A DNA stretch of 64,000 bases. Origin: a bacterium (lineage in GTDB: Bacteria > 4484-113 > JAFGCY01). The stretch covers positions 128,404 to 192,403 of the forward strand of contig JAGRNT010000005.1 of assembly GCA_020440605.1 (NCBI GenBank), read 5' to 3'. Shown here piece after piece: positions 1 to 64,000 of this stretch (position 1 is the stretch's first letter; every line of letters starts with the position of its first letter). The position numbers and the translations under genes are program-made. The notes below the pieces were generated by a model. It was not told where the DNA came from, made no database searches, and was given only the letters and a program-made list of their open reading frames with translations.

Positions 1-130
1 CGTAGCGGGCCAGCATCTCGGCCTTCTGCCCGGCGCCGTAGGCCAGCAGCAGCACCACCGTGCCCACCCCGACAACCACCCCGAGTACCGTCAGCAGGCT
101 GCGGTTCCACCTCGCCGAGATGGACTTCAT
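1..130 (-). CDS. ABC transporter permease (FtsX-like), N-terminal fragment; rest of the gene lies outside the window
   Basis: ATG at complement 128-130. Translation begins MKSISARWNRSLLTVLGVVVGVGTVVLLLAYGAGQKAEMLARY, a typical FtsX/MacB N-terminal TM helix, paralogous to the next gene. Confidence 0.45.
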   Translation of the reverse strand, partial: MKSISARWNRSLLTVLGVVVGVGTVVLLLAYGAGQKAEMLARY

Positions 131-163
131 GCAGGCCAGGATGATCTCGTAACTGGACATTGC

Positions 164-1381
164 TTATTCGTAGGTCAGGGATTCGATCGGGTCGGTGGAA
201 CTGGCGAGCACCGCTGGCCAGGTCCCGGCCGCGAGTGCGATCACGAGTGAGACGAGCAGGGCCCCGACCATCAGCTGCTGGGAGAGCAGCGGGTCCGGGA
301 CGTTGGCATCCTCGGGCATCGCCGCCATCTTGGCACAGGCCACCACCGCCACGCCCAGACCGACGGCTCCACCGCTCAGGCAGACGATCAGCGCTTCGCT
401 GAGGAACTGACCGACGATCACCGGCCGCGTGGCCCCCAGCGCCTTGCGCAGCCCGATCTCGAGCGTGCGTTCCTCCACGGCCACGAGCATGATGTTCATC
501 ACGCCGACCGCACCGATGGTCAGGCAGAGCACGCCGATCACCAGCAGGAAGCGCGACATTGATCGTGCAGCCGCGGTCCGCCGTTCGATCCACTTGTTGA
601 CCATCCAGATGTTGAGCGGGTCCTCACCGCGCGCGGCCATCTCCATGTACTCCGGATGGCGGGCCTCGAGCACCTCGCGGATGCGTGTCTCCGCATAATC
701 CAGGTACTTCACGTCCCGGACCTCGCCGTTGATGCCGATGTTGGAGGCACGCAGCGGGAATTCCAGCAGGGCGGTGTTCGGGGGAATGCTCACCGTGTCA
801 TTGGTGTTGCCATGCCGGTTGTTGTCCTTGCGGGCCATCACGCCGATGACCTGGAATGCCTTGCCCTCGATCAGCAGCTCCAGCCCCAGCGGATCACGGT
901 TCATGAACAGTTCGTCGCGGACGTTGGCACCGATCACGCAGACCTGGTTCATGGAAAGATTGTCAGTTTCCGAATAGTTGCGGCCGCTGGCCATCTCCAC
1001 GCTGCGGGCCCGGAAGTACTGCGGCTCGGTGGCAACCAGGCTCACGCCTTCCTTCGTCATGCCGCCGAATTCCAGATCCATGCTGCCCATCTCGATGCTG
1101 GCGGCTGCCACGCTCAGCACCTCGACTTCCTCACGGAGGGCCCGGGCGTCATCCAGGGTAAGCATGCTGCGCTCGTCGACATTCCAGACTCCGGCGCTGA
1201 AGGAGGTCGCGCCGAAGCTGTCAAAGCGGTCCAGCAGCTGCTGGGTGTTGCCGGCGGAGTAGGCGATCAGGGTCACGACGCAGCCGACGCCTACGGCGAT
1301 GCCGAGGGTGGTGAGCAGTGAACGCAGCAGATTGGCGCGGATGCCGCGCAGGGCCATGCGAATCACTTCAAAGATGATCAT
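164..1381 (-). CDS. ABC transporter permease, FtsX/MacB/LolE-like, with large periplasmic domain
   Basis: 405-aa ORF, ATG start. N-terminal TM helix, large periplasmic domain, C-terminal FtsX 4-TM region (…GVLCLTIGAVGVMNIMLVAVEERTLEIGLRKALGA…). Confidence 0.8.
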   Translation of the reverse strand: MIIFEVIRMALRGIRANLLRSLLTTLGIAVGVGCVVTLIAYSAGNTQQLLDRFDSFGATSFSAGVWNVDERSMLTLDDARALREEVEVLSVAAASIEMGSMDLEFGGMTKEGVSLVATEPQYFRARSVEMASGRNYSETDNLSMNQVCVIGANVRDELFMNRDPLGLELLIEGKAFQVIGVMARKDNNRHGNTNDTVSIPPNTALLEFPLRASNIGINGEVRDVKYLDYAETRIREVLEARHPEYMEMAARGEDPLNIWMVNKWIERRTAAARSMSRFLLVIGVLCLTIGAVGVMNIMLVAVEERTLEIGLRKALGATRPVIVGQFLSEALIVCLSGGAVGLGVAVVACAKMAAMPEDANVPDPLLSQQLMVGALLVSLVIALAAGTWPAVLASSTDPIESLTYE

Positions 1382-1476
1382 GCCGGAAGGGCCAGCCCCC
1401 GTGCGCCGATACCCAACCTGCGAGGCGCACTATTGATGATATCCCAGTATCAGCTGATTGTTTCAACCTGGGCTGA

Positions 1477-2223
1477 TCAGGCGCGCTGTTCCAGCTGGCT
1501 GACGGTCCGTTCCATCAGCTTGCGCAGTTCCTCGTTGAGCAGTCCCTGGGACTCAATCTCAGGCATCAGCAGGGCTTCCACCTCACGGGCATTGGCCGCG
1601 GTCCGGATACTCAGGAAAAGCTTCTCGATGTGCCGCGGCAGGGCCTCCTCCCGCAGCAGGCGGTACATCACGCTCAGGCGCACCCACTGGAACAGTTCAT
1701 CATCGGCCTCGTCGCGATAGAGCAGGAACTGCTCATAGGCCCGGGTGATGGTTTCGAGGTCGCGGTAGCGGAAGGCGAAGTTGGAAGTGAAATACCACTG
1801 TTCGGCATGCATTTCCTGGAAGCTGAGCGTGGAGAACAGTTCACGGAATTCCTCAAGCGGCAGCACTTCAAGTCCCATGTTGTCAGCTACTATCCGCAGC
1901 TGCAGATAGTAGCGGCGGCGCATCAGGTCGCTTTCGGGCCCGCTGGAGGGTTCCAGCAGGCTGCTGCGGGTTTCAGGATAGGTTTCCTCCGCAATCTGCC
2001 AGTTGCGGAAGGCGACGTGCTGCAGGAAATTCAGGTAGACGCGGAAATACTCAAGCGAGCGTGCCATGTCCGCGCTGAGGTTGCCGGAACTGATGAGCTG
2101 CTCCGCACGCGTGAAATGGCTCCTGAATTCATCCGCGTCCAGCCGGTTGAGGGCTTCGGCCATCGGATCCATCAGGTCCGCATACAGTTGTGCTCTGTTG
2201 TATTGCTGCATTCCCGCCTTCAT
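1477..2223 (-). CDS. hypothetical cytoplasmic helical protein
   Basis: 248-aa ORF with ATG start and coding-like composition. No motif I recognise. Confidence 0.5.
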   Translation of the reverse strand: MKAGMQQYNRAQLYADLMDPMAEALNRLDADEFRSHFTRAEQLISSGNLSADMARSLEYFRVYLNFLQHVAFRNWQIAEETYPETRSSLLEPSSGPESDLMRRRYYLQLRIVADNMGLEVLPLEEFRELFSTLSFQEMHAEQWYFTSNFAFRYRDLETITRAYEQFLLYRDEADDELFQWVRLSVMYRLLREEALPRHIEKLFLSIRTAANAREVEALLMPEIESQGLLNEELRKLMERTVSQLEQRA

Positions 2224-2417
2224 GTCTGCATTCCGGACCGGTGGCTGCGAAAATGCGCCATCCTCGCCCCGGACTGAGGCTGCTGGAGGCCTCAGTAGAC
2301 GATACCCGCAAGCCGGAGGTTACATCTACCGCAGAGGATTAAGTCCCGATTCAGGCTGGATGCCCCTCCAGCGGGATCCGGTCTCAACGGCCCCAATAAC
2401 GGGGCAGGCGCAAGGAA

Positions 2418-3707
2418 ATGCAGGACGGCCCGGTATTGCATAATATGCAGATGCTTCACCCGGCGGCCATGCTGCTCAAGTCCACGCAGATGCAGGAGAT
2501 TGCAAAATCCCTGGCTGAACTGGGCGATGATTTCCACAGAACGATCAACAAGACCCTGCCGCTGCCCAGTGCTGAAACCGAGCTGGTTGGCGTGAATCTC
2601 GGCGAGCTGGTCTTTGCGGTGCTCGGGATCGCCGTGGCACTCGGCCTGCGCTGGTTCCTGGTCTGGATCGTGGGCCGCCTGCTGCACCGCATCAGCCCTG
2701 ACGCGGGGAATGACTGGCAGAACAGCATCTGGGTGCTCCTGATGCGCTATCTGAGCGCAAGTATCGTGCTGTTTGCATTGTTCTATGCCTTTGCGGTGAT
2801 CGAGCTGCCGCGCCGGCCCGTCAACTGGGAACTCTGGCTCTGGCAGGTCTACCTGAGCTGTGCGCTGGCCTACGCCGCCTGGCTCGTGATCAAGACCGTG
2901 GAGTTCGTGATCCGCAGCCTCGCCTGGCGCGCCGGGCGCGGCGGACGCAATGACCAGCTGCAGGTGCTGACGCTGCTGCGCGACCTGCTGCGCGTGGCAC
3001 TGATCATCGTCGCCGTGATCTTCGGCGTGCAGATCTGGGGCTACAACGCCACGACCCTGCTGGCCGGCGTCGGTATCGGCGGTCTGGCCGTGGCCTTCGC
3101 CGCCCAGGACTTCATCGCCAACATCCTCGGCACGATGGTAGTCTGGAGCGACCGGCCCTACAAGGTGGGCGACCACGTGATCCTCGACGGCGTGGAGGGC
3201 ATGGTGGAGGACATCGGCGTGCGCTCGACGCGCATCCGCATGTTTGACCGCACGCTGGTCAGCGTTCCCAACAAGGCCGCTGCCAACGAGAAGGTCTTCA
3301 ACATCGCCGCCATGAACAAGCGCCGCATCCGCTTCACGATCGGGCTGACCTACGACACGACTCCGGAGGAGATCCAGCAGGCGATCGAGACCGTGCTGGA
3401 GCTGATCTCCGCCAATGAGGAGATCGAGCCCGAAACCTTCTGGGCCTGGTTCACGGAGTTCAATTCCTACAGCCAGGACATCGTCGTGCAGTGCTTCACG
3501 AGAAGCAATGACTTCCAGGACTTCATGCGCATCCGCCACGGCCTGCTGCTGGACATCCGCCGGCGCTTCAATGCTCTGGGCCTGGAGTTCGCCTTCCCGA
3601 CCCAGGTGGAATACCAGCTGGAGCCGCGGCCCCTGCCCGTGCCGCCGCCCGTCCCGTCGAAGGGCGGACGCCGCAGGCCGGAAGCTGATGCCGGGAGGAA
3701 GGACTGA
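2418..3707 (+). CDS. mechanosensitive ion channel, MscS family
   Basis: N-terminal TM helices followed by the conserved MscS core GIGGLAVAFAAQDFIANILGTMVVWSDRPYKVGDHVILDGVEGMVEDIGVRSTRIRMFDRTLVSVPN. AAGGAA RBS upstream of ATG 2418. Confidence 0.8.
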   Translation: MQDGPVLHNMQMLHPAAMLLKSTQMQEIAKSLAELGDDFHRTINKTLPLPSAETELVGVNLGELVFAVLGIAVALGLRWFLVWIVGRLLHRISPDAGNDWQNSIWVLLMRYLSASIVLFALFYAFAVIELPRRPVNWELWLWQVYLSCALAYAAWLVIKTVEFVIRSLAWRAGRGGRNDQLQVLTLLRDLLRVALIIVAVIFGVQIWGYNATTLLAGVGIGGLAVAFAAQDFIANILGTMVVWSDRPYKVGDHVILDGVEGMVEDIGVRSTRIRMFDRTLVSVPNKAAANEKVFNIAAMNKRRIRFTIGLTYDTTPEEIQQAIETVLELISANEEIEPETFWAWFTEFNSYSQDIVVQCFTRSNDFQDFMRIRHGLLLDIRRRFNALGLEFAFPTQVEYQLEPRPLPVPPPVPSKGGRRRPEADAGRKD

Positions 3708-4915
3708 TGCTCCTGCAGGACGGCCAGGCCACGCCGGACATCGCCGCGGATTCCGTGAATGCCGTGAGCGAAGCCGTCAGCCAGTACGGCGAGCAGCTGC
3801 GCGGCTGGCTCTCACATTGGCTGCCCGTTGCCGGCAGCGCTGATGGCAGCGTGAGTCTTGTCAACGTGGCGCTGGTGGTGGGCCTGCTGCTCATGATGCT
3901 GCTCGTGCGCCTGCTGCTGCTGAAGGGCGCGGCGCGCCTGCTGGATGTTGACGACGAGGGTGAGATGGAACAGCGCCCCGTGGCGGCGGTGGTCTTCAAG
4001 CTGATCGGCGACGTACTGCTGCTGCTGGCGATCTTCGTTGGCGTGACCCTGCTCAACCTGCCGCAGAAGCCGCTGGACTGGAACATCTTCGCCCTGCGGG
4101 GCTGGATGACCGTGGCACTGGTGCTGGCCGCGCAGCTCAGCTACACCCTGCTCTCGCTGCAGATCCGGCTGCTGGGCCGCACGCGTCTGGCGCGCGAGCA
4201 TGAGGGCCTGTTTCGCCAGCTGCGCCCGCTGCTCAATGACGCCCTGAAGATCGCCATCGGGATCTTCAGCGTGGTGCTGCTGATCCAGATCTGGGGCTAC
4301 AACGCCGGTGCGCTGCTGGCCGGGCTCGGGATCGGCGGGCTGGCCTTCGCCTTCGCGGCCCAGAACAGCATTGCCAACATCTTCGGCACGGTGGTGATCT
4401 TCACGGACCGGCCCTACAAGGTGGGGGACTTCATCCGCATCGGCGAGACCGAGGGCTGGGTCGAGAAGATCGGCGTACGCTCGACGCGCATCCGCCAGCT
4501 GGACACGAACATCGTCACCGTGCCGAATGCGATGATCGCCGACACGGAGATTGTCAACATCACCGAGAGCCCGATGCGCAACATCCGCTTCACGGTCGGG
4601 CTGCTCTACAGCCATGACGCGGAGGTGCTGGAGCGGGCGCTGAGCGGGATCCGCGCGATCACAGCGGAACATGAGGGCCTGGTGCGCGGCATGGGCTGGG
4701 TGCACTTCGACGAATTCGGGGCTTCCAGCCAGGACATCCTCGTGAACGTCTTCGCGGACACCACCGACATCCAGCGCTACATGGAGATCAAGGAGGGCCT
4801 GCTGCTCAAGGTGCGCCGCGAGATGGACGCGATCGGGGCGGGCTTCGCCTTCCCGAGTCGCAGCATCTACCTGGAGGACAGCCCGGGACTGGAGCGGCTG
4901 CGGAGAGAAGAGTGA
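3707..4915 (+). CDS. mechanosensitive ion channel, MscS family (tandem paralog)
   Basis: Start overlaps the upstream stop (TGATG). Core GLGIGGLAFAFAAQNSIANIFGTVVIFTDRPYKVGDFIRIGETEGWVEKIGVRSTRIRQLDTNIVTVPN. GGGAGGAAGGA RBS. Confidence 0.8.
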   Translation: MLLQDGQATPDIAADSVNAVSEAVSQYGEQLRGWLSHWLPVAGSADGSVSLVNVALVVGLLLMMLLVRLLLLKGAARLLDVDDEGEMEQRPVAAVVFKLIGDVLLLLAIFVGVTLLNLPQKPLDWNIFALRGWMTVALVLAAQLSYTLLSLQIRLLGRTRLAREHEGLFRQLRPLLNDALKIAIGIFSVVLLIQIWGYNAGALLAGLGIGGLAFAFAAQNSIANIFGTVVIFTDRPYKVGDFIRIGETEGWVEKIGVRSTRIRQLDTNIVTVPNAMIADTEIVNITESPMRNIRFTVGLLYSHDAEVLERALSGIRAITAEHEGLVRGMGWVHFDEFGASSQDILVNVFADTTDIQRYMEIKEGLLLKVRREMDAIGAGFAFPSRSIYLEDSPGLERLRREE

Positions 4916-5039
4916 ACAGTTGAAGAGTACTGAAGCGTGAAGAGTAAAGCGTGATCAGGCAGCCCGCCGTTCACGGTGCTTCCATGGGAAGGTTGCAGGG
5001 AGCATGTTGCGGTTGCAGAAGAACCTGCATCATTGAACA

Positions 5040-5080
5040 GATGCAATTACGGGACTGTCCCTGCTGCATATAATTAAGCA
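5040..5080 (+). promoter_or_regulatory. candidate sigma70-type promoter for the lipoprotein gene
   Basis: Perfect TATAAT at 5069-5074 with a weak -35 (TTACGG). AGGGGAG RBS and ATG 5099 follow downstream. Confidence 0.35.
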
Positions 5081-5098
5081 GGGGAGAAGCTTGAAGGA

Positions 5099-6436
5099 AT
5101 GCAGACTTCGACCATAAAACCGGTTCGATTGATCTTGCTGCTACTGGGCCTGCTGCTGGCGGGCTGCGCTGGCTCTCAGTCCATTTCAGCAACTGATGTT
5201 GCCAGCGAGCCGGCCGTGGACGAGATGCCTGGGCTGAGCATGCCAGAACTGCCCCTGCCAAGCGAGATCCGGGTGCCCGCTGAAGTTTCCAGTGAATATC
5301 TTAAGCGAGGAGTAGACTACGAAACAGATCTCTACCATGAAGATGTTGAGATTCAAAATGATGCTCTACGATTTCGCACGACTGAAGAAATTATTGACGT
5401 TGCGATTACCTTGTACTGGTTGAAAGTGCCTGATTATGAATGCGAAAAAACGATCAGAACAGAATGGAGTAATAGTTACAAGACAAAATACATAGGTATT
5501 GCCAATTTTTCCGATAACAGATGGGAATGGGCAAGAATCCATGAAGGTCAGTATTCTGAAGATAACGTCAAGCAAGGCGCGATTCTCGTAGCTTTGGCTG
5601 TGAATGGCGATGCAGCCTTAAGATGGCTCATAGCTGGCGATCTTGCTCCTCCAGTAGTCAAGCGGGTCAGCCCAGCACTTCTAAGCGCGGGAGTTCAGTC
5701 TGAGTTCTATGCAAAGTTCGTGAATGATATTCCGGATCAGTATCTTTGGACTTTCGGCGGTGGTCTGTCCATCGACTCTTCCACTGAGGAAGTTCCAGAC
5801 GTTTATGTGGAGGGTCTAGGAAACTACACCGGTACGCTGACAGTTTCCAACCCGTCTGGAAGCAGTGACTTCGAATTCAGCTATGAGATACTAGATCAAA
5901 TGGAGTATGAACCGCTGCATTTGATTGCACTACCTCAGGGCAACCTATTCCATGTGGGAGAAGAAATTCCTATAACCGTATATACCGGAGAAATTCCGGA
6001 AGTGATGCCAATGGATTACGCTATTGTTGGCATGAGCTACCCGGATGCATTGCATTATGTGTTTGGCAGCTATGGAATTGGTGAGATTTCTGAAGATCGG
6101 TGGGAAGCAGATGGATTCTGGAGCAACCAGCCTGATCCAGACATCTGGTTCCTTGAACTTCCTGATGAGTACATCATTGAAGAATCAATCGATGGTACGC
6201 AATTGACATTTTTGTCACTTGTGCTAGCACCGGTTTCTTCTGTAGTGCATTACGGGGAAGGAGGTATCTGCAATCTCAAACTGAAAGCAACTATGCCAGG
6301 TGAATTCAAGCTGTCATTCCAAGAGTTGCGTCCAAACCAATCAACACTTGCAACATACTATAACCAAAATGGCACAACAGGTTTCTGGCATGACATCTCA
6401 AACGAGGGCCAGCCGAGCATCACGGTGCTTCCCTGA
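5099..6436 (+). CDS. lipoprotein, hypothetical; shares an N-terminal domain with the large PPC lipoproteins
   Basis: Signal peptide with lipobox MQTSTIKPVRLILLLLGLLLAGC. From about 5280 the body is visibly AT-rich compared with its flanks. Motif IANFSDNRWEWARI resembles ADYSSGRWDWIG of the 50-64 kb paralogs. Confidence 0.7.
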   Translation: MQTSTIKPVRLILLLLGLLLAGCAGSQSISATDVASEPAVDEMPGLSMPELPLPSEIRVPAEVSSEYLKRGVDYETDLYHEDVEIQNDALRFRTTEEIIDVAITLYWLKVPDYECEKTIRTEWSNSYKTKYIGIANFSDNRWEWARIHEGQYSEDNVKQGAILVALAVNGDAALRWLIAGDLAPPVVKRVSPALLSAGVQSEFYAKFVNDIPDQYLWTFGGGLSIDSSTEEVPDVYVEGLGNYTGTLTVSNPSGSSDFEFSYEILDQMEYEPLHLIALPQGNLFHVGEEIPITVYTGEIPEVMPMDYAIVGMSYPDALHYVFGSYGIGEISEDRWEADGFWSNQPDPDIWFLELPDEYIIEESIDGTQLTFLSLVLAPVSSVVHYGEGGICNLKLKATMPGEFKLSFQELRPNQSTLATYYNQNGTTGFWHDISNEGQPSITVLP

Positions 6437-6437
6437 A

Positions 6438-6505
6438 TCCGGTTTCCGGGATCCGGCTTCCGGGATCGGGAGAATGAATCCCGAAACCCGATACCGGAAA
6501 CCAGC
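6438..6505. terminator. inverted-repeat structure between convergent genes (possible bidirectional terminator)
   Basis: ccggtttccgggatccggcttccgggatcggg … cccgaaacccgataccggaaacc form an extended imperfect hairpin. No clear U-tract. Confidence 0.3.
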
Positions 6506-6561
6506 TGTTCAGCCTGCGCCGCCGCAGTTCCCTGTTGTCAGAATGAATTCTGACCTCCGCA

Positions 6562-7416
6562 TCAGCCACTGCGCTTCAACAGCCCCGTGCGCTTGGCATA
6601 CTTCTCCGCCATCAGGAAGATGAAGTAGCCGAGCGGCAGGAACACCGCGCCGGTGATCACGAGCCCCAGCAACTCCTGGCCCAGCGCGGAAAGAGGTGCG
6701 CCTTCCAGCAGGGCCTTCCTTTGCGCCGTGAGCGCCCAGTAGGCGGGGCTGGCAACCGCCGCGCCCTGCAGCCAGGCTGGCAGCACGCTGATCGGGTAGT
6801 AGACCCCGCTCACGAGCAGGATCACCGCCAGCAGGATGTGCGTGCCCTGCGCCCCCTTCTCCGGGCTGATCAGCGGCAGCACCGCGGCGATCAGGCCCAG
6901 CCCGACCACGGCGAAGCTGCCGATCACCAGCACGACGAGCGCGCTTACGATGTTGGCATTGCTGAGGTCGATGTGGAAGAACCAGACGAGCAGGCCCATC
7001 ATCAGGATGATCCTGACGATGCCGTAGAGCACTGCGAAGGCGCAGACCCCGAACAGATGCGTCAGGCGGTGGATCGGGGCCATGAAGGTGTACTCCAGCG
7101 TGCCCTCCCAGCGCTCCCAGGCCACGGTTTCGGCAACGATGATGAACAGCACCGAGAGGTAGCTCCACATGATCGCGCCGATCAGCAGGTAGAACACGTA
7201 GGGCTGCTCGCCGGCATGCGCGGGGGCCGCGCCGCTGGACATCCCGATCAGGCCGATGATCACGGCGTTGATCAGGTTGTAGGTCAGCCAGACGATGTCC
7301 CAGCCGAGGTAGCGCTTCGTCAGGTCGATGTCGCGCATGATGAAGGCCCGGATCGCCGAGAGTTCGCGCCAGAAGCGCGAGCCGCGGCCGCCGAGCCGTT
7401 GTTCGTTGACAGACAT
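6562..7416 (-). CDS. ABC-2 family transporter permease
   Basis: 284-aa ORF with 6 predicted TM segments of ABC-2 type. Perfect AAGGAGG SD 7 nt upstream of ATG 7416. Presumed partner of the ATPase at 15107-16075. Confidence 0.8.
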   Translation of the reverse strand: MSVNEQRLGGRGSRFWRELSAIRAFIMRDIDLTKRYLGWDIVWLTYNLINAVIIGLIGMSSGAAPAHAGEQPYVFYLLIGAIMWSYLSVLFIIVAETVAWERWEGTLEYTFMAPIHRLTHLFGVCAFAVLYGIVRIILMMGLLVWFFHIDLSNANIVSALVVLVIGSFAVVGLGLIAAVLPLISPEKGAQGTHILLAVILLVSGVYYPISVLPAWLQGAAVASPAYWALTAQRKALLEGAPLSALGQELLGLVITGAVFLPLGYFIFLMAEKYAKRTGLLKRSG

Positions 7417-7426
7417 TGTGTCCTCC

Positions 7427-7552
7427 TTTCCGAGGTTGTAGGATCTGGGTTGTGGGGAGTAGGGCTGGTGTCATGCTGCGCATGACCGGCAGCCCCTGGC
7501 GATGCCTGCGGCATCGCATCTGCTACAACCTACAACCTAGATCCCAGCTCCT
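7427..7552. repeat. MITE-like inverted-repeat element (family A: GGTTGTAGG…CCTACAACCTAG arms around internal palindromes)
   Basis: Left arm gaggttgtaggatctgggttgtgggg; central palindromes catgctgcgcatg and gatgcctgcggcatc; right arm ctacaacctacaacctagatcccagctcc. The right arm contains the stop codon and last codons of GNAT-1. Confidence 0.5.
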
Positions 7553-8079
7553 CGTTGCCATTGCTCACGGGAGATGCCGTAGTACACGGCCCCGTGCCAC
7601 TCACCCCTGCTGAATTCCTCGCAGGGCCTGATTCCGTAAAGCTGCATGCCGCACAGCTCGAGTCCGCGCCGTGCCGCATGGTGGTCGTCCATCGTCTCCG
7701 CACAGACATGCCGGATTGCGTAGTTGCCAAACAGCCAGCTGATCATCAGCCGCTTGGCTTCCACGCCGTAGCCCCGGCCGCGCAGCTCCGGGTGGATCCG
7801 CGTGCCGATCACAGCGCTCCACATGAAGCCGTCGTGCGAACTGTAATACTCATTGCCAATATGCCGGCCCGTTGCCAGCTGCTCCACGGCAAAGCAGCCG
7901 TACTCCGCTGACAGCAACCCGCTGCGTGAGAATTCGCGCCGGTCACGGATGCCCGGCTGTGGAACCGGCCCCCAGAAGGGGTTGCCTTCCCGGGCCTCGA
8001 GCTGCCGCCAGGCCTCGTACTCCGCGTAGTCACGGTAGGGCCTGAGCCGGATGCGCGCGCCATTGACAATCAGCTGCAT
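7537..8079 (-). CDS. GNAT family N-acetyltransferase (RimL/Acetyltransf_3-like), paralog 1
   Basis: ATG at complement 8077-8079 (MQLIVNGARIRLRPY…). Motif HPELRGRGYGVEAKRLM matches the acetyl-CoA-binding motif A. The 299-aa track ORF is an upstream over-extension. Confidence 0.75.
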   Translation of the reverse strand: MQLIVNGARIRLRPYRDYAEYEAWRQLEAREGNPFWGPVPQPGIRDRREFSRSGLLSAEYGCFAVEQLATGRHIGNEYYSSHDGFMWSAVIGTRIHPELRGRGYGVEAKRLMISWLFGNYAIRHVCAETMDDHHAARRGLELCGMQLYGIRPCEEFSRGEWHGAVYYGISREQWQRGAGI

Positions 8080-8080
8080 C

Positions 8081-8647
8081 TCAGCCGGCCCTCCGCACCG
8101 CGTGGCGGTAGTCCATTGCCTCCCACTCAGCGCGCGTGATCTGATAGGCAGCCGTCGCCTCGCGCCGTCCCCTGCACCAGTGCACGCAGGGTCGCAGACC
8201 GGCCGGGCGCATGCCGGCAAGTTCCATCCCGCGGATCGCCGCGGCGTGCGTTGCCACCGTGATTGCGAACAGCGATTCAAACGGATAGTTCTCGAACAGC
8301 TGGCAGGCCAGCAGCTGCTTGGCCGCGACACCGTACCCGCGCCGCTGCCAGGCGGGACGGATGAAGGTCCCGAGGTAGGCACTGAGACTCGGCAGCACGG
8401 CGGTGCTGCTTTCCTCATAACCGACGACCTCGCCACTGGCCAGGTCCTCGACAGCGAAGATGTTCAGGCCCTGCTCCGAGATGTAGCCGGAGGACATGAA
8501 GTCGCGCCGCTGCTCTGCAATCGGCCAGTGATGCGGACCCCACTGCTCGTTGCCACATTCCAGCTCCTCGTGCACGAGCACGAGATACTCATCCGCATCC
8601 CTGAAGGGCCGGATCCGCACCCGTTCATTCTGATAGACCGTATACAT
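8081..8647 (-). CDS. GNAT family N-acetyltransferase, paralog 2
   Basis: ATG at 8645-8647 (MYTVYQNERVRIRPF…). Motif QRRGYGVAAKQLL. C-terminus …WEAMDYRHAVRRAG. 1-nt gap to paralog 1. Confidence 0.75.
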   Translation of the reverse strand: MYTVYQNERVRIRPFRDADEYLVLVHEELECGNEQWGPHHWPIAEQRRDFMSSGYISEQGLNIFAVEDLASGEVVGYEESSTAVLPSLSAYLGTFIRPAWQRRGYGVAAKQLLACQLFENYPFESLFAITVATHAAAIRGMELAGMRPAGLRPCVHWCRGRREATAAYQITRAEWEAMDYRHAVRRAG

Positions 8648-8648
8648 G

Positions 8649-9212
8649 TCAGCTCCTCCTGACCCTGTGGCGGTAGTCCATTGCCTCCCACTCACTGCGC
8701 GAGATCTGGAAATAGATCACGCTGACCCAGCCACCCTGCCGGTAATGGCAACAGGGGCGGATTCCCAGGCAGCGCATCCCGCACAGCTCCAGCCCGCGGC
8801 GGGCCCGCTCATGCGTCCAGACCGTGTCAGCCATCACGGTCTGCAGCGGGTGGTTCTCGAACAGCATGCTGATCAGCAGCTGCTTGGCCTCCATCCCGAA
8901 TCCGCGCCGCTGATGCTCGGGACGGATAAAGGTCCCGATCCAGGCCGTCAGGCGCGGCAGCGTCAGCGGCCCGACTTCCTCGTAGCCCACCGCCTCGCCG
9001 CTATCCAGGCGCTCGATGCAGTACATGCGCCGGCCGTTCTCCGAGATCATGCCGTTGTCAGCGAAGTCCCGCCGCACGGCGGGCACGGTTTCATGGTAGG
9101 GACCCCAGTGGGCATTCGGTGTGCGGTTCTCCTCACTGAAGATCCGCAGCACCTCATCCTCACTGTGGAAGGGCCGCAGCCGTACGAGCTGCCCCTCATA
9201 GATCTGATGCAT
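8649..9212 (-). CDS. GNAT family N-acetyltransferase, paralog 3
   Basis: The track start is TTG at 9218; the first ATG is at 9210-9212 (MHQIYEGQLVRLRPF…). Motif HQRRGFGMEAKQLL. C-terminus …WEAMDYRHRVRRS. Confidence 0.75.
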   Translation of the reverse strand: MHQIYEGQLVRLRPFHSEDEVLRIFSEENRTPNAHWGPYHETVPAVRRDFADNGMISENGRRMYCIERLDSGEAVGYEEVGPLTLPRLTAWIGTFIRPEHQRRGFGMEAKQLLISMLFENHPLQTVMADTVWTHERARRGLELCGMRCLGIRPCCHYRQGGWVSVIYFQISRSEWEAMDYRHRVRRS

Positions 9213-9214
9213 GT

Positions 9215-9769
9215 TCAACTCCTGGCAACCACGTGCCGGTAATCCATTGACAGCCAGTCGCGCCGGCTGATTGCATAGAAAAGCTTGGCGACGTGCCGGC
9301 CGCAGCTGAAGTGCGCCGCGGGCTTGAGCCCGATGTAGCGCATCCCGCAGCGCTCCAGGCCGCGGATCGCCGCCGTATGGCCCTCAAGGGTCACGGCGTA
9401 GAGCGTGTCCAGCGGCAGGTTCTCGAACAGGAAGCAGGCCGCGAGCCGCTTGGCCTCCGAGCCGAAGCCGCGCCGGCGCCAGGCCCCGAACAGATGCGTG
9501 CCCGTCCAGTAGCTGAGCAGGTCACTGTGCAGGTTCAGGTAGCCCGCCATGCTGTTGCCGGCAAGTTCCTCGATGGCCCAGGTCAGGCCCTGCTCCAGAT
9601 CCAGCCCGCCATTGGCTGCGAAACGCTGCACCTGCATCGCCGAGGCCCCATGCCAGGGACCCCAGAGCCCAGGCGGGTCCTCAAGGCTGCTGGCCGTGAT
9701 CCTGGCCCATTCAGCTTCGCTGGCAACAGGCCGGATCCGCACCTGCTCGCCTGTGTAAGTGGTGTACAT
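9215..9769 (-). CDS. GNAT family N-acetyltransferase, paralog 4
   Basis: Starts MMYTTYTGEQVRIRPV (two consecutive ATGs, 9772 and 9769). Motif WRRRGFGSEAKRLA. C-terminus …LSMDYRHVVARS. Confidence 0.75.
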   Translation of the reverse strand: MYTTYTGEQVRIRPVASEAEWARITASSLEDPPGLWGPWHGASAMQVQRFAANGGLDLEQGLTWAIEELAGNSMAGYLNLHSDLLSYWTGTHLFGAWRRRGFGSEAKRLAACFLFENLPLDTLYAVTLEGHTAAIRGLERCGMRYIGLKPAAHFSCGRHVAKLFYAISRRDWLSMDYRHVVARS

Positions 9770-9772
9770 CAT

Positions 9773-10327
9773 TCAACTCCTGACAACCGCATGGCGGTAG
9801 TCCATCTGCTCCCATTCACTGCGCATGAGCTGGAAGTAATGTGTGTCAACGTAGCGGCCGCGCACGAAGTGCGAGAGCCGGGTACTGCCGGCAGGGCGGA
9901 AGCCCACGGCCTCCAGCCCGGCGCGGCTGCGCGCATGCACTGCAGTTGTGTCGGCCCAGAGTGACTCAAGCGGGAAGTTCTCGAACAGGAAGCACATGGC
10001 CAGCAGCTTGGCCTCGCGGCCGAAGCCCCGGCTCATCTGCGCCGGGATGATCCCCGTGGCCGGGAAGGCCGTGAGCTGCCAGCGGCCGATGCCGCAGTAT
10101 TCCAGCCCGACGAACTCTCCGTTGTCAGTGCGCTCAATCGCAAAGGCGAAGCTGTCCATGGATGTGGCCAGGCGCTGCCACTCGGATGCACTGCGCGCCG
10201 CCACATCCCACTGGATGCCGAGGTGCTCATTGGGCGAGACCGCGTAGCTGCGCACATAGGCGGCGAACTCCGCCTCGCTGGCGAAGGGCCTGATCCGAAC
10301 TTGTTGTCCTGCGTATGTTGTATACAT
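9773..10327 (-). CDS. GNAT family N-acetyltransferase, paralog 5
   Basis: ATG at 10325-10327 (MYTTYAGQQVRIRPF…). Motif MSRGFGREAKLLA. C-terminus …WEQMDYRHAVVRS. The track ORF is over-extended upstream. Confidence 0.75.
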   Translation of the reverse strand: MYTTYAGQQVRIRPFASEAEFAAYVRSYAVSPNEHLGIQWDVAARSASEWQRLATSMDSFAFAIERTDNGEFVGLEYCGIGRWQLTAFPATGIIPAQMSRGFGREAKLLAMCFLFENFPLESLWADTTAVHARSRAGLEAVGFRPAGSTRLSHFVRGRYVDTHYFQLMRSEWEQMDYRHAVVRS

Positions 10328-10441
10328 ATCTTCAGGTTGTAGGAGCTGGGTTGTAGGACATAGGGGATGTGTCGAGCTTCGCTCGACCTGATCAACCATG
10401 GTGACGCGGAGCGTCACACCAGCCCTACACCCGACAACCTA
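10328..10441. repeat. MITE-like inverted-repeat element, family A copy
   Basis: aggttgtaggagctgggttgtaggacatagg – gtgtcgagcttcgctcgac – ggtgacgcggagcgtcac – ccctacacccgacaacctagctcctatgtcct. It abuts the ATG of paralog 5 and contains the stop codon of paralog 6. Confidence 0.55.
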
Positions 10442-11002
10442 GCTCCTATGTCCTCTCCTTACGATTTCCCTGATCGGCAAGCGTTCCCAGTCCTCACGCA
10501 TGATCCGGTAGTAGATCCGTGCCGTATGGCCGCCCTGGCTGTACTGAGCAACTCGCTGACAGCCGCAGCGCTGCATCCCGATTGCTTCCAGTCCGCGGGC
10601 GGAGCGCCTGTGGTTTCCCAGTGTGACCGCCCAGACGGAGTGCAGCGGGAAATTCTCGAACATGTGGCACAGGGCCAGCAGCTTGGCTTCACGGCCGTAA
10701 CCGCGGCTGCGCTGCTCACTGAGGATTTCCGTGCCGATGCTGCCCGCCAGCTGGTCGCGTTGCGGCCGGGCGTTCACCCAGCCCACATGTTTACCCTTGC
10801 CGACCTGCTCGACTGCGAAACAGGTCTCCAGCCCGCTGGCAAGATTGAGGCGGTAACGCTCGACTGCGTCGTCAATCCGCCAGCGACAGTCACCGAACTG
10901 CGCATTGAGCATGGAGAACTGCACCGTGCAGAATTCGCGCAGTTCCGTCTCGTCCCTGAAGGGCCGGATCCGCACCAGCTGTCCCGTGTATGTCGTGTAC
11001 AT
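10439..11002 (-). CDS. GNAT family N-acetyltransferase, paralog 6 (subfamily ending WERLPIREIVRRGHRS)
   Basis: ATG at 11000-11002 (MYTTYTGQLVRIRPF…). Motif QRSRGYGREAKLLA. The last codons …GHRS* are encoded inside the repeat arm. Confidence 0.75.
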   Translation of the reverse strand: MYTTYTGQLVRIRPFRDETELREFCTVQFSMLNAQFGDCRWRIDDAVERYRLNLASGLETCFAVEQVGKGKHVGWVNARPQRDQLAGSIGTEILSEQRSRGYGREAKLLALCHMFENFPLHSVWAVTLGNHRRSARGLEAIGMQRCGCQRVAQYSQGGHTARIYYRIMREDWERLPIREIVRRGHRS

Positions 11003-11114
11003 AACTTCAGGTTGTAGGAGCTGGGTTGTAGGACATTGGGGGTGTCGAGCTTCGCTCGACCTGAATAATCATGGTGACGCGAAGCGTCACACCAGCCCTA
11101 CACCCTGCAACCTA
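11003..11114. repeat. MITE-like inverted-repeat element, family A copy (about 90% identical to 10328-10441)
   Basis: aggttgtaggagctgggttgtaggacattggg…gtgacgcgaagcgtcac…ccctacaccctgcaacctagctcctatgtcc. Confidence 0.55.
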
Positions 11115-11675
11115 GCTCCTATGTCCTCTCCTTACGATTTCCCGGATCGGCAAACGTTCCCAGTCTTCACGCATGATCTGGTACTTCACCCTGGCAACAC
11201 GCGTGCCCCGGTGCCGGAAGGCGCAGGGGATCGTACCCACATGCCTGAAGCCCAGTGCCTCAAGTCCGGCCCGGGCCCGGGTGTGCACGGCCAGGGTGTC
11301 GGCCCAGACGGATTCGATCGCGAAGTTCTCGAACAGGTGGCAGATTGACAGCAGCTTGGCCTCACGGCCGAAGCCCTGGTGCCAGTGCTCCCGCAGGATC
11401 TCGGTGCCGACGCTGGCCGCCAGCTGGTAGGTGCCGAGCACGGCGCTGACCCAGCCGATGGCCTCGCCGCTGTCCAGCCGTTCGATGCAGAAGCGCTCCG
11501 CCGCCTCATGCGAGATCGAGTTGCCAAAGCGCTTCCGGCTTTTGATCGCGCGGTGCCAGTCATCACCCCAGAAATCACTGAGCGTGATGAACTGGCGGCT
11601 GGAGAACTGCCAGAGCTCATCCGCATCGCGGAAGGGCCGCAGCTTTACTCTCTCACCTGTGTAGACAACATGCAT
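11112..11675 (-). CDS. GNAT family N-acetyltransferase, paralog 7
   Basis: ATG at 11673-11675 (MHVVYTGERVKLRPF…). Motif WHQGFGREAKLLS. C-terminus …WERLPIREIVRRGHRS. Confidence 0.75.
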   Translation of the reverse strand: MHVVYTGERVKLRPFRDADELWQFSSRQFITLSDFWGDDWHRAIKSRKRFGNSISHEAAERFCIERLDSGEAIGWVSAVLGTYQLAASVGTEILREHWHQGFGREAKLLSICHLFENFAIESVWADTLAVHTRARAGLEALGFRHVGTIPCAFRHRGTRVARVKYQIMREDWERLPIREIVRRGHRS

Positions 11676-11677
11676 TG

Positions 11678-11798
11678 CTCACTCCTGTTGAGGATCTAGG
11701 AGCTAGGTTGTAGGGTGTAGGGAATGTGTGACGCTTCGCGTCACCATGGTTATTCAGGTCGAGCGAAGCTCGACACCTACCCTAGGTCCTACAACCTA
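11678..11798. repeat. MITE-like inverted-repeat element, family A copy
   Basis: gaggatctaggagctaggttgtagggtgtaggg – gtgtgacgcttcgcgtcac – gtcgagcgaagctcgac – cctaggtcctacaacctagctcctacaccc. Confidence 0.5.
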
Positions 11799-12368
11799 GC
11801 TCCTACACCCTCGTTTCACTGTATTCCGGATCGGCATGCGCTCCCATTCCTCGCGCATGATCTGGTAGAGCGGCACTGCCACCTGCTGGCCGGCATGCCA
11901 GTGGATGCAGGGATACAGCCCGATCCGCCGCATCCCGACCGCCAGCAGCCCGGCCTGGGCCCGCAGGTGTTCAGCCGTGGTATCCGCCCAGACGGTCTGG
12001 ATCGGGAAGCTCTCGAACAGGTGGCAGAGCATAAGCAGCTTGGCCTCACGACCGAAGCCCCGGCTCCAGTGCCGCCTGTCAATCACGGTCCCGAGCCAGG
12101 TTGCCAGCCGGCCTGCGGCCGGCACGCCGAAGCTCTCGATGCCGATGCATTCACCCGTGTCCAGGCGTTCGATCGCCAGACTGTTCTCGCCCTTGTCATC
12201 CAGCAGTTCTCCGTTGCTGAACTCGCGGTCCAGTTTGCTGGCAACGGTGTGGTACGGCCCCCAGAAGGGGCTGTAGCTGAACTCATGCGAGGCCTGCAGC
12301 TGTTGCCATTCCTGCAGGTCCCGCACCGGCCGCAGCCTGACGAGTTCACCTGTGTAGACATTGTTCAT
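11796..12368 (-). CDS. GNAT family N-acetyltransferase, paralog 8
   Basis: ATG at 12366-12368 (MNNVYTGELVRLRPV…). Motif HWSRGFGREAKLLM. C-terminus …WERMPIRNTVKRGCRS. Confidence 0.75.
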   Translation of the reverse strand: MNNVYTGELVRLRPVRDLQEWQQLQASHEFSYSPFWGPYHTVASKLDREFSNGELLDDKGENSLAIERLDTGECIGIESFGVPAAGRLATWLGTVIDRRHWSRGFGREAKLLMLCHLFESFPIQTVWADTTAEHLRAQAGLLAVGMRRIGLYPCIHWHAGQQVAVPLYQIMREEWERMPIRNTVKRGCRS

Positions 12369-12491
12369 TCATCACTCCAATTGAGGATTTAGGATCTCGG
12401 TTGTAGGACCCAGGGGATGTGTCGAGCTTTGCTCGACCAGAATGATTCCGGTGACGCGAAGCGTCACACAAACCCTACTCCCTACAACCTA
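12369..12491. repeat. MITE-like inverted-repeat element, family A copy
   Basis: gaggatttaggatctcggttgtaggacccagggg – gtgtcgagctttgctcgac – ggtgacgcgaagcgtcac – ccctactccctacaacctagctcctacaccc. Confidence 0.5.
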
Positions 12492-13061
12492 GCTCCTACA
12501 CCCTCGCTGCACCGTCTGCCTGATTGGCAGCTTTTCCCATTCATCGCGCAGGATCCTGTAACAGGGCGATGGCAACAGTCTGCCGGCCTTGTAGAGGTAG
12601 CCGTAATGCTTGCCGGCCAGCTGCATCCCGCAGGCCATCAGCCCGGCCTTGGCCCTGCTGTGCTCGTCCGTGGTGTCCGCCCAGACGCATTCGATCGGAA
12701 AGTTCTCGAACAGGTGGCAGAGATTGAGCAGCTTGGCCTCGCGGCCGAAGCCCTGGCCCCAGTGCTGCCTGGCAATGATCGTGCCGATCCAGGTGTTCGT
12801 GCGCGTTGCATTCATCCCGCCGTACTCCTCGAAGCCGACGGCCTCGCCGGTGTCCAGGCGCTCGATCGCGAAGCAGGAGTACTCGTCCGTGGACAGCATC
12901 CCGCCCGGTACGAACTCCTTTCGCTTCTGGAGTTCCGGCCAGTGCCAGTCCCCCCAGAATTCGTTGAAGTTGCTTTCCATGTCCGTCTGCACCTTCATCC
13001 ATTCATCCAGATCCCTGAAGGGTCTGATCCGGGTGCGCTCACCCGTGTACACAACATGCAT
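12489..13061 (-). CDS. GNAT family N-acetyltransferase, paralog 9
   Basis: The track start is TTG at 13073; the ATG is at 13059-13061 (MHVVYTGERTRIRPF…). Motif HWGQGFGREAKLLN. C-terminus …WEKLPIRQTVQRGCRS. Confidence 0.75.
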   Translation of the reverse strand: MHVVYTGERTRIRPFRDLDEWMKVQTDMESNFNEFWGDWHWPELQKRKEFVPGGMLSTDEYSCFAIERLDTGEAVGFEEYGGMNATRTNTWIGTIIARQHWGQGFGREAKLLNLCHLFENFPIECVWADTTDEHSRAKAGLMACGMQLAGKHYGYLYKAGRLLPSPCYRILRDEWEKLPIRQTVQRGCRS

Positions 13062-13074
13062 TGCTCTCTCCAAT

Positions 13075-13145
13075 AGTGGTGAGTGCTCAGTGGTCAGAAT
13101 TCAGATCAACCTGACTACTGACCACTGACTACTGACCACTCTCCT
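13075..13145. repeat. heptamer tandem/inverted repeat array (CTGACCA/CTGACTA), family B
   Basis: cagtggtcag … ctgactactgaccactgactactgaccact. Overlaps the last codons of paralog 10. Confidence 0.45.
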
Positions 13146-13674
13146 GCCATTCACTCCGTGTGATCCCGCAGTAGACGATTCCCGTCCACTTTCCGCGGGA
13201 GTACCAGTTGACCCGGGTCCGGCCCAGCTCACGCATCCCGCAGCTCAGCATCCCGCCGATCGCCGCCTGATGGCTGGCCAGCGTCCCGCCGTAGACCATC
13301 TCCACCGGGAAGTTGTCAAACAGCAGCTGCATGGCCAGCTGCTTGGCCTCCCGGCCGTAACCCCTGCGCCAGTGCGGCTCGAGGATCATCGTGCCGATCT
13401 CCGTGGCGGTGCGGCTGCCCGTCGGGAAGCGCAGCACCTCGTAGCCGACCAGCTCCCGCTCCGCCAGCGTCTCGATTGCCAGGAAGGAGAAGTAGTGCGA
13501 CTCGTCCAGCATCCCGCAGCGGGACCAGTCCTGCTCGAGTGAGGACAGTGCCGTCCAGCCGTAGCCCCACCAGTCGTCGCGCTGCATCCACAGCTCATGG
13601 TTGAGCTGTGCATACTCCGCGGCGCTGGCGAAGGGCCTGAGCCTGACGAGCCTGCCTTCGATTGTCATCTGCAT
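13129..13674 (-). CDS. GNAT family N-acetyltransferase, paralog 10
   Basis: ATG at 13672-13674 (MQMTIEGRLVRLRPF…). Motif HWRRGYGREAKQLA. Confidence 0.75.
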   Translation of the reverse strand: MQMTIEGRLVRLRPFASAAEYAQLNHELWMQRDDWWGYGWTALSSLEQDWSRCGMLDESHYFSFLAIETLAERELVGYEVLRFPTGSRTATEIGTMILEPHWRRGYGREAKQLAMQLLFDNFPVEMVYGGTLASHQAAIGGMLSCGMRELGRTRVNWYSRGKWTGIVYCGITRSEWQESGQ

Positions 13675-13679
13675 ACCAG

Positions 13680-13792
13680 TGCTCCTTCGGAACAGTAAGT
13701 GGTCAGTAGTCAGTGGTCAGTAGTCAGTGGTAAGGAAGGATTCAGTCTGACCACTGACCACTGACTACTCACCACTCACTACTGTCCAGCGA
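13680..13792. repeat. heptamer inverted repeat array (GTGGTCAGTAGTCAGTGG … CTGACCACTGACCACTGACTACT), family B
   Basis: Two opposed arrays of 7-nt units flank aggaaggattcagt. Together they form a long imperfect hairpin. Confidence 0.45.
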
Positions 13793-14360
13793 ATTCCCGC
13801 CGCTGCTGCTCGGCCAGTTCCCGGTAGGCCGGGGCGATCCAGCCGTAATGGTGCACCGCCACCGGCTCACCGAGCCACATCTGCATGCGCTCGAACACCA
13901 CCTCCAGCTCATAGCCGCAGTCCTTCAGCCAGCCGGCCTTGGCGGCTTCCGGCTCGATGATCTCGCAGCCGATCCGCACGGGGTCGTGCCAGTCCATCAT
14001 CAGCGACTCATAGGCCTTCAGCAGGTCGATGCCGACGGCGTCACGGTCCGCGATGTTGTCATCGACATGCACCGTGGTCCAGTAGACGCGGTTCTGGCCG
14101 CGCTGGATCAGGAAGCCCACCACACCGCCGGCCCTGCGCACCGCGACGTAGTACTTCTCCCCGCTGCTCCAGAGCCCGGGGTCCTTCTCGTCCTCGAACT
14201 TCTTCTTCAGCCGCTGCAGGGTCCAGGGCGTGGGCTTGCGTTCGCAGGGGTTCTGCGCCATCAGCGGGGCCAGCTGCTCGAGGTCCTTCTCCAGCACGGG
14301 GCGCAGCACGATATGCTCGCCCTCCACGAAGCCGCGTTCGGTGTTTGCGTTGTCAGTCAT
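13779..14360 (-). CDS. GNAT-like acetyltransferase, divergent paralog 11
   Basis: ATG at 14358-14360 preceded by an AGGAGA SD (MTDNANTERGFVEGEHIVLRPVLEKD…). Motif IVLRP plus a GNAT-like core. More divergent than paralogs 1-10. Confidence 0.6.
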   Translation of the reverse strand: MTDNANTERGFVEGEHIVLRPVLEKDLEQLAPLMAQNPCERKPTPWTLQRLKKKFEDEKDPGLWSSGEKYYVAVRRAGGVVGFLIQRGQNRVYWTTVHVDDNIADRDAVGIDLLKAYESLMMDWHDPVRIGCEIIEPEAAKAGWLKDCGYELEVVFERMQMWLGEPVAVHHYGWIAPAYRELAEQQRREFAGQ

Positions 14361-14970
14361 TTCCGTTCTCCTGTGTTCCATTCTCTCGTTCAGTCATGTT
14401 GCCACCGTTCCCACGGTGGACTTCCGCCAGCCAGGGCTGGCTGCGCCATTCCCGGCGCGTGATCACCCAGTGGCTCATCGCCGCGTGACTGCCGGCGCTG
14501 TACTGGCTGCAGGGCACGAGACCCTCGCAGCGCATCCCGCAGCGCCGCAGTCCGGTCAGGGCCCGCACATGCGTTGCCAGGGTCCGGGCGCTGACGCGTT
14601 CCACCGCGAAGTTCTCAAACATGTAGCACATTGCCAGGCGCTTGGCCTGCATGCCGAATCCGCGGCTCCAGTGGCGCCTGAGGATCAGCGTACCGATCAG
14701 GGCGTCGAGCTGGCCCTCGCACATCGGTGCGAGGATCTCGATGCCCACCGCCCGGTCATCCGTGCCGTCAGTGATCGCCAGCTGGCCCCAGCTGCCGTTG
14801 TCAATTCCGCTGTCACGCTCGAAGGTGCTGCGCAGAACCCGTTCGGTGCGCCACATCGGACCCCAGAACGGGTTGAACTCGTCCTCCAGCCCGCGCCGGA
14901 CGCGCATGAATTCATCCAGGTCCCTGAAGGGCCTGAGACGCACTGGTCCTGCGGCGTAGTGCAGCTGCAC
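14353..14970 (-). CDS. GNAT family N-acetyltransferase, paralog 12
   Basis: GTG start per the track (MQLHYAAGPVRLRPF…); no nearby in-frame ATG. Motif HWSRGFGMQAKRLA. First GNAT after the ABC ATPase. Confidence 0.65.
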   Translation of the reverse strand: MQLHYAAGPVRLRPFRDLDEFMRVRRGLEDEFNPFWGPMWRTERVLRSTFERDSGIDNGSWGQLAITDGTDDRAVGIEILAPMCEGQLDALIGTLILRRHWSRGFGMQAKRLAMCYMFENFAVERVSARTLATHVRALTGLRRCGMRCEGLVPCSQYSAGSHAAMSHWVITRREWRSQPWLAEVHRGNGGNMTERENGTQENGND

Positions 14971-15106
14971 GGCTCAGCGCCGTCCGGCTGCCTGGTTCGC
15001 TGGCAGGACCCGCCTGCCTGTGCCTGTCATTGTCATTGTCATTTCCCATTTCCTTTTCCCTGGATTTCCCGCGGACGATTCCGCGGGATGCTGCGGATGC
15101 GGCCTG

Positions 15107-16075
15107 TCAGGTCTGGTCCACATCCTCCTCCGCGCTCAGCCATTCGTGGCCGGTCAGTTCCATGAACACCGCTTCCATCCCCGGAGCCGCATCCCCCCTG
15201 GAGGCCTCCCCGCGCTCGATGCGCCGCGCCAGCACCTGCTGCTTCAGTTCCTCAGCCGTGCCGCGGGCCACGAAACGGCCCTCCGCCATCAGCGCGATCC
15301 TGCCGCAGAGCCGCTCCACCTCGTCCATGTCATGGCTGGTGAGCAGCACCGTGGCATCATGCGTGCGCTGCAGCTCGAGGATGTAGTCCTGCACGTCGCG
15401 CTTGCTGCGCGGGTCGAGACCCGTGGTCGGCTCGTCAAGCAGCAGCAGCACAGGGCTCGTCAGCAGCGCGCGCGCGATTGCCACCTTCTGCTGCATTCCG
15501 CGGCTCAGCTCCTGCATGCTGTCCGTCAGCCGGCCCTCCTCGAGCCCCAGCTTCTGGAGGATCTGCTCGGCGCGCTTCAATGCCGACCTGTCGTCAACAC
15601 CGTAGAGCCGTGCCGCATACAGCAGGTTCTCGTTCGGCGACAGCTTCTTGAAGAAGGCCGCATCCACGCTCACGCGGTTCAGCAGGCGCTGCACCTGGTA
15701 GGTGCTCTTCAGCGGGTCCATCCCGAACACGCGGATATCACCGCTGCTCTGCTCCAGCAGCGTGCTGATCATGCGGATCAGCGTGCTCTTGCCACTGCCG
15801 TTGTGCCCGACCACGCCGAAGATCTCGCCGCGCCTGAGCGTCATGCTGATGTTGTCAACAGCCAGCTTCTTCTTCTTCGGCCGGGCGATGCCGCGCCACA
15901 GCTTCGCGAAGCCCGAGGCAGGCGGCAGTTCCTTCTTCGGTACATTGACGATGAAGTGCTTGCTGAGGCCACGGAGCTCCAGGGCATCCGTGGCCGCATC
16001 CACCTGCATCAGTTCCAGTTCCGGGTGCAGGGGCCGGTGTTCGATCGCATCCATGTTGTCATCTCCTGCGGGCAT
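15107..16075 (-). CDS. ABC transporter ATP-binding protein (ABC-2 exporter type)
   Basis: Walker A GHNGSGKST, signature LSRGMQQKVAIARAL, Walker B LLLLDEPTTGLD, H-loop TSHDMDE. The ATG at 16073-16075 overlaps the methyltransferase stop. Confidence 0.85.
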   Translation of the reverse strand: MPAGDDNMDAIEHRPLHPELELMQVDAATDALELRGLSKHFIVNVPKKELPPASGFAKLWRGIARPKKKKLAVDNISMTLRRGEIFGVVGHNGSGKSTLIRMISTLLEQSSGDIRVFGMDPLKSTYQVQRLLNRVSVDAAFFKKLSPNENLLYAARLYGVDDRSALKRAEQILQKLGLEEGRLTDSMQELSRGMQQKVAIARALLTSPVLLLLDEPTTGLDPRSKRDVQDYILELQRTHDATVLLTSHDMDEVERLCGRIALMAEGRFVARGTAEELKQQVLARRIERGEASRGDAAPGMEAVFMELTGHEWLSAEEDVDQT

Positions 16076-16899
16076 CACTGCCCGTCCTTCCGGCGGCAGG
16101 TGTAGATCAGCTCTCCCCGCCGTTCACTGAGTGCCGCTCCCTCATAGGAGGACAGCACCTGTGCCGCCTCCAGCCCGCTGAGTTCCAGCAGCAGCAGCAT
16201 CTCGTTGTGGGTCATCCAGCGCATTCCGAAGCGCTCCTCGGCGTTGTCAACGACCCGCCCTGCGGCATCGAGCCGCTCGAGGCGCATCGTCACATCATGC
16301 CGCTGCAGGCCGGAGTCAGTGCTGATGCGGGTGTAACGCCGCAGCAGCCCGCCCTCCGCACACTCCTCTTCCATGTCCTGCTGGAATCGTCCCTCGGCAC
16401 CATAGGCACCGATTTTGGCGAAGTCCGGGTCGAACAGATCCAGCACCAGCCGGCCGCCATCCGTGAGCTGGCGGCGCACGCAGGCCAGACAGGCCCGCTG
16501 CTCATCCGTCGCCAGCAGGTGCTGGAAGGCCCGGAAGGGGATCAGTACCAGATCGAAACGCTGCTCCAGCGCGAAGTCCTGCATCCCGGCCTGCACGGTG
16601 CTGATCCGCTCGCGGACTTCCGCGGGCTCGCTGGCAAGCTTCTCCTCAAGCCGGGCGAGCATCTCGGAACTCAGGTCGAGTGCCGTGACGCGGTGACCGG
16701 CACGGGCCAGCGGAATGCTGATCCGGCCGGTGCCGCAGCCCAGTTCGAGGATCTCGCAGGCCGTTCCGCCGGCGCAGTCCAGCCAGAACTGCAGGTCCAC
16801 GGCGCTGCGGAATTCGTAGAGCTCGTCGTACCAGCGCGCGATCGCGCCATAGTTGGTGTAGACGTTGCCAGTATCTTGCGTTGTCGTCTCGCCTTGCAT
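16075..16899 (-). CDS. class I SAM-dependent methyltransferase
   Basis: ATG at 16897-16899 (MQGETTTQDTGNVYTNYG…). SAM-binding motif LELGCGTGRISIPLARAGHRVTALDLS. Confidence 0.7.
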   Translation of the reverse strand: MQGETTTQDTGNVYTNYGAIARWYDELYEFRSAVDLQFWLDCAGGTACEILELGCGTGRISIPLARAGHRVTALDLSSEMLARLEEKLASEPAEVRERISTVQAGMQDFALEQRFDLVLIPFRAFQHLLATDEQRACLACVRRQLTDGGRLVLDLFDPDFAKIGAYGAEGRFQQDMEEECAEGGLLRRYTRISTDSGLQRHDVTMRLERLDAAGRVVDNAEERFGMRWMTHNEMLLLLELSGLEAAQVLSSYEGAALSERRGELIYTCRRKDGQ

Positions 16900-17334
16900 G
16901 GAAATGCTCCTGATGCCTGGGGTCGGGATCCGACGGCGGGACAGGCTGTACACGAACGGACGCCTGATCCGGGTCAGATCTGTACAGGTCTGTGGGTGGG
17001 TGGGGAATCCTGCCTTGTCAGCAGGCGTGAATCAATGGAAGAAGCAGAACCCAGTGTGACCGGTACGGATGCGCTTGCCGTCGAGCGGCTTTCTGTTCAT
17101 GTTCATCGCATGTACCTCCTTCACTGGGATTCTCCGCAATGCGGATGTTGCCGGTATTATACCCGGATTGAATGATCTGGCAAGCACCTGCAGCGGCTTT
17201 TCTGCGCAGCACGGTGATCCGGGACATTATTAGTTTCTGGAAATTCCCGGGATTACGGACCGGGAGGCCGTGGCTGGTCGCATTCACGTTGCCAGAATGC
17301 GATGCAAAGCGGGGGAATCAGCAGGAAGCGGCGA

Positions 17335-17583
17335 TCAGCCGGGCGCTTCCTCGCCGCCGAGGCTGCTCTTGATCTTGCTGAGCATGCGGTTGCGGCAGTC
17401 CTCGCTGACACTTTCCTGCGGCTCGCAGTTCTTGATCTTGCTCAGCAGCTTCTCGATCACCTGGCGTTCGCGGGCGCAGTCCCCGCACTTCTCGAGGTGG
17501 TCGCGTGTCGCCTCAAGCTCCGCCTCGCTGCTTTCGCCGTAGACGAAGTTGAATATCACATCCTGAATCTTCTTGCAGTCCAT
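17335..17583 (-). CDS. anti-sigma factor, zf-HC2 type
   Basis: MDCKKIQDVIFNFVYGESSEAELEATRDHLEKCGDCARE… is the canonical N-terminal pattern, with an HLxxCxxC zinc-finger motif. Lies directly downstream of the ECF sigma. Confidence 0.6.
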   Translation of the reverse strand: MDCKKIQDVIFNFVYGESSEAELEATRDHLEKCGDCARERQVIEKLLSKIKNCEPQESVSEDCRNRMLSKIKSSLGGEEAPG

Positions 17584-17687
17584 CTCAGTCGTCCTTGCAC
17601 CGGCGGGTGATGTTGCCAATTCCGGCTCCCCGCGGCTCTCCAGCCTGACCATCCAGTTCCGTCCGTTCCCGAAGCCCCTTCACGCGC

Positions 17688-18314
17688 TCAGTCCTCTTCA
17701 ACGCCCAGCCAGCGGCGGAGCTTGTTGACTGCATAGCGCATCCGCGAGAGCACCGTGCTCAGCGGACATTCGCAGATCTCTGCGATTTCCTCGAAGGTCA
17801 GTTCGTGGTAGATCTTGAGGATCACCACGGTACGCTGCTTTTCTGGCAACCTGTCTATCAGTACCTTGAGGGTTTCCGAAAAATTCTCACGCTCCAGCAC
17901 GTTTTCGGGCAGATCCCGGAAATCCTCGATGAAATCCTGCCGCTCACTCTCGCTGCCCTCGTCACCGACGGGCGTGTTCAGCGAGAAGGTCTGCTTGGCA
18001 GCGCTCTTCTTCCAGTGGCGCTTGACTTCATTGAGGGCGATCTTGTAGACCCAGCTCGAGAACTTCTTCGAGGTGTCGAAGTTCTTCGAGCTCTTGAAGA
18101 CGCGCAGGAAGACTTCCTGCACAAGGTCCTCGATGTTCTCGCGCTCACTGACCTGCTTGCGGATGAAGTTGTAGATCTGCTTGTGGTAGCGGTCGAAGAT
18201 CTGGTCGAAGGCCGCGGCATCGCCGGCGGCGAGCTGCATCACCAGCTCCTCATCGCTGCCCGGCGCCGGGAGGCTCGCCACTTCAAGATTCCTGCTGTCT
18301 GCTGTGCTTTCCAT
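17688..18314 (-). CDS. RNA polymerase sigma-70 factor, ECF subfamily
   Basis: Region 2 (DLVQEVFLRVFKS…FSSWVYKIALNEVKRHW) and region 4 (LTFEEIAEICECPLSTVLSRMRYAVNKLRR) are both recognisable. Confidence 0.85.
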   Translation of the reverse strand: MESTADSRNLEVASLPAPGSDEELVMQLAAGDAAAFDQIFDRYHKQIYNFIRKQVSERENIEDLVQEVFLRVFKSSKNFDTSKKFSSWVYKIALNEVKRHWKKSAAKQTFSLNTPVGDEGSESERQDFIEDFRDLPENVLERENFSETLKVLIDRLPEKQRTVVILKIYHELTFEEIAEICECPLSTVLSRMRYAVNKLRRWLGVEED

Positions 18315-18328
18315 GTACCGCTTCCAGT

Positions 18329-18745
18329 CTACCCGCTGTCCCCGTTGTGCTGCAGCTCCACCAGTTCCGTGAGCACCCCGCTGGCACTCTTCGGGTGGAT
18401 GAAGAACACCCGGCCCTCGGCCCCCTGCTTCGGGGCCTCATTCAGGAGTGTCAGTCCGCCGCTGCCCAGCCGTGCATGGGCCTCGTCCACATCAGTGCTC
18501 GCGAAGCAGAGGTGGTGCAGGCCCTGGCCGCGCTTCTCGAGGAAACGCTGCACGCTGCCCGCCGGGTCCGTGGCCTCCAGCAGCTCGAGCTTGATGTTGC
18601 CCTGCAGCATCGCGATCCGCACACCCTCGGAAGGCACTTCGTGATACTCCACTTCGGACTGCGGATAGGACAGCAGCTCGCACCAGACCGGCACTGCGCT
18701 CTCCAGTGATTCCACCACGATTCCGATGTGATCCAGGCTGAACAT
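18329..18745 (-). CDS. methylmalonyl-CoA epimerase / VOC family protein
   Basis: LDHIGIVVESLESAV…GLHHLCF…GVLTELVE is typical of methylmalonyl-CoA epimerase. 138 aa. Confidence 0.65.
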   Translation of the reverse strand: MFSLDHIGIVVESLESAVPVWCELLSYPQSEVEYHEVPSEGVRIAMLQGNIKLELLEATDPAGSVQRFLEKRGQGLHHLCFASTDVDEAHARLGSGGLTLLNEAPKQGAEGRVFFIHPKSASGVLTELVELQHNGDSG

Positions 18746-18916
18746 GTTGCTTAGATTCTAATGCGTCCGCTGGGGACATCCCGGCTTGCTACCGGTCAAG
18801 CCCGGACTTTGTTTCATCATGCCCCCTGCAGCTGCGGCAGCCTGCTTCTCGCTTGCAGCCTGCTTCAGATTGATGCTGCAAATGCTTCATCAACGTTAAG
18901 GCTCATGCCGGCTTTG

Positions 18917-18946
18917 TTGATAACTTTGTTGATACAATGTTAATAT
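18917..18946 (+). promoter_or_regulatory. candidate promoter for the TPR/beta-barrel gene
   Basis: TTGATA-N17-TTAATA (or N18-TAATAT) in an AT-rich patch of the divergent intergenic region. Confidence 0.25.
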
Positions 18947-19045
18947 CCGCGGCATTCGGGCCAGGTGGGCTTATCCCCGCCGCCTGAGCGGAGAACACGC
19001 AAGGCAAAGAGGAACAGAGGAACGGCCGCATAGGCGGCCGAAGGC

Positions 19046-22000
19046 ATGACAATCAGCGGAGGATGGCGCATCTGGCTGCTGGCTGTGACCGTCTGCACGG
19101 TCATGGTCCTGCCTGCGCTCGCCCAGGAGGATGCCTTCAGCCGCGCCGATGCGGCCTATGCCCGCGGGGAGTGGGCGGTGGCCCGCCAGGAATACGAACG
19201 CATCGTTGAAATCTACCCCGGGACCGCCAGTGCCTGGCTGCGTCTGGCACGGATCCATACAGAGCTCGGCAACTGGAACGATGCGATCCTGATGTACGAA
19301 ACCCTCGACGGGCTGGGGCCGATGGACCGCGATACCCGCATGGCCTACGGCGATACCCTGCGCAGCGCAGGCCGGCTGGAGGAAGCGCTGGTCCAGTATG
19401 AGCTGGCGGTGCATGAGGCTCCCGTCGTGGATAGCGTGGATGCCGCCCTGTCCGCCGCCAAGGCCGCGCTGGAGCGCGGTGATCAGGATCAGGCGCTCTC
19501 CACCTATGAGCAGATCACACGCAACTGGCCCGGACATCCGACCGCCTGGCTCGGTCTGGCCCGGATCAGGGCCGCGCGCGCGGAATGGGATGCAGCCGTG
19601 GCGGCCTTCGTGAAGCTGGAGGAACTTGGTCCGCTGGGCCGCGAGATCCGCCTGGAATATGGCGACGCCCTGCGCGGTGCCGGCCGGCTGGAGGAGGGCG
19701 TGGCCCAGTACAACATGGCGGTGGGCCAGCCGATGTCGCCGGAATTCCAGCAGACCGCGCGCTACCTGCCGGATGCCGTGACCGTGCAGATCGTCGACGC
19801 CTCCCGGCTGGAGGAACAGGACAGCCGCCGCCCGCAGCATATGCTCGTGGTTCCCGGTGAGGAGCAGCGCAGTCTGGAGCAGGCCAGCCTCCGCCTGGAG
19901 GAACAGTCTCCGCAGAATGAAGTACCGCCTGCCGCGGATGCCCCGACGACTCAGCAGGATCCGCCGCCGCTGCAGGCGCAGCACACTGAGCGCGCGACTG
20001 ACAACTGGAAGGACTTCGATCCGGCCGCTGCCAGTTTCCGCAGTTCGCGGATCGAGGACCTGCCGGGCGAGGATGAACAGAGCATCATGGCGGCCCTGCT
20101 GCCGCCCGAGCCGCCGCTGCGTGAGGCTGGCAACACGGATGTGCCGTCCGATGAAGCGGACGGTGCCAACCGCCGTCTGCGCAATACCGCCGAGTTCTTC
20201 AAGGGTGCGGAAATCCATACCCTGCAGACCGCCGATGCCGATCCGGCCACGGCCGGGGGCAGCATGGACTGGCTGGCAACGGCCCGCGGGCATTTCGATG
20301 CCGAGCAGTGGCAGGACAGCGTGCTGGCCTTCGAGAACTACATCGAGCAGGTCGGTGACGACGCGCTTGAGCCGGAGATCCGTCTAGAGTACGCCCTGGC
20401 GCTGCTGGAGGCCGGCCAGAACGGACTGGCCGAGGAGAATATCTCGCTCGTGCTGCACCAGCAGCCGGACAGCACCGCGGGCCGGATCGCGCTTGCCAAG
20501 CTGCTCTCGCGCACAGGCGAGCTGAATGACTCGATGCTGCTGCTGGACCAGCTGCGCATGGACAGGAACAGCCAGACGGAAGTGCGTCTCGCGCGGATCT
20601 ACGGCTACTTTCACAATGACTACATCCAGGAAACCCTGATGGACCTCGGCGAGCTGATCGCCACCAACCCGGCCAATGCCGACATCAAGGAGCTCGTCGC
20701 CAGCGGCGCACCCTGGACTGAGGTCCGCCCGCTGCTGGAGGCCCGGCCCGGCAATGAGCGGATCATCGAGATGGCGGAGGTCGTCAAGGCCCGCCTGCTC
20801 TCGGAGATGGACGTGGGTGAGGCCGACATCGCCAGTGTGGCGATCCAGCTCTATGAAAGCGGGGAGTACGACGCTGCCAGGGAGGACTTCGAGGCCCGTG
20901 TGGCGGCGGATCCGGAGGACAGCCAGAGCTGGCGCGGGCTGGCGGTGCTGACAATGGTGGCCCGTGACAACGCGGCGAGCATCGCGGCCTGGGAGGCCTA
21001 TCTGGAGCTGCTGCCCGATGACACCGATGCGCGGCTGTACTACGCCCAGGTGCTGATGCGCTGCGACTGCAGCCGCGCGCTGTGCGAACTCTGGGGCCTG
21101 ATCGCGCTCGGTGAGCCGGAGAACGAGGCCGGGCGCAAGCTCTATGAATTCCAGCCGGGAGTGACAACGCTGCCGGAGGATGCCTGGGTCGATGCCGCGA
21201 CCTACGAGGATGCGCTGCTGAACTACGCCATCGCACTTTCGATCTGCGAGCGCGGCAAGGAATCGCTCTACTGGTTCCGCCAGGCGCTGTACTGGCAGCC
21301 TGACAACCCGGACTGGCAGAGCTACTACGCAGGTGCGCTGAACACGCTCGGGCGCTACGAGGAGGCGCTCGGGATCTACTGCAGCGTGCTGCGCAGCAAT
21401 CCGGGGCATGGTGCGGCGGTGCTGGGGCGGGGCTACACCCATGCTTCGATGGGCCGCTACCGCGATGCCTTCCGCGACTGGGACGGGATTCCGCTGGACA
21501 GCCAGTTCTACGTCCCGGGGCGGATTGCCAAGGCCTACGGCCTGCTCTGGAAGGGCCAGCGCAGCGAGGCGATGGCGATGGCCTGCTATGCGATGCGCGA
21601 GGATCCGGAGAGCTGCGAGGTCTGGGACCTGCTGCGCGCACTGAAGGACATCCCCGACCCGAGCATGGACCAGGCCTGGCGTCAGAGTCATGACAGCGAA
21701 GACAACGACCTGCGTGCCAACACCACGAGCATCAACATCCCGCTCGATGCCCGCGGTTCAGCGGCGAGCATCGTGCATGAGGAATTCCGGCTTGACAACA
21801 CGGAGCAGGGCCAGCTCAGCGACGGCACAGCCACGAGCCTCGGCTTCAGCCTGCCGCGCAATGACCGCGAGCGCTTCAGCGTGCTGGCCCGCTACCTCGA
21901 GATTGACAACGACACCGATCCCGGGACTGACAACTGGGACTGGTCGGCGGCCTACAGCCTGCGGATCAATGACCGGCGCAGCCTGCGCCTGGCCCGGGAC

Positions 22001-22552
22001 AGCCGGATGTTCTATGACACGCCGCAGCTGGCCCGCAGCGGGGTCGTGCTCGACGAATGGACGCTGAGCGCTGAAATGCCCTTCATGGGGGATGAGGACA
22101 CGCAGCTGATCGCCAGCCTGTTCAGCGGCAGCCTCAGCGATGGCAACAGCCGCATCGGCACGGACTGGCGCCTGCAGCGTGAGCACATGCACTGGGGCAT
22201 GGGCCGGCTGATCTACGGCCTGCACTTCGCCACGCTGGACTACTGCCAGGATCTGAGCAGCGGCTACTGGGACCCCAACAACTACCGCTTCGGTGAGGTC
22301 TACGCCGACTGGGTGGACATGAGCCGCAACGACTTCCTCTGGGATTTCGGCGTCGGCTACGGCTGGGATGACGCCGCCGACCGCTCGCCCTCCGACGTGC
22401 TGCGCTACAAGGTCGGGCTGCGGGCGCGGCTGTTCCACGACCGGCTGACGATGCGTGCCGGTTACAGCAACAGCGAGCTGGCGACGATCGTCAGCGACGG
22501 GCCGGGCTACCGCTTCGCGCAGTGGAGTCTCTCCGGCCAGGTGAAGTTCTGA
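19046..22552 (+). CDS. TPR-repeat protein with C-terminal outer-membrane beta-barrel (BcsC/PgaA/PelB-like polysaccharide export scaffold and porin)
   Basis: Signal peptide MTISGGWRIWLLAVTVCTVMVLPALAQED. Many TPR-like repeats. The C-terminal about 300 aa have an alternating hydrophobic pattern and end in …WSLSGQVKF (aromatic terminus). Confidence 0.7.
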   Translation: MTISGGWRIWLLAVTVCTVMVLPALAQEDAFSRADAAYARGEWAVARQEYERIVEIYPGTASAWLRLARIHTELGNWNDAILMYETLDGLGPMDRDTRMAYGDTLRSAGRLEEALVQYELAVHEAPVVDSVDAALSAAKAALERGDQDQALSTYEQITRNWPGHPTAWLGLARIRAARAEWDAAVAAFVKLEELGPLGREIRLEYGDALRGAGRLEEGVAQYNMAVGQPMSPEFQQTARYLPDAVTVQIVDASRLEEQDSRRPQHMLVVPGEEQRSLEQASLRLEEQSPQNEVPPAADAPTTQQDPPPLQAQHTERATDNWKDFDPAAASFRSSRIEDLPGEDEQSIMAALLPPEPPLREAGNTDVPSDEADGANRRLRNTAEFFKGAEIHTLQTADADPATAGGSMDWLATARGHFDAEQWQDSVLAFENYIEQVGDDALEPEIRLEYALALLEAGQNGLAEENISLVLHQQPDSTAGRIALAKLLSRTGELNDSMLLLDQLRMDRNSQTEVRLARIYGYFHNDYIQETLMDLGELIATNPANADIKELVASGAPWTEVRPLLEARPGNERIIEMAEVVKARLLSEMDVGEADIASVAIQLYESGEYDAAREDFEARVAADPEDSQSWRGLAVLTMVARDNAASIAAWEAYLELLPDDTDARLYYAQVLMRCDCSRALCELWGLIALGEPENEAGRKLYEFQPGVTTLPEDAWVDAATYEDALLNYAIALSICERGKESLYWFRQALYWQPDNPDWQSYYAGALNTLGRYEEALGIYCSVLRSNPGHGAAVLGRGYTHASMGRYRDAFRDWDGIPLDSQFYVPGRIAKAYGLLWKGQRSEAMAMACYAMREDPESCEVWDLLRALKDIPDPSMDQAWRQSHDSEDNDLRANTTSINIPLDARGSAASIVHEEFRLDNTEQGQLSDGTATSLGFSLPRNDRERFSVLARYLEIDNDTDPGTDNWDWSAAYSLRINDRRSLRLARDSRMFYDTPQLARSGVVLDEWTLSAEMPFMGDEDTQLIASLFSGSLSDGNSRIGTDWRLQREHMHWGMGRLIYGLHFATLDYCQDLSSGYWDPNNYRFGEVYADWVDMSRNDFLWDFGVGYGWDDAADRSPSDVLRYKVGLRARLFHDRLTMRAGYSNSELATIVSDGPGYRFAQWSLSGQVKF

Positions 22553-22628
22553 ACCCACCCCGCTTTACCCCGATTTAACCGGATTGCCAATCCTCCCTTC
22601 CCCCGGCTGCCAACAGCGCTGCGCCTGA

Positions 22629-22657
22629 TTGACAGCACCCCGCTGGCGGGCTACACT
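22629..22657 (+). promoter_or_regulatory. candidate sigma70-type promoter for the MBOAT gene
   Basis: TTGACA (22629-22634), 17-nt spacer, TACACT (22652-22657). Confidence 0.4.
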
Positions 22658-22718
22658 GGTGCCCGTCCAGCCGGGACATGTGGAGAATGGCAGCGCCCTC
22701 AGGCGGCCTGCCCCCGCC

Positions 22719-24125
22719 ATGCAGTTCCAGACCCTGATCTTCGCCGTGTTCTTCGTGCTCGTGCTCAGCGCGAACTGGCTGCTGCGCCGCCGGGACATGC
22801 CGCGCAAGATCCTGCTCGTGCTGGCCAGCTACTACTTCTACGGGGCCTTCAACTTCTTCCTGCTGGCGGTGCTCGGCAGCTCCTCGCTCCTCAACTACCT
22901 CTGCGGCGAGGGTATCCACCGCGCCCGTGAGGCCGGCAACAAGGCTCTGCAGCGCACCTGGTTCATGGCCGGGATCTGGCTGAACCTGCTGGCACTCGGG
23001 ATGTTCAAGTACTACGGCTTCTTCCAGGCCAGCCTCGAGGACCTGCTGGGCCGCTTCAACATGAGTTCGCACCTGCCGATCCTCGAGATCATGCTGCCGG
23101 TCGGGCTGTCCTTCTACACCTTCCAGGGCCTGAGCTACATCATGGACCTGAACCGCGGCAAGGGCCTGCGCGCCAGGACGGTGGTGGACTTCCTGCTCTA
23201 CATCTCCTTCTTCCCGCAGCTGCTCTCCGGCCCGATCTGCCGCCCGAAGGAACTGCTGCCGCAGCTGCATGAGGGCCTGCCTGAAAGCATCCCGGAACCC
23301 GGCCGCGCGGTCTCCCTGATCCTCTCCGGCCTGTTCAAGAACGTGGTGCTCAGCCATTACCTCTACATGCACATCGTCGGCAATGTCTTCAACGACCCCT
23401 CCGACTACTCCGCGCCCACGCTCTGGGTGGCGATGTTCGCCTATGCGCTCTACATCTACGTGGACTTCAGCGGCTACACCGATCTCGCCGTGGGTCTCTC
23501 GCTGCTGATGGGAATCCGCATCCCGCACAACTTCAACCATCCCTACCTGGCAACGGATGTCTCGAACTTCTGGGGCCGCTGGCACATCACGCTTTCGCGC
23601 TGGATCAATGACTACCTGTTCGTGGCGCTGGGCGGGCGTGACATCAACAGGCGCTGGAGCGCGCTGTTCTGGGCCTGGGTGCTGGCCGGGCTCTGGCACG
23701 GCGCGGCCTGGACCTACATCCTCTGGGGCACATACTTCGCCCTGGCTCTGCTGCTGCACCACTATCTGAGGAGCGGCATCAAGAAGAAATGGAAGGGCGG
23801 CGTGGCCGGCCAGCTCGGGACCTTCCTCGTGGTCTGCTTCGGCTGGCTGATCTTCGCCTCGCCGGACCTCGAAAGCCTCTGGGCCTACCTGACGGGGATG
23901 TGGCGCTTCGGTGCACCGGGCGAGGGCTTCGAGGCCTTCGTGCTCGTGGTGCTGGCCCTCGGCGCCGTGATGCACATCTTCGGCGAGCGGCTGCGCAGTG
24001 GCTTCATCCGGGTGCATGATGCGATGCCGCTGGCGCTGCGGCCGGTGGCCTGGCTGGCGATCGGGCTCGTGATCCTCGCGCTCAAGCCCAGCGGCATGTC
24101 GCCAAATCTCTACTTCGGATTCTGA
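22719..24125 (+). CDS. MBOAT family O-acyltransferase (AlgI/DltB/PatA/WssH-like)
   Basis: Polytopic membrane protein with the MBOAT His motif GRWHITLSRWINDYLF. Probable start MQFQTLIFAVFF at 22719; the track ORF begins 90 nt earlier. Confidence 0.85.
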   Translation: MQFQTLIFAVFFVLVLSANWLLRRRDMPRKILLVLASYYFYGAFNFFLLAVLGSSSLLNYLCGEGIHRAREAGNKALQRTWFMAGIWLNLLALGMFKYYGFFQASLEDLLGRFNMSSHLPILEIMLPVGLSFYTFQGLSYIMDLNRGKGLRARTVVDFLLYISFFPQLLSGPICRPKELLPQLHEGLPESIPEPGRAVSLILSGLFKNVVLSHYLYMHIVGNVFNDPSDYSAPTLWVAMFAYALYIYVDFSGYTDLAVGLSLLMGIRIPHNFNHPYLATDVSNFWGRWHITLSRWINDYLFVALGGRDINRRWSALFWAWVLAGLWHGAAWTYILWGTYFALALLLHHYLRSGIKKKWKGGVAGQLGTFLVVCFGWLIFASPDLESLWAYLTGMWRFGAPGEGFEAFVLVVLALGAVMHIFGERLRSGFIRVHDAMPLALRPVAWLAIGLVILALKPSGMSPNLYFGF

Positions 24126-24126
24126 G

Positions 24127-24441
24127 ATGGACGAACATACACAGACTGACAGTTCGACGGAGGAGCAGCAGGGGCGGATGAGCCCGGTCTTCCTGATCGT
24201 GAGCAGCTGGCTGATCCTCGGCCTGCTGATCCTGCTGTTCGGCTATGACATCAATTACTGGGCCTTCGGCTCCGACAACGACTTCATGCAGGAGCAAGTC
24301 GTGCCCCGGACCCAGAAGCTCAGCGGCTTCTGCGTCGACAGCGGGATCCGTGGAGCGCGCACGGCGGTGGAGGATAAGGTGCATCCGCTATATGACGATT
24401 CCCCGCTCTGGGCTGAGATCGAGGAAGCGGATGAGGAGTAG
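24127..24441 (+). CDS. small membrane protein coupled to the MBOAT gene
   Basis: ATG overlaps the MBOAT stop (TGAGATG). One TM helix (VFLIVSSWLILGLLILLFGY) and an acidic C-terminus. Confidence 0.45.
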   Translation: MDEHTQTDSSTEEQQGRMSPVFLIVSSWLILGLLILLFGYDINYWAFGSDNDFMQEQVVPRTQKLSGFCVDSGIRGARTAVEDKVHPLYDDSPLWAEIEEADEE

Positions 24442-24563
24442 TTTTGCATCGGACAGGCGCGATCCGATACTGAACAGCAGCTCAGCGCTGTCGTCAGAAG
24501 CGCGGTAATCAAGCAAGCGGGAGTCGGCCGGGCGGTGATCCCTCCCCGGCTATAATCAGCAAC

Positions 24564-25283
24564 ATGTCAATCAAGCGAATCAGAATCACGGCAATGGCAA
24601 TCCTGGCTGCGGCCTTCATGCTTGCCAACCTGGGCACGGCGCGCGCCGAGAGCACCACGATCCTCGTGGTCGGCGCTTCCTCGATCGAGGGCACGCTGGG
24701 CAAGGAGCTGGAGGACCGGCTCGAGGGCTACAAGGATGTCAGGATCGTGCGCTGGGGCCAGCATTCCACCGGGCTTGCCAACCCCGAGCTGCTGGACTGG
24801 CAGGCCAAGCTCGAGGAGCTCCTGAAGGCCCACAAGCCGGACCTGGTGCTGGCGGACCTCGGTGAGAACGACTGCGCCCCGGTCACGGATGCCAGCGGCC
24901 CGCTGGCCCGCTTCGGTACCCCGGAGTGGGAGAAGATCTACGGCGAGCGCGTGGAGAAGTTCGTGAGCACGGTGGTTGCCAGCGGCGCTGACAGCGTGAT
25001 GATGGGGATTCCCACGATGCGCGACCGCCAGTTCAGCCAGCAGGTGGAGCAGCTCAACAAGGTGCTGAAGGCCTCGACCGAGGCCGGCGGCGGATTCTAC
25101 CTCGACACCTGGGCCTTCACGGCCGATGCCAAGGGCCGCTACGTGCCGAACCTTGAGTACGAGGGCAAGGACCGCATGATCCGCGCCAGCGACGGCGTGC
25201 ACTTCAGCAAGCACGGCTCCGAGTACATGGCCTTCAAGGTCTGCGCGATCCTCGAGGACCGCTACGGACTGCAGTCCAAGTAG
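24564..25283 (+). CDS. SGNH/GDSL-like hydrolase-fold protein (AlgJ/AlgX/PatB-like acetyltransferase partner of MBOAT)
   Basis: Signal peptide. ILVVGASSIEG block (a GDS(L)-like motif with an Ala substitution) and LGENDC block II. TATAAT sits 8 nt upstream of the ATG. Confidence 0.6.
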   Translation: MSIKRIRITAMAILAAAFMLANLGTARAESTTILVVGASSIEGTLGKELEDRLEGYKDVRIVRWGQHSTGLANPELLDWQAKLEELLKAHKPDLVLADLGENDCAPVTDASGPLARFGTPEWEKIYGERVEKFVSTVVASGADSVMMGIPTMRDRQFSQQVEQLNKVLKASTEAGGGFYLDTWAFTADAKGRYVPNLEYEGKDRMIRASDGVHFSKHGSEYMAFKVCAILEDRYGLQSK

Positions 25284-25287
25284 CCCC

Positions 25288-25362
25288 GCAGTCCGCCGGA
25301 CTGCGTGATTTAAGCATTATTTAAGCGGGGATTGCCAGCGCAGTCCCCGCATTGTCATTTTC
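25288..25362 (+). terminator. candidate Rho-independent terminators (two hairpins)
   Basis: gcagtccgccggactgc (7-bp stem) followed by gtgattt. gcggggattgccagcgcagtccccgc followed by attgtcattttct. Confidence 0.4.
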
Positions 25363-25423
25363 TGCGGCTAGAATACGCAACTGTCGAGCCCGCTCATGGA
25401 TGGATCGACGGGAGATATCGGAA

Positions 25424-25528
25424 ATGCTGCGCAAGGCGTTGATTGTCATCGGGGTGATCGGAGTTGTCATCGGCGTGAACCTGCTGCTGTTCGGCCCCGT
25501 GTATGAGATGGTGAACGTGATTCAGTGA
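25424..25528 (+). CDS. possible 34-aa hydrophobic peptide
   Basis: GGAGA RBS 7 nt upstream of the ATG. MLRKALIVIGVIGVVIGVNLLLFGPVYEMVNVIQ is a single TM helix. Confidence 0.3.
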   Translation: MLRKALIVIGVIGVVIGVNLLLFGPVYEMVNVIQ

Positions 25529-25593
25529 GCCGCCCGGCTGCGGCCGTCTGAGCGAGCACGCCCGCCGGCGTTTCCAGAACTGGATGGTCCCCG

Positions 25594-27276
25594 ATGCCGC
25601 GACTGACCCACTGCCTGCTGTGCCTCACGCTTCTGGCCACGCTAGCGCTGCCCTGTGGCACGAGCGCTGCCCCTGACTCCTCCGGGCCGGCCTTCCCGCG
25701 CCTCGTGATGTGGTATCCCACGCACCCGAAGACCCGCATGGAGGACCGTGCGCGCTTCGACCTGTTCGTGGGTGACTTCGCCACCGGCGTTCCCGGTGAA
25801 CGGCCCAGCGGCAGGAACAAGGGCAGGACCCTGGCCTCCGAGCTGCGCCGTGCCAACGGCAGCACGCAGCTGCTGACCTACTACCGGCCGCTGGTGATCC
25901 GCCCCAGCTCACTCTACGAGGGGACGCGCAAGCACAATCCGCTGCTGGGCAGCTGGCCCGTGAACTGGTTCATGACCGAGGCCGGCAGCAGCCTCGCGGC
26001 CCCGCTCACTGCAGGCGACACGCAGCTGAAGGTGGTGGACTGGGAGCAGTCGGGCGAGGCCCAGGGCAGCCGCCCGCGCAGCTGGGTGATCTGGAAGGCC
26101 AGCCAGGATATCCAGGTCGACAATGAGATCATGACGATCAGCGCCGTGGATGAAGCCACGCGCACGCTCACCGTACAGCGCGGCATGAACGGCACGCAGG
26201 CTGCGGCGCATGCGGCCGGGACGCGCACTGCCCCGCTGGCCCGCTTCTGGCGCGGCAGCTACATCATGAACCTCACCGACACCAGCGGCACTGCCAGTCT
26301 GGACGGGGCCGGAAGCGCCGAGGACTACGCCGGCTACGCCTTCCGCATGGGCCTTGAGGGTGCCAACGAGTGGTTCGGCTACATCGGAGGCGACCAGGAC
26401 GGCTTCCTCTGGGACATGCTGCCTGACAACCTGAGCTGGCTGATGTGGACCGACACCCGCAGCCTGGATCTCGACCGTGACAACGTCCCCGACAGCTTCG
26501 CGAGTCTCGACAGCGCCTGGGAGCGTGCGCTCGCCCGGCAGAATGCCATGTTCGCCGAGCGCTTCCCCGGCAAGGCGATCGTGCGCAACCAGAGCCGCAG
26601 CCGCGACTTCGACAGCTACAACGGCGAAAGCTTCGTCTCCTTCCCGCACGACCAGTGGAACGGCGGCGACCCGGATGACACCGCGGGCTGGACGCGCTTC
26701 TGGCATGACGTGTTCCTCGGCGGCCCGGAGGAGGCGCGCGGCGGGATCGCGCAGTTCCAGCAGGGCAATGTCACGCCGAACTTCACGCAGATCATCACCG
26801 ACGACCTGGAGATGGACCTCGACAGTGCGGGCTTCCCGGAGCTGAAGAACCCGGAGACGGCCTCGCGCTTCAGGCCGAACTACCGCAAGATGCGCTGGGG
26901 TCTGTGCTCGGCGCTGCTTTCCGGCAGCTACTACGGCTACGTGATCACCACGGACGGCTACGGCCTGCGCGGGATCGAGTGGTTCGATGAATATGACGAC
27001 GCCGGCAGCGGCCGCGGCTACCTCGGCTTCCCGCAGGGCGAGATGCAGCAGCTGAGCAGAAGCGCTGACAACGCTGATCACGGTGTCTGGGGCCGCGAGT
27101 ATGACAACGGTTACGTGCTTGTCAACCCGCTTGAGCGCGCGGTGGAGGTGCAGCTGCCGGCCGGGAAATGGCAACGCATAAAGGGCACGCAGGTCCCGGA
27201 GGTCAACAGCGGCGCAGTCGAGGAGGGCAGTGTGACGGTGCCGGCCTTTGACGGACTGATTTTGAAGAGGATCTAG
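25594..27276 (+). CDS. secreted protein, possible glycoside-hydrolase-like TIM-barrel (polysaccharide processing)
   Basis: Signal peptide MPRLTHCLLCLTLLATLALPCGTSAAP. 560 aa, Trp/Asp-rich. The context with MBOAT/SGNH/TPR-porin suggests a PelA-like role. No catalytic motif confirmed. Confidence 0.5.
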   Translation: MPRLTHCLLCLTLLATLALPCGTSAAPDSSGPAFPRLVMWYPTHPKTRMEDRARFDLFVGDFATGVPGERPSGRNKGRTLASELRRANGSTQLLTYYRPLVIRPSSLYEGTRKHNPLLGSWPVNWFMTEAGSSLAAPLTAGDTQLKVVDWEQSGEAQGSRPRSWVIWKASQDIQVDNEIMTISAVDEATRTLTVQRGMNGTQAAAHAAGTRTAPLARFWRGSYIMNLTDTSGTASLDGAGSAEDYAGYAFRMGLEGANEWFGYIGGDQDGFLWDMLPDNLSWLMWTDTRSLDLDRDNVPDSFASLDSAWERALARQNAMFAERFPGKAIVRNQSRSRDFDSYNGESFVSFPHDQWNGGDPDDTAGWTRFWHDVFLGGPEEARGGIAQFQQGNVTPNFTQIITDDLEMDLDSAGFPELKNPETASRFRPNYRKMRWGLCSALLSGSYYGYVITTDGYGLRGIEWFDEYDDAGSGRGYLGFPQGEMQQLSRSADNADHGVWGREYDNGYVLVNPLERAVEVQLPAGKWQRIKGTQVPEVNSGAVEEGSVTVPAFDGLILKRI

Positions 27277-27800
27277 GTTCTAGGTGCTCGGTACTAGGTT
27301 CTAGGGCTGGCGTATCAATGGTCCGTGAAGTAAGCTGCTGGAAACCACAAAAGGAATATCTCCATGGATATCCAGTCTCATCGCGACCTGATTGTCTGGC
27401 AACGTTCCATGCAGCTTGTCAGGCAGGTTTATGAACTCACTCGCCGATTTCCACGGGAGGAGCTTTACGGACTCACTTCGCAACTGAGGCGAGCAACCGT
27501 GTCCATTCCGGCGAATATCTCCGAAGGGCATGGCCGGGGCACGCGCAGGGATTACGCCCACTTCGTGACTATGGCAATGGGAAGCGCTTGTGAGGTGGAA
27601 ACTCTGCTCGAAACGAGTGTGATCGTCGGCATTGTTTCCTATGACGAGATTCGCATTTGTGCGGGTCTTCTTGACGAAACGGGAAGAATGCTAAGGGTGC
27701 TCCGCAGGAGACTGCTGAGTCGGGAATAGCTGAAATGGCCGGAGTTGGCAGGGATTCCCCTAGCACCTAGCACCTCACACCTAGAACCTAGTTCGACTTA
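27258..27800. mobile_element. MITE-like element with CTAGG-rich terminal inverted repeats carrying a four-helix-bundle gene
   Basis: Left TIR ctaggttctaggtgctcggtactaggttctaggg. Right TIR cctagcacctagcacctcacacctagaacctag is its near reverse complement. Confidence 0.45.
27364..27729 (+). CDS. four-helix-bundle protein (23S rRNA intervening-sequence protein family, TIGR02436)
   Basis: IVWQRSMQLVRQVYELTRRFPREELYGLTSQLRRATVSIPANISEGHGR is the family hallmark. AAGGA RBS. Confidence 0.8.
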   Translation: MDIQSHRDLIVWQRSMQLVRQVYELTRRFPREELYGLTSQLRRATVSIPANISEGHGRGTRRDYAHFVTMAMGSACEVETLLETSVIVGIVSYDEIRICAGLLDETGRMLRVLRRRLLSRE

Positions 27801-28510
27801 CTGGGTAAATACGGAATCAGCCGCTGGGCCAGTTCACGGATCACCTGGTGCTGCAGCCAGACCTTGCCCGGGCCGGTCAGCGTTGCCAATGCCAGGCCCT
27901 CACCCGAAAGGAAGATGTTCTTGAGCTTCTTCTGGATCTCGAAGTTGTAGGTCACCGTGTCCTCGAAGGCCGCGATATGCCCCGTGTCCACCTTGATGGT
28001 CTGGCCGGCCTCCAGCTCCATCGCGGACAGCTCACCGTCGATCTCCAGGAAGACCGTGCCCGGACCGCTCATGCGCTGCAGGATGAAGCCCTCCCCGCCG
28101 AGGAAGCCCTTGCCGAGCCCCGTCGGCTCCAGCTTGACCGTGCAGCTGTCCTGGCTGCAGAGGAAACTGCCGCGCTGCGCGAGCAGGCTGCGTCCCGGCT
28201 GGATGTCATAGGGCACGATATGCCCGGGGAAGCTCGAGGCGAAGGCCACGCGGCCGCTGGAGCCCTCGGCCTGGAAGTAGTTCATGAAGATGCTTTCGCC
28301 GGCCACCGCACGCCCGAGCGCGCCGCCGATCATCCCCATCAGCCCGCCGCCGCTTTCCGGCATCGAGGTGTCGAGGTCGATGTTGGGGTCCATCCAGATC
28401 ATCCCGCCGGTCTCGCTCATCACGCGCTGCCCCGGCTGCAGCTGCAGCTCCACGATCTGGTGGATCGTCCCGCGGATCTCATAGTTCAGTCCCGTCGCGC
28501 TGATTGCCAT
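27788..28510 (-). CDS. TIGR00266/AIM24 family protein
   Basis: ATG at 28508-28510 (MAISATGLNYEIRG…). Repeated beta-rich segments (…GEGFILQRMSGPGTVFLEIDGEL…TLTGPGKVWLQ) are typical of DUF124/AIM24. Confidence 0.7.
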   Translation of the reverse strand: MAISATGLNYEIRGTIHQIVELQLQPGQRVMSETGGMIWMDPNIDLDTSMPESGGGLMGMIGGALGRAVAGESIFMNYFQAEGSSGRVAFASSFPGHIVPYDIQPGRSLLAQRGSFLCSQDSCTVKLEPTGLGKGFLGGEGFILQRMSGPGTVFLEIDGELSAMELEAGQTIKVDTGHIAAFEDTVTYNFEIQKKLKNIFLSGEGLALATLTGPGKVWLQHQVIRELAQRLIPYLPSKSN

Positions 28511-28591
28511 TGCCAGTCTCCCTCTGCGGCTGCTGCCGTGCTGGGCTGATTCTAGCAGGCAAATGTGCACGCGCGCCTATAATCAGGGGAC

Positions 28592-30472
28592 ATGCCAGCG
28601 GGACAGCGACAGCGGGTGGAAAGCGGTGCACTGTGCTTCGAGTACGGTCCGCTGCCGCAGCTCGGGGAGCTGCAGGACCACGCCGCACTTGTGGATCAGC
28701 TGCGCGCGCCGCTGCGCATCCTGCAACAGGGCGAAACCCTGCATGAATCCGGCCCGGATTTCCCGCTGCTGGAGTTCGCGCTGGACTTCGCGAGCTGGTG
28801 CTGCCCGCATGCCTTCTGGCTGTTCGAGCAGCATCCGCGCCTGCGCGATGAAATGGAACACCTGCCCGGCGGGCTCGGCAGTGCGGACTTCGCCGCAGTG
28901 GACAGCGTGGGGGAGCTGCTGCTTGGCATCCAGGCCGAGGGGCCGCTGCTGCTGCTGCCGGATCCGCAGGCTGACAACGGACTGCGCAGTACTGCACTGC
29001 GCACTGAACCCGCCCAGCTCAGGGAGCTCGGGCAGCGCCTGCTCTCCACACTGGCGGCTGATCTGGCAACGCAGTCCGGCTGGGACATCACGCCGCTCGT
29101 GCGCCGCCGCTGGCGCATGGCACTCCTTGACAAACCGCGGCGCGGCCCGGCACCGGCGCTGGATGTGGCAACACGCCTGGCCTGGGAGAAGCGCCTGCTG
29201 CATGTGGATCAGGCCGGCTGGCAACTGAGCTTCAGCCTGGCGGAGCCGGCGCGCGACGTGGCCTCGCTTGAGGAACTGCCCGGCGTCGTCAGTGGCAGCC
29301 TGAGTCTGCGCGGCCCCTCCGGCAAGCTGCTGCAGCTGGAGGACTTCCCGCTGCTGGAATTCGCCCTGACGGCGCTCGACTGGCTCAGCGATGCCGGGCA
29401 TGCCAGCCTGCGCCTCAGGCGTGGCAGCACTGAACCGCAGTGGGGCGGCTATGAACTGGGCAGCGCTGCCAATGGCAGCCTGCTCGTGGCCCTGCGCCGC
29501 CGCAGCGGCGGGGTGGAGATCCTCGGCCCCGGCCAGCGCGCACGCGGCAGCCTGCTGCCGGAGCAGCAGCTCGGCCGGTTGCTGCTGGAATTCGCCGCCG
29601 AACTGCTGCGCGAGCTGCATGCGCGCACGGGCTGGTCAGCCCTGCCGCTGTTTGGCAAGGCCCACGGCCATGTGATCGAGGCGCATCCGGCGGTGCTGCC
29701 GAACTTCGAACTGCTGCCGCTCATGCTGGAGCGGCCCGGCAGCCGCAGCCTGGCCGGCCGCGAGAAGTCCCTGCCCCTGCCGGCCACAGCGCTGACTGAT
29801 CTGGCCCCGGAGGTGCTGCTGGAGGGACCGGCCCCCGGCCTGGAGCTGCCGGAACCGCCCACGGCCAGTGCGCTCAGCCTGGAGCTGCGCCTGCTGGATC
29901 TGCCCCAGCGCCCGCAGACCCCCGCCGACCTGCAGGAGGCCCTGCGCTGCAGCGTGCAGCTCCGGCGCGGCAGCCGTCTGGCAATCGCCGACGAGGAGGG
30001 CCTGCCGCTGCTGGACTTCTGCCTGAACTGCCTCGTCTGGCTCTGCCGCCACGAAAGCGTCAGCCCGGCAGCCAGCCGTGAGCGTGACCCGCGCCGCCGC
30101 GGCCGGCCCGTGGACTTCATCCTCGCCTATCCGCAGCAGGGGGGCCTGCAGCTCGGCCTGCGCGAGGACCCGCATGGCTACCTGCTGCTGCTGGAACGGC
30201 CGGGGCGGCCCGTTGCCAGCCTGCTGCTCAGCCACAGTGAGGCCTGGATGCTGATGTTCGACATCGCCGCCGCACTGGTGCAGGGCGTGCATGCGCGCTG
30301 GGGCTGGGACATCCGCCCGCTGTTCGGCGCACGCAGCTACCACTTCAGCGAACGACCGCTGCAGCTCGTGCCGAGCATCGGCTATATGAACCTTGAGCGC
30401 GACGTGCGCGAACTGAGCGACTGGCGCCATGGGATCACCCGCGGCCCGGCGGGTTGCCTGCCGAGTTTCTAG
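28592..30472 (+). CDS. hypothetical protein with three internal repeats of about 190 aa
   Basis: 626 aa, Leu/Arg-rich. Repeated blocks DFPLLEFALDFASWCC…TQSGWDITPL, DFPLLEFALTALDWLSDAG…RTGWSALPLFG and GLPLLDFCLNCLVWLCRHE…RWGWDIRPLFG. TATAAT 8 nt upstream of the ATG. Confidence 0.6.
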   Translation: MPAGQRQRVESGALCFEYGPLPQLGELQDHAALVDQLRAPLRILQQGETLHESGPDFPLLEFALDFASWCCPHAFWLFEQHPRLRDEMEHLPGGLGSADFAAVDSVGELLLGIQAEGPLLLLPDPQADNGLRSTALRTEPAQLRELGQRLLSTLAADLATQSGWDITPLVRRRWRMALLDKPRRGPAPALDVATRLAWEKRLLHVDQAGWQLSFSLAEPARDVASLEELPGVVSGSLSLRGPSGKLLQLEDFPLLEFALTALDWLSDAGHASLRLRRGSTEPQWGGYELGSAANGSLLVALRRRSGGVEILGPGQRARGSLLPEQQLGRLLLEFAAELLRELHARTGWSALPLFGKAHGHVIEAHPAVLPNFELLPLMLERPGSRSLAGREKSLPLPATALTDLAPEVLLEGPAPGLELPEPPTASALSLELRLLDLPQRPQTPADLQEALRCSVQLRRGSRLAIADEEGLPLLDFCLNCLVWLCRHESVSPAASRERDPRRRGRPVDFILAYPQQGGLQLGLREDPHGYLLLLERPGRPVASLLLSHSEAWMLMFDIAAALVQGVHARWGWDIRPLFGARSYHFSERPLQLVPSIGYMNLERDVRELSDWRHGITRGPAGCLPSF

Positions 30473-30574
30473 TATGTGAGTTAAATGTCGAATGGAAACA
30501 AAACCTTCACAATTGTAATCAACTTGATTTCTAGAATGTAGATATGGTTCGATCGAGAAATTGCTATAGGAGGT

Positions 30575-31183
30575 CTATTCGAACAATACCTTTGACGTTA
30601 CTCTGTTTCCATTCTTTGCAAAACTATTTCCCAAGTTACGTGATTGCATTAGTGATTCAATGTTTACTACAGCACCAAAAGTGATGAATACATTATGAAA
30701 TCGATTAAAGTTCTGTCCCCAATAGATCATCGCACAGGACATTGGAGCACCTTTCCCCGTGTCTTTGCCGCATTCCAAAAATTTCAGTCTTGTGTCATAT
30801 AGGAAGCATATTCCGTTAGCTGCGCCCCACACGCTATTCTTCCAATGTGAAGTATTGGTTGCCACCGGTACTAAAGCCAATACTTCTGAGCCAAATTGTA
30901 TATGAGCCATATAACATTTTTCTAACCAGGAACTAATACGCGTTCCTCTTTGATGATCTTTGCCATAAGGTGGATTTACATAAATCGTTCTATAATTCCA
31001 AGTGTTTGCTAAGCCATCATTATCTGGTAGCATCCACTCAGTTTCTGCATTAACAATAGAATATTCACTTGAGCAAGGATCTAGTAATATTTGTCCACCG
31101 AAGAAATCTCGAACTGCATTAACATACTTTGCGGGTGTTCCCCAGTCTTGGCGTTTAGTGTAGATTGTGCGACCAGCGGTCAT
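30575..31183 (-). CDS. DNA N6-adenine methyltransferase, phage Dam-like (PF05869-type)
   Basis: ILLDPCSSEYS and YVNPPYGK (the DPPY-class motif IV). The first ATG at 31181-31183 overlaps the upstream gene's stop (ATGA). The gene is AT-rich compared with the rest of the window. Confidence 0.7.
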   Translation of the reverse strand: MTAGRTIYTKRQDWGTPAKYVNAVRDFFGGQILLDPCSSEYSIVNAETEWMLPDNDGLANTWNYRTIYVNPPYGKDHQRGTRISSWLEKCYMAHIQFGSEVLALVPVATNTSHWKNSVWGAANGICFLYDTRLKFLECGKDTGKGAPMSCAMIYWGQNFNRFHNVFITFGAVVNIESLMQSRNLGNSFAKNGNRVTSKVLFE

Positions 31184-32322
31184 TGCAGTATGTTTCTCCA
31201 ATCCTTTTGTGCTAGAGCTTTCAGATCTGCTCGAAGTTTGTCTAAATCCTGATCTCTCGGCGCGATGACATTATACCATGAATATATATGCGCAATATTC
31301 TCGTCAAAATACCTCATCAATTGCAAGTGCGCGTCCAAACCGATCTTAACTTTTGTGAACTGATTGTTTCCACTTTTTCCAGAATAACTGCTGCGAAAAA
31401 TATCTCTAATTATCGAATAATCTCCAGATGGATTTATAAGGAGATTGTGTATGAATTCTCCAATGCCTTCGTCTGTTAGGAAAAGCAACCAGTCGTAACT
31501 TTGCGCCAGAACTCTCATTTCTTTATTCATGTTTTCTGCAGTGAACCAATTTCCATGATTGCTTACGATGCCTATTGTCAACGTGAAATTTTCCAATGTG
31601 AATGGATCATTACTTTGAATAATAGTATCTAGAAAATTTGAATAATTATCAACAACTAGTTGTCCACTATTGTTTGCCTGAATACCGACGACGGTACCAT
31701 CTGGCATGCGGAAGCGCTGAAGTGATGATACGGTGCGAGCGACATACGCTCCCTGTTTTGCTTTTTCTATAGTTTGTGGACCCTTTTTCATTCCTTCTTC
31801 CACACCAACGCGCTTGCATTCAACGATTGCATAGGGCGATGAGTAGATTTTTACAATAGAGAGATTCGCTTTCATCTCCTTAAAATCAGAGAGAAACGCT
31901 TGATAGTATGTGTTTCCAGATTCTGCAATGACACAACTGTTTCTATAAACAAAGTCCTTGGACAATAATTGATTGTTCTTCTTGTCTGTCTCAATTTTTC
32001 TCCTAAGCTCATTTGGAACAGACTTGAGTATTCTGGCGGTTGACAGGGGTCGATCAATAAGCGAAACAGGGATAACTTCACTATCAATGATAGGATGTAA
32101 AGAGAATTCAACATTGTGTGCTATTTCGCTGTTTGAATATTCAGAAATTGTATTTTCTATAGAAATACTGTCTCGCAGTCCCCATGTAACAAGCGTGTAA
32201 TATGTCATCAATTCTACAAAAGTCCCTAACGCTCTACCCGCTGCCTTTTTCCTGTCTTTGGCATAACTAAAAACTGTTTCAGCAAGTTCATTCTGTAGCT
32301 TGTCCACTGAATCAGGTGTCAA
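31180..32322 (-). CDS. putative Type II restriction endonuclease (partner of the methyltransferase)
   Basis: 380 aa, AT-rich. TTG start with a GGGAGA SD. Candidate PD-(D/E)xK core …SPYAIVECKRVG…. Stop overlaps the MTase start. Confidence 0.4.
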   Translation of the reverse strand: MTPDSVDKLQNELAETVFSYAKDRKKAAGRALGTFVELMTYYTLVTWGLRDSISIENTISEYSNSEIAHNVEFSLHPIIDSEVIPVSLIDRPLSTARILKSVPNELRRKIETDKKNNQLLSKDFVYRNSCVIAESGNTYYQAFLSDFKEMKANLSIVKIYSSPYAIVECKRVGVEEGMKKGPQTIEKAKQGAYVARTVSSLQRFRMPDGTVVGIQANNSGQLVVDNYSNFLDTIIQSNDPFTLENFTLTIGIVSNHGNWFTAENMNKEMRVLAQSYDWLLFLTDEGIGEFIHNLLINPSGDYSIIRDIFRSSYSGKSGNNQFTKVKIGLDAHLQLMRYFDENIAHIYSWYNVIAPRDQDLDKLRADLKALAQKDWRNILQ

Positions 32323-32339
32323 GATTGTTCTCCCAGTTT

Positions 32340-32395
32340 AGTCTATTAGCTGCATAGCCCTTCGCTACACCCTAGCTCCCAGCTCCTACGTCCTT
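32340..32395. repeat. solo MITE-family-A terminal repeat
   Basis: gctacaccctagctcccagctcctacgtcc sits at the junction of the AT-rich island and high-GC DNA. Confidence 0.35.
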
Positions 32396-33607
32396 CTTTA
32401 TCACGCCATGCTTCTCGCCGCAGCGGATGAAGGCCTCCACGCAGTGGTCGATCTGCTCCGTGGTGTGGCTCGCTGACAACTGCACACGGATGCGGGCCTT
32501 GCCCATCGGCACCACCGGATGGCTGAAGCCGATCACGTAGATCCCCTCGTCCAGCATCGAGCGCGCCATGTCGGCAGCGAGGCGGGCATCGCCGAACATC
32601 ACTGGCACGATCGGGCTCTCGCCCTGCACCAGCGTGAAGCCCGCTGCCTCCATGCGCCTGCGGAAATGCGCAGCGTTGGCTTCCAGGGTGTCGCGCAGCG
32701 CGGTGCCTTCCGTCAGCATCTCCATCACTTCCAGCGCGCCGTAGATCACCGCAGGCGGCACGGCATTGCTGAACAGGTAGGGGCGGCCGCGGTTGCGCAG
32801 CAGGCTGACAATCTCCGGCGGGCCGGCCACCAGGCCTCCCGAGGCCCCGCCGAGCGCCTTGCCGAGCGTGGTGGTGATCACATCCACCCTGTCCATCACA
32901 TTGTGGTGCTCATGCGTGCCGCGCCCCGTCCGGCCGATGAAGCCCGTGGCATGGCTGTCGTCAACCACCAGCAGCGCGCCGTACTGCTCGCAGAGTTCGG
33001 CGATGCGGTCCAGCGGCGCGATCATCCCGTCCATGCTGAACACGCCGTCGGTGACGACGCAGATGCTGCGCGCCTTGTCCTTCCACATCTGCAGCTTCTT
33101 CTCGAGGTGCGCCGTGTCGCTGTTCTTGTAGGTGTCGCGCTGGGCCTCGCAGAGCCGGATGCCGTCAATCAGCGAGGCGTGGATCAGGCGGTCGGAGATG
33201 ATCACGTCCTCCCTGCCGAAGAACACCTCGAAGAAGGCCGCGTTGGCATCGAAGCAGCTCGCAAACAGGATCGCCTCCGGCATCCCGAGGAACTCCGCCA
33301 GGCGCTGCTCCAGCTCGTTGTGGCTGTCCTGCGTGCCGCAGATGAAGCGCACGCTGGACATGCCGTAGCCGCGCTCATCGAGCCCGCGCCGGGCCGCCTC
33401 CACCACCCGTGGATGGCTGGCCAGCCCGAGGTAGTTGTTGGCGCAGAAGTTGAGCACGCGGCGCGGGGCGCTGCCCAGCGGGTACTCGACCTCGATCTCC
33501 ACGCCCTGGGCACTGCGGATGTAGCGCTCGTCCTTGCTCAGGCCGGCGGCGCTGAGTTCCTCCAGGGTCTGCGTGAGCCGCGTGCGCAGCTCGTTCGTAT
33601 ATGCCAT
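32372..33607 (-). CDS. alpha-oxoamine synthase, PLP-dependent (glycine C-acetyltransferase Kbl / serine palmitoyltransferase-like)
   Basis: Class II aminotransferase fold. VRFICGTQDSHNELE and the PLP-lysine region TLGKALGGASGGLVAG are present. 411 aa. Confidence 0.8.
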   Translation of the reverse strand: MAYTNELRTRLTQTLEELSAAGLSKDERYIRSAQGVEIEVEYPLGSAPRRVLNFCANNYLGLASHPRVVEAARRGLDERGYGMSSVRFICGTQDSHNELEQRLAEFLGMPEAILFASCFDANAAFFEVFFGREDVIISDRLIHASLIDGIRLCEAQRDTYKNSDTAHLEKKLQMWKDKARSICVVTDGVFSMDGMIAPLDRIAELCEQYGALLVVDDSHATGFIGRTGRGTHEHHNVMDRVDVITTTLGKALGGASGGLVAGPPEIVSLLRNRGRPYLFSNAVPPAVIYGALEVMEMLTEGTALRDTLEANAAHFRRRMEAAGFTLVQGESPIVPVMFGDARLAADMARSMLDEGIYVIGFSHPVVPMGKARIRVQLSASHTTEQIDHCVEAFIRCGEKHGVIKKDVGAGS

Positions 33608-33640
33608 CGGGGTTCCCCCTGCCGTCCGCGCGGACGGATC

Positions 33641-33895
33641 CTAATGCCTTTCCTGCAGCTTGCGGCTGACGAGGGACTGGATGCGGCTGACGGTCTCGAA
33701 TTCCTCCGTGCTGGCCTCGTCGTCGTCAATCTCGATCTCGAACTCCTGCTCGAGGTACAGCTTCAGGCTGACCATCGAGAATGAGTCCACGAGCCCGCTG
33801 GAGATCAGCGGGGTGTTGTCATCGACCTCGGTGCCGTCGTCAACGTATTCATCATGGATGAACTGGATGATCTTCTCGCGCAGCTCTCCGCTCAT
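33641..33895 (-). CDS. acyl carrier protein (dedicated, phosphopantetheine-binding)
   Basis: ATG at 33893-33895. ISSGLVDSFSMVSL contains the DSF/DSL phosphopantetheine-attachment Ser. Acidic, 84 aa. Confidence 0.65.
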   Translation of the reverse strand: MSGELREKIIQFIHDEYVDDGTEVDDNTPLISSGLVDSFSMVSLKLYLEQEFEIEIDDDEASTEEFETVSRIQSLVSRKLQERH

Positions 33896-33967
33896 GGCGC
33901 TCCTCCCACATTCTGGCAATCACCGCCAGGGCGGCGTCCACCATTATAGCGAAGTACGGCCTGCGGC

Positions 33968-34450
33968 TCAGGAGTCCAGCGGGCTGGTGCCGGGCCAGCT
34001 GCCGTCGTAGGCGAAGACCGAGAGCACGCTGACCCCGCTCTCCACATCGAGGTGCAGCTGCGTGATGTAGCGCCCGTCGGCGGAGATGTACTCACGCGTG
34101 AGCGGCTTGTCCCAGTTGAGTTGGTAGCCGAGCGGCTCATGCTGCAGGGCGAAGCCGGCCAGCTGCTGCTCCCAGCTCACTTCGCTCGTGAAGGCCACGC
34201 TCCACATCTTCCCGCTGTTCTCGCTGCGCTCATTGAAGGCCAGGCCGCTGGCCTGGTAGGGGTTGCCCTCATCGCTGGGGAAGGCCCCGGGCAGGCTGGC
34301 CGGGCGGCTGTCCTCCGGCACGCTGATCTGCGCCAGCGGCCATTTGTAGGGCATCGGGAAGGGGGCCGCGGCACTGGCCTGCTGGTGGGCACGGTTGCAG
34401 CCGGCCAGCAGCAGGCAGGCGGCGATGATCACTGGGCAGAGGCGCGGCAC
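33968..34450 (-). CDS. lipoprotein, hypothetical
   Basis: MPRLCPVIIAACLLLAGCNRA has a lipobox. GTG-type start per the track. Confidence 0.5.
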   Translation of the reverse strand: MPRLCPVIIAACLLLAGCNRAHQQASAAAPFPMPYKWPLAQISVPEDSRPASLPGAFPSDEGNPYQASGLAFNERSENSGKMWSVAFTSEVSWEQQLAGFALQHEPLGYQLNWDKPLTREYISADGRYITQLHLDVESGVSVLSVFAYDGSWPGTSPLDS

Positions 34451-34519
34451 AGCTACATCTTACCCTGACCCGGCCCGGGACTGGCGGCGCACAGATGTTG
34501 TAGGTATAATCTTCGTCCT

Positions 34520-35827
34520 ATGTTCAACAAGATGCAGGATCGCATCCTCGGGGCACTCAAGAACATGGCCAAGAGTGGCCGCCTGAGTGAAGCGGATGTC
34601 GACAAGGGGCTCAGGGAGATCCGCCTGGCACTGCTGGAAGCGGACGTCAACCTTGAGGTAACCAAGAAGTTCATCAACCGAGTGAAGCAGAAGGCCGTCG
34701 GCCAGGATGTACTCGGCCAGCTCAATCCGGTGGACACGCTCGTGATGATCGTGTACGAGGAGCTCACCGAGCTGCTCGGCGGCAAGGAGTACGACCCGAA
34801 GTTCGCGCCCGGTGTGAAGCGGATCATGATGGTCGGTCTGCAGGGCAGTGGTAAGACCACGACCTCGGGCAAGCTCGCCAACCGCTTCAAGAGCGAGGGC
34901 AGGAAGCCGCTGCTGATCGCCGCTGACCTCAGCCGCCCGGCGGCCGTGGACCAGCTGCAGGTGCTCGGCAAGCAGATCCATGTGGATGTGTTCGCTGATC
35001 CGAAGAGCAACCCGGTGGAGCTTGCGAAGAACGGCCTGAAGCAGGGCGACAAGGACAGCAACACCCCGGTGATCATCGACACCGCGGGCCGGCTGGCGAT
35101 CGACGAGGAGCTGATGGAGGAGCTGGTGCAGGTCAAGGCGGCCTTCCAGCCCGATGAGATCCTGCTCGTGGTGGATGCCCTGACCGGCCAGGACGCCGTG
35201 GAGACCGCCCAGCGCTTCAACGAGAAGCTGGACATCACCGGCATCGTGCTCACCAAGATGGACGGCGACGCCCGCGGTGGTGCGGCGATGTCCATGAGCA
35301 GCGTGACCGGCAAGCCGATCCGCCTGACCGGTACCGGCGAGAAGCTGGACGCGCTGGAGTACTTCTTCCCGGACCGCATGGCGAGCCGCATCCTTGGACG
35401 CGGTGACATCGCCAGCCTGATCGAGAAGGCCAGCAAGGAATTCGACGATGAGGATGCGGAGAAGCTTGAGAAGAAGCTCCGGCGCCAGAAGACCTTCGAC
35501 CTCGAGGACTTCATCGTGGCCCTGCGCCAGACCCGGCGCATGGGCAGCATGAAGTCACTGCTGAACATGATCCCCGGCGTGCGCGTGAGTGATGAACAGG
35601 CCGAGGCGGGTGAGAAGCAGCTCCGGAAGTTCGAGGCCATCGTGAATTCGATGACCCGCCAGGAGCGCCTCAACCCGAAGCTGCTGAATGCCAGCCGCCG
35701 CCGCCGCATCGCGATGGGCAGCGGGACCTCGGTGCAGGACATCAACAGCTTCATCAACAACTTCAAGCAGATGCAGCGCATGACGAGCACGATGCTCAAC
35801 AGCGGCGCCTTCAAGCGCATGCGCTAG
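34520..35827 (+). CDS. ffh: signal recognition particle protein Ffh
   Basis: N domain, G domain with GLQGSGKTTTSGKLA, DTAGR and TKMDGD. The M domain is Met-rich. TATAAT 9 nt upstream of the ATG. Confidence 0.9.
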   Translation: MFNKMQDRILGALKNMAKSGRLSEADVDKGLREIRLALLEADVNLEVTKKFINRVKQKAVGQDVLGQLNPVDTLVMIVYEELTELLGGKEYDPKFAPGVKRIMMVGLQGSGKTTTSGKLANRFKSEGRKPLLIAADLSRPAAVDQLQVLGKQIHVDVFADPKSNPVELAKNGLKQGDKDSNTPVIIDTAGRLAIDEELMEELVQVKAAFQPDEILLVVDALTGQDAVETAQRFNEKLDITGIVLTKMDGDARGGAAMSMSSVTGKPIRLTGTGEKLDALEYFFPDRMASRILGRGDIASLIEKASKEFDDEDAEKLEKKLRRQKTFDLEDFIVALRQTRRMGSMKSLLNMIPGVRVSDEQAEAGEKQLRKFEAIVNSMTRQERLNPKLLNASRRRRIAMGSGTSVQDINSFINNFKQMQRMTSTMLNSGAFKRMR

Positions 35828-36080
35828 AAGAGGGGTGTAGGAGCTGGGGTGTAGGGTGTAGCAGAAGGGGTCTAGTGGGCAGGAGGTGCGACTTTAGTCG
35901 CACAATATTCCTTGTCTGCTAACTGCCGGCCTGGTACGGAATTCGGAGTTCATTGTGCGACAGCAAGTGTCGCACCTCCTGAAGTTTCGCTGCACCCTGC
36001 AACCAGTACCCAGTAACCAGAGCCAGGCTTGCAGCCTGGCCTCCGCTACACCCTAGCTCCAAGCTCCTATATCCTCGGCG
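35825..36080. repeat. MITE-like element, family A arms around a palindromic core
   Basis: Left arm ggggtgtaggagctggggtgtagggtgtagc and right arm gctacaccctagctccaagctcctatatcc. Core contains ggaggtgcgactttagtcgcac … gtgcgacagcaagtgtcgcacctcc. Confidence 0.4.
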
Positions 36081-36094
36081 GCTGGAAGCCGCCG

Positions 36095-36604
36095 CTACAG
36101 TTCGTAGCTGGCGTTCCGCGCCTCGCTGTGGCCGGGCAGTTCGTTATGCACGATCAGGCGCGGGCAGCTGGCCCACTTCGCCGCGAGATCCGCGGCCAGG
36201 AACTGCTTCAGTGGCTCGGGCTGGAAGTTCGCGGCCAGCAGCTCCTCCGGCGTCAGCAGCTCCGGGGAGATCATCTCCTCCGTGTCCGGCGTGAGCTGGC
36301 TGAGCAGGTCACCCTCGATCGGGCGCAGCGGATGGCAGAGGAAGTAGTAGCCGATCTCATGCAGCTTGCTGCCCTGCCGCGCCCAGTAGTTCTCCATCAG
36401 GTACAGCAGCTTGACCGGCGCTACATCAAGCCCGACCTCCTCGCGCACCTCGCGCACCACGCTGTCGATCATCGGCTCGCCGACCTTCATGTGCCCGCCC
36501 AGCAGGTTGTGGAAGGGTGCACGCTTGCCGTCGTCAAGCACGGTCACGAGGAACTTGCCCTCATGCACGATCACGGCGCGGGCGATCAGGTTCAGTCCGA
36601 ACAT
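36095..36604 (-). CDS. NUDIX hydrolase
   Basis: Nudix box GGHMKVGEPMIDSVVREVREEVGL. Confidence 0.75.
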   Translation of the reverse strand: MFGLNLIARAVIVHEGKFLVTVLDDGKRAPFHNLLGGHMKVGEPMIDSVVREVREEVGLDVAPVKLLYLMENYWARQGSKLHEIGYYFLCHPLRPIEGDLLSQLTPDTEEMISPELLTPEELLAANFQPEPLKQFLAADLAAKWASCPRLIVHNELPGHSEARNASYEL

Positions 36605-36758
36605 CGCTCAAGTGTAGCACCGCCGTAATGAGACACTGCAGGCCGCATCCCAGCTGGTTTAACCACAATTTAACTTTGACAACTCGATTCAAAAATCAGG
36701 CGAATTCTGCTAGGCTTTGTGTGCCGTGAAACGGCGAAGGAAGAGGGAGCTCGTCGGG

Positions 36759-37133
36759 ATGACAACGATTGCCAAGAACAAACACGTGACGGTCATATCC
36801 AACTTCTCGGTCAATCCGGGGGACCAGGACCGCCTGCTCAACCATCTCGTGGACGCCTTCAGCCGCGTGATCAGCAAGCAGCCGGGATTCATCGCCGCCA
36901 ACTTCCACAAGAGCCAGGACGGCACGAAGGTCGTCAACTACGCGCAGTGGGAAAGCCGCGAGGACTTCTACGCCTACCTCGAGAAGCCGCTGGCCTGGGC
37001 CACGGTGCGCGAAGCACTCAAGCTTGGGCATGCGGAGTACAACGTCTACGACGTATATGAGATCGTGGAGCGTGATCCCGGCAGCGGTGTTGAGACCCGC
37101 GTGGTGGAGGCCTCCGAAGTCAACAGCTACTGA
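36759..37133 (+). CDS. antibiotic-biosynthesis-monooxygenase (ABM/Dabb)-like small protein
   Basis: ATG 36759 after a GAAGGAAGAGGGAG RBS. About 125 aa with a ferredoxin-like pattern (VTVISNFSV…GFIAANFHKSQDGTKVVNYAQWES). Confidence 0.45.
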   Translation: MTTIAKNKHVTVISNFSVNPGDQDRLLNHLVDAFSRVISKQPGFIAANFHKSQDGTKVVNYAQWESREDFYAYLEKPLAWATVREALKLGHAEYNVYDVYEIVERDPGSGVETRVVEASEVNSY

Positions 37134-37141
37134 GCCGCGGC

Positions 37142-38056
37142 TCAGTCCTGATCCTCATCACGCTCCACCGGAGTGATCTCCGGGCGGTTGCCCGGCTCCT
37201 TCGGCAGATTCCAGAGCTTGGCCACGAACTCACTCTTGCGCCGTGCGCTCATCTTGCTGACCTCACCCAGATGGCTGTCCTGGTTCCAGCCACCGCTCCT
37301 GAGCATCTTGCGCAGCACCCGCATCTCACCCTTCGAGAATGTGCGTGAATTGAGGATGTGCTCCTCGAAGGCCTCAAACGCCACGGGGCAGACACGCCGC
37401 GCGCATTCCGCCAGCGCCTCGGCGTAGACCCGGATCTCATACTGCGCATGCGGGTCGAGGCGCAGGCGCAGGAAGTGGAAGAGGTTGTGCAGGTCGATCT
37501 GCCAGTACCACTCCGTATAAAGCGAAAGCGGCAGGTTGAGCCGTGCCAGCTCGCGGGCCATGCCCTGCTCCACCATTTCCTCATAGTGGCCGTAGAGCCG
37601 CTGCTGGTCGCCCTCGATTTCACCGACCATCCGCGCCGCGTAGTCCGCCGGCATGCTGTCGCCGCTGCCCTGCTTGTTGTCGGCGCTCTGGTACTGGATC
37701 CGCGCGCTGTCCGGGACGTAGAACTCGTCCGTCATGATGCTGTAGCGCCCGCTCACCTCATTCAGGCGGGCCGTGCGGTGCCGCACCCACTGGCGGGCCA
37801 CGAAGATCGGCATCTTGCAGTGGAAGGTCATCTGCACCTGCTCGAAGGGGCTGGTATGCCAGTTGCGCAGCAGGTAGTTGATCAGGCCCTTGTCCTCGCG
37901 CACGCTCTTGGTGCCGGCACCGTAGCTCACGCGTGCGCTCTGCACGATGCTGTGGTCGCCGCCCATGTAGTCCACCAGGCGTACGAAGCCGCGGTCGAGC
38001 ACCTTGAACTGCTTGTTGAGGATCGCGTCGGCGGCCGGGACGTTCTTGCGGGGCAT
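37142..38056 (-). CDS. thyX: FAD-dependent thymidylate synthase ThyX
   Basis: ThyX motif RHRTARLNEVSGRYS. The first ATG is at 38054-38056; the track start is GTG at 38074. Confidence 0.85.
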   Translation of the reverse strand: MPRKNVPAADAILNKQFKVLDRGFVRLVDYMGGDHSIVQSARVSYGAGTKSVREDKGLINYLLRNWHTSPFEQVQMTFHCKMPIFVARQWVRHRTARLNEVSGRYSIMTDEFYVPDSARIQYQSADNKQGSGDSMPADYAARMVGEIEGDQQRLYGHYEEMVEQGMARELARLNLPLSLYTEWYWQIDLHNLFHFLRLRLDPHAQYEIRVYAEALAECARRVCPVAFEAFEEHILNSRTFSKGEMRVLRKMLRSGGWNQDSHLGEVSKMSARRKSEFVAKLWNLPKEPGNRPEITPVERDEDQD

Positions 38057-38179
38057 CAGAAAATTATATGACACAAACCTGCGTCACACCCGCTGGGGCA
38101 GGCAGCCGGGCCTGGACCCTGCGGCAGGCAGGGCAGGCCGGAGGCTGCTAACATAGGCTCCTGTTCTGAAGGCACACAC

Positions 38180-39865
38180 ATGGACAATTCTGATCTGACT
38201 CCCCGGCTGGACTGGCCGGAACTGAAGTCGCAGCTCGAGGAGCTCTGCGACGAGACTCCCTCGGCGGAAAGCGTCGACGCATGGCTGAAGCGCTGGACCG
38301 AACTGGCCGCTCAGCTCAGCGAATACGGCACGCTCACGCATCTGGCGACCATGGTCGACACCCGGGATGCGGAGGCCCAGCAGCGCTACCGCGACTACAT
38401 CGACGAAATCGATCCGCAGGCCAAGGAGCTGGACCAGCGCCTCAAGCAGGTGCTGCTGGACAGCGGCGTGGTTCCGGCAGGGATGGAGATCCCGCTGCGC
38501 CGGCTGCGAAGTGAGGCCGAGCTGTTCCGCGAGGAGAACCTGCCGCTGCAGGCCCAGCTGGCCAAGCTCGGGATGGAATACAACGAGATCTGCGGCAACT
38601 GGAGCGTGGACTGGGAAGGCCGGCAGGTGCCGATCGCGGCGCTGCGCCGCCACGTGGAAAGCAATGATCGCAGCGTGCGGGAGAAGGCCTGGCGCCTCGG
38701 GGCTGAGCGCATGAAGCAGGACCGCGCGCGGCTCAGTGAGATCTGGGCTGAGATGCTGGAGCTGCGCCTGCAGATCGCGCGCAATGCCGGCTTTGACAAC
38801 TTCACGGACTACTCCTGGCAGAGCTGGGGCCGGCATGACTACACTCCCGGGGATGCCCGCACCTTCCAGCAGGCCGTGCTGGAGGTCGTGACCCCGGCAC
38901 TCAGCCGCCAGCTGGCAGAGCGCCGCACGAGCCTCGGGATCGGGAGCCTGCGCCCCTGGGATCTGACCTGTGACAGTGAGGGCCGGGCCCCGCTGCAGCC
39001 CTTCGCCGATGCAGCTGAGCTGGAGAGCCGCACGCAGGAGGTCTTCTCGCGCCTGGATGGCCGGCTCGGCGGCTGGGTCGGCGAGATGGCCGGCAGCCGG
39101 ATGTTCGATCTCGCCAACCGCGAGGGCAAGGCCCCGGGCGGCTTCATGACCGTGCTGGCCGAGCGCTGGCAGCCCTTCATCTTCATGAACGCCGTGGGCA
39201 TGAGCCAGGACGTGCGGATCATGCTGCATGAATGCGGCCACGCCTTTCATGTCTACCAGACCGCTGATCTGCCCTACATGCAGCAGCGCGACGTGCCGAT
39301 GGAATTCGCGGAGGTTGCCAGCATGTCGATGGAGCTGCTGGCCGCGCCATACCTGACTGCCGACCAGGGCGGATTCTACAGCGCGGAGGATCATGCCCGC
39401 GACCACAGCACGCAGCTGGAGTACATCATATTCACCTGGGTGATGATCGCCGTCGGCGATGCGCTGCAGCACTGGATCTACAGCAACCCGGAGCAGGCGA
39501 AGGATGCCGCGAATGTTTCGGCGAAGTACCTCGAACTGTTCCAGCGCTACTACCCCGAAGTTGACATCAGCGGTCTGGAGGATGAAGCGGCCTGGAACTG
39601 GCAGCGCGTGCTGCACTTCTTCCTCTATCCGTTCTACTACATTGACTACGGCCTGGCGCAGCTGGGCGCGGTGCAGATCTGGGCCAACTCGCTTAAGGAT
39701 GAGAAGCAGGCGGTGACGCAGTACCTCAGCGGCCTGGCGCTCGGCGGTACGGCGAGCCTGCCGCAGCTCTTCGAGACTGCGGGTGCGCACTTCGGCTTTG
39801 ACAACGCCACCTTCGGGAATGCCGTGGGCATCATCGAGGACCGCCTCCGGCAGATGAAGGGCTAG
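38180..39865 (+). CDS. M3 family oligoendopeptidase (PepF-like)
   Basis: Zinc site HECGHAFH plus a downstream Glu. 561 aa, the length of oligoendopeptidase F. Confidence 0.85.
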   Translation: MDNSDLTPRLDWPELKSQLEELCDETPSAESVDAWLKRWTELAAQLSEYGTLTHLATMVDTRDAEAQQRYRDYIDEIDPQAKELDQRLKQVLLDSGVVPAGMEIPLRRLRSEAELFREENLPLQAQLAKLGMEYNEICGNWSVDWEGRQVPIAALRRHVESNDRSVREKAWRLGAERMKQDRARLSEIWAEMLELRLQIARNAGFDNFTDYSWQSWGRHDYTPGDARTFQQAVLEVVTPALSRQLAERRTSLGIGSLRPWDLTCDSEGRAPLQPFADAAELESRTQEVFSRLDGRLGGWVGEMAGSRMFDLANREGKAPGGFMTVLAERWQPFIFMNAVGMSQDVRIMLHECGHAFHVYQTADLPYMQQRDVPMEFAEVASMSMELLAAPYLTADQGGFYSAEDHARDHSTQLEYIIFTWVMIAVGDALQHWIYSNPEQAKDAANVSAKYLELFQRYYPEVDISGLEDEAAWNWQRVLHFFLYPFYYIDYGLAQLGAVQIWANSLKDEKQAVTQYLSGLALGGTASLPQLFETAGAHFGFDNATFGNAVGIIEDRLRQMKG

Positions 39866-39982
39866 GGGAGGCCCGGAGCGATCCGGGCAAGGAGGCCGAG
39901 CAGTAAGCCTGGCAATGGAGCTGCGGCGCTGGTCACACAACGCAGCTCCTCCGGGAAGCCGCGAAGTATAGCTTCGCAGGCA

Positions 39983-40360
39983 CTAGCCTCCGCTCACGTA
40001 GTCCCGCGCGGCGTGGATCATTTCCTCTTCGGCGCGGATCGCGTCCAGATCGTCATTGTCAATATAGATCCAGCCCTTCATCGGCTTGCCGGCCCCCATC
40101 GGCTCGAAGGGCCGCGCGCGTCCCTCGGCCAGCATGTCGTTGGCAAGTTCCACGGGCAGCTTGAGCGTGATCCCGTTCTCGAAGGCCGAGGTGAACAGCT
40201 TCTTCTTCCCCGCCACCATCACATACCAGGAAGGATGGCCCATCATCTGGCCGCGGATGATGTTGTCGTCATCCGCGAACAGATCATCGAGCATGGCCGC
40301 GACATCCTCACGGTAGCCATGCCAGTCTGAGTTCTGCTTCTTCTTCGTTGCCACGGACAT
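39983..40360 (-). CDS. hypothetical protein (possibly TfoX-N/YjbR-like fold)
   Basis: 125 aa, AGGAG RBS. GKKKLFTSAFENGITLKLPVE weakly resembles the TfoX N-terminal domain. Confidence 0.4.
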   Translation of the reverse strand: MSVATKKKQNSDWHGYREDVAAMLDDLFADDDNIIRGQMMGHPSWYVMVAGKKKLFTSAFENGITLKLPVELANDMLAEGRARPFEPMGAGKPMKGWIYIDNDDLDAIRAEEEMIHAARDYVSGG

Positions 40361-40363
40361 ACT

Positions 40364-40462
40364 CCTGTAACTTCAGCGCGACCCGGATGCGCGGATGCGC
40401 AGCCGCAGCGCCAGACCGTCGAACACTCGTGTGAGATGGCAAATCATTCCGCCTGAAGGCCC
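40364..40462. repeat. direct-repeat modules X (cagcgcgacccggatgcgc…agccgcagcgccagaccgtc) and Y (cgcctgaaggcccggctacctgt), copy 1
   Basis: The same two modules recur in swapped order at 40947-41018, flanking the VOC gene 40501-40878. Confidence 0.4.
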
Positions 40463-40500
40463 GGCTACCTGTCTTCTGCTTCTCATTCTGTTCCTGTTTC

Positions 40501-40878
40501 TCAATTTCCTCTGCGCTGGTTCGTGCTGAACAGGCCGACATGGTTGCCATGCGGGTCCTCGAAGGAGGCCCACCATCCGAAGCCGGTGTCCTCGGCCCCG
40601 ATGTGCAGACGCTCGGTCAGGACTTTCCCGCCGAGCTGCCTGACCATGGCCAGCCGGGCCTCAAGGTCCTCGACCTTCACGAAGATCACCGGTCCGGCCT
40701 GCGGGCTTGGTTCTCGGCCGGTGGTGAAGCCGCCGCCCAGTCCGTGCTCGCCGTCATTGAAGAGCAGGTAGCTATCGGTGTTGGGCACGAAGCTCCAGCC
40801 GAACAGGCTGCCGTAGAAGTCCTGCGACTCGGTCAGGCTGCGTGAGGGAATGTTGATGTGGCAGATGCTGTCGGGCAT
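40501..40878 (-). CDS. VOC family protein (glyoxalase/bleomycin-resistance fold)
   Basis: ICHINIPSRSLTESQDFYGSLFGW…HGNHVGLFS. GAGGAA RBS. Confidence 0.7.
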   Translation of the reverse strand: MPDSICHINIPSRSLTESQDFYGSLFGWSFVPNTDSYLLFNDGEHGLGGGFTTGREPSPQAGPVIFVKVEDLEARLAMVRQLGGKVLTERLHIGAEDTGFGWWASFEDPHGNHVGLFSTNQRRGN

Positions 40879-40946
40879 ATGTTCCTCGGCTCCGGTTTGA
40901 TGATTCCGTTGGCAGGTCGTCTATGGCCTGTGCGTCAAACGTGCTG

Positions 40947-41018
40947 CGCCTGAAGGCCCGGCTACCTGTATCGCACCATCAGCGCGACCCGGATGCGCAG
41001 CCGCAGCGCCAGACCGTC
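40947..41018. repeat. direct-repeat modules Y then X, copy 2
   Basis: Near-identical to the 40364-40462 modules but in the order Y…X. Confidence 0.4.
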
Positions 41019-41044
41019 AAGCCCCTGGGCGAGACGGCAACACA

Positions 41045-41560
41045 CTATGCCAATGTACCACCGGGACGGACTGCGTTGTCAACTGCGCGGTCCTCGGCAT
41101 GCTCCTTCAGGCGCCTGCCGATCAGCTCCGTCCAGCCCTCAACATAGCCGGAGTGCGCATCCTCGCTGTACTGATTGAAGCAGTGGTGGCTGAGCTTCAG
41201 CACGGTGCCATTGCCATCTTCGGCATCCGCGAACACCAGCCGGAACATCCCGGCCCCGCTCCACATCACGCCCTCTGGAATCGAGAAGCTGATCATCCGC
41301 CCCGGGCTCAGGCTCTGCACGAAGGCCCAGAGGCAGCCGCCGCCACCCTCCCAGACCTCCAGCAGCCGTCCGCCGGGCTGCTGCTCGATCACGATCTCCG
41401 TAGTGCGCGGACCGCCCATTACCCAGTCGCGGCTCCACCACTGCGATATCCCGTTGACATAACAGTCGTAGACATGCGCGGGCGGAGCGGCGATTGTCAG
41501 CTCCTGCTCGATCTCCACGCTGGCAAGTTCAACCCTGTTCGTGCGTCCCTCGATCTGCAT
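41045..41560 (-). CDS. SRPBCC family protein (Aha1/AHSA1-like)
   Basis: ATG at 41558-41560 (MQIEGRTNRVELASVEIEQELTIAAPPAHVYDCYVNGISQWW…). Confidence 0.65.
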   Translation of the reverse strand: MQIEGRTNRVELASVEIEQELTIAAPPAHVYDCYVNGISQWWSRDWVMGGPRTTEIVIEQQPGGRLLEVWEGGGGCLWAFVQSLSPGRMISFSIPEGVMWSGAGMFRLVFADAEDGNGTVLKLSHHCFNQYSEDAHSGYVEGWTELIGRRLKEHAEDRAVDNAVRPGGTLA

Positions 41561-41561
41561 G

Positions 41562-42194
41562 CTAGTCCCGGTCCTCATACTCCACTGGGGCAATCCCCGC
41601 AGGGATCACGGCATCAGCGATGTCCTCGCCGGCGCAGTAGCGGCGGAAGTTCTCGGCAACGAGCTTCGTCCAGCCCATGGCGTAACCCTCCGCGCCGTCT
41701 ATCTCCGCATCGTACTGCTGGAAGGCGCGGTGCTCCAGACGGAAATCCGTGCCACCCTCCGCCCCCGGGCTGAAGCTGACATTGATCGAACCGGCCCCGC
41801 TCCAGAAGCTGCCCTCCGGCACGCTCATACCGAGGTAGCTGCCGGGGATCACCTGGATCACATTGGCCCAGAGGCTTTCGCCGTTCTCGTCAATCTCCAG
41901 CAGGCGTCCGCCGGCATAGGCCTCAAGCTGCATGTTGAGGCAGCCCGCGCCGCCCATCGTGAAGTCGCGGCTCCACCAGCCGGAGGTCTCCGCGGTGAAC
42001 AGCTCATAGACATCCCAGGGCTCGCGCTCCAGGTGCATTGTCAGCGTCACGCCGGCATCTCCGACCGTGGTTTCCTGCCAGGCGGTTTCCAGCATGTAGG
42101 GCTGGCCTGTTTTTCCCTCGCCATCCTGCGCGAGCGCCACTCCCGGGATTGCCAGACTGATGAGCAGCAGCGCGCTTGCGATCCGTGTTCCCAT
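41562..42194 (-). CDS. SRPBCC family protein with signal peptide
   Basis: MGTRIASALLLISLAIPGVALAQDGEG signal peptide, then the Aha1-like core (…YELFTAETSGWWSRDF…). Confidence 0.65.
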   Translation of the reverse strand: MGTRIASALLLISLAIPGVALAQDGEGKTGQPYMLETAWQETTVGDAGVTLTMHLEREPWDVYELFTAETSGWWSRDFTMGGAGCLNMQLEAYAGGRLLEIDENGESLWANVIQVIPGSYLGMSVPEGSFWSGAGSINVSFSPGAEGGTDFRLEHRAFQQYDAEIDGAEGYAMGWTKLVAENFRRYCAGEDIADAVIPAGIAPVEYEDRD

Positions 42195-42220
42195 TGTCAA
42201 CTCCTTCGGGCCGGCGCGGC

Positions 42221-42748
42221 TCAGGCCTGCTGCCGGGCCCATTGCGGCTCATGACCGAGCCCCTGTCTTGTTCCATTCTCGCACCATTCCCGCAGCCGGC
42301 CACCCAGCAGATCATTCCAGCCGGTGTAGTAATTGTCCTGGCGTTCCTTCCCGAAGGGGCCGTGGGCACGGTGGCGGAACTTCAGCAGGGTGCCGCCCTG
42401 GCCGTCATCCGCGAGGCTGTAGCTCCAGTTGCCGGTGGCGGGCCACTGCAGGCCGCAGCTGCCCTCCAGCTCCAGATAGCTGTCCGGTGTCAGACCGCCG
42501 ACGATGCCCCACAGCACCTGCGTGCCGTCGGCACCCTTCTCCAGCATCGCCCCTCCGGCCCGCAGTTCGACCAGGATCTCCTGTGTGTCATCACAGCAGA
42601 GGTAGGGCGCTCCCCACCAGGCCTGGATCTCCTCCGTGAGTGCGCGCCAGACCCGCTTGGGCGGTGCGGCAATCGTGTACTCCGCCTGCACATCCATCAG
42701 GTTGAAGCTGACAGCGGGCAGGCTGCCTTCACTGTGTGTTTCAGACAA
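42221..42748 (-). CDS. SRPBCC family protein
   Basis: TTG start with an AAGGAG SD (the first ATG is 51 nt downstream). …YTIAAPPKRVWRALTEEIQAWWG…. Confidence 0.6.
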   Translation of the reverse strand: MSETHSEGSLPAVSFNLMDVQAEYTIAAPPKRVWRALTEEIQAWWGAPYLCCDDTQEILVELRAGGAMLEKGADGTQVLWGIVGGLTPDSYLELEGSCGLQWPATGNWSYSLADDGQGGTLLKFRHRAHGPFGKERQDNYYTGWNDLLGGRLREWCENGTRQGLGHEPQWARQQA

Positions 42749-42771
42749 TCCGTACTCCTTGGCAATGAACC

Positions 42772-43131
42772 CTAGGGATGGCCCGGCGGGTTCTGGTGCA
42801 GGCCGACGATGTTGCCACTGGGGTCCCTGAAGAAGGCGGACCAGCCGACATCCGGGCTGATCTCCTTTTTCGGCACGACCACCGTGCCACCCAGCTCGGT
42901 GACCTTCGCGAGAACTGCGTCGATGTCGTCAACATTCACGTAGACCACAGTCTGCGGTGTGCCCTCCGGGCAGTTCTCACGGAAGCCACCACCGGGGCCG
43001 CTCTCCGGCATCCAGACCTCGTAGCCCGGCATGAAGGACTGCATCTTCCAGCCGAACAGGCCCGAGTAGAACTCAGCCTGGGCCTTGTTGTCAGCGGATG
43101 CGAATTCAATCCAGTCGATATGGTGTGCCAT
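42772..43131 (-). CDS. VOC family protein
   Basis: ATG at 43129-43131 (MAHHIDWIEFASADNKAQAEFYSGLFGW…DPSGNIVGLHQ). Confidence 0.7.
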   Translation of the reverse strand: MAHHIDWIEFASADNKAQAEFYSGLFGWKMQSFMPGYEVWMPESGPGGGFRENCPEGTPQTVVYVNVDDIDAVLAKVTELGGTVVVPKKEISPDVGWSAFFRDPSGNIVGLHQNPPGHP

Positions 43132-43191
43132 CTCTGTTCTCCCTGTGCAGCGGAAGCGGTGCACGGCTGCACACCGCTTCCCTGCCGAGTG

Positions 43192-43545
43192 TTATTCCTG
43201 ACTCCAGATCCCGACGCAGGTGCCGCTCGGGTCGAGGAACAGCGCGAAGCTGCCGTGCTCATCCGAGATCTTGGTCTTCGGCATCACCTGCGTGCCGCCG
43301 TTGGCCATGATCTGCTCCATGCTCTGATCGATGTTCTCGACATGGATGTAGATCAGGGTCTTCTGCATGTCCGGGCCCTTCTCCTCAACGCGGAAGCCGC
43401 CGCCCAGTTCGCCCTCGCCGGGCACCCAGCCGCCGTAGTTCGGCATCATGTCGGAGCACTGCCAGTTGAAGACCTTCGAATAGAAGTCCTTGGTGCCCTC
43501 CAGGTCGTGGGAGACGATTTCGACGTGACAGATCTTGTGGATCAT
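43192..43545 (-). CDS. VOC family protein
   Basis: MIHKICHVEIVSHDLEGTKDFYSKVFNW…DPSGTCVGIWS. Confidence 0.7.
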   Translation of the reverse strand: MIHKICHVEIVSHDLEGTKDFYSKVFNWQCSDMMPNYGGWVPGEGELGGGFRVEEKGPDMQKTLIYIHVENIDQSMEQIMANGGTQVMPKTKISDEHGSFALFLDPSGTCVGIWSQE

Positions 43546-43625
43546 TGTGTTTTCCTACCTCTCAGAATGTATGTGAATCAACTGCATCAGCCGCGCCCGC
43601 TGGGCACAGCCCTCAATGCACTGTG

Positions 43626-44156
43626 TCAGTGGTTGTGGCCGGCATGCGGATCCGCGGCCTCGGTCTCTTCCTCCATGGCGGGCATGGACTGGTTGGAGGA
43701 GAACAGGCCGATCAGATTGCCGGAGGGGTCATGGAACATCCCGATGTAGCCTTCGCCGACGTACAGCTCCATCCCGGTGGACTTGCCGCCTGCGGCCTCG
43801 ATTGCTGCATAGCTGTCCGCAATGCTCTCGCTGTAGATGTAGAACACCACGCCGCCATCCGGGTTGGGCTTGCCGTCGCCGGTGAAGCCGCCCATCGCGG
43901 TGCCGCCGTCACTCCAGAACATGTAGTCCATGCCCTCGGGTCCCGGCATCGCGGTCCAGCCGAATACATCGCCGTAGAAGGCTGCCGACTGGTCCAGATC
44001 GAGACTGGGGATCTCGATGTGCACGACCTGTCCGGCCTGGGGGTTCCACTCCGGCATCGGAGCATCGCCTTCCTGGGCTCCGGCAAGGGAGCAAAGCAGC
44101 ATGAGCGCCAGCAGCGCTGAAACAAAGAAACGCATTTTCCTGACCATCCTTTCCAT
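43626..44156 (-). CDS. VOC family protein with signal peptide
   Basis: MRFFVSALLALMLLCSLAGAQEG signal peptide, VOC core HIEIPSLDLDQSAAFYGDVFGW, His-rich C-terminus. Confidence 0.65.
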   Translation of the reverse strand: MERMVRKMRFFVSALLALMLLCSLAGAQEGDAPMPEWNPQAGQVVHIEIPSLDLDQSAAFYGDVFGWTAMPGPEGMDYMFWSDGGTAMGGFTGDGKPNPDGGVVFYIYSESIADSYAAIEAAGGKSTGMELYVGEGYIGMFHDPSGNLIGLFSSNQSMPAMEEETEAADPHAGHNH

Positions 44157-44206
44157 ATTGCCAACGGGACCTTCCCGCCGGCGAAAATGCCAGTATCAGC
44201 CGGTCC

Positions 44207-44731
44207 TCAGCCGTTGGGGCTGATCAGACCGAGCATATTCCCCTGGGGATCGTTGAACAGCCCGACAGTCGCCCTGCCGCCCTCGATCTCCATCGTGAAG
44301 TCAATGGACCGCCCGCCGGCGCGGTTGATCCGCTTGAAGCTCTCGTCAATGTCATCGCTGTAGAGGTAGATCACCACACCGCGCCCCTCACCGGGTGCCA
44401 CGAAGCTCGTGATCCCGCCGGTGTTGCCGGCCGGGTCGACCCAGTTGAGGATCTTTCCGCCCGTTTCCTCGTTGTCGCTGATCTCCCAGCCGAAGACCTC
44501 GCTGTAGAACTCACGCGACTCCTCCAGATCGTTCGACGGAATGTCCACGCGGATCATTGCACCGTCCAGCATCCCGGGCATCCCGGCTGCCAGCTCCCGG
44601 CCGCTCAGTTCTCCGGCCACGGCAGGTTCAGGCTCCGCGGCAGCCACATCCTGGGCCTGGACCCGGTTGAGCCCGAGCATCAGCAGCAGGCAGAGCAGTA
44701 CGATCAGGTTCAGCGAATGCAGCACTTTCAT
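44207..44731 (-). CDS. VOC family protein with signal peptide
   Basis: MKVLHSLNLIVLLCLLLMLGLNRVQAQD signal peptide. VOC core RVDIPSNDLEESREFYSEVFGW. Confidence 0.65.
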   Translation of the reverse strand: MKVLHSLNLIVLLCLLLMLGLNRVQAQDVAAAEPEPAVAGELSGRELAAGMPGMLDGAMIRVDIPSNDLEESREFYSEVFGWEISDNEETGGKILNWVDPAGNTGGITSFVAPGEGRGVVIYLYSDDIDESFKRINRAGGRSIDFTMEIEGGRATVGLFNDPQGNMLGLISPNG

Positions 44732-44754
44732 GATTCAGATTCCCCGAATAGCTT

Positions 44755-44784
44755 AACTATACACATGTTTGGTGGTAATTGCAA
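44755..44784 (-). promoter_or_regulatory. candidate sigma70-type promoter (minus strand)
   Basis: Read on the minus strand: TTGCAA, 17-nt spacer, TATAGT. Lies in an AT-rich intergenic region upstream of the gene starting at 44731. Confidence 0.4.
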
Positions 44785-44820
44785 GAGCCTGTCACCAGAC
44801 ATTATGTATATTCCACAGAC

Positions 44821-45330
44821 CTACTTGTTCATTTCCGCAAGCTGGCGCCAGTCGAGGTCATCCTCCACCCAGGAGCGTAGGGCCTTCATCAACCCCACGC
44901 TGCCCTCCGTGCGGCCATCGAGCATCGCCTGGCTGATGTGGCCCATCATCTCGCCGCGCGTGCGCAGCAGGGTGCCGCCGTCCTGCTCGATCAGCTTCCA
45001 GATCCCGCCGCTGTTGATGGAGCCGAACATGCCCCACTGGCCGACCGCGGCAAAGGCATTCGGCGGATCACAGTAAGTGACCATCGCATACAGCGCTCCG
45101 TTACCCTTGTCGTCGAAGCGCTCCTCCCAGCGGCCCATCACGCGCGGCTCGAAGACCACGGTGCTGCCGGGCTTGAAGCGGTGCATCCACCAGCTGTCCA
45201 TCCCGTCCACGATCTTCTCCCAGGCCTTGCCGATCGGCGCGCGCAGGAAGATCTCGTACTCCGAGGAGACGAGCTCCACCTTGAGCGGGTCCTGGAAGTT
45301 GAAGCCGACTTCCCTGTTGTCAGAATCCAT
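44821..45330 (-). CDS. SRPBCC family protein (Aha1-like)
   Basis: ATG at 45328-45330 with a GGAGA SD (MDSDNREVGFNFQDPLKVELVSSEYEIFLRAPIGKAWEKI…). Confidence 0.65.
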   Translation of the reverse strand: MDSDNREVGFNFQDPLKVELVSSEYEIFLRAPIGKAWEKIVDGMDSWWMHRFKPGSTVVFEPRVMGRWEERFDDKGNGALYAMVTYCDPPNAFAAVGQWGMFGSINSGGIWKLIEQDGGTLLRTRGEMMGHISQAMLDGRTEGSVGLMKALRSWVEDDLDWRQLAEMNK

Positions 45331-45359
45331 TGCTTTCTCCAATTCCTTGATCTTGGTTG

Positions 45360-45827
45360 TCAGCCGCGCCCCTCGAGCAGCGGCTTGAGTTTCCCGGCAT
45401 AGACCTCGGCGCTGCCGGCCAGCATGTTGGCGATCATCTTCTGTGAGACATCCCCGGCCCCGAGCGTCACCTCGCGTAGCAGCGTGCCGCCATCCTGCGC
45501 ACTGAGCTCCAGGTCGAAGATGAAATGCACGGCCTTCAGCATCCCGACATTGCCGCTGTAGCGCAACCGGTAGGGCGGCATGATCAGCTCCACCCTGCCA
45601 TAGAGCACACCGTTGCCGCTTTCATCGAACTGCTCGAAGAAGCGTCCGCCGATGCGCGGCTCGAGGATGATGCTGTGCGGGTTCTCGCTCCAGGTGTGGG
45701 TCCAGTACAGATGCGGTTCCTCCACGAGCGCACGGAAGGTGTGCTCCACCGGGGCATTGATGAACACCTCGTAGTCGATGCGGAACTTGCCGACCTCGCT
45801 CAGCAGCTGGTGTGTATCATGCTCCAT
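45360..45827 (-). CDS. SRPBCC family protein (Aha1-like)
   Basis: ATG at 45825-45827 (MEHDTHQLLSEVGKFRIDYEVFINAPVEHTFRALVEEPHLYWTH…). The track ORF is over-extended upstream. Confidence 0.65.
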   Translation of the reverse strand: MEHDTHQLLSEVGKFRIDYEVFINAPVEHTFRALVEEPHLYWTHTWSENPHSIILEPRIGGRFFEQFDESGNGVLYGRVELIMPPYRLRYSGNVGMLKAVHFIFDLELSAQDGGTLLREVTLGAGDVSQKMIANMLAGSAEVYAGKLKPLLEGRG

Positions 45828-45828
45828 C

Positions 45829-46431
45829 TCAGTCTTCCCGGCCGGCACTGCGGTCCACGCGCTCGCCATCCTCAATGAAGCGCTTGAGTGAAAGCCAGAC
45901 CTCGCGCGTGCCCTCGACCCGACCCTCGCCGATCTCCTCCAGTTCACCGATCGCCGCGCCATTGGTGGTGATCAGCGTGCCGCCGTCCAGTTCCTCGAAC
46001 TTCCAGACCCCGCCGCTGACATTCGCGCGCGGCATGCCCCACTGTCCGTCGAGCTTCACGATCCGCCCGTCTTCGATGTAGAGCACATGCCCGAAGATCG
46101 CCCCCGTGTCACCGCCGCGGAACTGTTCATAGACGCGTCCGCCGGCCCAGGGCTCAAACAGGATGCGGCTGTCCGGCTTGTAGCTGTGCGGCCACCAGCC
46201 GTCGATGTCGAGGATCGCCTTTTGCCAGACCTCATCCACAGGGGCATCGATCCACAGCCGGGTTTCGATGCGCAGCATCTGCGCTGTTTCCAGTTCGCCA
46301 TAGGTCACTTCGATCTCCGCCGGCACCTGCGGCTGCGCCTCCTCTTCCTGCGCGAGGCAGGCGAAGGGCAGAAGCAGCAGCACTGCCAGCAGCAGTGTCG
46401 CAGCATTTGTCTTCATTCGCATGATTGTCAT
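45829..46431 (-). CDS. SRPBCC family protein with signal peptide
   Basis: MTIMRMKTNAATLLLAVLLLLPFACLAQEEE signal peptide, then an Aha1-like core (…IDAPVDEVWQKAILDIDGWW…). Confidence 0.6.
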   Translation of the reverse strand: MTIMRMKTNAATLLLAVLLLLPFACLAQEEEAQPQVPAEIEVTYGELETAQMLRIETRLWIDAPVDEVWQKAILDIDGWWPHSYKPDSRILFEPWAGGRVYEQFRGGDTGAIFGHVLYIEDGRIVKLDGQWGMPRANVSGGVWKFEELDGGTLITTNGAAIGELEEIGEGRVEGTREVWLSLKRFIEDGERVDRSAGRED

Positions 46432-46483
46432 AACAGTTTCCACCTTGTTGATTGATTGGCGGCATTGCCCCGCCGCCGGTTCG

Positions 46484-47062
46484 TCAGGCCAGACGTTCCA
46501 CCGGAGCGCCGGCCAGTCTGAGCATCGTCTGCAGCACGCTGCGGTGCCCGTTCTCATGCGCCACCAGGAAAAGGATGGCCGACACCAGGCTGCCAGGGCC
46601 CGCGGCCTCCAGAGCGGCGGTGTCCTCTCCCTTCTCCCTGAGTGCACTGAGCTGCTGCGTGTAACTCCCCTGCGTGCCAACCGTTGGCATGAGCAGCGTG
46701 CTGAAGCCCTGCTCCAGCCAGGGCTGGATCAGGCTGCGGCTGAACTGCAGGCGCTCGATGATCTCCGTGAGACTGCCCTCGCGGAACTGCCAGGGCTGAT
46801 CGCGTCCCGGGTAGTCAGCCGCCCAGCGTACGTAGCCGGCCTTCTCGCCGGAGAGCATCTCCGCCACGTAGGCGCGGTAGTCAGCGATGTGCTTGAGCTG
46901 CTCACCGACGCTGAAGCTGTAGCTGCCATCGGGCATCTCTGGTCGCCAGTCCACCAGCTCCTCAGTGACCACGGCCGCGATCTTGTCCGTGTAGTCCAGC
47001 ATCGCCGTGATGCTCCAGATGGCATCGATGATGCGCGGATCATTGGCTGCCTGCATATCCAT
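46484..47062 (-). CDS. DinB/YfiT-like family protein
   Basis: 192 aa, four-helix DinB_2-like pattern with conserved His (…LFLVAHENGHRSVL…). Confidence 0.55.
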   Translation of the reverse strand: MDMQAANDPRIIDAIWSITAMLDYTDKIAAVVTEELVDWRPEMPDGSYSFSVGEQLKHIADYRAYVAEMLSGEKAGYVRWAADYPGRDQPWQFREGSLTEIIERLQFSRSLIQPWLEQGFSTLLMPTVGTQGSYTQQLSALREKGEDTAALEAAGPGSLVSAILFLVAHENGHRSVLQTMLRLAGAPVERLA

Positions 47063-47087
47063 TCACTTGTCTCCTTTCAATCGGTAA

Positions 47088-47666
47088 TCAGTTGTCAACC
47101 GGCTCTGCGCTGGCCTGCGGCTTCACGAGTGCTGCAATCACCAGCCCGGCGAGCGTCCAGCCGATCAGCCCGTCGCTCATTTCAATCAGCAGATGGCGCA
47201 TGGGATACATGAAGAAGCCGCCGTTGATCCAGCTGGTGCAGAGGAAGGCCGCGGCCCCGAACAGCGTGCAGAGCAGCACGCGGCCACCGTAACCGGAGCG
47301 GCCGGGCAGCAGCAGCATGAACTGGGCCACGAGCAGCGCGGCTACGATCGCACCGAGCAGGCCCCGCAGATGCGGCATGGGGTCGTTCATGTCCATCCCG
47401 TCAGGGCTGAAGCTCATGATGCCGATGCCGGGCACACTCTTCGCGAGCTGGATGTGCTCCTCACGGCTCATGCCCTCCACCGTTCCCGGGTAGTAGTTCA
47501 GGCCCGGCTCCGCACCCATCTCCAGCAGCAGGGCGTCCAGCCGTGCGCTGTGTTCGATGCCGTTGAGGCTCTCCATGTGGAAGGGCAGCAGCGCCCAGGA
47601 GATGAAGAGCCAGATGTAAAGGGCCAGTCCACCCAGGGCTCCGGCCAGCAGTACCCGCAGATTCAT
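47088..47666 (-). CDS. membrane protein (about 4 TM), hypothetical
   Basis: ATG at 47664-47666 (MNLRVLLAGALGGLALYIWLFISWALLPF…). The track ORF is over-extended upstream. Confidence 0.55.
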   Translation of the reverse strand: MNLRVLLAGALGGLALYIWLFISWALLPFHMESLNGIEHSARLDALLLEMGAEPGLNYYPGTVEGMSREEHIQLAKSVPGIGIMSFSPDGMDMNDPMPHLRGLLGAIVAALLVAQFMLLLPGRSGYGGRVLLCTLFGAAAFLCTSWINGGFFMYPMRHLLIEMSDGLIGWTLAGLVIAALVKPQASAEPVDN

Positions 47667-47679
47667 TCCAGTCCTCCTG

Positions 47680-48027
47680 TTACTTCCCATCATTGTCGTC
47701 CCTGTGCAGGTCCCGTTCCACATGGTCCTTGAGCCGCAGGAGCGAGCTGGACCAGAGTTCCGCATACGGCCCCATCCAGCGCTCGTAGACCTGGCGGATC
47801 GGCACCGTGTTGAGGTAGTTGAAGCGCTGCCGCCCTTCGCGCCTGACGAGCACCAGCCCGGCATCCGCCAGGATCCCGAGATGCTTCATCACGGCGAAGC
47901 GTGACAGCTCCGCAAAAGCCCCGCACAGCTGGCCTGTGGTCTTCGGGCCCGGCTTCAGCAGATCCAGGATCCTCCGCCTCGTCGGATCCGCCAGGGCCTT
48001 GAAGACTGCATCCAGCGCATCATCCAT
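47680..48027 (-). CDS. ArsR/SmtB family transcriptional regulator
   Basis: LADPTRRRILDLLKPGPKTTGQLCGAFAELSRFAVMKHLGILADAGLV is a winged-HTH. First gene of the minus-strand detox array. Confidence 0.8.
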   Translation of the reverse strand: MDDALDAVFKALADPTRRRILDLLKPGPKTTGQLCGAFAELSRFAVMKHLGILADAGLVLVRREGRQRFNYLNTVPIRQVYERWMGPYAELWSSSLLRLKDHVERDLHRDDNDGK

Positions 48028-48324
48028 GTTATGTGACTAAATAGTAACATGTTTTTTGGATGTGTCAAGTGGAGAAGGAGCTGCCCGCTTCAGCGGCAGT
48101 AGCGGCCAGGTCTTGGCCTTGTGATAGTGCGAATAGTCTGAGTAGTACGAATAGTGGGGAAGTAGAAGATACTTGAGAGTCGGGTAGAGGTGCGGCCCTG
48201 CCGCACCATGGAGAGGATGTAGCGAATGGCCAACCAACATGATCCTGGCAATCCAGTGATGCAGGCAAGCTGCGCGCCTCGGCATTCCCTCCGGTAGAAT
48301 CCAGGTGCTGAGGAGATTGAGCTG

Positions 48325-50406
48325 ATGAGACCGGGAACATACATATATGTAGTGCTGGCGGGCCTGCTGCTGGGCAGTGGCTGTGCGAGGGCAGGTGCGC
48401 CGGAGGCGTCCCAGCCGGTCAATCCGCAACTGCCAGCTGCGACTGCTGAAGCTGCTTTCAGCGAGGGTATTCCATCCCCCTCCGCGCTGCTGCGCGCCGC
48501 CAGTGCGGACCATCCCGGCCAGCAGCTCGACGGCTCCTCATATTCAACGGCTTTCGGTCCACAGCGGGTTGCAGGGGCGGACAGCACTGCCGTATTCACA
48601 CCGGACTGGCTGCAGGGTGACAGTGAATCGGCGATGCAGCCAGCCTGGGCCGCCTGGATGCTGGATCTTTCCTCTGAGACCGACACGAATGTGCTTAAGC
48701 TCGACTGGAAGGCCGCCCCGCAGCAGGCCTATGTCGCGCTCGCCGACTGGGGCAGCGACCGCTGGATCTGGCGCAGCTTAAGCAATCCGGCGGAGCTGGA
48801 ATTCCTGCCCGCTGCATCCCTGCTGCATCCTGATGACAACACCCTGGCCTGCGTGATCCTGGCAACGGGCCAGGACCAGTCCGTGCTGAACGGCATCCAG
48901 GCCGTGTTCCGGGACGAGCTGCCTGGTGGCTTCATCAATGACGGAAACCCCCTCGGGATGAACCTCGAGGGCCTGGCCGACTGGGGCCGCAGCATCCCCT
49001 TCACCGATGTCTTCAGGCTCTCACGCAGCTGGATCCCGCAGGAGGCCGAGGGCTGGACCTGGGATACCGGTGAAACGCTGGATATCGATGCCAACGGCTG
49101 GGTTGCCAGCCTTGAGCCGGGTCAGGCCGCCGGCAATGTGCTCGTGACCAATAATGCGGGCAACTACCCGGAGGGAGACTACATCTGCCTCTACGACGGC
49201 GAGGGCACGATCACCTGGGGCATCAATGCCAGTGTGGTCAGTGAGGAGCCGGGCCGCCAGGTGGTGCACATCACCCCCGGAGCTGACAACACGGCGCACA
49301 TCAAGATCACCGCCACCAACTCAGCCGATCCCGTGCGCAACATCCGCCTGATCCTGCCGGGGCACGAGGCGGACTACATGGACAACATCTGGAATCCGGA
49401 TTTCGTTGCCACGCTGGAACCCTTCTCCTGCCTGCGCTTCATGGATCTGCAGAACACCAACGGTACGCAGGTTGAGCACTGGAGCGAGCGCACCACACCT
49501 GATCATTCCAGCCAGGCCCGCGCTGCCGGGATCTGCCCGGAGTATCTGGTGCTGCTTGCCAACCAGGCGCAGAAGGACCCCTGGTTCTGCATGCCGCACC
49601 GCGCCGATGACGACTACATCACGCAGTTCGCGACGCTCGTGCGCGACACCCTGGACCCGGAGCTGCGCATCTACATCGAGTACTCCAACGAGGTCTGGAA
49701 CGGTTCCTTCCCCGCCGCCGGCTATGCCCAGGAGCGCGGGCTGGCACTCGGCCTGTCGGAGAATGCCTACGAGGCGCACCTGCGTTACTACTCCCAGCGT
49801 TCCGTCGAGATCTTCGCGATCTGGCAACAGGTCTTCAGCGGGCAGGAGGACAGGCTCGTGCGCGTGATCAGCGGCCAGCATGTCAACGCCTGGGCGGCGG
49901 ACCAGATCCTCGACTGGCAGAATGCCTACGAGCACGCCGACTGCTATGCCACCGCGCCCTACTTCGGCGGCGGGATCGGCAGTTCCCCGAATGCGGATGC
50001 CGCGTTGACGATGTCACTGGCGGAGATCGTGCAGTTCTGCGCGGACAGCCTGCCCCAGAACTATGCCACGATGCAGGAGAATGCCGAGGATGCCCACAGC
50101 CGCGGTCTGAAGCTGATTGCCTACGAGGGAGGGCAGCACATGGTGGGCTACGGCGAGTGGCAGAACAATGATGCCCTGACGGCGAAGCTGACCGCTGCCA
50201 ACCGCGATCCCGGCATGCGCCAGGTCTACGCGGACTATCTTGCCAACTGGAGCCTGGCGGGTGGCGAGCGCTTCATGGCCTTCTCGCACATCGGCGGCTA
50301 TGGCCGCTACGGCTCCTGGGGCGTGATGGAACGCCTGGCCCAGCCGCTCAGCGAAAGCCCCAAGCTGCAGGGCCTGCTGGACTGGCAGGCCACGCAGCAG
50401 GACTGA
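48325..50406 (+). CDS. lipoprotein, hypothetical (possible glycoside-hydrolase-like C-terminal region)
   Basis: MRPGTYIYVVLAGLLLGSGC lipobox. N-terminal domain VALADWGSDRWIWRS is homologous to that of the PPC lipoproteins. GAGGAG RBS with TAGAAT upstream. Confidence 0.7.
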   Translation: MRPGTYIYVVLAGLLLGSGCARAGAPEASQPVNPQLPAATAEAAFSEGIPSPSALLRAASADHPGQQLDGSSYSTAFGPQRVAGADSTAVFTPDWLQGDSESAMQPAWAAWMLDLSSETDTNVLKLDWKAAPQQAYVALADWGSDRWIWRSLSNPAELEFLPAASLLHPDDNTLACVILATGQDQSVLNGIQAVFRDELPGGFINDGNPLGMNLEGLADWGRSIPFTDVFRLSRSWIPQEAEGWTWDTGETLDIDANGWVASLEPGQAAGNVLVTNNAGNYPEGDYICLYDGEGTITWGINASVVSEEPGRQVVHITPGADNTAHIKITATNSADPVRNIRLILPGHEADYMDNIWNPDFVATLEPFSCLRFMDLQNTNGTQVEHWSERTTPDHSSQARAAGICPEYLVLLANQAQKDPWFCMPHRADDDYITQFATLVRDTLDPELRIYIEYSNEVWNGSFPAAGYAQERGLALGLSENAYEAHLRYYSQRSVEIFAIWQQVFSGQEDRLVRVISGQHVNAWAADQILDWQNAYEHADCYATAPYFGGGIGSSPNADAALTMSLAEIVQFCADSLPQNYATMQENAEDAHSRGLKLIAYEGGQHMVGYGEWQNNDALTAKLTAANRDPGMRQVYADYLANWSLAGGERFMAFSHIGGYGRYGSWGVMERLAQPLSESPKLQGLLDWQATQQD

Positions 50407-50414
50407 AGCAGGCT

Positions 50415-53400
50415 TCAGTCGATCAGCATATTGAGGTTGTACTCCAGATCGGAGGAGCTGCTCACGAGCACCGCGTACTCATGGCCGGCCACCACGGGCA
50501 GGCGCATCAGCTGCGTGCCGTCGCTGTCAACGATCCGGCCATGGGCCAGCACTGTGCCGCTTGCGTCATCGATGATCCGCATGTAGACAATCAGCGGCTC
50601 ATCGCGCCAGGTCTTCAGCGTGACCTGCAGCACTCCGTCAGCGGCGGGCTGCACAGCGTAGTAGTCGTTGAGGTCATTGCCACCGGCGGCATTGATGTCG
50701 GCGAAGTCCGTACTGGCATTGATGTCCAGCGGCAGGGAGACGGGGGTGGCGGTGGCCCGGGAATTGTTCGGCTCACCGAAGTCATGGTTGTTGTAGCTGG
50801 CGGTGAAATCAACCTGCTCATCCTTGTCAATCAGCTCGACGGACACCTTGCCGGCGGGGCTGACATCATGGTTGGCAACGAACATCTCGATCTGGTAGCT
50901 GCCGACGGGGTAGTAGCCCAGGTCGTAATCGGGGCTGAACAGCCGTACCAGGCTACCGGTGGTGTGGTTGAGCACGTAGAGCTCGCCGTAGCTCTCACCC
51001 GGCTTGCCGTGGTCCAGCGTGCCGTGGATGCGGTAGAGCTCCTTCTCGGACTTGGCAATAGTGAGGCTGTAGGCGCCGTCACCGCCGGAGGCTGAGAGCC
51101 GCAGTTCGTAGTCCAGCCCCCCCACAACGGGGGCGTAGAAGTTCTGGCCGTCGCGCAGGTCATTTCCGCGGTATGTGTATGTCCCGTCCGCGCTCTCCAG
51201 CTGCAGGCTGACCCGGTTGTCAGGATCATCCGTTTGCAGCGTGAAGACCAGCGGCGCCGTATCCATACCGGTCAGCAGGTAGTAGTCCAGGGTGTCCGTT
51301 TCCTCGCTGAGCGTGGCAATGATCTCCTGGGGCAGGCCCTCCAGTACAGCGGCTGTGTCGTGGCCGTCATTGCTCTCCAGCGCGTCATCGTCGTAGTCGG
51401 CAGCCGCAGCGGCAAGCGTGTCACCGTTGATCTCGACCCAGTGTGAGGACGGTGAGAACTGCAGGCCGAAGGCCTGGTAGCTGAGCAGGATCTGCTCACC
51501 GTCATACAGCGGCAGGCCGATCTCCACGGAGTCCGCCTCGATGTCCAGGTTATCCGCGAACACGCCGTCAATGCTCCGCCAGTGAATCTCGCCATGGTCC
51601 AGCGGCTGATCCTTGAGGCTGATCTGCGCTGTCAGCGTGCGTGCCTCAAAGTCGAAGACATCCAGCGCATAGTTGCGCAGATCGCCATTGTAGAAAACCA
51701 TCAGGTAGTAGACACCGGCGGGCAGCGGATCCCTGCTGCGGATGGCGTTGCCGGTTTCGGATACCGCGGATTCCATACCCAGGCTGACCTCCCCTGATGT
51801 CTGCAGCGCCATGAAGCCGACATCATCGGGATCCGCCAGGTCATGCCCCGGGAACTGCACGCGGGCATAGACATGCCGGCCTTCCTGCACATTGAAGCGG
51901 TACCAGTCCACGTAGTCATCCCCCGTGGCATCCTTCCCGCCCAGCCAGCCCTCGACGGGTGCCGTAAGCGGCAGGCTCAGCACCGTTGCCTCGCCGAATG
52001 TGTCATTCGGTTCAGCCGGGTCAATCGGTGCGATGGTCGTGATGTTGAAGTCCAGGTCCAGCAGGTCGTCAGCGGCGAAGTCATAGCTGAAGTCCGTGGG
52101 ATTGAAGCTGTGGTGCGGATGCCGTGGGGTGATCTGCACCTGCTGCGGCGGGATGTAGTCATGCTCGAATGCGCCGTTGCTGAAACTGAGCAGCTGGCAG
52201 AGCGTGCCATCCACATCGAGCTCGATCACCGTGTTGGCAAGTTCCTCCTCCTGGCCGTCACCACCGTCACCGGGCAGGCCGCTGTCCGCCAGCTTGCCGC
52301 TGAGTTTCGAGGTCTCTCCGCTGATCAGTTCCAGCTCATAGCTGCCGCCCCCCGCCTCGCAGGTGATCTGGGCGATGTAGCTGCCCGCCTCGGGGAAGTA
52401 GTAACCAACCCAGTTGGCCCCCGAAAGGATGTCCGAGCTGCGCGCCGCTGCATGCCGCTGATCAAGGTAGAGCTGGATCAGCGGGAAGAGCACGGTCTCC
52501 GCGCTGCGCATCTCCAGGTAGTACCAGCCCTCGGCGGGGATGTCGAACCCGATGTTGTCAATCCTGTCGTCCAGGGCGCTGATGTAGCCGCCGCTGATCA
52601 GGCTGCCCGGCACATGGAAGGCGTTCTCGAGCTCGTTGTTGGGCTCATGCGGGTCCTGACCGCTGAAGCCCCAGGTCTGCGGCACGAGCCGGATTTCCAC
52701 GTTGTCAAGGTCACCACCGCTGACCGTGACCTGCAGGCCGTCCAGCGGCTGGACCCAGCCCGCCAGTGTCGCCATCACGGCCCAGTTGCCATCGGGGATT
52801 CCGTTCAGTTCGAAGCTGCCGTCCGCCCCGCTGAAGACCTGCTGCGGATCCGAGAGGTTCGTCGTCACCAGGGCGCCCTGCAGCGGATTGCCAGCCAGGT
52901 CGGTCACGTACCCGCTGAGATCATGGCGCAGCAGGTACTCGATCGTGACCGTGTCCGCGCTGAAGTCACTGCCGGGCGTGGCCACCAGCGCCACGTAGAT
53001 GAAGCCCGCCGGAGAGCTGTGCTGGCCTGGGCTGCCCGCGGCGTCCGCCTCGAAGTTGGCACCGCCGGCAGCACTGCCCAGCCAGTCCCAGCGTCCGCTG
53101 GCATAGTCGGAGATGCCCACGCTCAGCTCAGTGCCGGGCTGGGCTGAGGAAATGGCGATGTTCACGAGGCCGACACTGTCCTGCGGCGTGCCTGCGAAGC
53201 GCCAGATGGCGTACTCGATGTCCCCGGCAGCGCTGAACTGCGCCGATTCCGCATTGATGCCCACACCGCTGCTGGCTTCCTCGAAGTCAGCTCCGGCCAG
53301 ACTCAGGCTCGATACGGCCGGAACACGCGTGGGGCTGAAGCTGCCATCCATCGGCAGGCCCGCGCGGAAGATCTCCGCCTCCGGCAGCTGCTCCGGCTGT

Positions 53401-53498
53401 GAGACAGCGGAGGAGCCGTTGTCAACCGTCCCGTTGCGGCCGGTACAGGCGCTGAGCAGCAGGCTCAGTAGCAGGGCAATTGTCAGGATGAAGCGCAT
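50415..53498 (-). CDS. large surface lipoprotein: shared N-domain, carboxypeptidase-regulatory-like domain, then 4-5 PPC-type domains (paralog A)
   Basis: MRFILTIALLLSLLLSAC lipobox. ISDYASGRWDWLG motif. CarbopepD_reg-like block GYVTDLAGNPLQGALVTTN. Repeated EPN[ND]…DYY… PPC signatures. No catalytic domain seen. Confidence 0.7.
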   Translation of the reverse strand: MRFILTIALLLSLLLSACTGRNGTVDNGSSAVSQPEQLPEAEIFRAGLPMDGSFSPTRVPAVSSLSLAGADFEEASSGVGINAESAQFSAAGDIEYAIWRFAGTPQDSVGLVNIAISSAQPGTELSVGISDYASGRWDWLGSAAGGANFEADAAGSPGQHSSPAGFIYVALVATPGSDFSADTVTIEYLLRHDLSGYVTDLAGNPLQGALVTTNLSDPQQVFSGADGSFELNGIPDGNWAVMATLAGWVQPLDGLQVTVSGGDLDNVEIRLVPQTWGFSGQDPHEPNNELENAFHVPGSLISGGYISALDDRIDNIGFDIPAEGWYYLEMRSAETVLFPLIQLYLDQRHAAARSSDILSGANWVGYYFPEAGSYIAQITCEAGGGSYELELISGETSKLSGKLADSGLPGDGGDGQEEELANTVIELDVDGTLCQLLSFSNGAFEHDYIPPQQVQITPRHPHHSFNPTDFSYDFAADDLLDLDFNITTIAPIDPAEPNDTFGEATVLSLPLTAPVEGWLGGKDATGDDYVDWYRFNVQEGRHVYARVQFPGHDLADPDDVGFMALQTSGEVSLGMESAVSETGNAIRSRDPLPAGVYYLMVFYNGDLRNYALDVFDFEARTLTAQISLKDQPLDHGEIHWRSIDGVFADNLDIEADSVEIGLPLYDGEQILLSYQAFGLQFSPSSHWVEINGDTLAAAAADYDDDALESNDGHDTAAVLEGLPQEIIATLSEETDTLDYYLLTGMDTAPLVFTLQTDDPDNRVSLQLESADGTYTYRGNDLRDGQNFYAPVVGGLDYELRLSASGGDGAYSLTIAKSEKELYRIHGTLDHGKPGESYGELYVLNHTTGSLVRLFSPDYDLGYYPVGSYQIEMFVANHDVSPAGKVSVELIDKDEQVDFTASYNNHDFGEPNNSRATATPVSLPLDINASTDFADINAAGGNDLNDYYAVQPAADGVLQVTLKTWRDEPLIVYMRIIDDASGTVLAHGRIVDSDGTQLMRLPVVAGHEYAVLVSSSSDLEYNLNMLID

Positions 53499-53614
53499 GT
53501 CAGTCTCCCGGGCTGGTTCCGCACGCCTGGCAGGCGCATCATGCCTATCCTAACAGAGGATGCGGCGGCATGCGATGCGGCGGGCCAGCAGGCTGCACGG
53601 TTCGTGCCGTCAAC

Positions 53615-56600
53615 TCAGAATACGTAGCCGGCCGTCAGGTCATACTCCAGGTCCAGGCCATTGCTGATGATGATGTAGTAGGTCTTGCCGCTGATCACCG
53701 GGTAGCGGATCAGCTGCTCGCCGGTGCCGGCATTGCGCTTGCCGCTGCTGACGGTGCTGGACCAGATATCCTGGGCCAGTACAACCCGGAATCCCGAGGC
53801 CCAGTCCGCAGCGGGCAGCACCGTGATCTCGAACACACCATCGCTGGCCGCCGTGAACCTGTAGTAATCGGCGTTGTCATTGCCCGGCCCGGCATCATTG
53901 TCATAGTCCAGAGTGGCGTGCAGTGCAGCCGGAATCGTCAGCTCGTAGGCCACACCGGAGTTGTTGTTCGGTTCGCCGAAGTCGTGGTCCACGTGCACGG
54001 CACTGAAGTTCTGAACTACGTCTGCATTGGTCAGCGTGATCGTGGTCTTGCCGGCGGGTGTGACGCTCTTGTTGGCCACCTGCCATTCCACCTGGTAACT
54101 GCCTGCCGGGTACCAGCCGAGGGTGTAGTTGCCGAGCGTCACCGGATTGACGGTGATGCCCGCGGTATGGTTGACAACATAGGTGGTGAAGGCCTGCTCG
54201 CCGGGTACTCCGGTGTCGATGCTGCCGCTGATCCTGTAGACCGGTGCCGTCGACTCACGGATGCGCAGCCTGTATGCACACTCACCCTCGGTTCTGGCGC
54301 TGACCTTGAAGCGGTAGTCATCCGCGTTCTCCGCCCTGATGAAGCAGTGCAGGTCTCCCTGCTGATCACAGCTGAACACATTGGTGCTGGTGGAGACGCG
54401 CGATACCGTGAATTCAGTGTGGCAGTCCTGGTCGGACACTTCGAGGAATATCTCAAGCGCCTCACCGTCCAGGCCGTTGATCTGGTAGCTGTCGCTGTTG
54501 TCAGTGCTGCTGCTGGTTGAGGCATTCAGGTCAACGGGCAGCGTGAGTTCCTTGCTGCTGCCCGAACTGTAGTTCTCCTCGAGACTGTCAAGGTCATAAC
54601 TGATCAGCGGTGTCAGGTTGATGTCATCGCCGCTGAATTCGACCCACTCGGAGGGTGGATCGAATTGCAGACCGAAGCGGTTGTAGTCGAGCAGTGCACG
54701 CTCCCCATCCATGAACAGGTAGTAGAACTCACACAGGCCATTCGCCGCACTCTGCACCTCGTACCAGCTCTGGTCTGCGGTCAGCATGCGGGCGGAGCCG
54801 TATTCAAGCGGGTCGCCGTCGATTGTCATCCCGACAGTCAGCAGGCGGGGCTCGAATTCCGTCAGCTCCAGTTCATAGCGCATCACCGGACCTTCCATGA
54901 ACACCCGCAGGTAGTAGGTCCCGGCGGCCAGCGGATCAGAGCTCCGCTTGTGCAGGATGAGTTCCGAATAATTGTCAGTGGGCACATTGTTCTGGCTTTC
55001 GTCATACAGGTCGATGTACCCTGCATCCGGATATGAACCCGGCCCGTTCTCGGGGAAGCGGACCCTGGCCATCAGGTGCTTGCCACCCTGCACCTCGAAC
55101 TTGTAGAAGTCGTAGGAATCATCATTGGTCAGCTCAAAGCCGCCGATCCAGCCCTCCAGCGGCTCCGCCAGCGGCAGGTTGAGTACGCTGGCCTCGGCGA
55201 AGTCGTCGTTCGGCTCCAGATCGTCAACAGGTGCAGCGGCCGAGACATTGAAGTCAAAGCCGCTCAGCGGCCCGCCGGAGAAGTCATGCACCACGAAGGG
55301 CGGGTCAAAGGTGTAGAGCGGGCTGAGCGGTGTGATGGTTGCCATCACGGGCGGGATGTGGTTATGCACCATGGTCCCGGTGCCGGAGCTAGAGGCGTAA
55401 CCATGTACGTCATCAAAGGAGATCTCCACCGTGGTCATGTAGAGTTCCTCGTACAGGCCGTCACCGCCGTCACCGACGCTGCCGTCATCTCCGAGGTAGA
55501 CATCCATCTTCTGCGTCTGGCCGGCGTGCAGGCTCAGGCTGTACTGACCGCCGCCGCCCTCGCAGCCCAGCTCCACCACGTAGTTGCCTGCACGCGGGAA
55601 GTAGTAGCCGAGCCAGTTCGCGCCATACACGGAGGATGAACAGGCAACGGTGTCCAGGTAACTGTCAACATGCATGGTGAGGCTCGGGAACAGGATGCTG
55701 TCATTGCCCTCGTACTGGATGTAGTACCAGCCCTGGGCGGGTACCTGGAACTGGTAGAAGTCCTTGGGGTCGTCGAGGATGCTGATCGTGGCGCTCGGCG
55801 GGCTGCCGCCGGTGTCGCTCGCGTTGTCATACAGGTTGTTCGGTTCGTAGGGGTCGTCGCCGACCCAGCCGCTGACCTGCGGGTTGCCGCGCAGCTCTAG
55901 GCCGTCGACATTGGCATCGGCGACGTTGACAGTCAGCATCGCAGGGCTGAACTGGTAGCCGTCCAGGGCAACCATCACGGTCCAGCTGCCATTCGGGATG
56001 CCGTGCAGCGTGAAGCCCCCGCTCGGTCCGGACAGCACCGGTTCCGAATCCAGCAGGTTCGTGGTGATCAGTGCCATGCCCAGCGGCTGGTCCAGCATGT
56101 CGAGCACGACGCCGCTCACGTCGTAGCGCTGCAGGTACTCGATCGACACATCGTAGACACTGAAGGCCACGTCGCTGTCCGCCAGCACCGCCACATAGAT
56201 ATAGCCTGCCGGGGAGCTGTGCTGGCCTGCATTGCCATTGAGCTGGAACTGGAATTCCTCCCCTTCCGCCGCATGCCCGATCCAGTCCCAGCGCCCGCTG
56301 GAGTAGTCCGCCACGGCAACCCAGAAGCTCGTGCCGGGGCCGCCGTCGCCATATTCAACCAGCACGCTGCCAACGCTGTCTGCGGGTGTGCCGGCGAAGC
56401 GCCAGAGCCCGTACTCGACGGCTCCGGCCGGTGCAAACTCCGCATCCAGGCCACTGGCCGTCACGTTGGCGGAGGCCTCGTGGAACTCACTGCCGGACTG
56501 GGACAGGCTGGAGACGGCCGGCACGCGCACGGAGTTGAATTCCCCGTCCAGCGGCAGGGCCGCACTGAAGATCTCCGGTGCGGCATTGCCATCCTGCAGC

Positions 56601-56707
56601 ACGGCGGGAATCAGCCTGGCTTCACTGAGCGTCGGGCGTTCAGTGCCACCGCCGCAGGACACCAGCAGCAGTGCCGGCAGCAGCCAGCAGATCAGCAGTC
56701 TGTTCAT
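53615..56707 (-). CDS. large surface lipoprotein with PPC-type domains (paralog B)
   Basis: ATG at 56705-56707 (MNRLLICWLLPALLLVSCGGG). Same architecture as paralog A (VADYSSGRWDWIG; EPNNLYDNA; EPNDDFAEASVL…DSYDFYKF). Confidence 0.7.
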   Translation of the reverse strand: MNRLLICWLLPALLLVSCGGGTERPTLSEARLIPAVLQDGNAAPEIFSAALPLDGEFNSVRVPAVSSLSQSGSEFHEASANVTASGLDAEFAPAGAVEYGLWRFAGTPADSVGSVLVEYGDGGPGTSFWVAVADYSSGRWDWIGHAAEGEEFQFQLNGNAGQHSSPAGYIYVAVLADSDVAFSVYDVSIEYLQRYDVSGVVLDMLDQPLGMALITTNLLDSEPVLSGPSGGFTLHGIPNGSWTVMVALDGYQFSPAMLTVNVADANVDGLELRGNPQVSGWVGDDPYEPNNLYDNASDTGGSPPSATISILDDPKDFYQFQVPAQGWYYIQYEGNDSILFPSLTMHVDSYLDTVACSSSVYGANWLGYYFPRAGNYVVELGCEGGGGQYSLSLHAGQTQKMDVYLGDDGSVGDGGDGLYEELYMTTVEISFDDVHGYASSSGTGTMVHNHIPPVMATITPLSPLYTFDPPFVVHDFSGGPLSGFDFNVSAAAPVDDLEPNDDFAEASVLNLPLAEPLEGWIGGFELTNDDSYDFYKFEVQGGKHLMARVRFPENGPGSYPDAGYIDLYDESQNNVPTDNYSELILHKRSSDPLAAGTYYLRVFMEGPVMRYELELTEFEPRLLTVGMTIDGDPLEYGSARMLTADQSWYEVQSAANGLCEFYYLFMDGERALLDYNRFGLQFDPPSEWVEFSGDDINLTPLISYDLDSLEENYSSGSSKELTLPVDLNASTSSSTDNSDSYQINGLDGEALEIFLEVSDQDCHTEFTVSRVSTSTNVFSCDQQGDLHCFIRAENADDYRFKVSARTEGECAYRLRIRESTAPVYRISGSIDTGVPGEQAFTTYVVNHTAGITVNPVTLGNYTLGWYPAGSYQVEWQVANKSVTPAGKTTITLTNADVVQNFSAVHVDHDFGEPNNNSGVAYELTIPAALHATLDYDNDAGPGNDNADYYRFTAASDGVFEITVLPAADWASGFRVVLAQDIWSSTVSSGKRNAGTGEQLIRYPVISGKTYYIIISNGLDLEYDLTAGYVF

Positions 56708-56756
56708 GCTTTGAACCTCAGTATTCTGTACAGCACACTGTCCGGTGCAGGCCCGC

Positions 56757-59700
56757 TCAGAAACGGTAGCCTGCCTCCAGATCGTATTCCAGATCGTCGG
56801 CATTGTCGACGATGATGTAGTAGAGCATGCCGGCCTTGACCGGGTAGCGCATCAGCTTCTGACCGTTGAGCGGGTTGCGCTTGCCGGCGTTGACGAAGTT
56901 GAAGCGGGTGCCCTCCGAGAGCTTCACGTCGAAGCCGCCGTACCAGTCGGCATCGGGCTGGACGGTGATCTCGAATGCCCCGTCGGTGGGGGCTGTGAAC
57001 TTGTAGTAGTCAATCCGGTCGGCTGTGATGGCGGAATCATTGTCGTCATCCAACGTGGCATGCAGGCTGGCTGGCAGCGTCAGTTCGGTGGCGCTGCCCG
57101 AGTTGTTGTTCGGTTCACCGAAGTCGTGGTCCGCATTGCTCGCCGTAAAGTCCTGCAGCACATCCGCATTGCTGAGCACGATCGTGGTCTTGCCGGCCGG
57201 CACGAAGCTCTTGTTCGATCCCTGCCACTCGATCTGGTAGCTGCCGGCGGGCAGCCAGCCCAGGCTGTAGCTGTCGGCAAATGGCAGCACCGCCAGGCCC
57301 ATCGTATGATTGACGACATACATGCGGGAGGTGCTTTCGCCGGGAACGCCCGGGTCCAGCGTGCCGCTGATCCTGTGGACGGGCTCCGCGGCCGCATTGA
57401 CCCTGAGCTGGTATTCACTCTCACCGTAGCCGAGGCTCGAGACAATCACCATGTAGTCGTCAGCCGTCTCGGCCTTCAGCCAGCACTGCAGGTTGCCACT
57501 GTGCTGGGTGCGGAACAGCGGAATGCCGTCCGCCAGCGCCATGATATTGATTTCATAGCCCCAGTCGGGGTCGACCGGATCCACAAGGATCTCCAGTTCC
57601 TCGCCGTCAAGTCCCTTAAGCACGTAGAAGTCCTGATGGTCGTCGCCACTGCTGGCGGAGGCATTGATGTCCACCGGCAGGCTCAGTTCCTGCACGTAGC
57701 TGTTGCTGTCATTTGCCTCATTGCTGTCAGTACTCAGGGTGATGACCGGGTCAAGCAGCACGTCGGAGCCATTGAATTCCACCCATTCGTAGGGCGGATC
57801 GAAATCCAGGCCGTAGCGCTGATGGCTGACCAGCACACGCTCGCCATCCGCGAAGGGGTAGTAGAACTCAACCAGCCCGTCACTGGGCGTGGTGGATTCT
57901 GAGTAGCTCTGGTCGGCCGTGATGAAGCTGCAGGTGCCGTGCAGCAGCGGCAGGCCGTCGAGGAAGTAGTCGGCACTGAGGAAGCGCGCCTCGAATTCCC
58001 GGATCTCCAGTTCATATGGCATCACCGGGCCTTCCATGTACAGGAAGACGTAGTACGTGCCGGCATCCAGCGGGTCCAGGGTGCGGATATGCAGTACGGA
58101 GTCGGAGTATGACTCAACGCTGATGTAGTTCTCCGCGGAGTCATAGAGCTCCAGGGCGCCGGCATCCGGGAAGTAGTGGGGGGCATTCTGCGGGAAGCGT
58201 ACGCGCACCATCAGGTCCATGCCCTGCTGCACCTCGAAGCTGAACACATCCACGGTGTCGCCATTGGTCAGGTCAGCGCCGCCGATCCAGCCCTCCACCG
58301 GCGCGCTGAGCGGCAGGCTCAGCGGGGTGGCCGCTGGGAAGTCGTCATTGGGCTCCATGCCGTCAGCAGGAGCAGTCGCGCTCATGTTGAAGTCCTGATT
58401 CGCCAGCGGACCGCCGGCGAAGTCATGCACCACACTGGGCGGATCGAAGGTGTAGATCTCACTTTGCGGCGTGATCGTACCGCTGTGCGGCGGTATGTAA
58501 CTGTGGGTGACCGCGCCATTGCTGAAGGAGGTGAGCCTGGCGCGCAGGCCGTCGATCTCCAGGAAGACTGCGCTGACGGCCAGCTCCTCGTACAGCCCGT
58601 CGCCGCCATCCCCGCTGGCACCGGTGTCAATCAGCTCCAGGCGCATGCTCTCGGTCCGGCCTGCCAGCAGGTTGATGGAGTAGCTGCCGCCCCCTCCCTC
58701 GCAGCTGAACTTCACGATGTAGCTGCCCTGGCGCGGGAAGTAGAAGCCCAGCCAGGTCGCGCCGCTCAGCACGGGGGAGCTGGAGAGCACGGTGATCCGG
58801 CTGTCAACGAGCAGCTCCAGGCGCGGGAAGAGGATCCTGTCGTCTCCGCTGTACTGCAGGTAGTACCAGCCCTCGTCCGGCACCTGGAATTCGTAGTAGT
58901 CCACGGGATCGTCAAGCACGCTGATCCAGGCCGTCGGCGGCGTGCCGGCGGTGTCAAACGCATTCTCGTAGAGGTCATTCGGCTCGTAGGGGTCATCCGC
59001 GACATGCTGCGTGGTATCGGGCCAGCCGCGCAGCAGCAGCCCATTCAGATCCGCTCCGCTGACAGTGAATTCCAGCGCGTCCGGGATGAAGACATACCCG
59101 TCCAGCGCCGCCATCAGATGCCAGCTGCCCTCGGGGATCCCGCTGAGCGTGAAGCTGCCGTCCGCCGCGCTATGGGTCTGGATCCCGTCGATCAGTTCCG
59201 TTGTCAGCAGCACGCCCTCCAGCGGGCGGTCCGCCATGTCCAGCACCACGCCGCTGATGCTGTAGCGGCTGGCATAGTGCAGGGTCAGATTGTCAACACT
59301 GAACTGGGCCGCGGCATCGGTCAGGACCGCGACGTAGATGTAGCCGGCCGGGGAGCTGTAGCGGCCCGGCGTGCTGTCCAGCGTCTCACTGAAGCCGTTG
59401 TCAGCGCTGGCCTGGGACAGCCAGTCCCAGCGGCCGCTGCCGTAATCGGCGAGCGCCAGCCAGTAGTCGGCACCGGCTGCGGCTCCGCTGACCGTGATGT
59501 CGATGCCGGACAAGGCATCCTGCGGCGTGCCGTAGAAGCGCCAGATCGCATACTCCACGCTGTCCAGCGGGCTGAACTGCGCGCTGTCCGTCTGCACCGC
59601 GACGTTCGTGCTGGAATCACTGAACAGGCTGCCGCTCTGGCTGACAGCGGCTTCGGCGCTGACGCGCTGCGGGTTGAAGCTGCCCTCATCCGGGAGGGCG

Positions 59701-59846
59701 GCGTTGAACACGCCGGTGCCGGGAGCATTGTCAAGCACGGCGGCGGGCAGCAGCGCGGACTCAGCCCGCGGGGCAGTTTCCTTGCCGCCGCAGGCAGCCA
59801 GCAGCAGGCAAGGCAGCAGCAGTGCTGCCATGAGCAGTCGATTCAT
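56757..59846 (-). CDS. large surface lipoprotein with PPC-type domains (paralog C)
   Basis: ATG at 59844-59846 (MNRLLMAALLLPCLLLAACGG). LADYGSGRWDWLS; EPNDLYENA; EPNDDFPAATPL…. Confidence 0.7.
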   Translation of the reverse strand: MNRLLMAALLLPCLLLAACGGKETAPRAESALLPAAVLDNAPGTGVFNAALPDEGSFNPQRVSAEAAVSQSGSLFSDSSTNVAVQTDSAQFSPLDSVEYAIWRFYGTPQDALSGIDITVSGAAAGADYWLALADYGSGRWDWLSQASADNGFSETLDSTPGRYSSPAGYIYVAVLTDAAAQFSVDNLTLHYASRYSISGVVLDMADRPLEGVLLTTELIDGIQTHSAADGSFTLSGIPEGSWHLMAALDGYVFIPDALEFTVSGADLNGLLLRGWPDTTQHVADDPYEPNDLYENAFDTAGTPPTAWISVLDDPVDYYEFQVPDEGWYYLQYSGDDRILFPRLELLVDSRITVLSSSPVLSGATWLGFYFPRQGSYIVKFSCEGGGGSYSINLLAGRTESMRLELIDTGASGDGGDGLYEELAVSAVFLEIDGLRARLTSFSNGAVTHSYIPPHSGTITPQSEIYTFDPPSVVHDFAGGPLANQDFNMSATAPADGMEPNDDFPAATPLSLPLSAPVEGWIGGADLTNGDTVDVFSFEVQQGMDLMVRVRFPQNAPHYFPDAGALELYDSAENYISVESYSDSVLHIRTLDPLDAGTYYVFLYMEGPVMPYELEIREFEARFLSADYFLDGLPLLHGTCSFITADQSYSESTTPSDGLVEFYYPFADGERVLVSHQRYGLDFDPPYEWVEFNGSDVLLDPVITLSTDSNEANDSNSYVQELSLPVDINASASSGDDHQDFYVLKGLDGEELEILVDPVDPDWGYEINIMALADGIPLFRTQHSGNLQCWLKAETADDYMVIVSSLGYGESEYQLRVNAAAEPVHRISGTLDPGVPGESTSRMYVVNHTMGLAVLPFADSYSLGWLPAGSYQIEWQGSNKSFVPAGKTTIVLSNADVLQDFTASNADHDFGEPNNNSGSATELTLPASLHATLDDDNDSAITADRIDYYKFTAPTDGAFEITVQPDADWYGGFDVKLSEGTRFNFVNAGKRNPLNGQKLMRYPVKAGMLYYIIVDNADDLEYDLEAGYRF

Positions 59847-59901
59847 CTTCTGTACCTCTTTCATTCAGTCGGTGTGCCGGTGCAGGGTTCCGCACCGGGG
59901 A

Positions 59902-62900
59902 TCAGGGCAGATAGGCCACATCAAGCTGATAGCGCAGGTCCTGGCCATTGCTGACCCTCAGGAAGTAGGTCCGGCCTGCACCCACTTCATAACGGATCAG
60001 CCTGACGCCGGTTACGGGATCAATCCGGCCGTAGTTCACGTACAGTGGCCAGGAGTCCTCGGACAGGGTGAACGAGAAGGAGCCGGGGAAGCCGGGCCAG
60101 GGCGTGACACTGGCCTCGATCACACCGTCGCTGGGTGCCACGAAGGTGTAGTAATCACTGTAGTCCTGCTCCAGGCCGCCCAGGTAGCTGTTCTTGTAGT
60201 CCAGGGTGGCCTGCACCGTGGCGGGCAGGCTCAGCACGGCGGCGGCGCCGGAGTTATCATTCGGCTCCAGGCTGTCCTGGTCCAGATAGCTGGAGCTGTA
60301 GTTCAGTACCTCATCGGCATTGCTGATCGTCACTGTGGTCTTGCCCGGCGGCGAGATGCTGCGGTTGGCGATCAGCCACTGCACGTCGTAGCTGCCGGCC
60401 GGATAGAATCCCAGCAGGTAGCCGCCGCTGACTGCATCCGCGTAGTGTCCCGTCGTGTGGTTGATGACGTAGCAGCCGGTCAGGGGTTCCGTCGGCTCGC
60501 CGTTGTCAAGCGTGCCGCTGATGCTGAAGACCTCAAACTCCGCCTTGTTCACCTCCAGCAGGTAGGCGTGCTCTCCCTTGTGGTAGTTCCGGACCGCCAC
60601 GATGTACACGCCCGCGCTGTCCGCGCGGTAGTAGCTGGTGGTGTCCTCCGAGATGCGGTGCTCAATGTGCTGCGAATAGTTGTTCTCAGGATAGAACTGC
60701 AGGCTCAGTTCCGCACCATCATCAGCAGGAGCGAGCCGGATGCTGAGCGACAGCGGATCATCGAGCAGGATCCTGTAGTAGTCACTGGGGTCCGTATCGG
60801 TGCTGACACTGGCCTCGATCTGCACAGGCAGCTCCAGTTCAGGTTCCCCGGAAACGCTGGTATTCGGTTCCGCCTGGTCAAGGTCATAGCTCAGCAGCGG
60901 AGTCAGTTCGATGTCACTGTCCGTGAACTCCACCAGTTCAGAAGCTGGGGTGAAGCTCGTGCCGAAGCGTTCGTGGTAGACGAGTACGCGTTCGCCGGGC
61001 AGGAAGGGGTACTGCACCATTGCCGTCCCGTCGGGAGCACTGCTGTCAACATAGAGTTCGCCGCTCGGATAGAATTCCGCATGCAGGTCCACGCTGCGCT
61101 GGGGCGCACCGGCGATTTCATAGTAGGCGGACAGGTACAGGGCGTCGAAGGTCCGGACTTCGAGTTCGTACTGCATCAGCGAGCCTTCCATGAAGAGCTT
61201 GATGTAGTAGGTTCCGGCCGGCAGCGGATCCTGGCTGCGCAGCTCCAGGATCCCGTTGTTCAGGTCATAGGTGGATTCATTGCCGAAGCCGGAATCATAC
61301 AGATCGAGGCCGCCGCTGTCGGCAGCCTCGATATCCAGGTGGTCGGGGAAACGCACGCGGGCCAGCAGGTACTTGCCTTCCGGCACATCCACTCTGAAGT
61401 AATCGTAGTTGTCATCGTCCGTCACTCCGCCACCGCCGATCCAGCCCGCCAGCGGCTCCGCCATCGGCAGGCTCACGGGAGTGGCATCAGCGAAGTCGTC
61501 ATTCGGTTCCATCGCATCCACGGGAGCCGTTGCCTGCATGTTGAAGTCGAAGTCCTGGTCAGCGCTGCTGAAATCCAGCACCGTGCTTAGCGGGCTGAAG
61601 ACGTACAGCGGATCGACCGGCTTGAGCGTGACCTCCTCCGGGGGCAGGTGCTTGTTGTAAATGGTGCCGGTTCCCTGTGTGGTCATCTCACTGGTGAGCC
61701 CGCTGCCAATCGTGCAGAACATGCTGCAGTTGTAGAGTTCGTCGTAGATCCCGTCATCACCGTCGCCGGGATCGCCGCTGTCCCCCAGGTAGACATTCAT
61801 TTCCCGGGTGCGGCCGCTCTTCAGCTCGAGGCTGTATTCCCCGCTGCCGCCCTCGCATTTCACTTCCACGAAGTATTCCCCGGCCTTGGGGAAGTAGTAT
61901 CCGAGCCAGGTGGCTCCGCGCACGACGTAGAGGCAGCTGTAGAGCGTGGCGGTGCCCAGATCCGTGTAGATCGTGATGTAGGGGTAGAGGATGCTGTCAT
62001 CCCCGCTGTACTCGATGTAGTACCAGCCCGCGGAGGGCGCATTGAAGCGGTAGCAGTCAGTGTCATCGTCGAGTGCGGCGATCACGGCCCCTGTCAGCAT
62101 GCTGCCGCTGAAGTCCGCCGCATTCGTGTTGTAGTTGTTCGGTTCATAGGGATCGACCGGCAGCAGGCCGCCTGTGCGTGGCTTGCCCAGCAGCACGAGA
62201 TCAGTGACGTCCGCATCGCTGACGGTCACCATCATCGGCTCCGGCCAGAACTGCCAGCCCTGCAGCGTTGCCATCACGGCCCAGCTGCCGTTGGGAATGC
62301 CGTTCAGCGTGAAGCTGCCATCGGCGGCGGTCAGCACCTGCTGCGGGTCGGCGAGGTTCGTCGTGACCAGCACACCTTCAAGAGGCTTGTCCTCCAGGTC
62401 ACGCACGAAGCCGCTGAGGTTGTAGCGCTGCAGGTATTCAATGGCGACGCTTGCCACGCTGAAATCCGCACTGCCGTCGCTCAGCACAGCCACGTAGATG
62501 TAGCCGGCGGGCGAGCTGTGCTGGCCGGCGCTGCCTGCGAGATCGTCCGTGAAGCTGCTGCCCTCACCGGCGTTGCCACGCCAGTCCCAGCGTCCGCTGG
62601 AATAGTCCGCCACACCGACCCAGTAACTGCTGCCTGCTTCGGCTCCGCTGATGGACACGCTGATCGTACCGACGCTGTCCTGCACAGTGCCCTCGAAGCG
62701 GTAGATGGCGTACTCCACGCCGCCAGCCGGGCTGAAGCTGCCCAGATCGCCGATCGCGGCCACATTGGCACTGGCCTCCTGGAACTGCGCTCCCTTGCGG
62801 CTGAATACGGAAACGGCGGGGACCCGCACACTGGCGAATTCACCCTCAATGGGCAGGGCGGCCTGGAAGATCTCCGTGCCACCGGCCTGCTCCTCGATCA

Positions 62901-63012
62901 CCACCGGCGTGAGCCGGGCCTGAACGGCGGGCTCGCCCCCGTCCCTGCTTGCACCGCCGCACGCTGCCAGCAGCGCGAGGACGGGAAGCAGCAGTACTAG
63001 CAGTACACGCAT
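59902..63012 (-). CDS. large surface lipoprotein with PPC-type domains (paralog D)
   Basis: MRVLLVLLLPVLALLAACGG lipobox. VADYSSGRWDWRG; EPNNYNTNA; EPNDDFADATPV…. Confidence 0.7.
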   Translation of the reverse strand: MRVLLVLLLPVLALLAACGGASRDGGEPAVQARLTPVVIEEQAGGTEIFQAALPIEGEFASVRVPAVSVFSRKGAQFQEASANVAAIGDLGSFSPAGGVEYAIYRFEGTVQDSVGTISVSISGAEAGSSYWVGVADYSSGRWDWRGNAGEGSSFTDDLAGSAGQHSSPAGYIYVAVLSDGSADFSVASVAIEYLQRYNLSGFVRDLEDKPLEGVLVTTNLADPQQVLTAADGSFTLNGIPNGSWAVMATLQGWQFWPEPMMVTVSDADVTDLVLLGKPRTGGLLPVDPYEPNNYNTNAADFSGSMLTGAVIAALDDDTDCYRFNAPSAGWYYIEYSGDDSILYPYITIYTDLGTATLYSCLYVVRGATWLGYYFPKAGEYFVEVKCEGGSGEYSLELKSGRTREMNVYLGDSGDPGDGDDGIYDELYNCSMFCTIGSGLTSEMTTQGTGTIYNKHLPPEEVTLKPVDPLYVFSPLSTVLDFSSADQDFDFNMQATAPVDAMEPNDDFADATPVSLPMAEPLAGWIGGGGVTDDDNYDYFRVDVPEGKYLLARVRFPDHLDIEAADSGGLDLYDSGFGNESTYDLNNGILELRSQDPLPAGTYYIKLFMEGSLMQYELEVRTFDALYLSAYYEIAGAPQRSVDLHAEFYPSGELYVDSSAPDGTAMVQYPFLPGERVLVYHERFGTSFTPASELVEFTDSDIELTPLLSYDLDQAEPNTSVSGEPELELPVQIEASVSTDTDPSDYYRILLDDPLSLSIRLAPADDGAELSLQFYPENNYSQHIEHRISEDTTSYYRADSAGVYIVAVRNYHKGEHAYLLEVNKAEFEVFSISGTLDNGEPTEPLTGCYVINHTTGHYADAVSGGYLLGFYPAGSYDVQWLIANRSISPPGKTTVTISNADEVLNYSSSYLDQDSLEPNDNSGAAAVLSLPATVQATLDYKNSYLGGLEQDYSDYYTFVAPSDGVIEASVTPWPGFPGSFSFTLSEDSWPLYVNYGRIDPVTGVRLIRYEVGAGRTYFLRVSNGQDLRYQLDVAYLP

Positions 63013-63091
63013 CCGATATACCTCTCAATTCATCTATCCGTCCAGGGACAATCATTCTAACCGGCAGCGGACGGTCTGCCTTGGAAGGGGA

Positions 63092-64000
63092 TCAGGGCAG
63101 GAAATCTCCCGTCACCCCGTAGCGCACATCCTCACTGGAGTTGATGTACAGGAAATAGGTCAGCCCGGCCTTGACTTCATAGCCCAGCCTGCGTGAGCCA
63201 TTCGCCGGGTTGAGCCTGCCGATGTTGACGACATTGCTGAAGGACTCCTCGCTGAGCGAGACCGGGAACACCTCCAGACCTTCATATAACGGAAGCACCG
63301 TGATCTGGAAGAAGCCGTCCTGGGCCGGCACGAACTTGTAGTAGTCACGGCTGTCGCGCCCGCCGGCCAGCAGGTCATTGTCATTGTCAAGCGTGGCGGA
63401 GAAGCTGAAGGGGATGCTCAGTACAGCCCCGGTGTTCGCTGAGTCATTGGGCTCCAGGTTGTCCTGGTCAACATAGCTGGCCGTGAAGTCCTGCACGGCA
63501 TCACTTCCACTCACCGTCACCGTCACTGCTCCGGCCGGTGCCACCGTGTGGTTGGCGATGTACCAGCGGATGTCGTAGTCGCCATCGGGGTAGGGGCCGA
63601 GCTGGTAGCTGCCGCTGTTGGGTTCGTAGACCTCACCGCTTGTTTCATTCACGATCAGCGTACCCGCGTAGCTCTCGGCCGGCTTGCCGTGGTCCAGGGT
63701 CCCGTTGATGTAATGCACCGGGCCGGAAGGCTCGATCTTCAGGTTGTAGTCCGTCTCACCGTTGTTGGCAAACACCCCGAAGGTGTAGTCGTCATCATCC
63801 GGCAGGATGAACCAGAAGGTCGAGCTGCCGCGGGCCTTGTGCTGGCCGAACAGAGCGCTGCCGGAGGTCTTCTCCACCCAGCATTCCAGCTCCACGTCCT
63901 CCTGCTCAGGGGTGAGCGTGAGCATCACGGGCCCGCTGGTCATGCCCTGCAGGCCGTAGTAGTCGGCGTAGTCCGAGATAGCGCTGGCCCAGCCGTTGAC
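63092..64000 (-). CDS. large surface lipoprotein paralog E, C-terminal part (N-terminus outside the window)
   Basis: The C-terminal PPC-like domain and terminus (…LEPNDSANTGAVLSIP…DYYKF…VRYGVTGDFLP) are shared with paralogs A-D. Confidence 0.6.
   Translation of the reverse strand, partial: VNGWASAISDYADYYGLQGMTSGPVMLTLTPEQEDVELECWVEKTSGSALFGQHKARGSSTFWFILPDDDDYTFGVFANNGETDYNLKIEPSGPVHYINGTLDHGKPAESYAGTLIVNETSGEVYEPNSGSYQLGPYPDGDYDIRWYIANHTVAPAGAVTVTVSGSDAVQDFTASYVDQDNLEPNDSANTGAVLSIPFSFSATLDNDNDLLAGGRDSRDYYKFVPAQDGFFQITVLPLYEGLEVFPVSLSEESFSNVVNIGRLNPANGSRRLGYEVKAGLTYFLYINSSEDVRYGVTGDFLP

Follow-up and report, generated by a model that had tools for sequence, protein, structure and literature searches.

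The 64-kb window (the whole stretch of DNA analysed here) contains an ABC-2 exporter locus in which the ATPase gene is separated from the permease gene by 7.7 kb of cargo with twelve GNAT-fold genes, all lying on the minus strand behind an ECF sigma factor, an anti-sigma factor, a leader and a methyltransferase gene in this order (Table 1). The locus may be a leader-attenuated, translation-stress-inducible operon capping amines and then exporting them as a defence against amine-bearing toxins, a reading put forward tentatively, at somewhat under even probability. The gene order from sigma factor to permease given in the original prediction is borne out by the ORF coordinates, and the gap positions it lists between GNAT genes and its AAGGAGG SD sequence preceding the permease are likewise correct (the gaps measure 1 nt at 8080 and at 8648, 2 nt at 9213-9214 and, at 9772/9773, 0 nt), while the overlap of the methyltransferase and ATPase genes is 1 nt, as predicted, with an ATG start but 4 nt with a GTG start.

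Table 1. Features of the locus and their positions in the 64-kb window.
Feature	Position	Strand	Annotation
Glyoxalase/VOC gene	18329-18745		Upstream of ECF sigma gene
ECF sigma factor	17688-18314	-	Pfam Sigma70_r2/r4_2; adjoins operon
Anti-sigma factor, zf-HC2	17335-17583 (to 17652 with longer start)	-	Small, soluble, zinc, RsrA-like; HxxxCxxC motif
Operon promoter, sigma-70 type	17156-17183	-	TTGCCA-16-TATAAT; 11/12 consensus positions
5' stem-loop of transcript	17133-17145	-	UCCGCAUUGCGGA
Leader-ORF SD	17115-17122	-	GAAGGAGG; strong
Leader ORF, 24 codons	17032-17106	-	MNMNRKPLDGKRIRTGHTGFCFFH; translation of sequence confirmed
Structured leader RNA downstream of leader ORF	16900-17031	-	RNAalifold and pair counts
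Class I SAM methyltransferase	16075-16899 (ATG start) or to 16953 (GTG start)	-	Pfam Methyltransf_25
ABC ATPase, DrrA/ABCA type	15107-16078	-	Pfam ABC_tran, 1.6e-31
G12, canonical GNAT	14353-14970	-	PF13302, 2.4e-10
G11, degenerate (pseudo-)GNAT	13779-14381	-	GNAT by predicted fold only
G10	13129-13674	-	Acetyltransf_3
G9	12489-13061	-	Acetyltransf_3
G8	11796-12368	-	Acetyltransf_3
G7	11112-11675	-	Acetyltransf_3
G6	10439-11002	-	Acetyltransf_3
G5	9773-10327	-	Acetyltransf_3
G4	9215-9772	-	Acetyltransf_3
G3	8649-9212	-	Acetyltransf_3
G2	8081-8647	-	Acetyltransf_3
G1	7537-8079	-	Acetyltransf_3
ABC-2 permease, DrrB-like	6562-7416	-	Pfam ABC2_membrane; own AAGGAGG SD
Spacer elements	10328-10438, 11003-11111, 11676-11795 (inverted), 12369-12488		GTTGTAGG..GTGACGCTTCGCGTCAC..GTCGAGCGAAGCTCGAC..CCTACAAC
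Degenerate spacer element	7417-7536		Degenerate copy of GTTGTAGG..CCTACAAC
Inverted heptamer arrays	13062-13128, 13675-13778		CAGTGGT/CAGTAGT; flank G10 on either side

The ATPase and the six-helix ABC-2 permease share the architecture and Pfam families of DrrAB (daunorubicin resistance), and the TIGR models drrA (TIGR01188) and drrB are the best transporter models for the two window genes, but with 219 bits for drrA (cutoff 312) and 49.5 bits for drrB (cutoff 223) both scores fall far short of the subfamily thresholds. The ATPase, which also resembles ABCA-type lipid transporters, differs from DrrA by a basic insert close to the N-terminus, about 25 residues long and common to its Firmicutes and Chloroflexota orthologs (55-60% identity, and 53-58% for the permease), and the cargo between the two genes is a further difference from DrrAB. 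Within the phylum, the permease is 77-100% identical, compared with 67-75% for neighbouring genes.

The module was found in 7 of 185,579 species genomes, all of which appear to belong to the uncultured candidate phylum UBP7, and the original statement that no system with this layout has been described agrees with a literature search of open-access text. The predicted ATPase-(GNAT)n-permease arrangement is real: the array, with 6 to 13 GNAT copies in relatives, lies between the transporter halves in 11/11 related loci examined, and a transporter set apart from the array, proposed earlier as the mark of a recent insertion, occurs in none of the eleven. The layout is no recent accident. Outside the phylum, the nearest orthologs of the transporter have their two genes unsplit in Firmicutes and split by GNAT genes in Chloroflexota. 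The paralogs form collinear ortholog groups across genomes under purifying selection (dN/dS 0.08-0.33), yet an indel, a duplication, a replacement and a loss, one of each, separate two genomes with 94% identical DNA. Other cargo of the operon in relatives comprises RtcB (three lineages) and an APH-family kinase (inside one array), while the Chloroflexota operon carries RsgA, with AadA_C, APH and Eis-like genes next door; RtcB, the APH-family kinase and RsgA as cargo point to translation or antibiotics.

The PF13302 (Acetyltransf_3) gathering score is passed by 11 of the 12 array ORFs, with E-values of 2e-7 to 2e-13, and an HMM built from the array gives exactly 12 matches in the window, all within the array. 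Of the predicted twelve GNAT paralogs, one, G11, is a degenerate GNAT which is probably inactive. This protein has no significant Pfam match (E 0.035) and a shortened beta4-alpha3 CoA loop, but its AlphaFold model is a confident GNAT fold (pLDDT 88.5; Foldseek match 3shp at 2e-11), and it is the most conserved member of the array (84-100% identity across clade A; dN/dS 0.077 vs L013). The paralogs are pairwise 22-53% identical; the canonical enzymes G1-G10 retain the motif A G-x-G of the CoA loop, and nine of them (G1-G3 and G5-G10) show dN/dS values of 0.09-0.33 against an ortholog. No ortholog of G12 occurs in the relatives examined, its best match elsewhere being 37-40% identical, and it is missing from L003, a genome with 94% identity.

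Fold neighbours of the GNATs include a lasso-peptide acetyltransferase (the top match of one of them), RimJ, PAT, ArsN, SpeG and AAC(6'). Fold searches do not separate the GNAT subfamilies, all matches being within about 10-fold in E-value. Single detoxifying GNATs (MccE C-terminal domain/RimL, PAT/Bar, ArsN1, AAC and Eis), which acetylate antibiotics or toxic amino acids at the alpha-amine, share with the array the RimJ/RimL-type fold, the retained CoA loop and, through the Chloroflexota context, Eis-like, APH and AadA_C neighbours. They are single genes, whereas here 6-13 members stand in a collinear array together with a conserved, probably inactive partner, and no array member reaches any curated resistance model. 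P0156, a natural fusion of a canonical GNAT and a pseudo-GNAT in three assemblies, recalls two-domain GNATs with one inactive domain (e.g. MshD). Proteins with 2-5 tandem RimL-like domains (P0167, P0173 and P0199) occur in unrelated bacteria, but they are only distant relatives (about 40 bits per domain), and the window has separate genes.

The G5-G11 spacers (67-120 nt) are large palindromic repeats. Those of the GTTGTAGG..CCTACAAC type, which occur nowhere else in the 64-kb window, fold at -46 to -51 kcal/mol (z-scores -3.4 to -5.2), while the two heptamer-array spacers have folding energies of -32 and -62 kcal/mol (z-scores -4.9 and -9.0).

The methyltransferase is probably an amine or N-terminal N-methyltransferase, as judged from its homologs. 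Its best PDB match over the full length (E 2.8e-38) is CorZ/BytZ (PDB 9SOT; PMC12951456), a class I SAM fold which acts on a free alpha-amine and methylates the N-terminus of the biarylitide RiPP myxarylin. PCZA361.24, CypM, CcbJ and MitM follow, and all of these nearest solved relatives are N-methyltransferases for amines in peptides or natural products. The operon differs from the CorZ/BytZ context in having no P450, pentapeptide precursor or prolyl oligopeptidase, and the window-type enzyme diverges quickly (42-63% identity between lineages). That its best homologs are RiPP biosynthetic enzymes, not resistance enzymes, is an observation against the defence reading.

The interval of 381-435 nt between the anti-sigma and methyltransferase genes, taken earlier for a non-coding leader of about 430 nt, holds a promoter, a strong, perfect SD sequence and a conserved 24-codon ORF. 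The promoter, for which 0.2 sites with as many consensus matches are expected by chance, is at the same place in 9 loci, and in the 5' stem-loop two pairs change on both sides across lineages with pairing kept. The leader ORF is conserved at the amino-acid level in all clade-A relatives, and 4/4 nucleotide differences between the window and L009 in codons 5-20 are synonymous. The N-terminal part of the peptide is conserved and the C-terminal part, ending FFH in the window, is variable; the variable residues are all from pyrimidine-rich codons complementary to SD sequences, which gives an RNA-level explanation for them. Similarly built leader ORFs (L019, L021 and L023) stand before the orthologous transporter in Firmicutes, with terminators after them, and in Chloroflexota. 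In Anoxybacter, a scan gives a promoter and two terminators downstream of the leader ORF; in a second Firmicute, two hairpins with T-runs were read from the sequence after the leader ORF and were not reported by the scan; two hairpins also follow the leader ORF of a Chloroflexota ortholog. An R-x-R/K motif occurs in all leaders, but it was picked post hoc and is weak evidence.

Downstream of the small ORF, a hairpin just 3' of its stop (17009-17025) has 4/4 pairs compensated, and the methyltransferase SD sequence (16905-16911) is predicted to pair with a pyrimidine tract at the ORF end (17040-17046). The predicted structure has 89.9% of cells paired, compared with 25-44% when the partners are slid, in an alignment of only five independent UBP7 sequences which gave both the structure and the test. 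In UBP7-A leaders and both Firmicute leaders, codons close to the ORF end have a predicted pairing with the leader's own SD sequence; this pairing is not clearly present in L004. The UBP7 leader contains no T-rich terminator, and its attenuation mechanism is thus inferred from RNA predictions.

The closest regulatory parallel is bmrB-bmrCD of Bacillus subtilis (PMC4191407), in which ribosomes on a leader peptide ORF attenuate expression of a multidrug ABC exporter. It has likewise a small translated ORF and alternative stem-loops immediately 5' of the exporter genes, and intrinsic terminators come after the homologous leaders in Firmicutes. However, BmrCD is a type IV heterodimer, not an ABC-2/DrrAB-type exporter, the leader sequences are unrelated, the predicted pairing in the window masks the SD sequence of the first gene in place of a terminator, and at least 12 enzyme genes lie inside the transporter operon here.

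No evidence was found for sigma control of the array operon. The single sigma-controlled transcript proposed from the sigma gene to the permease is opposed by the operon's own sigma-70 promoter, by the translated leader ORF with similar ORFs before the same transporter in other phyla, by a conserved ECF-like motif (TGAAACAA-N16-CGGTA) which is upstream of the glyoxalase-sigma operon only, and by L008, which has no sigma pair upstream. The ECF sigma factor (73-100% identity in relatives) is probably co-transcribed with the upstream glyoxalase/VOC gene. The anti-sigma factor matches Pfam zf-HC2 at 1e-5 and NCBIfam antisig_RsrA at 1.5e-9, below the family cutoff.

Several other functions have to be weighed. 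Housekeeping export of an endogenous amine metabolite or envelope component, which would first receive N-acetyl or N-acyl and N-methyl groups in several variants on the model of ABC-2 exporters of terminally modified glycans or lipids, is unlikely, but it would account for a locus vertically inherited and syntenic in every genome found carrying this permease, for a permease and an ATPase more conserved than the flanking genes, for the ABCA-like ATPase and for the glycosyltransferase beside related permeases in two outgroup loci (L020 and L022). Against it, envelope biogenesis is not expected to be controlled by a ribosome-sensing leader with terminators, glycosyltransferase and lipid-synthesis genes are missing from the operon, and RtcB, APH and RsgA are unrelated to the envelope. 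A core, syntenic locus with such a conserved permease is unusual for a resistance island and also fits housekeeping export. Rather unlikely is a RiPP-like biosynthetic cluster, in which the 24-residue ORF would be the precursor, to be modified at its N-terminus or side chains by the methyltransferase and GNATs, and the product would leave through the pump. The small ORF is indeed built for very strong expression directly upstream of the methyltransferase, has a conserved N-terminal and a variable C-terminal part, and its FFH end recalls biarylitide cores; CorZ and the lasso-peptide acetyltransferase are top matches, and the best NCBIfam model of the methyltransferase is daptide methyltransferase, although this match is sub-cutoff (126 vs 175 bits) and covers the Rossmann half only. 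The leader ORFs of Firmicutes, however, precede bare ATPase-permease pairs without tailoring enzymes, neither the operon nor its surroundings encode a protease, cyclase, P450, YcaO or any other class-defining enzyme, the variable codons have the RNA-level explanation above, and single-cassette gain and loss between near-identical genomes is hard to square with an assembly line.

The same variation in cassette presence would be surprising for conserved ribosomal targets, as envisaged under endogenous protein modification. In this model, every GNAT, perhaps in a heterodimer with the pseudo-GNAT, would have its own ribosomal or other cellular protein to acetylate at the N-terminus, and further proteins would be N-methylated by the methyltransferase; the translation machinery would be remodelled in this way during stress, with the drug left to the pump. 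The model is quite unlikely: Acetyltransf_3 is the RimJ/RimL family with RimJ among the fold neighbours, ribosome-related RsgA and RtcB occupy the slot in relatives, the methyltransferase is related to alpha-N-methyltransferases and every paralog is conserved individually, but no GNAT of the array reaches the NCBIfam RimI/J/L models. GNAT toxins acetylating aminoacyl-tRNA exist, and relatives carry RtcB, a ligase repairing tRNA and rRNA, but a GNAT toxin-antitoxin or anti-phage defence array is very improbable, as there are no antitoxin-like partner genes, PADLOC is negative for the GNATs, permease and RtcB, the GNATs are Acetyltransf_3 and not of TacT/AtaT type, and their genes lie within a transporter operon.

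In the favoured reading of amine capping and export, the locus would be one operon on a widely conserved DrrAB-type ABC-2 exporter, with the ATPase-permease interval as a cargo slot. Transcription would start at the sigma-70 promoter, and ribosome behaviour on the translated leader ORF would set the level of downstream expression; the leader may sense stalling as an attenuator of the BmrB/BmrCD kind, so that translation stress would turn the operon on. The cargo would comprise a single N-methyltransferase for amines or N-termini, a single conserved GNAT without activity, which probably pairs with active GNATs, and 5-12 changeable RimJ/RimL-type N-acyltransferases differing in specificity. The modify-then-export logic of the original prediction is plausible in that the solved relatives of the methyltransferase are amine N-methyltransferases and the GNATs are of RimJ/RimL type. 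With acyl-CoA as the putative donor, the GNATs may act on xenobiotic amines, capping free amino groups of toxic compounds such as aminoglycoside-like, aminoacyl-nucleoside or peptide-type translation inhibitors or toxic amino-acid analogues, and the exporter, whose substrate is presumably related to those of the enzymes, would expel the drug or the capped product. Purifying selection combined with cassette turnover fits such a defence or resistance locus.

The twelve ORFs between the ATPase and the permease of the ABC-2 exporter are numbered G1 (next to the permease) to G12 (next to the ATPase), and 11 of them match PF13302 (Acetyltransf_3) at 32-51 bits against a gathering cutoff of 25.4. An array HMM run against the 64-kb window returns exactly 12 matches, all of them array ORFs. 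The original prediction of twelve GNATs enclosed by the two transporter genes thus holds for the gene order and for eleven of the twelve assignments, while G11 is a degenerate GNAT; the tight GNAT junctions it described are confirmed on the sequence. The beta4-alpha3 pyrophosphate-binding loop (Q/R-x-x-G-x-G/A) retains an invariant G-x-G across the canonical members, and both AlphaFold models, of which the second is G11, have the GNAT fold (pLDDT 88.8 and 88.5). By Pfam score, modelled fold and CoA loop, the canonical members are Acetyltransf_3 (RimJ/RimL-like) GNATs with predicted N-acyl transfer activity. The RimI/RimJ/RimL equivalog models are unmatched, NCBIfam giving no family for G7 or G11, the two members scanned.

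Positions of the operon, its neighbours and the related features (window positions unless a locus is named; L004, L008 and L015 are clade-B loci of candidate phylum UBP7, L019 is Anoxybacter, L023 the second Firmicute and L021 Chloroflexota)
Feature	Position	Strand	Remark
ECF motif and GTATCAACAAAGTTATCAACA element	18746-18960		upstream of glyoxalase-sigma unit
ECF sigma factor	17688-18314	-	Pfam
zf-HC2 anti-sigma factor, 82-105 residues	17335-17583 or to 17652	-	HxxxCxxC motif
Gap, anti-sigma to methyltransferase			381-435 nt
Sigma-70 promoter TTGCCA-16-TATAAT	17183-17156	-	11/12 consensus positions
5' hairpin of leader			covarying pairs
Leader SD			GAAGGAGG
Leader ORF, 24 codons	17106-17032	-	MNMNRKPLDGKRIRTGHTGFCFFH, translated in silico
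Class I SAM methyltransferase	16075-16899 (to 16953 with GTG start)	-	
ABC ATPase	15107-16078	-	overlaps methyltransferase stop codon
Basic insert of ATPase	15880-16000		
Twelve ORFs, ~185 residues each	between ATPase and permease	-	
G11, degenerate GNAT	13779-14381	-	predicted fold
ABC-2 permease	6562-7416	-	AAGGAGG SD in front
Palindromic spacers	7417-7536, 10328-10438, 11003-11111, 11676-11795, 12369-12488		109-120 nt
Heptamer spacers	13062-13128, 13675-13778		flank G10
Low-GC island	30575-32322	-	gene pair
Leader elements outside UBP7	L019:6416-6790, L023:361-720, L021:2691-3075		promoter, SD, 34-40-codon ORF, two hairpins/terminators
Small ORF upstream of ATPase	L004:4466-4741, L008:8336-8608, L015:626-745, L023:784-969		60-91 residues
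RtcB	L004:13094-14350, L008:13729-14985, L015:8309-9565		just before permease
APH-family kinase	L015:4705-5820		inside array
Basic ORF, 56-58 residues	L004:11732-11908, L008:12385-12555, L015:6441-6593		inside array
RsgA GTPase	L021:4333-5313		in slot
Basic ORF, 76 residues	L021:5527-5757		in slot

The ATPase contains ABC_tran (PF00005, 1.6e-31) and the permease ABC2_membrane (PF01061, 4.9e-14). The pair is DrrAB-like and not a DrrAB member, as the subfamily cutoffs are missed (TIGR01188, 219.5 versus 312 bits; TIGR01247, 49.5 versus 223 bits). An exact-match lookup of the ATPase protein with GTG start gave no match. The best solved relative of the methyltransferase, matching over the full length, is CorZ (9SOT, E 2.8e-38), which methylates the tripeptide RiPP myxarylin at its free N-terminus (PMC12951456). 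Its best curated match is the NCBIfam daptide methyltransferase, below cutoff and with partial protein coverage. The next matches are PCZA361.24, CypM, CcbJ, MitM and ToxA, likewise natural-product N-methyltransferases. Fold neighbours of the GNATs include a lasso-peptide acetyltransferase, RimJ, PA3270, SpeG, PAT and ArsN, to which G11 adds AAC(6'); the fold search was rejected as a guide to substrate, since the scores of all GNAT subfamilies differ by no more than about tenfold. The relatives of both enzyme kinds point to free amino groups as the common target and do not distinguish a xenobiotic from a peptide or a protein.

The nearest match to the window is MAG AC1.30 (JAWLAZ010000001.1), with flanks of 94% DNA identity and a permease of 100% identity (exact or near-exact protein matches). 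Seven genomes were matched in a scan of one genome per species (185,579 species) with exact permease peptide patterns, which reaches only close relatives; they carry the labels UBP7, "Planctomycetales bacterium" or "bacterium", and CP060262.1 among them is a complete genome. The order methyltransferase, ATPase, GNAT-like genes and permease is constant in these seven genomes and in five further metagenome contigs. The original prediction had named relatives with the transporter apart from the array as counterevidence; none was found, the array always lying inside the ATPase-permease interval. The number of GNAT-like ORFs, counted with the array HMM, is 12 in the window, L013, L004 and L016, 13 in L018, 11 in L003, 9 in L014 and L015, 6 in L008, L009 and L010, and at least 5 in the cut contig L017. 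Across lineages the permease (77-100% identity), ATPase (73-96%) and sigma factor (73-100%) are more conserved than neighbouring genes (67-75%), and the methyltransferase is less conserved (42-63%).

A neighbour-joining tree of 113 array members resolves ortholog groups that are common to several species and collinear along the arrays. The dN/dS values of array orthologs (window versus L013 or L018) range from 0.077 to 0.33, close to the 0.15 of the permease, and these low values indicate that selection maintains the ten members compared (all except G12 and G4). For G12 none of the loci compared offers an ortholog (best match 37-40%), and orthologs of G6 and G2 occur only in L018 and L013, respectively. 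The window differs from the 94%-identical locus L003 by one indel (G12), one extra L003 copy, one loss (G2) and a replacement at one slot (G6 versus L003_7). The canonical subfamily is evidently small, as a profile search of 1.84 billion cluster representatives gave only 38 clusters at E 1e-30 or better. Single polypeptides with 2-5 tandem RimL-like GNAT domains occur in other bacteria (P0167, 857 aa; P0173, 681 aa; P0199, 1170 aa; and many proteins of 360-420 aa), all of them distant relatives of array members.

Two kinds of structured spacer were also observed in the array. Five spacers have in common a palindromic element of two GC hairpins bounded by GTTGTAGG/CCTACAAC, with one copy inverted and no other copy in the window; they fold at -46 to -51 kcal/mol, and could be REP/MITE-like elements shaping mRNA stability or cassette recombination. 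The two spacers around G10 carry inverted heptamer arrays (CAGTGGT/CAGTAGT) and form perfect long hairpins (down to -62 kcal/mol, z-score -9).

G11 has no significant match in Pfam or NCBIfam (PF13302, E 0.035), while its confident AlphaFold model has 3shp as top Foldseek match (2e-11). Its CoA-pyrophosphate loop is shortened (DR-DALG versus RGFGREA in canonical members). This pseudo-GNAT is the most conserved array member, with 84-100% identity in clade A (the clade of the window), about 50% to clade B and a dN/dS of 0.077. Clade-B loci contain two to four copies, most of them directly 3' of a canonical member. Three independent assemblies encode a 398-residue protein in which a canonical GNAT is naturally fused to a pseudo-GNAT, which suggests that the two subunit types act in pairs. 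A conserved pseudo-GNAT, variable catalytic GNATs and a natural fusion together suggest what would, if true, be a modular heterodimer principle for GNAT specificity.

The stretch before the methyltransferase, regarded as non-coding in the original prediction, carries a promoter, an SD and a 24-codon ORF. The leader arrangement is the same in all clade-A relatives, with 253-259 nt from the predicted start to the methyltransferase ATG, and they keep the peptide core RKPLDGKRIRTGHTG, which reads RTPLDG... in L014; in codons 5-20, the window and L009 differ at four nucleotides, all synonymous. At the corresponding position, clade B encodes an unrelated 23-24-residue peptide. For clade A and both Firmicutes, though not clearly for L004, predictions pair the leader SD with codons close to the end of its own ORF. 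A second complementarity, in UBP7, links the pyrimidine-rich final codons of the leader to the methyltransferase SD; it would account for a C-terminus whose variation is limited to F, C, L and S. In the predicted structure 89.9% of alignment cells are paired, versus 25-44% in slid controls; these counts come from five independent sequences and from the alignment that yielded the structure, and their support for it is suggestive only. The predicted helices of the window leader are SD-masking only, 88-98% paired among few independent sequences. An R/K-x-R/K triplet, present in all six independent leaders, is a possible arrest motif, a reading to which we give little weight. Rfam returned no leader family at gathering thresholds for the window, L019 and L023, where matches at E up to 1 were at chance level.

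The permease belongs to a large family of more than 6,700 proteins; those from Firmicutes and Chloroflexota share 53-58% identity with the window permease, and their ATPases 55-60% with the window ATPase. The outgroup picture comprises five loci (L019-L023). In two spore-forming Firmicutes, the first being Anoxybacter fermentans, the permease gene adjoins the ATPase gene and enzymes are absent; upstream of both pairs lie a consensus promoter, an SD in a similar context (AGGAGGTCGTG) and a 34-38-codon ORF starting MI(K/M)xRF. A scan gives two intrinsic terminators after the leader ORF of Anoxybacter, while the two of the second Firmicute, missed by the scan, were read from sequence alone; in the Chloroflexota ortholog a 40-codon leader ORF is followed by two hairpins. 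Similarly built leader ORFs thus occur in three lineages beyond clade A. The leader design matches that of bmrB-bmrCD, for which ribosome-mediated attenuation has been shown (PMC4191407), and induction here may likewise depend on translation of the leader. With this match to an attenuator, a RiPP precursor becomes much less likely than a regulatory leader peptide, and the evidence that weighs most for the leader reading comes from outside the phylum.

Two further features of these loci concern the ATPase. Its UBP7, Firmicutes and Chloroflexota orthologs all carry an unusual N-terminal basic insert (about 25 residues, K.F...W...RP.KKK..AVDN) that separates the first and second beta-strands. A small ORF directly upstream of the ATPase, found in L004, L008, L015 and L023 with a shared C-terminal stretch (..DIIAVE.. 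/ ..EIIDSE..), does not occur in the clade of the window, whose methyltransferase gene overlaps that of the ATPase.

The original prediction also placed the operon under the ECF sigma factor, a proposal that the analysis does not bear out. The ECF-like motif TGAAACAA-N16-CGGTA appears as a conserved element only before the glyoxalase-sigma-anti-sigma unit, no ECF-dependent promoter was found before the methyltransferase operon, which has its own sigma-70 promoter, and L008 contains TerC in place of the sigma pair. Adjacency of the sigma factor is common, and its regulatory link to the operon is not supported; read-through from the sigma unit into the operon may occur. The conserved element beside the ECF motif resembles DnaA boxes; a DnaA-box cluster upstream of the glyoxalase gene was rejected, as the whole window has only two TTATCMACA sites, a number compatible with chance. 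Elsewhere in the window, an island with a GC of 0.46 (about 0.63 for the window) encodes a 380-residue protein without Pfam match and a 208-residue Dam-type N6-adenine methyltransferase (PF05869, NPPY), probably a horizontally acquired restriction-modification pair.

The interval between ATPase and permease holds further genes in other lineages. In clade B it includes the divergent RNA ligase RtcB and, in one locus, an APH-family kinase, and an ORF of about 90 residues precedes the ATPase. In the Chloroflexota ortholog it contains the RsgA GTPase, a small basic ORF and two GNATs, with AadA_C, APH and Eis-like genes beside the locus. The slot thus collects translation-related and antibiotic-modifying functions in different lineages. 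A very basic ORF conserved inside clade-B arrays contains ...ASGTGAHRNRKRYxRKxKHRxDY; its YxRKxKH motif recalls the ribosome-rescue factor ArfA, an identity that was rejected with no support from Pfam at E up to 5 or from tblastn with E. coli ArfA. The 76-residue basic ORF of Chloroflexota lies at a comparable position.

Our preferred reading, held tentatively and short of an even chance, is a leader-attenuated, translation-stress-responsive operon that caps and expels amine-bearing toxins. The conserved ABC-2 exporter would be its scaffold, and the internal UBP7 cargo would consist of one N-methyltransferase, a conserved but inactive GNAT partner and a set of N-acyltransferases that varies; the leader ORF would attenuate the operon, so that expression would respond to translation stress. 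The main observation that fits awkwardly with resistance alone is the phylum-wide, syntenic and core-like character of the locus. Housekeeping export of an acetylated endogenous compound, unlikely in our estimation, would be one alternative. A RiPP-like biosynthetic cluster, suggested by the daptide match and the homology to CorZ, is improbable: the daptide model stays below its cutoff, similarly built leader ORFs precede enzyme-free transporters, and membership was rejected as no class-defining maturase (P450 BytO, the daptide oxidoreductase/aminotransferase set or LinL) was found among the scanned or annotated genes in or beside the operon, in the window and its relatives.

With free amino groups as the likely target, the enzymes might instead modify the N-termini of endogenous ribosomal or other proteins, which we consider about as improbable as a RiPP-like cluster. 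In a bolder version, to which we give slightly less credence, the ATPase-permease interval would be a stress-gated cargo slot. G11 would be a shared inactive subunit pairing with interchangeable catalytic GNATs, and with an alpha-N-methyltransferase they would re-mark ribosomal or nascent N-termini once the leader ORF detects ribosome stalling, an inducible, combinatorial remodelling of the translation apparatus and not drug modification. A toxin-antitoxin or defence system is scarcely credible, as no small partner ORF lies beside each GNAT, and GNAT toxin-antitoxin or phage defence was rejected with no PADLOC match for the GNATs, the permease or RtcB.

Each single component is of a known kind and the combination is new; searches of the open-access literature found neither the array nor the leader described. 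New are the split transporter operon as a cargo slot, the array of 6-13 GNATs, which stays collinear while its members change and has a pseudo-GNAT partner, and the leader-ORF design that recurs before the same transporter in three phyla. The leader would, if correctly read, be an uncatalogued leader-ORF attenuator without an Rfam family, with one ABC-2 transporter family apparently under its control in three phyla or more. If the reading of a toxin-capping exporter is true, cargo inserted between two indispensable transporter genes would be an architecture that guarantees co-regulation, and the whole candidate phylum would possess a chromosomal, leader-controlled resistance platform, whose combination of efflux with up to thirteen swappable amine-capping enzymes would constitute a reservoir of new acetyltransferase specificities.

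What the first reader, a model, noticed from the sequence alone, without database searches (positions are those of the whole stretch)
7427..12491. MITE-like elements between the GNAT genes encode the stop codon and C-terminal residues of their upstream neighbours
At least five copies of a roughly 110-nt element lie in this span. Each has GGTTGTAGG…CCTACAACCTAG inverted arms around two internal palindromes (gtcgagcttcgctcgac and gtgacgcgaagcgtcac). The copies are at 7427-7552, 10328-10441, 11003-11114, 11678-11798 and 12369-12491. Each abuts the ATG of the downstream GNAT. The CCTAG of the right arm supplies the TAG stop, and the arm also encodes the last 2-4 codons (…GHRS*, …GCRS*, …GAGI*) of the upstream GNAT. 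These are repeat insertions that remodelled the 3' ends of coding sequences. Correia elements and REP elements are comparable cases. The repeats may also drive tandem duplication by homologous recombination.
Basis: seen in the sequence. Interest (0 to 1): 0.6.

Follow-up and report, generated by a model that had tools for sequence, protein, structure and literature searches.

The report
Stop-supplying palindromic repeats between GNAT genes
About 122-bp nested palindromes built from 7-base repeats sit between genes of an uncultured Planctomycetales-labelled bacterium and write the last few amino acids and the stop codon of the upstream gene; they are gene-less relatives of the repeat-flanked "four-helix-bundle" cassettes known from 23S rRNA intervening sequences.

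Summary
Five ~122-nt nested palindromes lie at 7432-7553, 10334-10455, 11009-11128, 11690-11812 and 12383-12505, among minus-strand GNAT genes. Their arms are heptad repeats (TAGGNNN)n/(NNNCCTA)n around two 17-nt hairpins.

The 5' arm carries TAG every 7 nt, so it usually closes all three reading frames. The upstream ORF ends 10-24 nt inside it (GHRS*, GCRS*, GAGI*).

A close relative (MAG AC1.30) has flanking genes 92-98% identical. Its junction elements are replaced, inverted or resized, and the protein tails change with them. Compact junctions in the same and related arrays show the state without an element (…RS*, stop inside the next gene's SD leader).

Copies occur at unrelated loci and in other MAGs, so this is a dispersed repeat, not conserved coding sequence.

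"MITE" in the strict sense is unproven: I found no target-site duplication and no transposase. The GNAT paralogs are 30-53% identical and the array is shared by four other genomes, so the repeats did not create it. They were copied between junctions recently.

The anatomy is closest to REPINs. The same arms flank a PF05635 four-helix-bundle gene at 27265-27799. Heptad inverted arms flanked PF05635 genes in 11 of 13 loci examined across phyla, as in the Coxiella 23S IVS.

Verdict: new variant of a known kind.

The parts
7432..7553 (.). Heptad-armed nested palindrome between GNAT G1 and the ABC-2 permease gene. Hairpins at 7470-7486 (GTCATGCTGCGCATGAC) and about 7501-7515 (GATGCCTGCGGCATC). Bases 7537-7553 encode GAGI plus the TAG of G1.
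   Evidence: I4, I5, I14; -62.8 kcal/mol, z -7.2. About 98% conserved in AC1.30 (2 substitutions read by eye in the 120-nt junction). The last-GNAT to ABC-2 junction carries no such element in L018 and L019 (compact) or L021 (69-nt gap).
10334..10455 (.). Element between G6 and G5. Hairpins at 10371-10387 and 10401-10417. Bases 10439-10455 encode GHRS plus the TAG of G6. The left end is degraded (CAGG) and there is no SD leader before the G5 ATG at 10327.
   Evidence: I1; -59.8, z -6.1.
11009..11128 (.). Element between G7 and G6, a near copy of 10334-10455. Hairpins at 11044-11060 and 11074-11090. Bases 11112-11128 encode GHRS plus TAG.
   Evidence: I3; -61.0, z -6.9; junction 88-95% identical to the 10334 junction while the genes are 40-49% identical in protein.
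11690..11812 (.). Element between G8 and G7, with its central ~80 nt inverted relative to the other copies and to the AC1.30 ortholog. Hairpins at 11728-11744 and 11758-11774. Bases 11796-11812 encode GCRS plus TAG. The SD leader at 11676-11689 follows on the minus strand.
   Evidence: I1-I3, I6; -76.7, z -11.5.
12383..12505 (.). Element between G9 and G8. Hairpins at 12421-12437 and 12451-12467. Bases 12489-12505 encode GCRS plus TAG. SD leader at 12369-12382.
   Evidence: I2; -65.4, z -8.4; 87% identical to the AC1.30 ortholog, against 94% for the neighbouring gene.
7537..13674 (-). Tandem array of ten GNAT (PF13302) genes, G1 to G10. G1-G5 have compact junctions of 0-2 nt with tails …RS* or …AG*. 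An eleventh GNAT lies at 14353-14970. The array sits inside a conserved operon: methyltransferase, ABC ATPase, a ~190-200-aa ORF with no Pfam match, the GNATs, ABC-2 permease.
13074..13141 (.). Short palindrome with (R)GTCAGT / ACTGAC(Y) heptad arms between G10 and G9. It supplies Q plus the TAG of G10. In AC1.30 a TAGG-type two-hairpin element occupies this junction instead.
   Evidence: (-38.3, z -6.7).
13691..13788 (.). CAGT-type heptad palindrome between the 200-aa ORF (13779-14381) and G10. It contains the ORF's TAG. It is longer in AC1.30, with the loop inverted.
   Evidence: I8, I9, I11; -61.3, z -8.8.
27265..27799 (.). Cargo-carrying relative. 42-nt TAGG-type heptad arms (27265-27306 and 27758-27799) flank a PF05635 four-helix-bundle gene (27364-27729, +; GC3 0.59 against about 0.85 in neighbouring genes). 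Both convergent neighbours (25594-27276 +, 27788-28570 -) end at a TAG inside the arms.
   Evidence: I7; 4HB 55% identical to the gene at the orthologous AC1.30 site, flanking genes 92-96%.
32359..32394 (.). Solo TAGG-type arm that contains the TAG and the last ~6 codons of the aminotransferase gene 32372-33607 (-). It borders an AT-rich island (30473-32371).
   Evidence: (D16, I12).
35828..36076 (.). Long composite element between ffh (+) and a NUDIX gene (-). TAGG-type outer arms enclose several other hairpin modules. The ffh TAG abuts the arm.
   Evidence: I12; 57% identical to the AC1.30 ortholog, against 97-98% for ffh and NUDIX.
6435..6505 (.). Weaker palindrome with (N)TCCGGG heptad arms that starts at the TGA of ORF 5099-6436. 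It has no all-frame stops.
   Evidence: (z -2.4).

Best explanation
What it is. The five units belong to a lineage-specific family of dispersed intergenic nested palindromes. Each has two halves in inverted orientation. Read from the outside in, a half consists of GAGG, then 3-5 heptads of TAGGNNN, then TAGGG-N3-G(T/C), then a 7-bp hairpin of the form GT-S-R-N-GC / loop / GC-N-Y-S-AC. The two halves are joined by a 13-nt spacer. This is the anatomy of a REP doublet (REPIN or BIME), extended outward by heptad arrays. The same heptad arms also occur alone as simple hairpins. They also occur around cargo, notably a PF05635 four-helix-bundle gene, as in 23S rRNA intervening sequences. I therefore read the GNAT-junction units as ORF-less members of a heptad-armed, IVS-like element family.

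Shown.
(1) The element sits between the last conserved codon of the upstream gene and the SD leader ((A)AGGAGTGAGCA-ATG) of the next gene.
(2) The 5' arm, on whichever strand it is read, carries TAG every 7 nt. An incoming ORF in any frame is typically closed at nt 10, 17 or 24, so the element writes the last 1-8 residues and the stop.
(3) The elements turn over much faster than their flanks, by replacement with another element type, inversion of the core between the arms, expansion or contraction of the heptads, and copying between paralogous junctions together with adjacent coding ends.

Inferred.
(4) Spread is by recombination, gene conversion or template switching that uses the repeated arms as portable homology, or by an unidentified REP-type (Y1/RAYT-like) enzyme acting on the hairpins.
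(5) Insertion is tolerated because the ORF is truncated harmlessly and the downstream SD is kept.
(6) On the operon mRNA each unit folds into a long stem-loop. This probably acts as an RNase III site or a 3'-exonuclease barrier between cistrons, by analogy with the heptad stem of the Coxiella IVS.
For: Anatomy: 29 perfect hairpin modules in 183 kb against 0.25 in shuffles; conserved head, spacing and hairpin in 29 half-units.

Stability.

Stop inside the arm in nearly all of about 27 junctions from four genomes.

All three frames closed within 60 nt in 63% of element ends against 4% of random 60-mers, with modal stops at nt 10, 17 and 24.

Tails swap with element type between orthologs.

States without an element:
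- Compact junctions in the window (G1-G5) and in L021.
- The last-GNAT to ABC-2 junction is compact in L018 and L019, against the 120-nt element in the window and AC1.30.

Turnover: flanking genes 92-98% identical, elements 49-87%.

Core inversion.

Recent copying between ancient paralogs.

Dispersal to unrelated loci and genomes.

Elements lie only downstream of stops; none of the 7 divergent intergenic regions scored as heptad-periodic.

Shared arms with PF05635 cargo:
- In this lineage.
- PF05635 genes flanked by inverted heptad (or 8-nt) arrays in 11 of 13 loci across phyla.
- 2 of 2 PF05635 genes and 0 of 33 other genes in 50 kb of a Nostoc plasmid.
- The Coxiella IVS stem contains tandem heptamers at the RNase III cleavage site: PMC4990558.

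REPIN 'long hairpin versus clover' parallel: PMC3116915.
Against: - No mobility enzyme was identified. There was no Y1/RAYT hit in about 269 kb held (a weak test with queries recalled from memory). No transposase or integrase appeared among about 40 window ORFs scanned.
- There is no consistent target-site duplication.
- The exact two-hairpin subfamily is rare in what could be searched: 4 hits in the AC1.30 MAG and 1 in the JGI metagenome collection. High copy number is extrapolated, not measured.
- Arm complementarity within an element (69.5%) is no higher than between elements (70.6%). There is therefore no element-specific compensatory evolution to support selection on the stem.
- The perfect pairing of the hairpin modules was a selection criterion, so that covariation count is partly circular.
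- One copy (7432) is about 98% conserved between strains (two differences read by eye in the 120-nt junction printed), so turnover is not uniform.
- No RNA data exist. RNase III processing is inferred only by analogy.
- PF05635 proteins are not known to be recombinases.
Confidence: 0.6

Rival explanations
1. They are true REPINs. The two head-plus-hairpin halves are REP sequences recognised in single-stranded DNA by a single-copy RAYT (Y1 HUH transposase) encoded elsewhere in the genome, which excises and re-inserts the doublet without a target-site duplication.
For: - Conserved head (TAGGG, compare GTAG) at a fixed 5-nt distance from a 7-bp hairpin in 29 half-units.
- Doublets in inverted orientation with alternative long-hairpin and clover folds (PMC3116915).
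- No target-site duplication.
- Both orientations occur.
Against: - No RAYT was found in the held sequence, although that test is weak and the genome could not be scanned.
- The low number of exact-module hits in the AC1.30 MAG is unlike the hundreds of copies typical of REPINs.
- The heptad arrays and the cargo-carrying relatives are not REPIN features.
Confidence: 0.2
2. They are primarily functional, host-selected RNA elements: intercistronic stem-loops that terminate or attenuate transcription, stabilise upstream mRNA, are cut by RNase III, or keep stop and next start in proximity for translational coupling. Their repetitiveness would then reflect convergent selection or gene conversion, not selfish spread.
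For: - Very stable folds.
- Position strictly downstream of stops, and none of the 7 divergent intergenic regions scored as heptad-periodic.
- The SD leader is retained immediately 3' of the stem in most copies.
- The stop codon lies at the base of the stem.
- The anti-SD-like CCUC(C) end can pair with the downstream AGGAG in some folds.
- The Coxiella heptad stem is an RNase III substrate.
Against: - Orthologous junctions tolerate any of three states: no element, TAGG-type or CAGT-type.
- Half of the GNAT junctions in the same operon have none.
- There is no U-tract, and terminator-like hits do not exceed chance.
- Two copies have lost the SD leader.
- There is no compensatory arm evolution.
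Confidence: 0.15
3. They arise locally. Slippage expands the stop/SD region (TAGGAGC-like heptads) and template switching makes it palindromic, so similar structures evolve independently at each junction without any transfer.
For: - Heptad numbers differ between close relatives: (GGCAGAA)3 vs 7, 42-nt arm units expanded in AC1.30, and a CAGT arm lengthened.
- The arm heptads resemble the SD (AGGAG).
- The outer GAGG coincides with the conserved R-G codons.
Against: - Identical 17-nt hairpin modules, and the same head-to-hairpin spacing, occur at unrelated loci and in different genomes.
- The same heptads (GGGTGTA; GGCAGAA/CTGCCTT) occur in arrays beside PF05635 genes in Cyanobacteria and in this lineage.
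- Junction blocks 88-95% identical lie between 40-49% identical paralogs.
Confidence: 0.05
4. The GNAT array is an integron-like cassette array, and the ~120-nt palindromes are attC recombination sites.
For: Superficial resemblance only: small same-orientation ORFs (GNATs are common cassette genes) separated by ~120-nt imperfect palindromes that overlap the ORF 3' ends.
Against: - The ends do not match the R''/R' core sites (RYYYAAC/GTTRRRY). The sequence shows CTACAAC and GTTGTAG, in the wrong order.
- No integrase was found among the window ORFs scanned.
- The array is embedded in a conserved ABC-transporter operon that is syntenic in four other genomes.
- Half of the junctions are compact.
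- The same elements follow housekeeping genes such as ffh and lpdA-like and E2-like genes.
Confidence: 0.01

Closest known systems
REPINs / BIMEs (REP doublets, RAYT-associated; Bertels & Rainey 2011, PMC3116915)
   Same: - Two short hairpins, each with a conserved 5' head.
- Inverted orientation around a short spacer.
- Alternative long-hairpin and 'clover' folds.
- Extragenic position and no target-site duplication.
- Modular, mosaic composition.
   Different: - The outward extension by tandem heptad arrays.
- Overlap with the 3' ends of ORFs as the rule.
- Cargo-carrying relatives.
- No RAYT shown.
- Copy number unknown and apparently modest for any one module.
23S rRNA intervening sequences with an S23p/PF05635 ORF (Coxiella, Leptospira; Warrier 2016, PMC4990558)
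   Same: - Terminal inverted repeats form a long stem that encloses a PF05635 gene (window 27265-27799).
- The stem contains tandem heptamers whose number varies between strains.
- Lower G+C than the host sequence.
- In Coxiella the stem is cut by RNase III.
   Different: - Here the elements lie between protein-coding genes, not in 23S rRNA helices.
- The five GNAT-junction units have no ORF and carry two REP-like hairpins instead.
- RNase III processing has not been tested.
Heptanucleotide repeat families: cyanobacterial STRR (Mazel 1990; from memory) and TAACTGA repeats of Beggiatoaceae, Cyanobacteria and Bacteroidetes (MacGregor 2015, PMC4679880)
   Same: - Intergenic tandem heptamers.
- Stop codons in all three frames in one orientation, so the arrays 'necessarily' end upstream ORFs. 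Thirteen such overlaps are reported for TAACTGA.
- Related cores: the CAGT-type units GTGGTCA/GTAGTCA resemble STRR2 TTGGTCA (from memory).
- GGGTGTA arms are shared with Nostoc and Calothrix.
   Different: - Those repeats are described as direct arrays, mostly upstream of start codons.
- Here the arrays come as inverted pairs forming long hairpins downstream of stops, with hairpin modules or genes between them.
MITE-type and other small repeats that remodel gene ends: Neisseria Correia elements, mycobacterial MIRUs, Rickettsia RPEs (own knowledge)
   Same: - Small palindromic or inverted-repeat elements that are co-transcribed with neighbouring genes.
- They can supply stop or start codons (MIRU) or coding sequence (RPE).
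- They can be RNase III substrates (Correia).
   Different: - Correia elements have defined TIRs and a TA target-site duplication.
- MIRUs are direct repeats carrying small ORFs.
- RPEs insert in frame within genes.
- None has heptad-periodic arms.

Membership tests
MITE (strict sense) | Terminal inverted repeats | tested here: met
   GAGG(TAGGNNN)n ... (NNNCCTA)nCCTC arms. In one search the two arms of the 11690 copy pair at 80% over 50 nt (I6), and copies match one another in inverted orientation at 77-92% (I1-I5).
MITE (strict sense) | Target-site duplication flanking the element | tested here: not met
   The flanks of all junction elements in the window, AC1.30, L018 and L019 show no consistent direct repeat. 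Only an SD-like motif recurs on both sides.
MITE (strict sense) | Autonomous IS with the same ends encoding a transposase | tested here: inconclusive
   The only longer relatives found carry PF05635 or HicB-like cargo, not a transposase. No transposase was seen among the window ORFs scanned. The whole genome could not be searched.
MITE (strict sense) | Multiple dispersed copies | tested here: met
   Copies lie at unrelated loci in AC1.30 contig 2, MAG Ww346 and a JGI contig, and at syntenic arrays in L018 and L019. The genome-wide number is not measurable here.
REP / REPIN | Short palindromic hairpin with a conserved 5' head (GTAG-like) | tested here: met
   29 half-units have the form TAGGG-N3-G(T/C) plus a 7-bp stem hairpin with a pyrimidine-rich loop. 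There were 29 perfect modules against 0.25 expected.
REP / REPIN | Doublets in inverted orientation forming a larger hairpin | tested here: met
   13 two-hairpin elements, with spacers of 12-13 nt.
REP / REPIN | Cognate RAYT gene flanked by the same REPs | not testable with these tools
tblastn with recalled YafM/IS200 queries against 269 kb of held sequence found nothing, which is weak evidence.
23S rRNA IVS / PF05635 cassette | Inverted arms forming a stem around a PF05635 ORF | tested here: not met
   Not met for the five GNAT-junction units, which have no ORF. It is met for the related element at 27265-27799, for L016, L017 and L023, and for 11 of 13 PF05635 loci examined.
23S rRNA IVS / PF05635 cassette | Location in 23S rRNA helix 9, 25 or 45 and excision by RNase III | tested here: not met
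   All copies lie between protein-coding genes, and Rfam finds no rRNA in the window. RNase III cleavage is not testable here.
Integron attC site | R''/R' core sites, a nearby IntI, and mobile cassettes | tested here: not met
   The core-site consensus is absent from the sequence. No integrase was found among the window ORFs scanned. The array is syntenic inside an ABC-transporter operon.
Intrinsic (rho-independent) terminator | GC-rich hairpin followed by a U-tract | tested here: not met
   There were 5 terminator-like hits against 3.7 expected, and none at the outer stems. The outer stems are followed by the SD leader, not by T-runs.
Known RNA family (Rfam) | Match at the gathering score | tested here: not met
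   There were 0 hits at gathering thresholds. The E-value search gave only sub-threshold matches to miRNA-precursor hairpin models.
Heptanucleotide tandem repeats (STRR / TAACTGA type) | Intergenic tandem 7-nt arrays with stops in all frames in one orientation | tested here: met
   Period-7 segments are all intergenic. The difference is that here the arrays occur as inverted pairs.

The most novel reading that the evidence does not exclude
Heptad-repeat inverted arms and PF05635 four-helix-bundle proteins may form one cross-phylum system. Under this reading the 4HB protein, a relative of the nucleic-acid-binding DGR protein Avd, acts on the heptad arrays. It would either be needed for their spread and maintenance or act as a regulator of the stem-loops.

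Three things would then be manifestations of the same element family:
- 23S rRNA IVSs;
- part of the cyanobacterial STRR-type heptamer repeats, whose binding partner is still 'yet to be identified' (bioRxiv 10.1101/2022.06.06.494920);
- the ORF-less, stop-supplying units described here.

The association itself was observed: 11 of 13 PF05635 loci across four phylum-level groups, and 2 of 2 PF05635 genes against 0 of 33 other genes in 50 kb of a Nostoc plasmid. The functional link is untested.
Probability: 0.15. Interest if true: 0.8.

Novelty: new variant of a known kind. Interest (0 to 1): 0.55.

Why it matters
It shows, with ortholog-level evidence, small repeats routinely rewriting the C-termini and stop codons of bacterial genes. 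The proposed reason they are tolerated is built into the sequence: a stop codon every 7 nt closes any reading frame.

It matters practically for annotating MAGs of this lineage. C-terminal tails and "intergenic" hairpins will be strain-specific, and assemblies break at these repeats: the exact-match contigs found for one GNAT protein (G6) were only 0.7-2.4 kb long.

It also connects three poorly understood things: REP-like hairpins, heptanucleotide repeats and the orphan PF05635 "23S IVS" protein family. If confirmed genome-wide, the link would give a testable hypothesis for the long-unknown role of PF05635 proteins and of cyanobacterial heptamer repeats.

Tried and rejected
- Rfam, at gathering thresholds and by E-value: nothing beyond noise from miRNA-precursor hairpin models.
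- Intrinsic terminators: hits do not exceed chance and there is no U-tract.
- Integron attC reading: rejected. There are no core sites and no integrase, and the operon is syntenic.
- Co-evolution of the two arms within each element: tested and not found, 69.5% within against 70.6% between elements. I dropped that claim.
- Ancient co-duplication of GNAT plus element: rejected. The paralogs are 30-53% identical while the junction blocks are 88-95% identical.
- Target-site duplication: none is consistent.
- RAYT/IS200 search by tblastn with queries recalled from memory: no hits in 269 kb. This is a weak test.
- The metagenome scan with a degenerate arm pattern gave only one contig. The genome-collection scan with the hairpin gave one related MAG, one Planctomycetales MAG and chance hits in Pseudomonas and others. 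A genome-wide census was therefore impossible.
- Exact-protein look-ups for the ABC-2 permease and for P0001 found nothing, so the source genome is not pinned down. A close relative is JAWLAZ01 (AC1.30). CP060262.1 belongs to the same group.
- Correlation between 4HB protein similarity and heptad sequence: only what common descent predicts.
- Elhai et al. 2008 (small dispersed repeats within heptamer arrays in Nostoc) could not be read. It is cited from memory only.

Full report
OBSERVATION

The span contains a minus-strand tandem array of GNAT (PF13302) genes: G1 7537-8079, G2 8081-8647, G3 8649-9212, G4 9215-9772, G5 9773-10327, G6 10439-11002, G7 11112-11675, G8 11796-12368, G9 12489-13061 and G10 13129-13674.

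Five ~122-nt units are present. The alignment and the inverted-repeat search place their limits at GAGG...CCTC: 7432-7553, 10334-10455, 11009-11128, 11690-11812 and 12383-12505.

GGTTGTAGG occurs 11 times in the window against 0.19 expected.

The 11690 copy has its core inverted. The 7432 copy has different stems.

As RNA the units fold at -60 to -77 kcal/mol, with z-scores of -6 to -11.5.

ANATOMY

The arms are period-7 arrays: (TAGGNNN)n on the 5' side of either strand and (NNNCCTA)n on the 3' side.

Each half-unit ends in a conserved block: TAGGG-N3-G(T/C), followed by a 7-bp hairpin GT-S-R-N-GC / pyrimidine-rich loop / GC-N-Y-S-AC. I collected 29 such half-units from the window and four related genomes. 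Perfect modules of this form occur 29 times in 183 kb, against 0.25 in shuffles.

The three middle stem pairs vary on both sides, giving six stem variants. Perfect pairing was my selection criterion, so the 100% paired figure is circular.

Two half-units face each other across a 12-13-nt spacer. This is REP-doublet (REPIN) anatomy, including the alternative 'long hairpin' and 'clover' folds (PMC3116915).

THE STOP-CODON CLAIM

In mRNA sense every unit begins inside the upstream ORF:
- …AGA GGA CAT AGG AGC TAG (RGHRS*, G6 and G7);
- …CGA GGG TGT AGG AGC TAG (RGCRS*, G8 and G9);
- …CGA GGA GCT GGG ATC TAG (RGAGI*, G1).

Folding about 27 junctions from the window, AC1.30, L018, L019 and L021 puts the stop inside the 5' arm in nearly all of them. 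The exceptions are ffh and NUDIX, whose stops lie 8 and 21 nt before the stem.

The reason is built into the arm. TAG every 7 nt cycles through all three frames. Element ends, on either strand, close all three frames within 60 nt in 63% of cases, against 4% of random 60-mers. The modal stop positions are nt 10, 17 and 24. The same logic was noted for TAACTGA repeats (PMC4679880).

EVIDENCE THAT THESE ARE INSERTED OR EXCHANGED

(a) Compact junctions. G1-G5 in the window are 0-2 nt apart, with the upstream ORF ending …AGG AGT TGA. That is …RS*, inside the next gene's SD leader. The syntenic arrays in L021 (mostly compact), L019 and L018 show the same leader, (A)AGGAGTTGACA-ATG, after every element. 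The GNAT family C-terminus is …V-x-R-[GS] followed by 0-12 variable residues.

(b) Comparison with a close relative. MAG AC1.30 (JAWLAZ01; L010, L030) has flanking genes 92-98% identical to the window, but its junction elements are 49-87% identical.
- The G10/G9 junction holds a CAGT-type hairpin in the window and a TAGG-type two-hairpin unit in AC1.30. The tails are QESGQ* and KKVVGAGL*.
- G9 ends QRGCRS* in the window and VVRGQ* in AC1.30.
- G7 ends RRGHRS* in the window and VVRGQ* in AC1.30 (P0121, 95% identical).

(c) The last GNAT to ABC-2 permease junction. It is compact in L018 and L019 and has a 69-nt gap in L021. It carries the 120-nt unit in the window and AC1.30.

(d) Inversion. The central ~80 nt of the 11690 unit is inverted relative to its AC1.30 ortholog. 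Neighbouring units in L018 alternate in orientation.

(e) Dispersal. Related units occur after unrelated genes: AC1.30 contig 2, an E2-like gene in MAG Ww346, and an lpdA-like gene in a JGI contig.

WHAT THE REPEATS DID NOT DO

The GNAT paralogs are 30-53% identical in protein. The operon (methyltransferase, ABC ATPase, a ~190-aa ORF, the GNATs, ABC-2 permease) is syntenic in four other genomes, with 5-10 GNATs. The array therefore predates the elements.

The 10334 and 11009 junction blocks are 88-95% identical. Each block is the element plus about 70 nt of upstream coding end and about 45 nt of downstream coding start. This points to recent copying between junctions, probably gene conversion, that also homogenised about 23 C-terminal and about 15 N-terminal codons.

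Copy number also differs between the two strains.

WIDER FAMILY

Heptad-armed palindromes of several flavours lie at other gene 3' ends in the window:
- CAGT-type at 13074-13141 and 13691-13788;
- TCCGGG-type at 6435-6505;
- TAGG-type at 32359-32394 (a solo arm) and 35828-36076 (a composite).

None of the seven divergent intergenic regions scored as heptad-periodic.

At 27265-27799 the same arms (outer GAGGATCTAGG, inner TAGGGCTGG) flank a PF05635 four-helix-bundle gene with low GC3. Both convergent neighbours end at a TAG in the arms. At the orthologous AC1.30 site the 4HB gene is only 55% identical and the arms are expanded into 42-nt super-units.

Other 4HB genes in this group have (GGCAGAA)n arms, with 3 copies in one genome and 7 in another. 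A HicB-like pseudogene sits between CAGT arms.

CROSS-PHYLUM LINK

Heptad or 8-nt inverted arrays flank PF05635 genes in 11 of 13 loci examined. These include Nostoc, Calothrix, Anabaena, Pseudanabaena, Geminocystis and Gemmatirosa plasmids.

In 50 kb of N. punctiforme pNPUN01, six of the eight heptad-periodic segments are the arms of the two annotated 4HB genes. None flanks any of the other 33 genes.

The Coxiella 23S IVS, which has an S23p/PF05635 ORF, also has 2-3 tandem heptamers in its stem at the RNase III site (PMC4990558).

I therefore read the GNAT-junction units as ORF-less members of an IVS-like heptad-armed family whose loop can hold nothing, REP-like hairpins or small genes.

MECHANISM

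Shown: the position between the last conserved codon and the SD leader, all-frame closure, and rapid replacement, inversion, resizing and copying.

Inferred: spread by arm-mediated recombination or template switching, or by an unidentified REP-type enzyme. Also inferred: an RNA role as an RNase III site or exonuclease barrier.

Negative results:
- no target-site duplication;
- no transposase or integrase among about 40 ORFs scanned;
- no Y1 transposase hit in a weak test;
- no terminator signature;
- no Rfam family;
- no element-specific arm co-evolution.

TAXONOMY AND SOURCE

NCBI labels the relatives 'Planctomycetales bacterium' (Ww346, CP060262.1) or simply 'bacterium' (AC1.30). One ENA record name contains '4484_113'.

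Contigs carrying the exact G6 protein, 100% identical to the window by BLAST, are only 0.7-2.4 kb long.

VERDICT

This is a new variant of a known kind: REP/MITE-like intergenic palindromes that remodel gene ends. The distinguishing features are the heptad arms and the kinship with PF05635 cassettes.

Noticed in passing
window 27265-27799; L016 9733-10745; L017 9869-10413; L023 1345-1916; L028 1465-1900; L031-L040: PF05635 'four helix bundle / S23 ribosomal' genes are flanked by inverted arrays of tandem 7-nt (sometimes 8-nt) repeats in 11 of 13 loci across Cyanobacteria, Gemmatimonadota, this lineage and an unknown organism. In 50 kb of a Nostoc punctiforme plasmid such arms flank both 4HB genes and none of the other 33 genes.
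   Followed up: partly
window 30473-32371: An AT-rich island between a 626-aa ORF and the aminotransferase gene carries a Dam-family methyltransferase (30575-31201) and a 380-aa ORF with no Pfam match. At the same site AC1.30 has a different 271-aa gene. The island borders a solo heptad arm.
   Followed up: partly
window 14353-14970 and 13779-14381: An extra GNAT gene overlaps the following 200-aa ORF by 29 nt. It is absent from AC1.30, where the ABC ATPase gene is followed directly by the 193-aa ORF.
   Followed up: partly
window 10328-10333 and 11003-11008: Two units have lost the outer C of the arm and the whole SD leader (…CCTG AAGAT ATG). G5 and G6 therefore start without a recognisable Shine-Dalgarno sequence.
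   Followed up: no
window 50415-63012: Four tandem paralogous ~1030-1060-aa genes on the minus strand repeat at ~3.14-3.2 kb spacing. One has a sub-threshold CarboxypepD_reg match and another a faint match to an anammox S-layer family.
   Followed up: no
window 40501-47062: A run of small minus-strand genes of the glyoxalase/bleomycin-resistance, AHSA1/SRPBCC and DinB families. This is a second cluster of small paralogous 'detoxification-type' genes, without heptad elements.
   Followed up: no
L017 5837-6399: CAGT-type heptad arms of 96 and 61 nt flank a frameshifted HicB-like antitoxin ORF, a second kind of cargo between heptad arms. The HicB identification is from reading the translation, not from a profile search.
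   Followed up: no
L034 (Anabaena sp. 90 pANA02), L035 (Pseudanabaena galeata plasmid): In two cyanobacterial plasmids the heptad-flanked 4HB gene sits between cas6 and cas4 of a CRISPR-Cas locus.
   Followed up: no
window 39866-39982: A convergent intergenic region where both genes end at …GGCTAG. These stops are followed by GGGAGG-type heads and three unrelated hairpins, with no heptad array. It may be a degenerate or different member of the same style of element.
   Followed up: no
window 10401-10417, 11074-11090, 12451-12467 and the complements of the partner hairpins: The hairpin loops read GCGAAGC on one strand. From memory, this is the sequence of the unusually stable d(GCGAAGC) DNA mini-hairpin. 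Each strand of every unit carries one GAA-loop hairpin and one TTC-loop hairpin.
   Followed up: no

Follow-up and report, generated by a model that had tools for sequence, protein, structure and literature searches.

On the forward strand of the window, the 64-kb stretch of DNA analyzed here from an uncultured member of the candidate phylum UBP7, five open reading frames were confirmed at the coordinates given in Table 1, with coding-type GC3 values of 0.83-0.91. They encode a TPR-barrel protein, an MBOAT O-acyltransferase, a small membrane protein, an SGNH protein and a secreted protein of 560 aa. Across the 64 kb, a Pfam scan of the likely genes gave no match to a glycosyltransferase, PilZ or GGDEF domain, in agreement with the sequence-only reading of this DNA, which had noticed no synthase in the window.

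Table 1. Features of the export and acetylation cluster, in positions of the window.
Feature	Position	Strand	Basis
Sigma-70-like promoter match TTGATA-18-TAATAT, 100 nt 5' of the TPR-barrel gene	18917..18946	+	Consensus scan, 9/12; pattern match only
TPR-barrel gene, 1168 aa	19046..22552	+	Translation; TPR Pfam matches; ortholog
16-strand beta-barrel domain, aa 869-1168, PgaA/BcsC/PelB structural class	21650..22549	+	AlphaFold2 and Foldseek
Sigma-70-like promoter match TTGACA-17-TACACT, within the 166 nt between the TPR-barrel and MBOAT genes	22629..22657	+	10/12 consensus; pattern match only
MBOAT membrane O-acyltransferase, 468 aa, PatA/AlgI-type	22719..24125	+	PF03062, E=3.6e-21
C-terminal hexapeptide NLYFGF, acyl-shuttle tyrosine motif of FxYxxF type	24105..24122	+	Sequence
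104-aa single-pass membrane protein	24127..24441	+	Homology to the N-terminus (anchor and juxtamembrane segment) of PatB-like proteins of full length
SGNH O-acetyltransferase, 239 aa, periplasmic, PatB/DUF459 family, own signal peptide	24564..25283	+	PF04311
Two hairpins 3' of the SGNH gene	25287..25350	+	9-bp perfect palindrome (25287-25305); 11-bp stem with T-rich tail (25325-25350)
Conserved 34-aa hydrophobic micro-ORF	25424..25528	+	Conservation at the same position in relatives
560-aa secreted TIM-barrel glycoside-hydrolase-like protein (GHL15-like)	25594..27276	+	AlphaFold2 and Foldseek

The 1168-aa protein begins with a signal peptide (aa 1-26, ...PALA/QE), followed by two TPR blocks, with an acidic linker of low complexity between them, and by a C-terminal barrel. 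Its many TPR matches in Pfam extend from aa 31 to about 890 (TPR_16, E=1.1e-32), and an ortholog in JAWLAZ010000001.1 is 97.6% identical. A C-terminal barrel like that of BcsC, PgaA or PelB had been guessed from the sequence, and the AlphaFold2 model of the domain has 16 strands with a pLDDT of 92.6 and a pTM of 0.86. In fact, the top five PDB matches of this model by Foldseek are all exopolysaccharide porins of exactly these three kinds at TM 0.74-0.79, namely PgaA (4y25, 0.74), BcsC three times (including 6tzk, 0.79, and 9b8a, 0.77) and PelB (9h80, 0.74); the structural classes that come after them score TM <=0.60. At the sequence level, the barrel reached no PgaA, BcsC or Pfam barrel model and had no sequence match in the PDB. 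Among 1.84 billion proteins this rare family has 22 representatives, which all share the aromatic C-terminus ...QVKF. A crude count of lumen-facing charges was uninformative.

The MBOAT protein carries both conserved histidine motifs, WGRWHITLS and GLWHGAAW, and its alignment to DltB 6bug spans the two. Its true start is the ATG at 22719, where all relatives begin with MQFQTL. A start at TTG 22629 was rejected, since this triplet belongs to the -35 hexamer of the TTGACA-N17-TACACT site; the site had been proposed earlier as the gene's own promoter and was recovered here as a pattern match. Promoter-like sites in the region numbered 5 in the consensus scan against 1.2 expected. The C-terminal NLYFGF, conserved in relatives as xLYFGF or xIYFGF, aligns with GFIYASF at the C-terminal end of Proteus mirabilis PatA, to which the protein is 33% identical over its full length. 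Such a C-terminal tyrosine motif marks the acyl-CoA-using MBOATs that have an SGNH partner (Anderson et al., 10.1101/2024.09.17.613324).

Starting 1 nt past the MBOAT stop codon (24125/24127), the 104-aa ORF is translationally coupled, as the sequence-only reading had noted. Its product aligns to the N-termini of fused proteins of 340 aa (L008) and 352 aa (L006) with 14 invariant positions (tblastn E=2.8e-5), and in three UBP7 genomes it is conserved as an ORF of its own. By sequence homology it is the membrane-anchor half, detached here, of a PatB-like protein that relatives make as one polypeptide. The SGNH protein matches DUF459 (PF04311) at E=1.2e-51 and 175 bits, with a cut-off of 27.2 bits, and PDB PatB 7trr at E=1.7e-18. 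It retains Blocks I (GASS), II (QHST), III (GENDC) and V (DGVH), conserved across relatives, and with them a catalytic triad and a transferase-type Block II, whose serine is the hallmark of a transferase. An assignment as a generic lipase was rejected on the grounds of PatB family membership and this Block II. An SGNH-fold periplasmic protein had been expected here in the role of AlgJ, AlgX, PatB or WssI; the PatB role stood, but the AlgX/AlgJ/WssI family did not, as no PF16822 match was found.

Both hairpins reported earlier as terminators exist downstream of the SGNH gene, but only the second fits a terminator pattern. Between them and the 560-aa gene lies the hydrophobic micro-ORF MLRKALIVIGVIGVVIGVNLLLFGPVYEMVNVIQ, with aa identities of 79% in L004 and L005 and 100% in L001. 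The 560-aa protein is likely a TIM-barrel glycosidase-like protein and a putative hydrolase, judging from an AlphaFold2 model (pLDDT 81.7) that also has an inserted beta domain and a C-terminal beta-sandwich. It scores 23.7 bits against GHL15, below the 27-bit cut-off. The GH114 or PelA-like fold suggested earlier found no specific match; the best folds are instead GH168 fucanases (TM 0.56-0.62 by target), followed by GH36, GH66 and GH13. In L002 and L016, homologs of it occur on their own.

The earlier suggestion that the synthase may lie outside the window was borne out in a 95%-identical genome. Bases 1-39 of the window match the last 39 nt of the locus bearing the GT2 glycosyltransferase P0056 in 38/39 positions, which places the stop of the GT2 operon 9,962 nt to the left of base 1. 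The GT2 ortholog P0056 (64% identical) also shares a 1.88-Mb contig with a 97%-identical module. Among NCBIfam models the GT2 matches PgaC_IcaA best (135.7 bits), and its sequence contains QRRRW. The same operon encodes a protein with a receiver domain, a HEAT-repeat protein anchored in the membrane and a single-pass protein of 484 aa. About 29 kb with unrelated genes separate this synthase from the barrel gene in the lineage of the window; the linkage of the two is drawn there from orthology with the loci of other genomes.

In these loci, the barrel and MBOAT genes were co-located in all eight that have enough flank (L003-L008, L010, L011), over barrel-protein identities of 33-99%. Neighboring genes vary among the eight, whose flanks are rearranged and which carry insertions of 0.1-7 kb. 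A PatB-like SGNH gene follows the MBOAT gene in six loci, i.e., in every one whose contig reaches past the MBOAT. In L007 and L011 a single locus also holds the response regulator, HEAT, GT2, a 458-aa protein, a conserved secreted protein of ~800 aa and a CE4 deacetylase. In these two, the barrel and MBOAT genes enclose the CE4 gene, which in L017 adjoins the GT2 operon; it is absent from the UBP7 loci examined. Furthermore, the ~800-aa protein has the barrel gene as its neighbor in L006-L008 and L011, whereas in UBP7 it lies next to the GT2 operon, and the 560-aa protein adjoins the acetylation genes in UBP7 whereas a 48%-identical homolog adjoins the GT2 operon in L017/L018. These swapped partners connect the GT2 operon to the barrel module.

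The cluster is thus probably one half of a synthase-dependent exopolysaccharide system, the half that provides outer-membrane export, O-acetylation and probably a glycosidase, and there is a good chance that in the source genome this system is split over two loci about 27-29 kb apart. Acetylation and outer-membrane export of an exopolysaccharide, as first read from the sequence, is supported and largely right; none of the three observations named at the time as speaking against it, a missing barrel, a DltB-type MBOAT or a generic lipase, was made. A mechanism is proposed in which the PgaC-like processive GT2 would polymerize a polysaccharide, probably built from N-acetyl-hexosamine, and translocate it over the inner membrane. 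The MBOAT would move acetyl from cytoplasmic acetyl-CoA to the tyrosine of its NLYFGF tail in the periplasm, and the tail would pass it to the active-site serine of the SGNH protein, which may be held at the MBOAT by the 104-aa anchor fragment and would O-acetylate the nascent chain. The TPR array would then take up the chain, the 16-strand barrel would conduct it through the outer membrane, and the 560-aa protein may trim or free the polymer.

An unlikely alternative, although the strongest of those weighed, is that the MBOAT, 104-aa and SGNH proteins form a PatA/PatB system of peptidoglycan O-acetylation, conferring lysozyme and autolysin resistance, beside an unrelated exopolysaccharide porin gene. 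The strong DUF459/PatB membership of the SGNH protein speaks for it, since this family is described as peptidoglycan O-acetyltransferases and its characterized members all acetylate peptidoglycan. Known exopolysaccharide systems use the AlgX/AlgJ/WssI family, to which the protein shows no similarity. Among annotated records, the MBOAT's best matches over the full length also partner DUF459 proteins, Proteus PatA included, the MBOAT gene has its own promoter-like site, and deacetylation of peptidoglycan would be an equally good role for the CE4 of relatives. However, adjacency to the barrel gene persisted in every informative locus despite the rearranged flanks, and CE4 sits between the barrel and MBOAT genes or beside the GT2 operon. 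No Ape1 esterase was found in the window or any related locus, whereas the two canonical clusters for peptidoglycan that were examined, in Proteus and Sphingomonas pR1a, contain one, and the SGNH protein reaches only 76 bits against the PatB equivalog cut-off of 580. PatB takes GlcNAc oligomers in vitro, and a GlcNAc polymer is therefore plausible as an alternative substrate. Since the genes lie within a set for the synthesis and export of an exopolysaccharide, the acetylation substrate is probably not peptidoglycan.

That the module serves the polymer of another synthase, with the GT2 operon and barrel module as separate systems, is improbable. The 27-29 kb of unrelated genes in UBP7 would suit such a separation, as would the lack of a GT2 within 10 kb in L006 and L008, but orthologs of both halves share one divergent locus in L007 and L011, and the ~800-aa and 560-aa proteins occur beside either half. 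It is still harder to credit a Dlt-like D-alanylation system, or a generic lipase and a TPR protein lying together without common function. DltB is indeed the MBOAT's only NCBIfam match, and its solved homologs are all DltB structures. The score of 166 bits against a cut-off of 375 nevertheless led to rejection of the DltB assignment, as did the fused C-terminal tyrosine motif, which DltB lacks. No DltA, DltC or DltX is present, an ACP at 33.6 kb pairing with an aminotransferase; the SGNH protein belongs to the PatB family rather than to DltD or lipases, and the synteny is conserved.

Compared with the exopolysaccharide system favored here, PNAG systems (PgaABCD of E. coli, Ica of staphylococci) have a similar TPR plus 16-strand barrel porin in PgaA, a synthase whose model PgaC/IcaA is the best for the GT2, and CE4 deacetylases, PgaB and IcaB, like that of the module's relatives. 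In staphylococci, PNAG carries O-acyl groups, whose addition is attributed to IcaC. Acylation here would employ an MBOAT and a PatB-type SGNH protein rather than an AT3 protein; no component reaches a Pga equivalog cut-off (PgaA 51 vs 367 bits, PgaC 136 vs 422), PgaD was not identified, and no c-di-GMP module was seen. The HEAT, receiver, 458/484-aa, ~800-aa secreted and GHL15-like proteins are extra. PatA/PatB/Ape1 systems (Neisseria, Campylobacter, Proteus) share the tyrosine shuttle motif, the DUF459-family transferase with its Block II serine and Ser/Asp/His triad, and a presumed relay from acetyl-CoA through Tyr and Ser to sugar. Unlike them, this cluster has no Ape1, its proteins are only 33% (PatA) and 26% (PatB) identical to those of Proteus, and its PatB-like protein is split into the 104-aa anchor and the 239-aa secreted catalytic domain.

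Periplasmic MBOAT/SGNH O-acetylation coupled to TPR plus barrel export is also found for alginate (AlgI/J/F/X with AlgK/E) and acetylated cellulose (WssF-I with BcsC). The SGNH protein here, however, falls outside their AlgX/AlgJ/WssI family, an AlgF or WssG homolog was not identified, and the synthase is PgaC-like, not Alg8 or BcsA; TPR and barrel form one polypeptide, as in BcsC, PgaA and PelB, unlike AlgK and AlgE. The Pel system resembles the cluster in the porin fold of PelB and in having a secreted glycosidase-like protein. It differs in that the 560-aa protein has no specific PelA (GH166) match and that no PelD, PelE, PelF or PelG homologs were found here; O-acetylation by an MBOAT pair is not known for Pel. 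In conclusion, the UBP7 genes most likely belong to an exopolysaccharide system that has not been described before, with the module as a variant on known systems.

The window has a G+C content of 63%, and the studied region shares 95% DNA identity with contig JAWLAZ010000001.1 of GCA_041395205.1, an unclassified 'bacterium' MAG, and 70-86% protein identity with CP060262.1 (HK-STAS-UBP7_A-1) and HKST-UBA01, both labelled UBP7. The sequence-only reading had proposed a five-gene module for O-acetylation and outer-membrane export of an exopolysaccharide. All five ORFs were found on the + strand to translate with a third-position G+C of 0.83-0.91, of coding type; the genes are real, and the overall interpretation was supported. 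Their coordinates, with those of related loci (L numbers) in other genomes and metagenomes, are collected in the table below.

Features of the window and of related loci in other genomes and metagenomes
Feature	Location	Strand	Remarks
1168-aa export protein	19046-22552	+	signal peptide, two TPR blocks with an acidic linker between them, C-terminal 300-residue domain
Promoter-like match	22629-22657		TTGACA-N17-TACACT
MBOAT	start ATG 22719	+	468 aa; same start in all relatives
104-aa protein	24127-24441	+	begins 1 nt past the MBOAT stop codon
SGNH protein	24564-25283	+	239 aa
Micro-ORF	25424-25528	+	34 aa, hydrophobic; between the SGNH terminators and the 560-aa gene
560-aa protein		+	signal peptide
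GNAT array	7537-14970	-	about a dozen tandem paralogous genes, roughly 180-300 aa; then ABC ATPase and methyltransferase
121-aa protein	27364-27729	+	four-helix bundle, '23S rRNA intervening-sequence / bAvd-like' type
Low-G+C island	30575-32322		46% G+C; Dam-type N6-adenine methyltransferase, 380-aa domain-less protein
Aminotransferase, class I/II	32372-33919	-	serine palmitoyltransferase/KBL-like; adjoins small acyl carrier protein
Four tandem paralogs	50415-63012	-	about 1030 aa each
Inserts between barrel and MBOAT genes	L004/L005 11061-14081		two secreted PKD-repeat proteins, 344 and 660 aa (HK UBP7 genomes); absent from the window
Insert between barrel and MBOAT genes	L007, L011	opposite	CE4 deacetylase
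Inserts between barrel and MBOAT genes	L008		FGE-sulfatase-like, histidine-kinase-like and HD-domain (HD_5) response-regulator-like proteins
Genes leading away from the barrel gene	L007/L011	A	receiver-domain protein, HEAT-repeat protein, processive GT2, 458-aa domain-less protein
Genes in order	L007/L011	other	conserved ~800-aa secreted protein, TPR-barrel, CE4 (opposite strand), MBOAT
~800-aa protein	L013	divergent	55% identical to the L006 counterpart
Synthase operon	L013 8365-15721		just left of the window; includes a stand-alone receiver protein and a HEAT protein with one membrane helix, both directly upstream of the GT2
GT2	L013		QRRRW and terminal membrane helices
Further genes	L013		484-aa ortholog of the 458-aa protein; secreted 348-aa protein; secreted alpha/beta-hydrolase; 153-aa membrane protein
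S15 X-Pro dipeptidyl-peptidase	L006 2446-4149; L008 231-1949; L017 6178-7902		beside system components; arrangements otherwise differ

The export protein begins with a signal sequence (...PALA/QE, read by eye) and has 21 TPR-type Pfam matches, with TPR_16 at E=1.1e-32. Its C-terminal domain was modelled by AlphaFold2 from a 15-sequence alignment as a 16-strand barrel with a pLDDT of 92.6 and a pTM of 0.86. The domain has no Pfam or NCBIfam match and no significant match among PDB sequences, for which the barrel profile found only TodX at an insignificant E=0.4, so that fold comparison alone was informative. In Foldseek against the PDB, the top five matches were all exopolysaccharide porins, namely BcsC (6tzk, 9b8a and 9b8h, TM 0.77-0.79), PgaA (4y25, 0.74) and PelB (9h80, 0.74), followed by CdiB at 0.60 and OmpG at 0.47. 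Since the top ranks are all PgaA, BcsC or PelB, the main structural guess of the sequence-only reading, a TPR protein ending in an outer-membrane barrel, was confirmed at the level of the fold. The PgaA equivalog TIGR03939 was not reached (51.1 bits, from the TPR part only, against a cut-off of 366.65), nor was that of BcsC (19.7 bits against 858). As modelled, the export protein is a porin of the PgaA/BcsC/PelB class by fold and not by PgaA/BcsC sequence family. The 18 acidic and 15 basic charges facing the barrel lumen are uninformative on the charge of the polymer. Among 1.84 billion representative proteins searched exhaustively with HMMER, only 22 relatives of the barrel domain were found, nearly all of them C-terminal in long TPR proteins and ending in an aromatic residue.

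A five-sequence barrel alignment was used as the query to scan one genome per GTDB species together with JGI metagenomes, and ten barrel-domain loci were recovered, among which two pairs are identical in sequence (L004 with L005, and L006 with L010). Wherever the flank was sufficient, in 8/8 loci, the barrel gene has an MBOAT gene 0.1-7 kb downstream, and a PatB-like SGNH gene follows wherever the contig runs past the MBOAT. This barrel-MBOAT order is kept at barrel-protein identities down to 33-38%, with flanking genes that vary between loci and with different inserts between the two genes. Two of the loci, L007 and L011, hold what looks like a complete system, in which the GT2 shares the locus with the barrel gene.

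The TTG listed as the start of the MBOAT ORF is the -35 hexamer of a promoter-like match, since that match occupies the site; the start conserved in the relatives is an ATG further downstream. The protein matches PF03062 at 76.3 bits against a threshold of 27 and keeps both conserved His motifs (WGRWH and GLWHG, aligned to those of DltB). Comparison was made with DltB and with Proteus mirabilis PatA, which is 33% identical over the full length and ends in GFIYASF, and the C-terminal motif was checked. PatA auto-acetylates the invariant Tyr of a C-terminal FxYxxF and hands the acetyl group to PatB, and MBOATs with a fused FxYxxF use acyl-CoA whereas DltB depends on a separate DltX (Anderson et al., 10.1101/2024.09.17.613324). 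Here the C-terminus reads ...SPNLYFGF, which retains the Tyr and the last Phe of the motif and has Asn in place of its first Phe; the relatives end in xLYFGF or xIYFGF. With its PF03062 match, His motifs and PatA-like tail, the MBOAT is predicted to be of the PatA/AlgI type, acyl-CoA-using and SGNH-partnered. D-alanylation by a DltB was rejected, as TIGR04091 gave 166.1 bits against a cut-off of 375 and the C-terminal motif is fused; furthermore, a Pfam scan of the window genes found no DltA, DltC, DltX or DltD partner.

The SGNH protein matches DUF459 (PF04311) at E=1.2e-51 and 175.3 bits (threshold 27.2) over profile positions 1-195 of 197, and its PDB relatives are solved PatB structures only (7trr, E=1.7e-18). 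The blocks GASS, QHSTG, GENDC and DGVH are kept across relatives, with the Ser/Asp/His triad and the Block III Asn present, and they align to KQST, GPND and DGIH of 7trr. In transferases the Block II Gly is replaced by Ser or Asn, and QHST matches the KQST/KQNT turn that separates them from esterases. The NCBIfam PatB equivalog NF045704 was not reached (76.3 bits against 580), and Pfam gave no AlgX/AlgJ/WssI-type domain at E<=0.01; DUF459 and generic GDSL models were its only matches. Of the role first proposed for this protein, shared by AlgJ, AlgX, PatB and WssI, the PatB type stood by PF04311 and Block II, and the AlgX, AlgJ and WssI types fell away. A generic lipase was ruled out by the DUF459/PatB family match.

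The N-terminal membrane helix and linker of PatB are absent from this SGNH polypeptide, and the anchor is a separate ORF, the 104-aa protein. It corresponds by homology to the membrane helix and juxtamembrane segment at the N-terminus of the PatB-like proteins of L008 (340 aa) and L006 (352 aa), in which anchor, linker and SGNH domain form a single polypeptide like canonical PatB. In three UBP7 genomes the PatB-like gene is split, with the catalytic half carrying its own signal peptide.

The sequence-only reading had allowed that a synthase might lie outside the window, and this was borne out in JAWLAZ010000001.1, which stood in for the window's own assembly. A GT2, P0056, 64% identical to that of L007, shares a 1.88-Mb contig with the near-identical module copy. 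The final 39 nt of its locus, L013, match bases 1-39 of the window at 38/39 positions, which places the end of the GT2 9,962 nt left of the window and about 27-29 kb from the barrel gene. Based on this junction match and the 95% identity, the same arrangement would be expected beyond the edge in the window's own genome. PgaC_IcaA is the best-scoring model for the GT2, at 135.7 bits, below the PNAG synthase cut-off of TIGR03937 (422.3); QRRRW is present, and in L007/L011 Chitin_synth_2 and Glyco_trans_2_3 also match. The trio of receiver, HEAT protein and GT2 is kept in L007, L011 and L017, and no PilZ or GGDEF domain was seen, a hint at control by phosphorylation rather than c-di-GMP.

The best evidence that the two halves, one around the porin and one around the synthase, belong to one system is the shuffling of the 560-aa and ~800-aa proteins between them. 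Only UBP7 genomes have the 560-aa gene after the SGNH gene; in L002 and L016 it is on its own, and in L017/L018 a 48%-identical homolog directly adjoins a CE4-receiver-HEAT-GT2-437aa-390aa operon. The ~800-aa protein is its mirror image: in UBP7 it neighbours the GT2 operon, in some other genomes the barrel gene. For this protein nothing matched by sequence in Pfam, NCBIfam or the PDB, and its profile does not resemble that of the 560-aa family; by eye it gave the impression of a putative clan-A-like glycosidase. The 560-aa family is small (13 close homologs). Its GHL15 (PF14885) score of 23.7 bits is below the gathering score of 27, and a PF14885 match is precomputed for homologs P0008 and P0014-P0016. 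AlphaFold2 modelled a TIM barrel that has a beta domain inserted into it and a beta-sandwich at its C-terminus (pLDDT 81.7), for which Foldseek ranked GH168 endo-fucanases first (TM 0.56-0.62 by target), then GH36, GH66 and GH13 enzymes. The GH114 or PelA-like fold suggested earlier was not borne out, as neither was among the top 50 matches. Beside this gene, the micro-ORF product is 79% identical in the UBP7 loci L004 and L005, where the flanking proteins are 72-80% identical, and could be a genuine membrane microprotein belonging to the module.

Elsewhere in the window, all five scanned genes of the array encode GNAT acetyltransferases (Acetyltransf_3, Pfam), and its patchy alignment to the 95%-identical relative suggests copy turnover. 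In three scanned members of the ~1030-aa family, CarboxypepD_reg was the sole recognisable domain. The low-G+C island is probably a strain-variable mobile or restriction-modification insert, since JAWLAZ01 has a different gene, of 271 aa, at the same place. The counterpart of the 121-aa gene there runs on the other strand, and the intergenic segment is of another length. The pairing of aminotransferase and acyl carrier protein resembles that of sphingolipid synthesis in bacteria.

The strongest rival reading takes the MBOAT/SGNH pair as no more than the PatAB of this lineage, for peptidoglycan O-acetylation. The DUF459/PatB assignment of the SGNH protein agrees with it, a review having identified this family with the PatB peptidoglycan O-acetyltransferases, and proteobacteria have stand-alone MBOAT-DUF459 pairs. 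However, the adjacency of the pair to the porin gene is persistent across relatives, and the position of the CE4 gene in these also counts against the rival. No homolog of the O-acetylpeptidoglycan esterase Ape1 was found in the window or any related locus, although the Proteus and Sphingomonas pR1a clusters have one. On this evidence the peptidoglycan explanation is considered unlikely. Sphingomonas pR1a was rejected as an exopolysaccharide precedent, its locus being a canonical PatB/Ape1/PatA cluster. Since the same review reports that PatB accepts chito-oligosaccharides in vitro, a GlcNAc-type polymer would be a reasonable substrate.

A model can be proposed tentatively, and with some doubt, in which UBP7 and Planctomycetota-like lineages would have a class of synthase-dependent exopolysaccharide system not described before. 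In this model a pair of the PatA/PatB type, which until now is known from peptidoglycan O-acetylation only, would have been taken over for O-acetylating a secreted polymer similar to PNAG or chitin. Its PatB would have divided secondarily into a microprotein that serves as anchor and an enzyme that is soluble, and a receiver-domain/HEAT-protein pair would replace c-di-GMP control. The general mechanism of synthase-dependent production, periplasmic O-acetylation and export through a TPR-porin is well known, and the system is not categorically new. New relative to known systems are a PatB-family, not AlgX-family, acetyltransferase in an exopolysaccharide context and the split of anchor and enzyme, and further the rare porin sequence family, the conserved domain-less partners and the lack of any c-di-GMP module seen.

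At present DUF459/PatB is taken to mark peptidoglycan O-acetylation; if the exopolysaccharide model is true, the substrate range of the family widens, and caution is due in annotating MBOAT/DUF459 pairs to peptidoglycan by default. With the PatB split naturally, the part that anchor and linker play in passing on the acyl group from the MBOAT tail could be tested. The rare porin family, with its domain-less partners, would join the short list of synthase-dependent secretion systems, and the module would give a first functional handle on the surface-polymer biology of the uncultured phylum UBP7.
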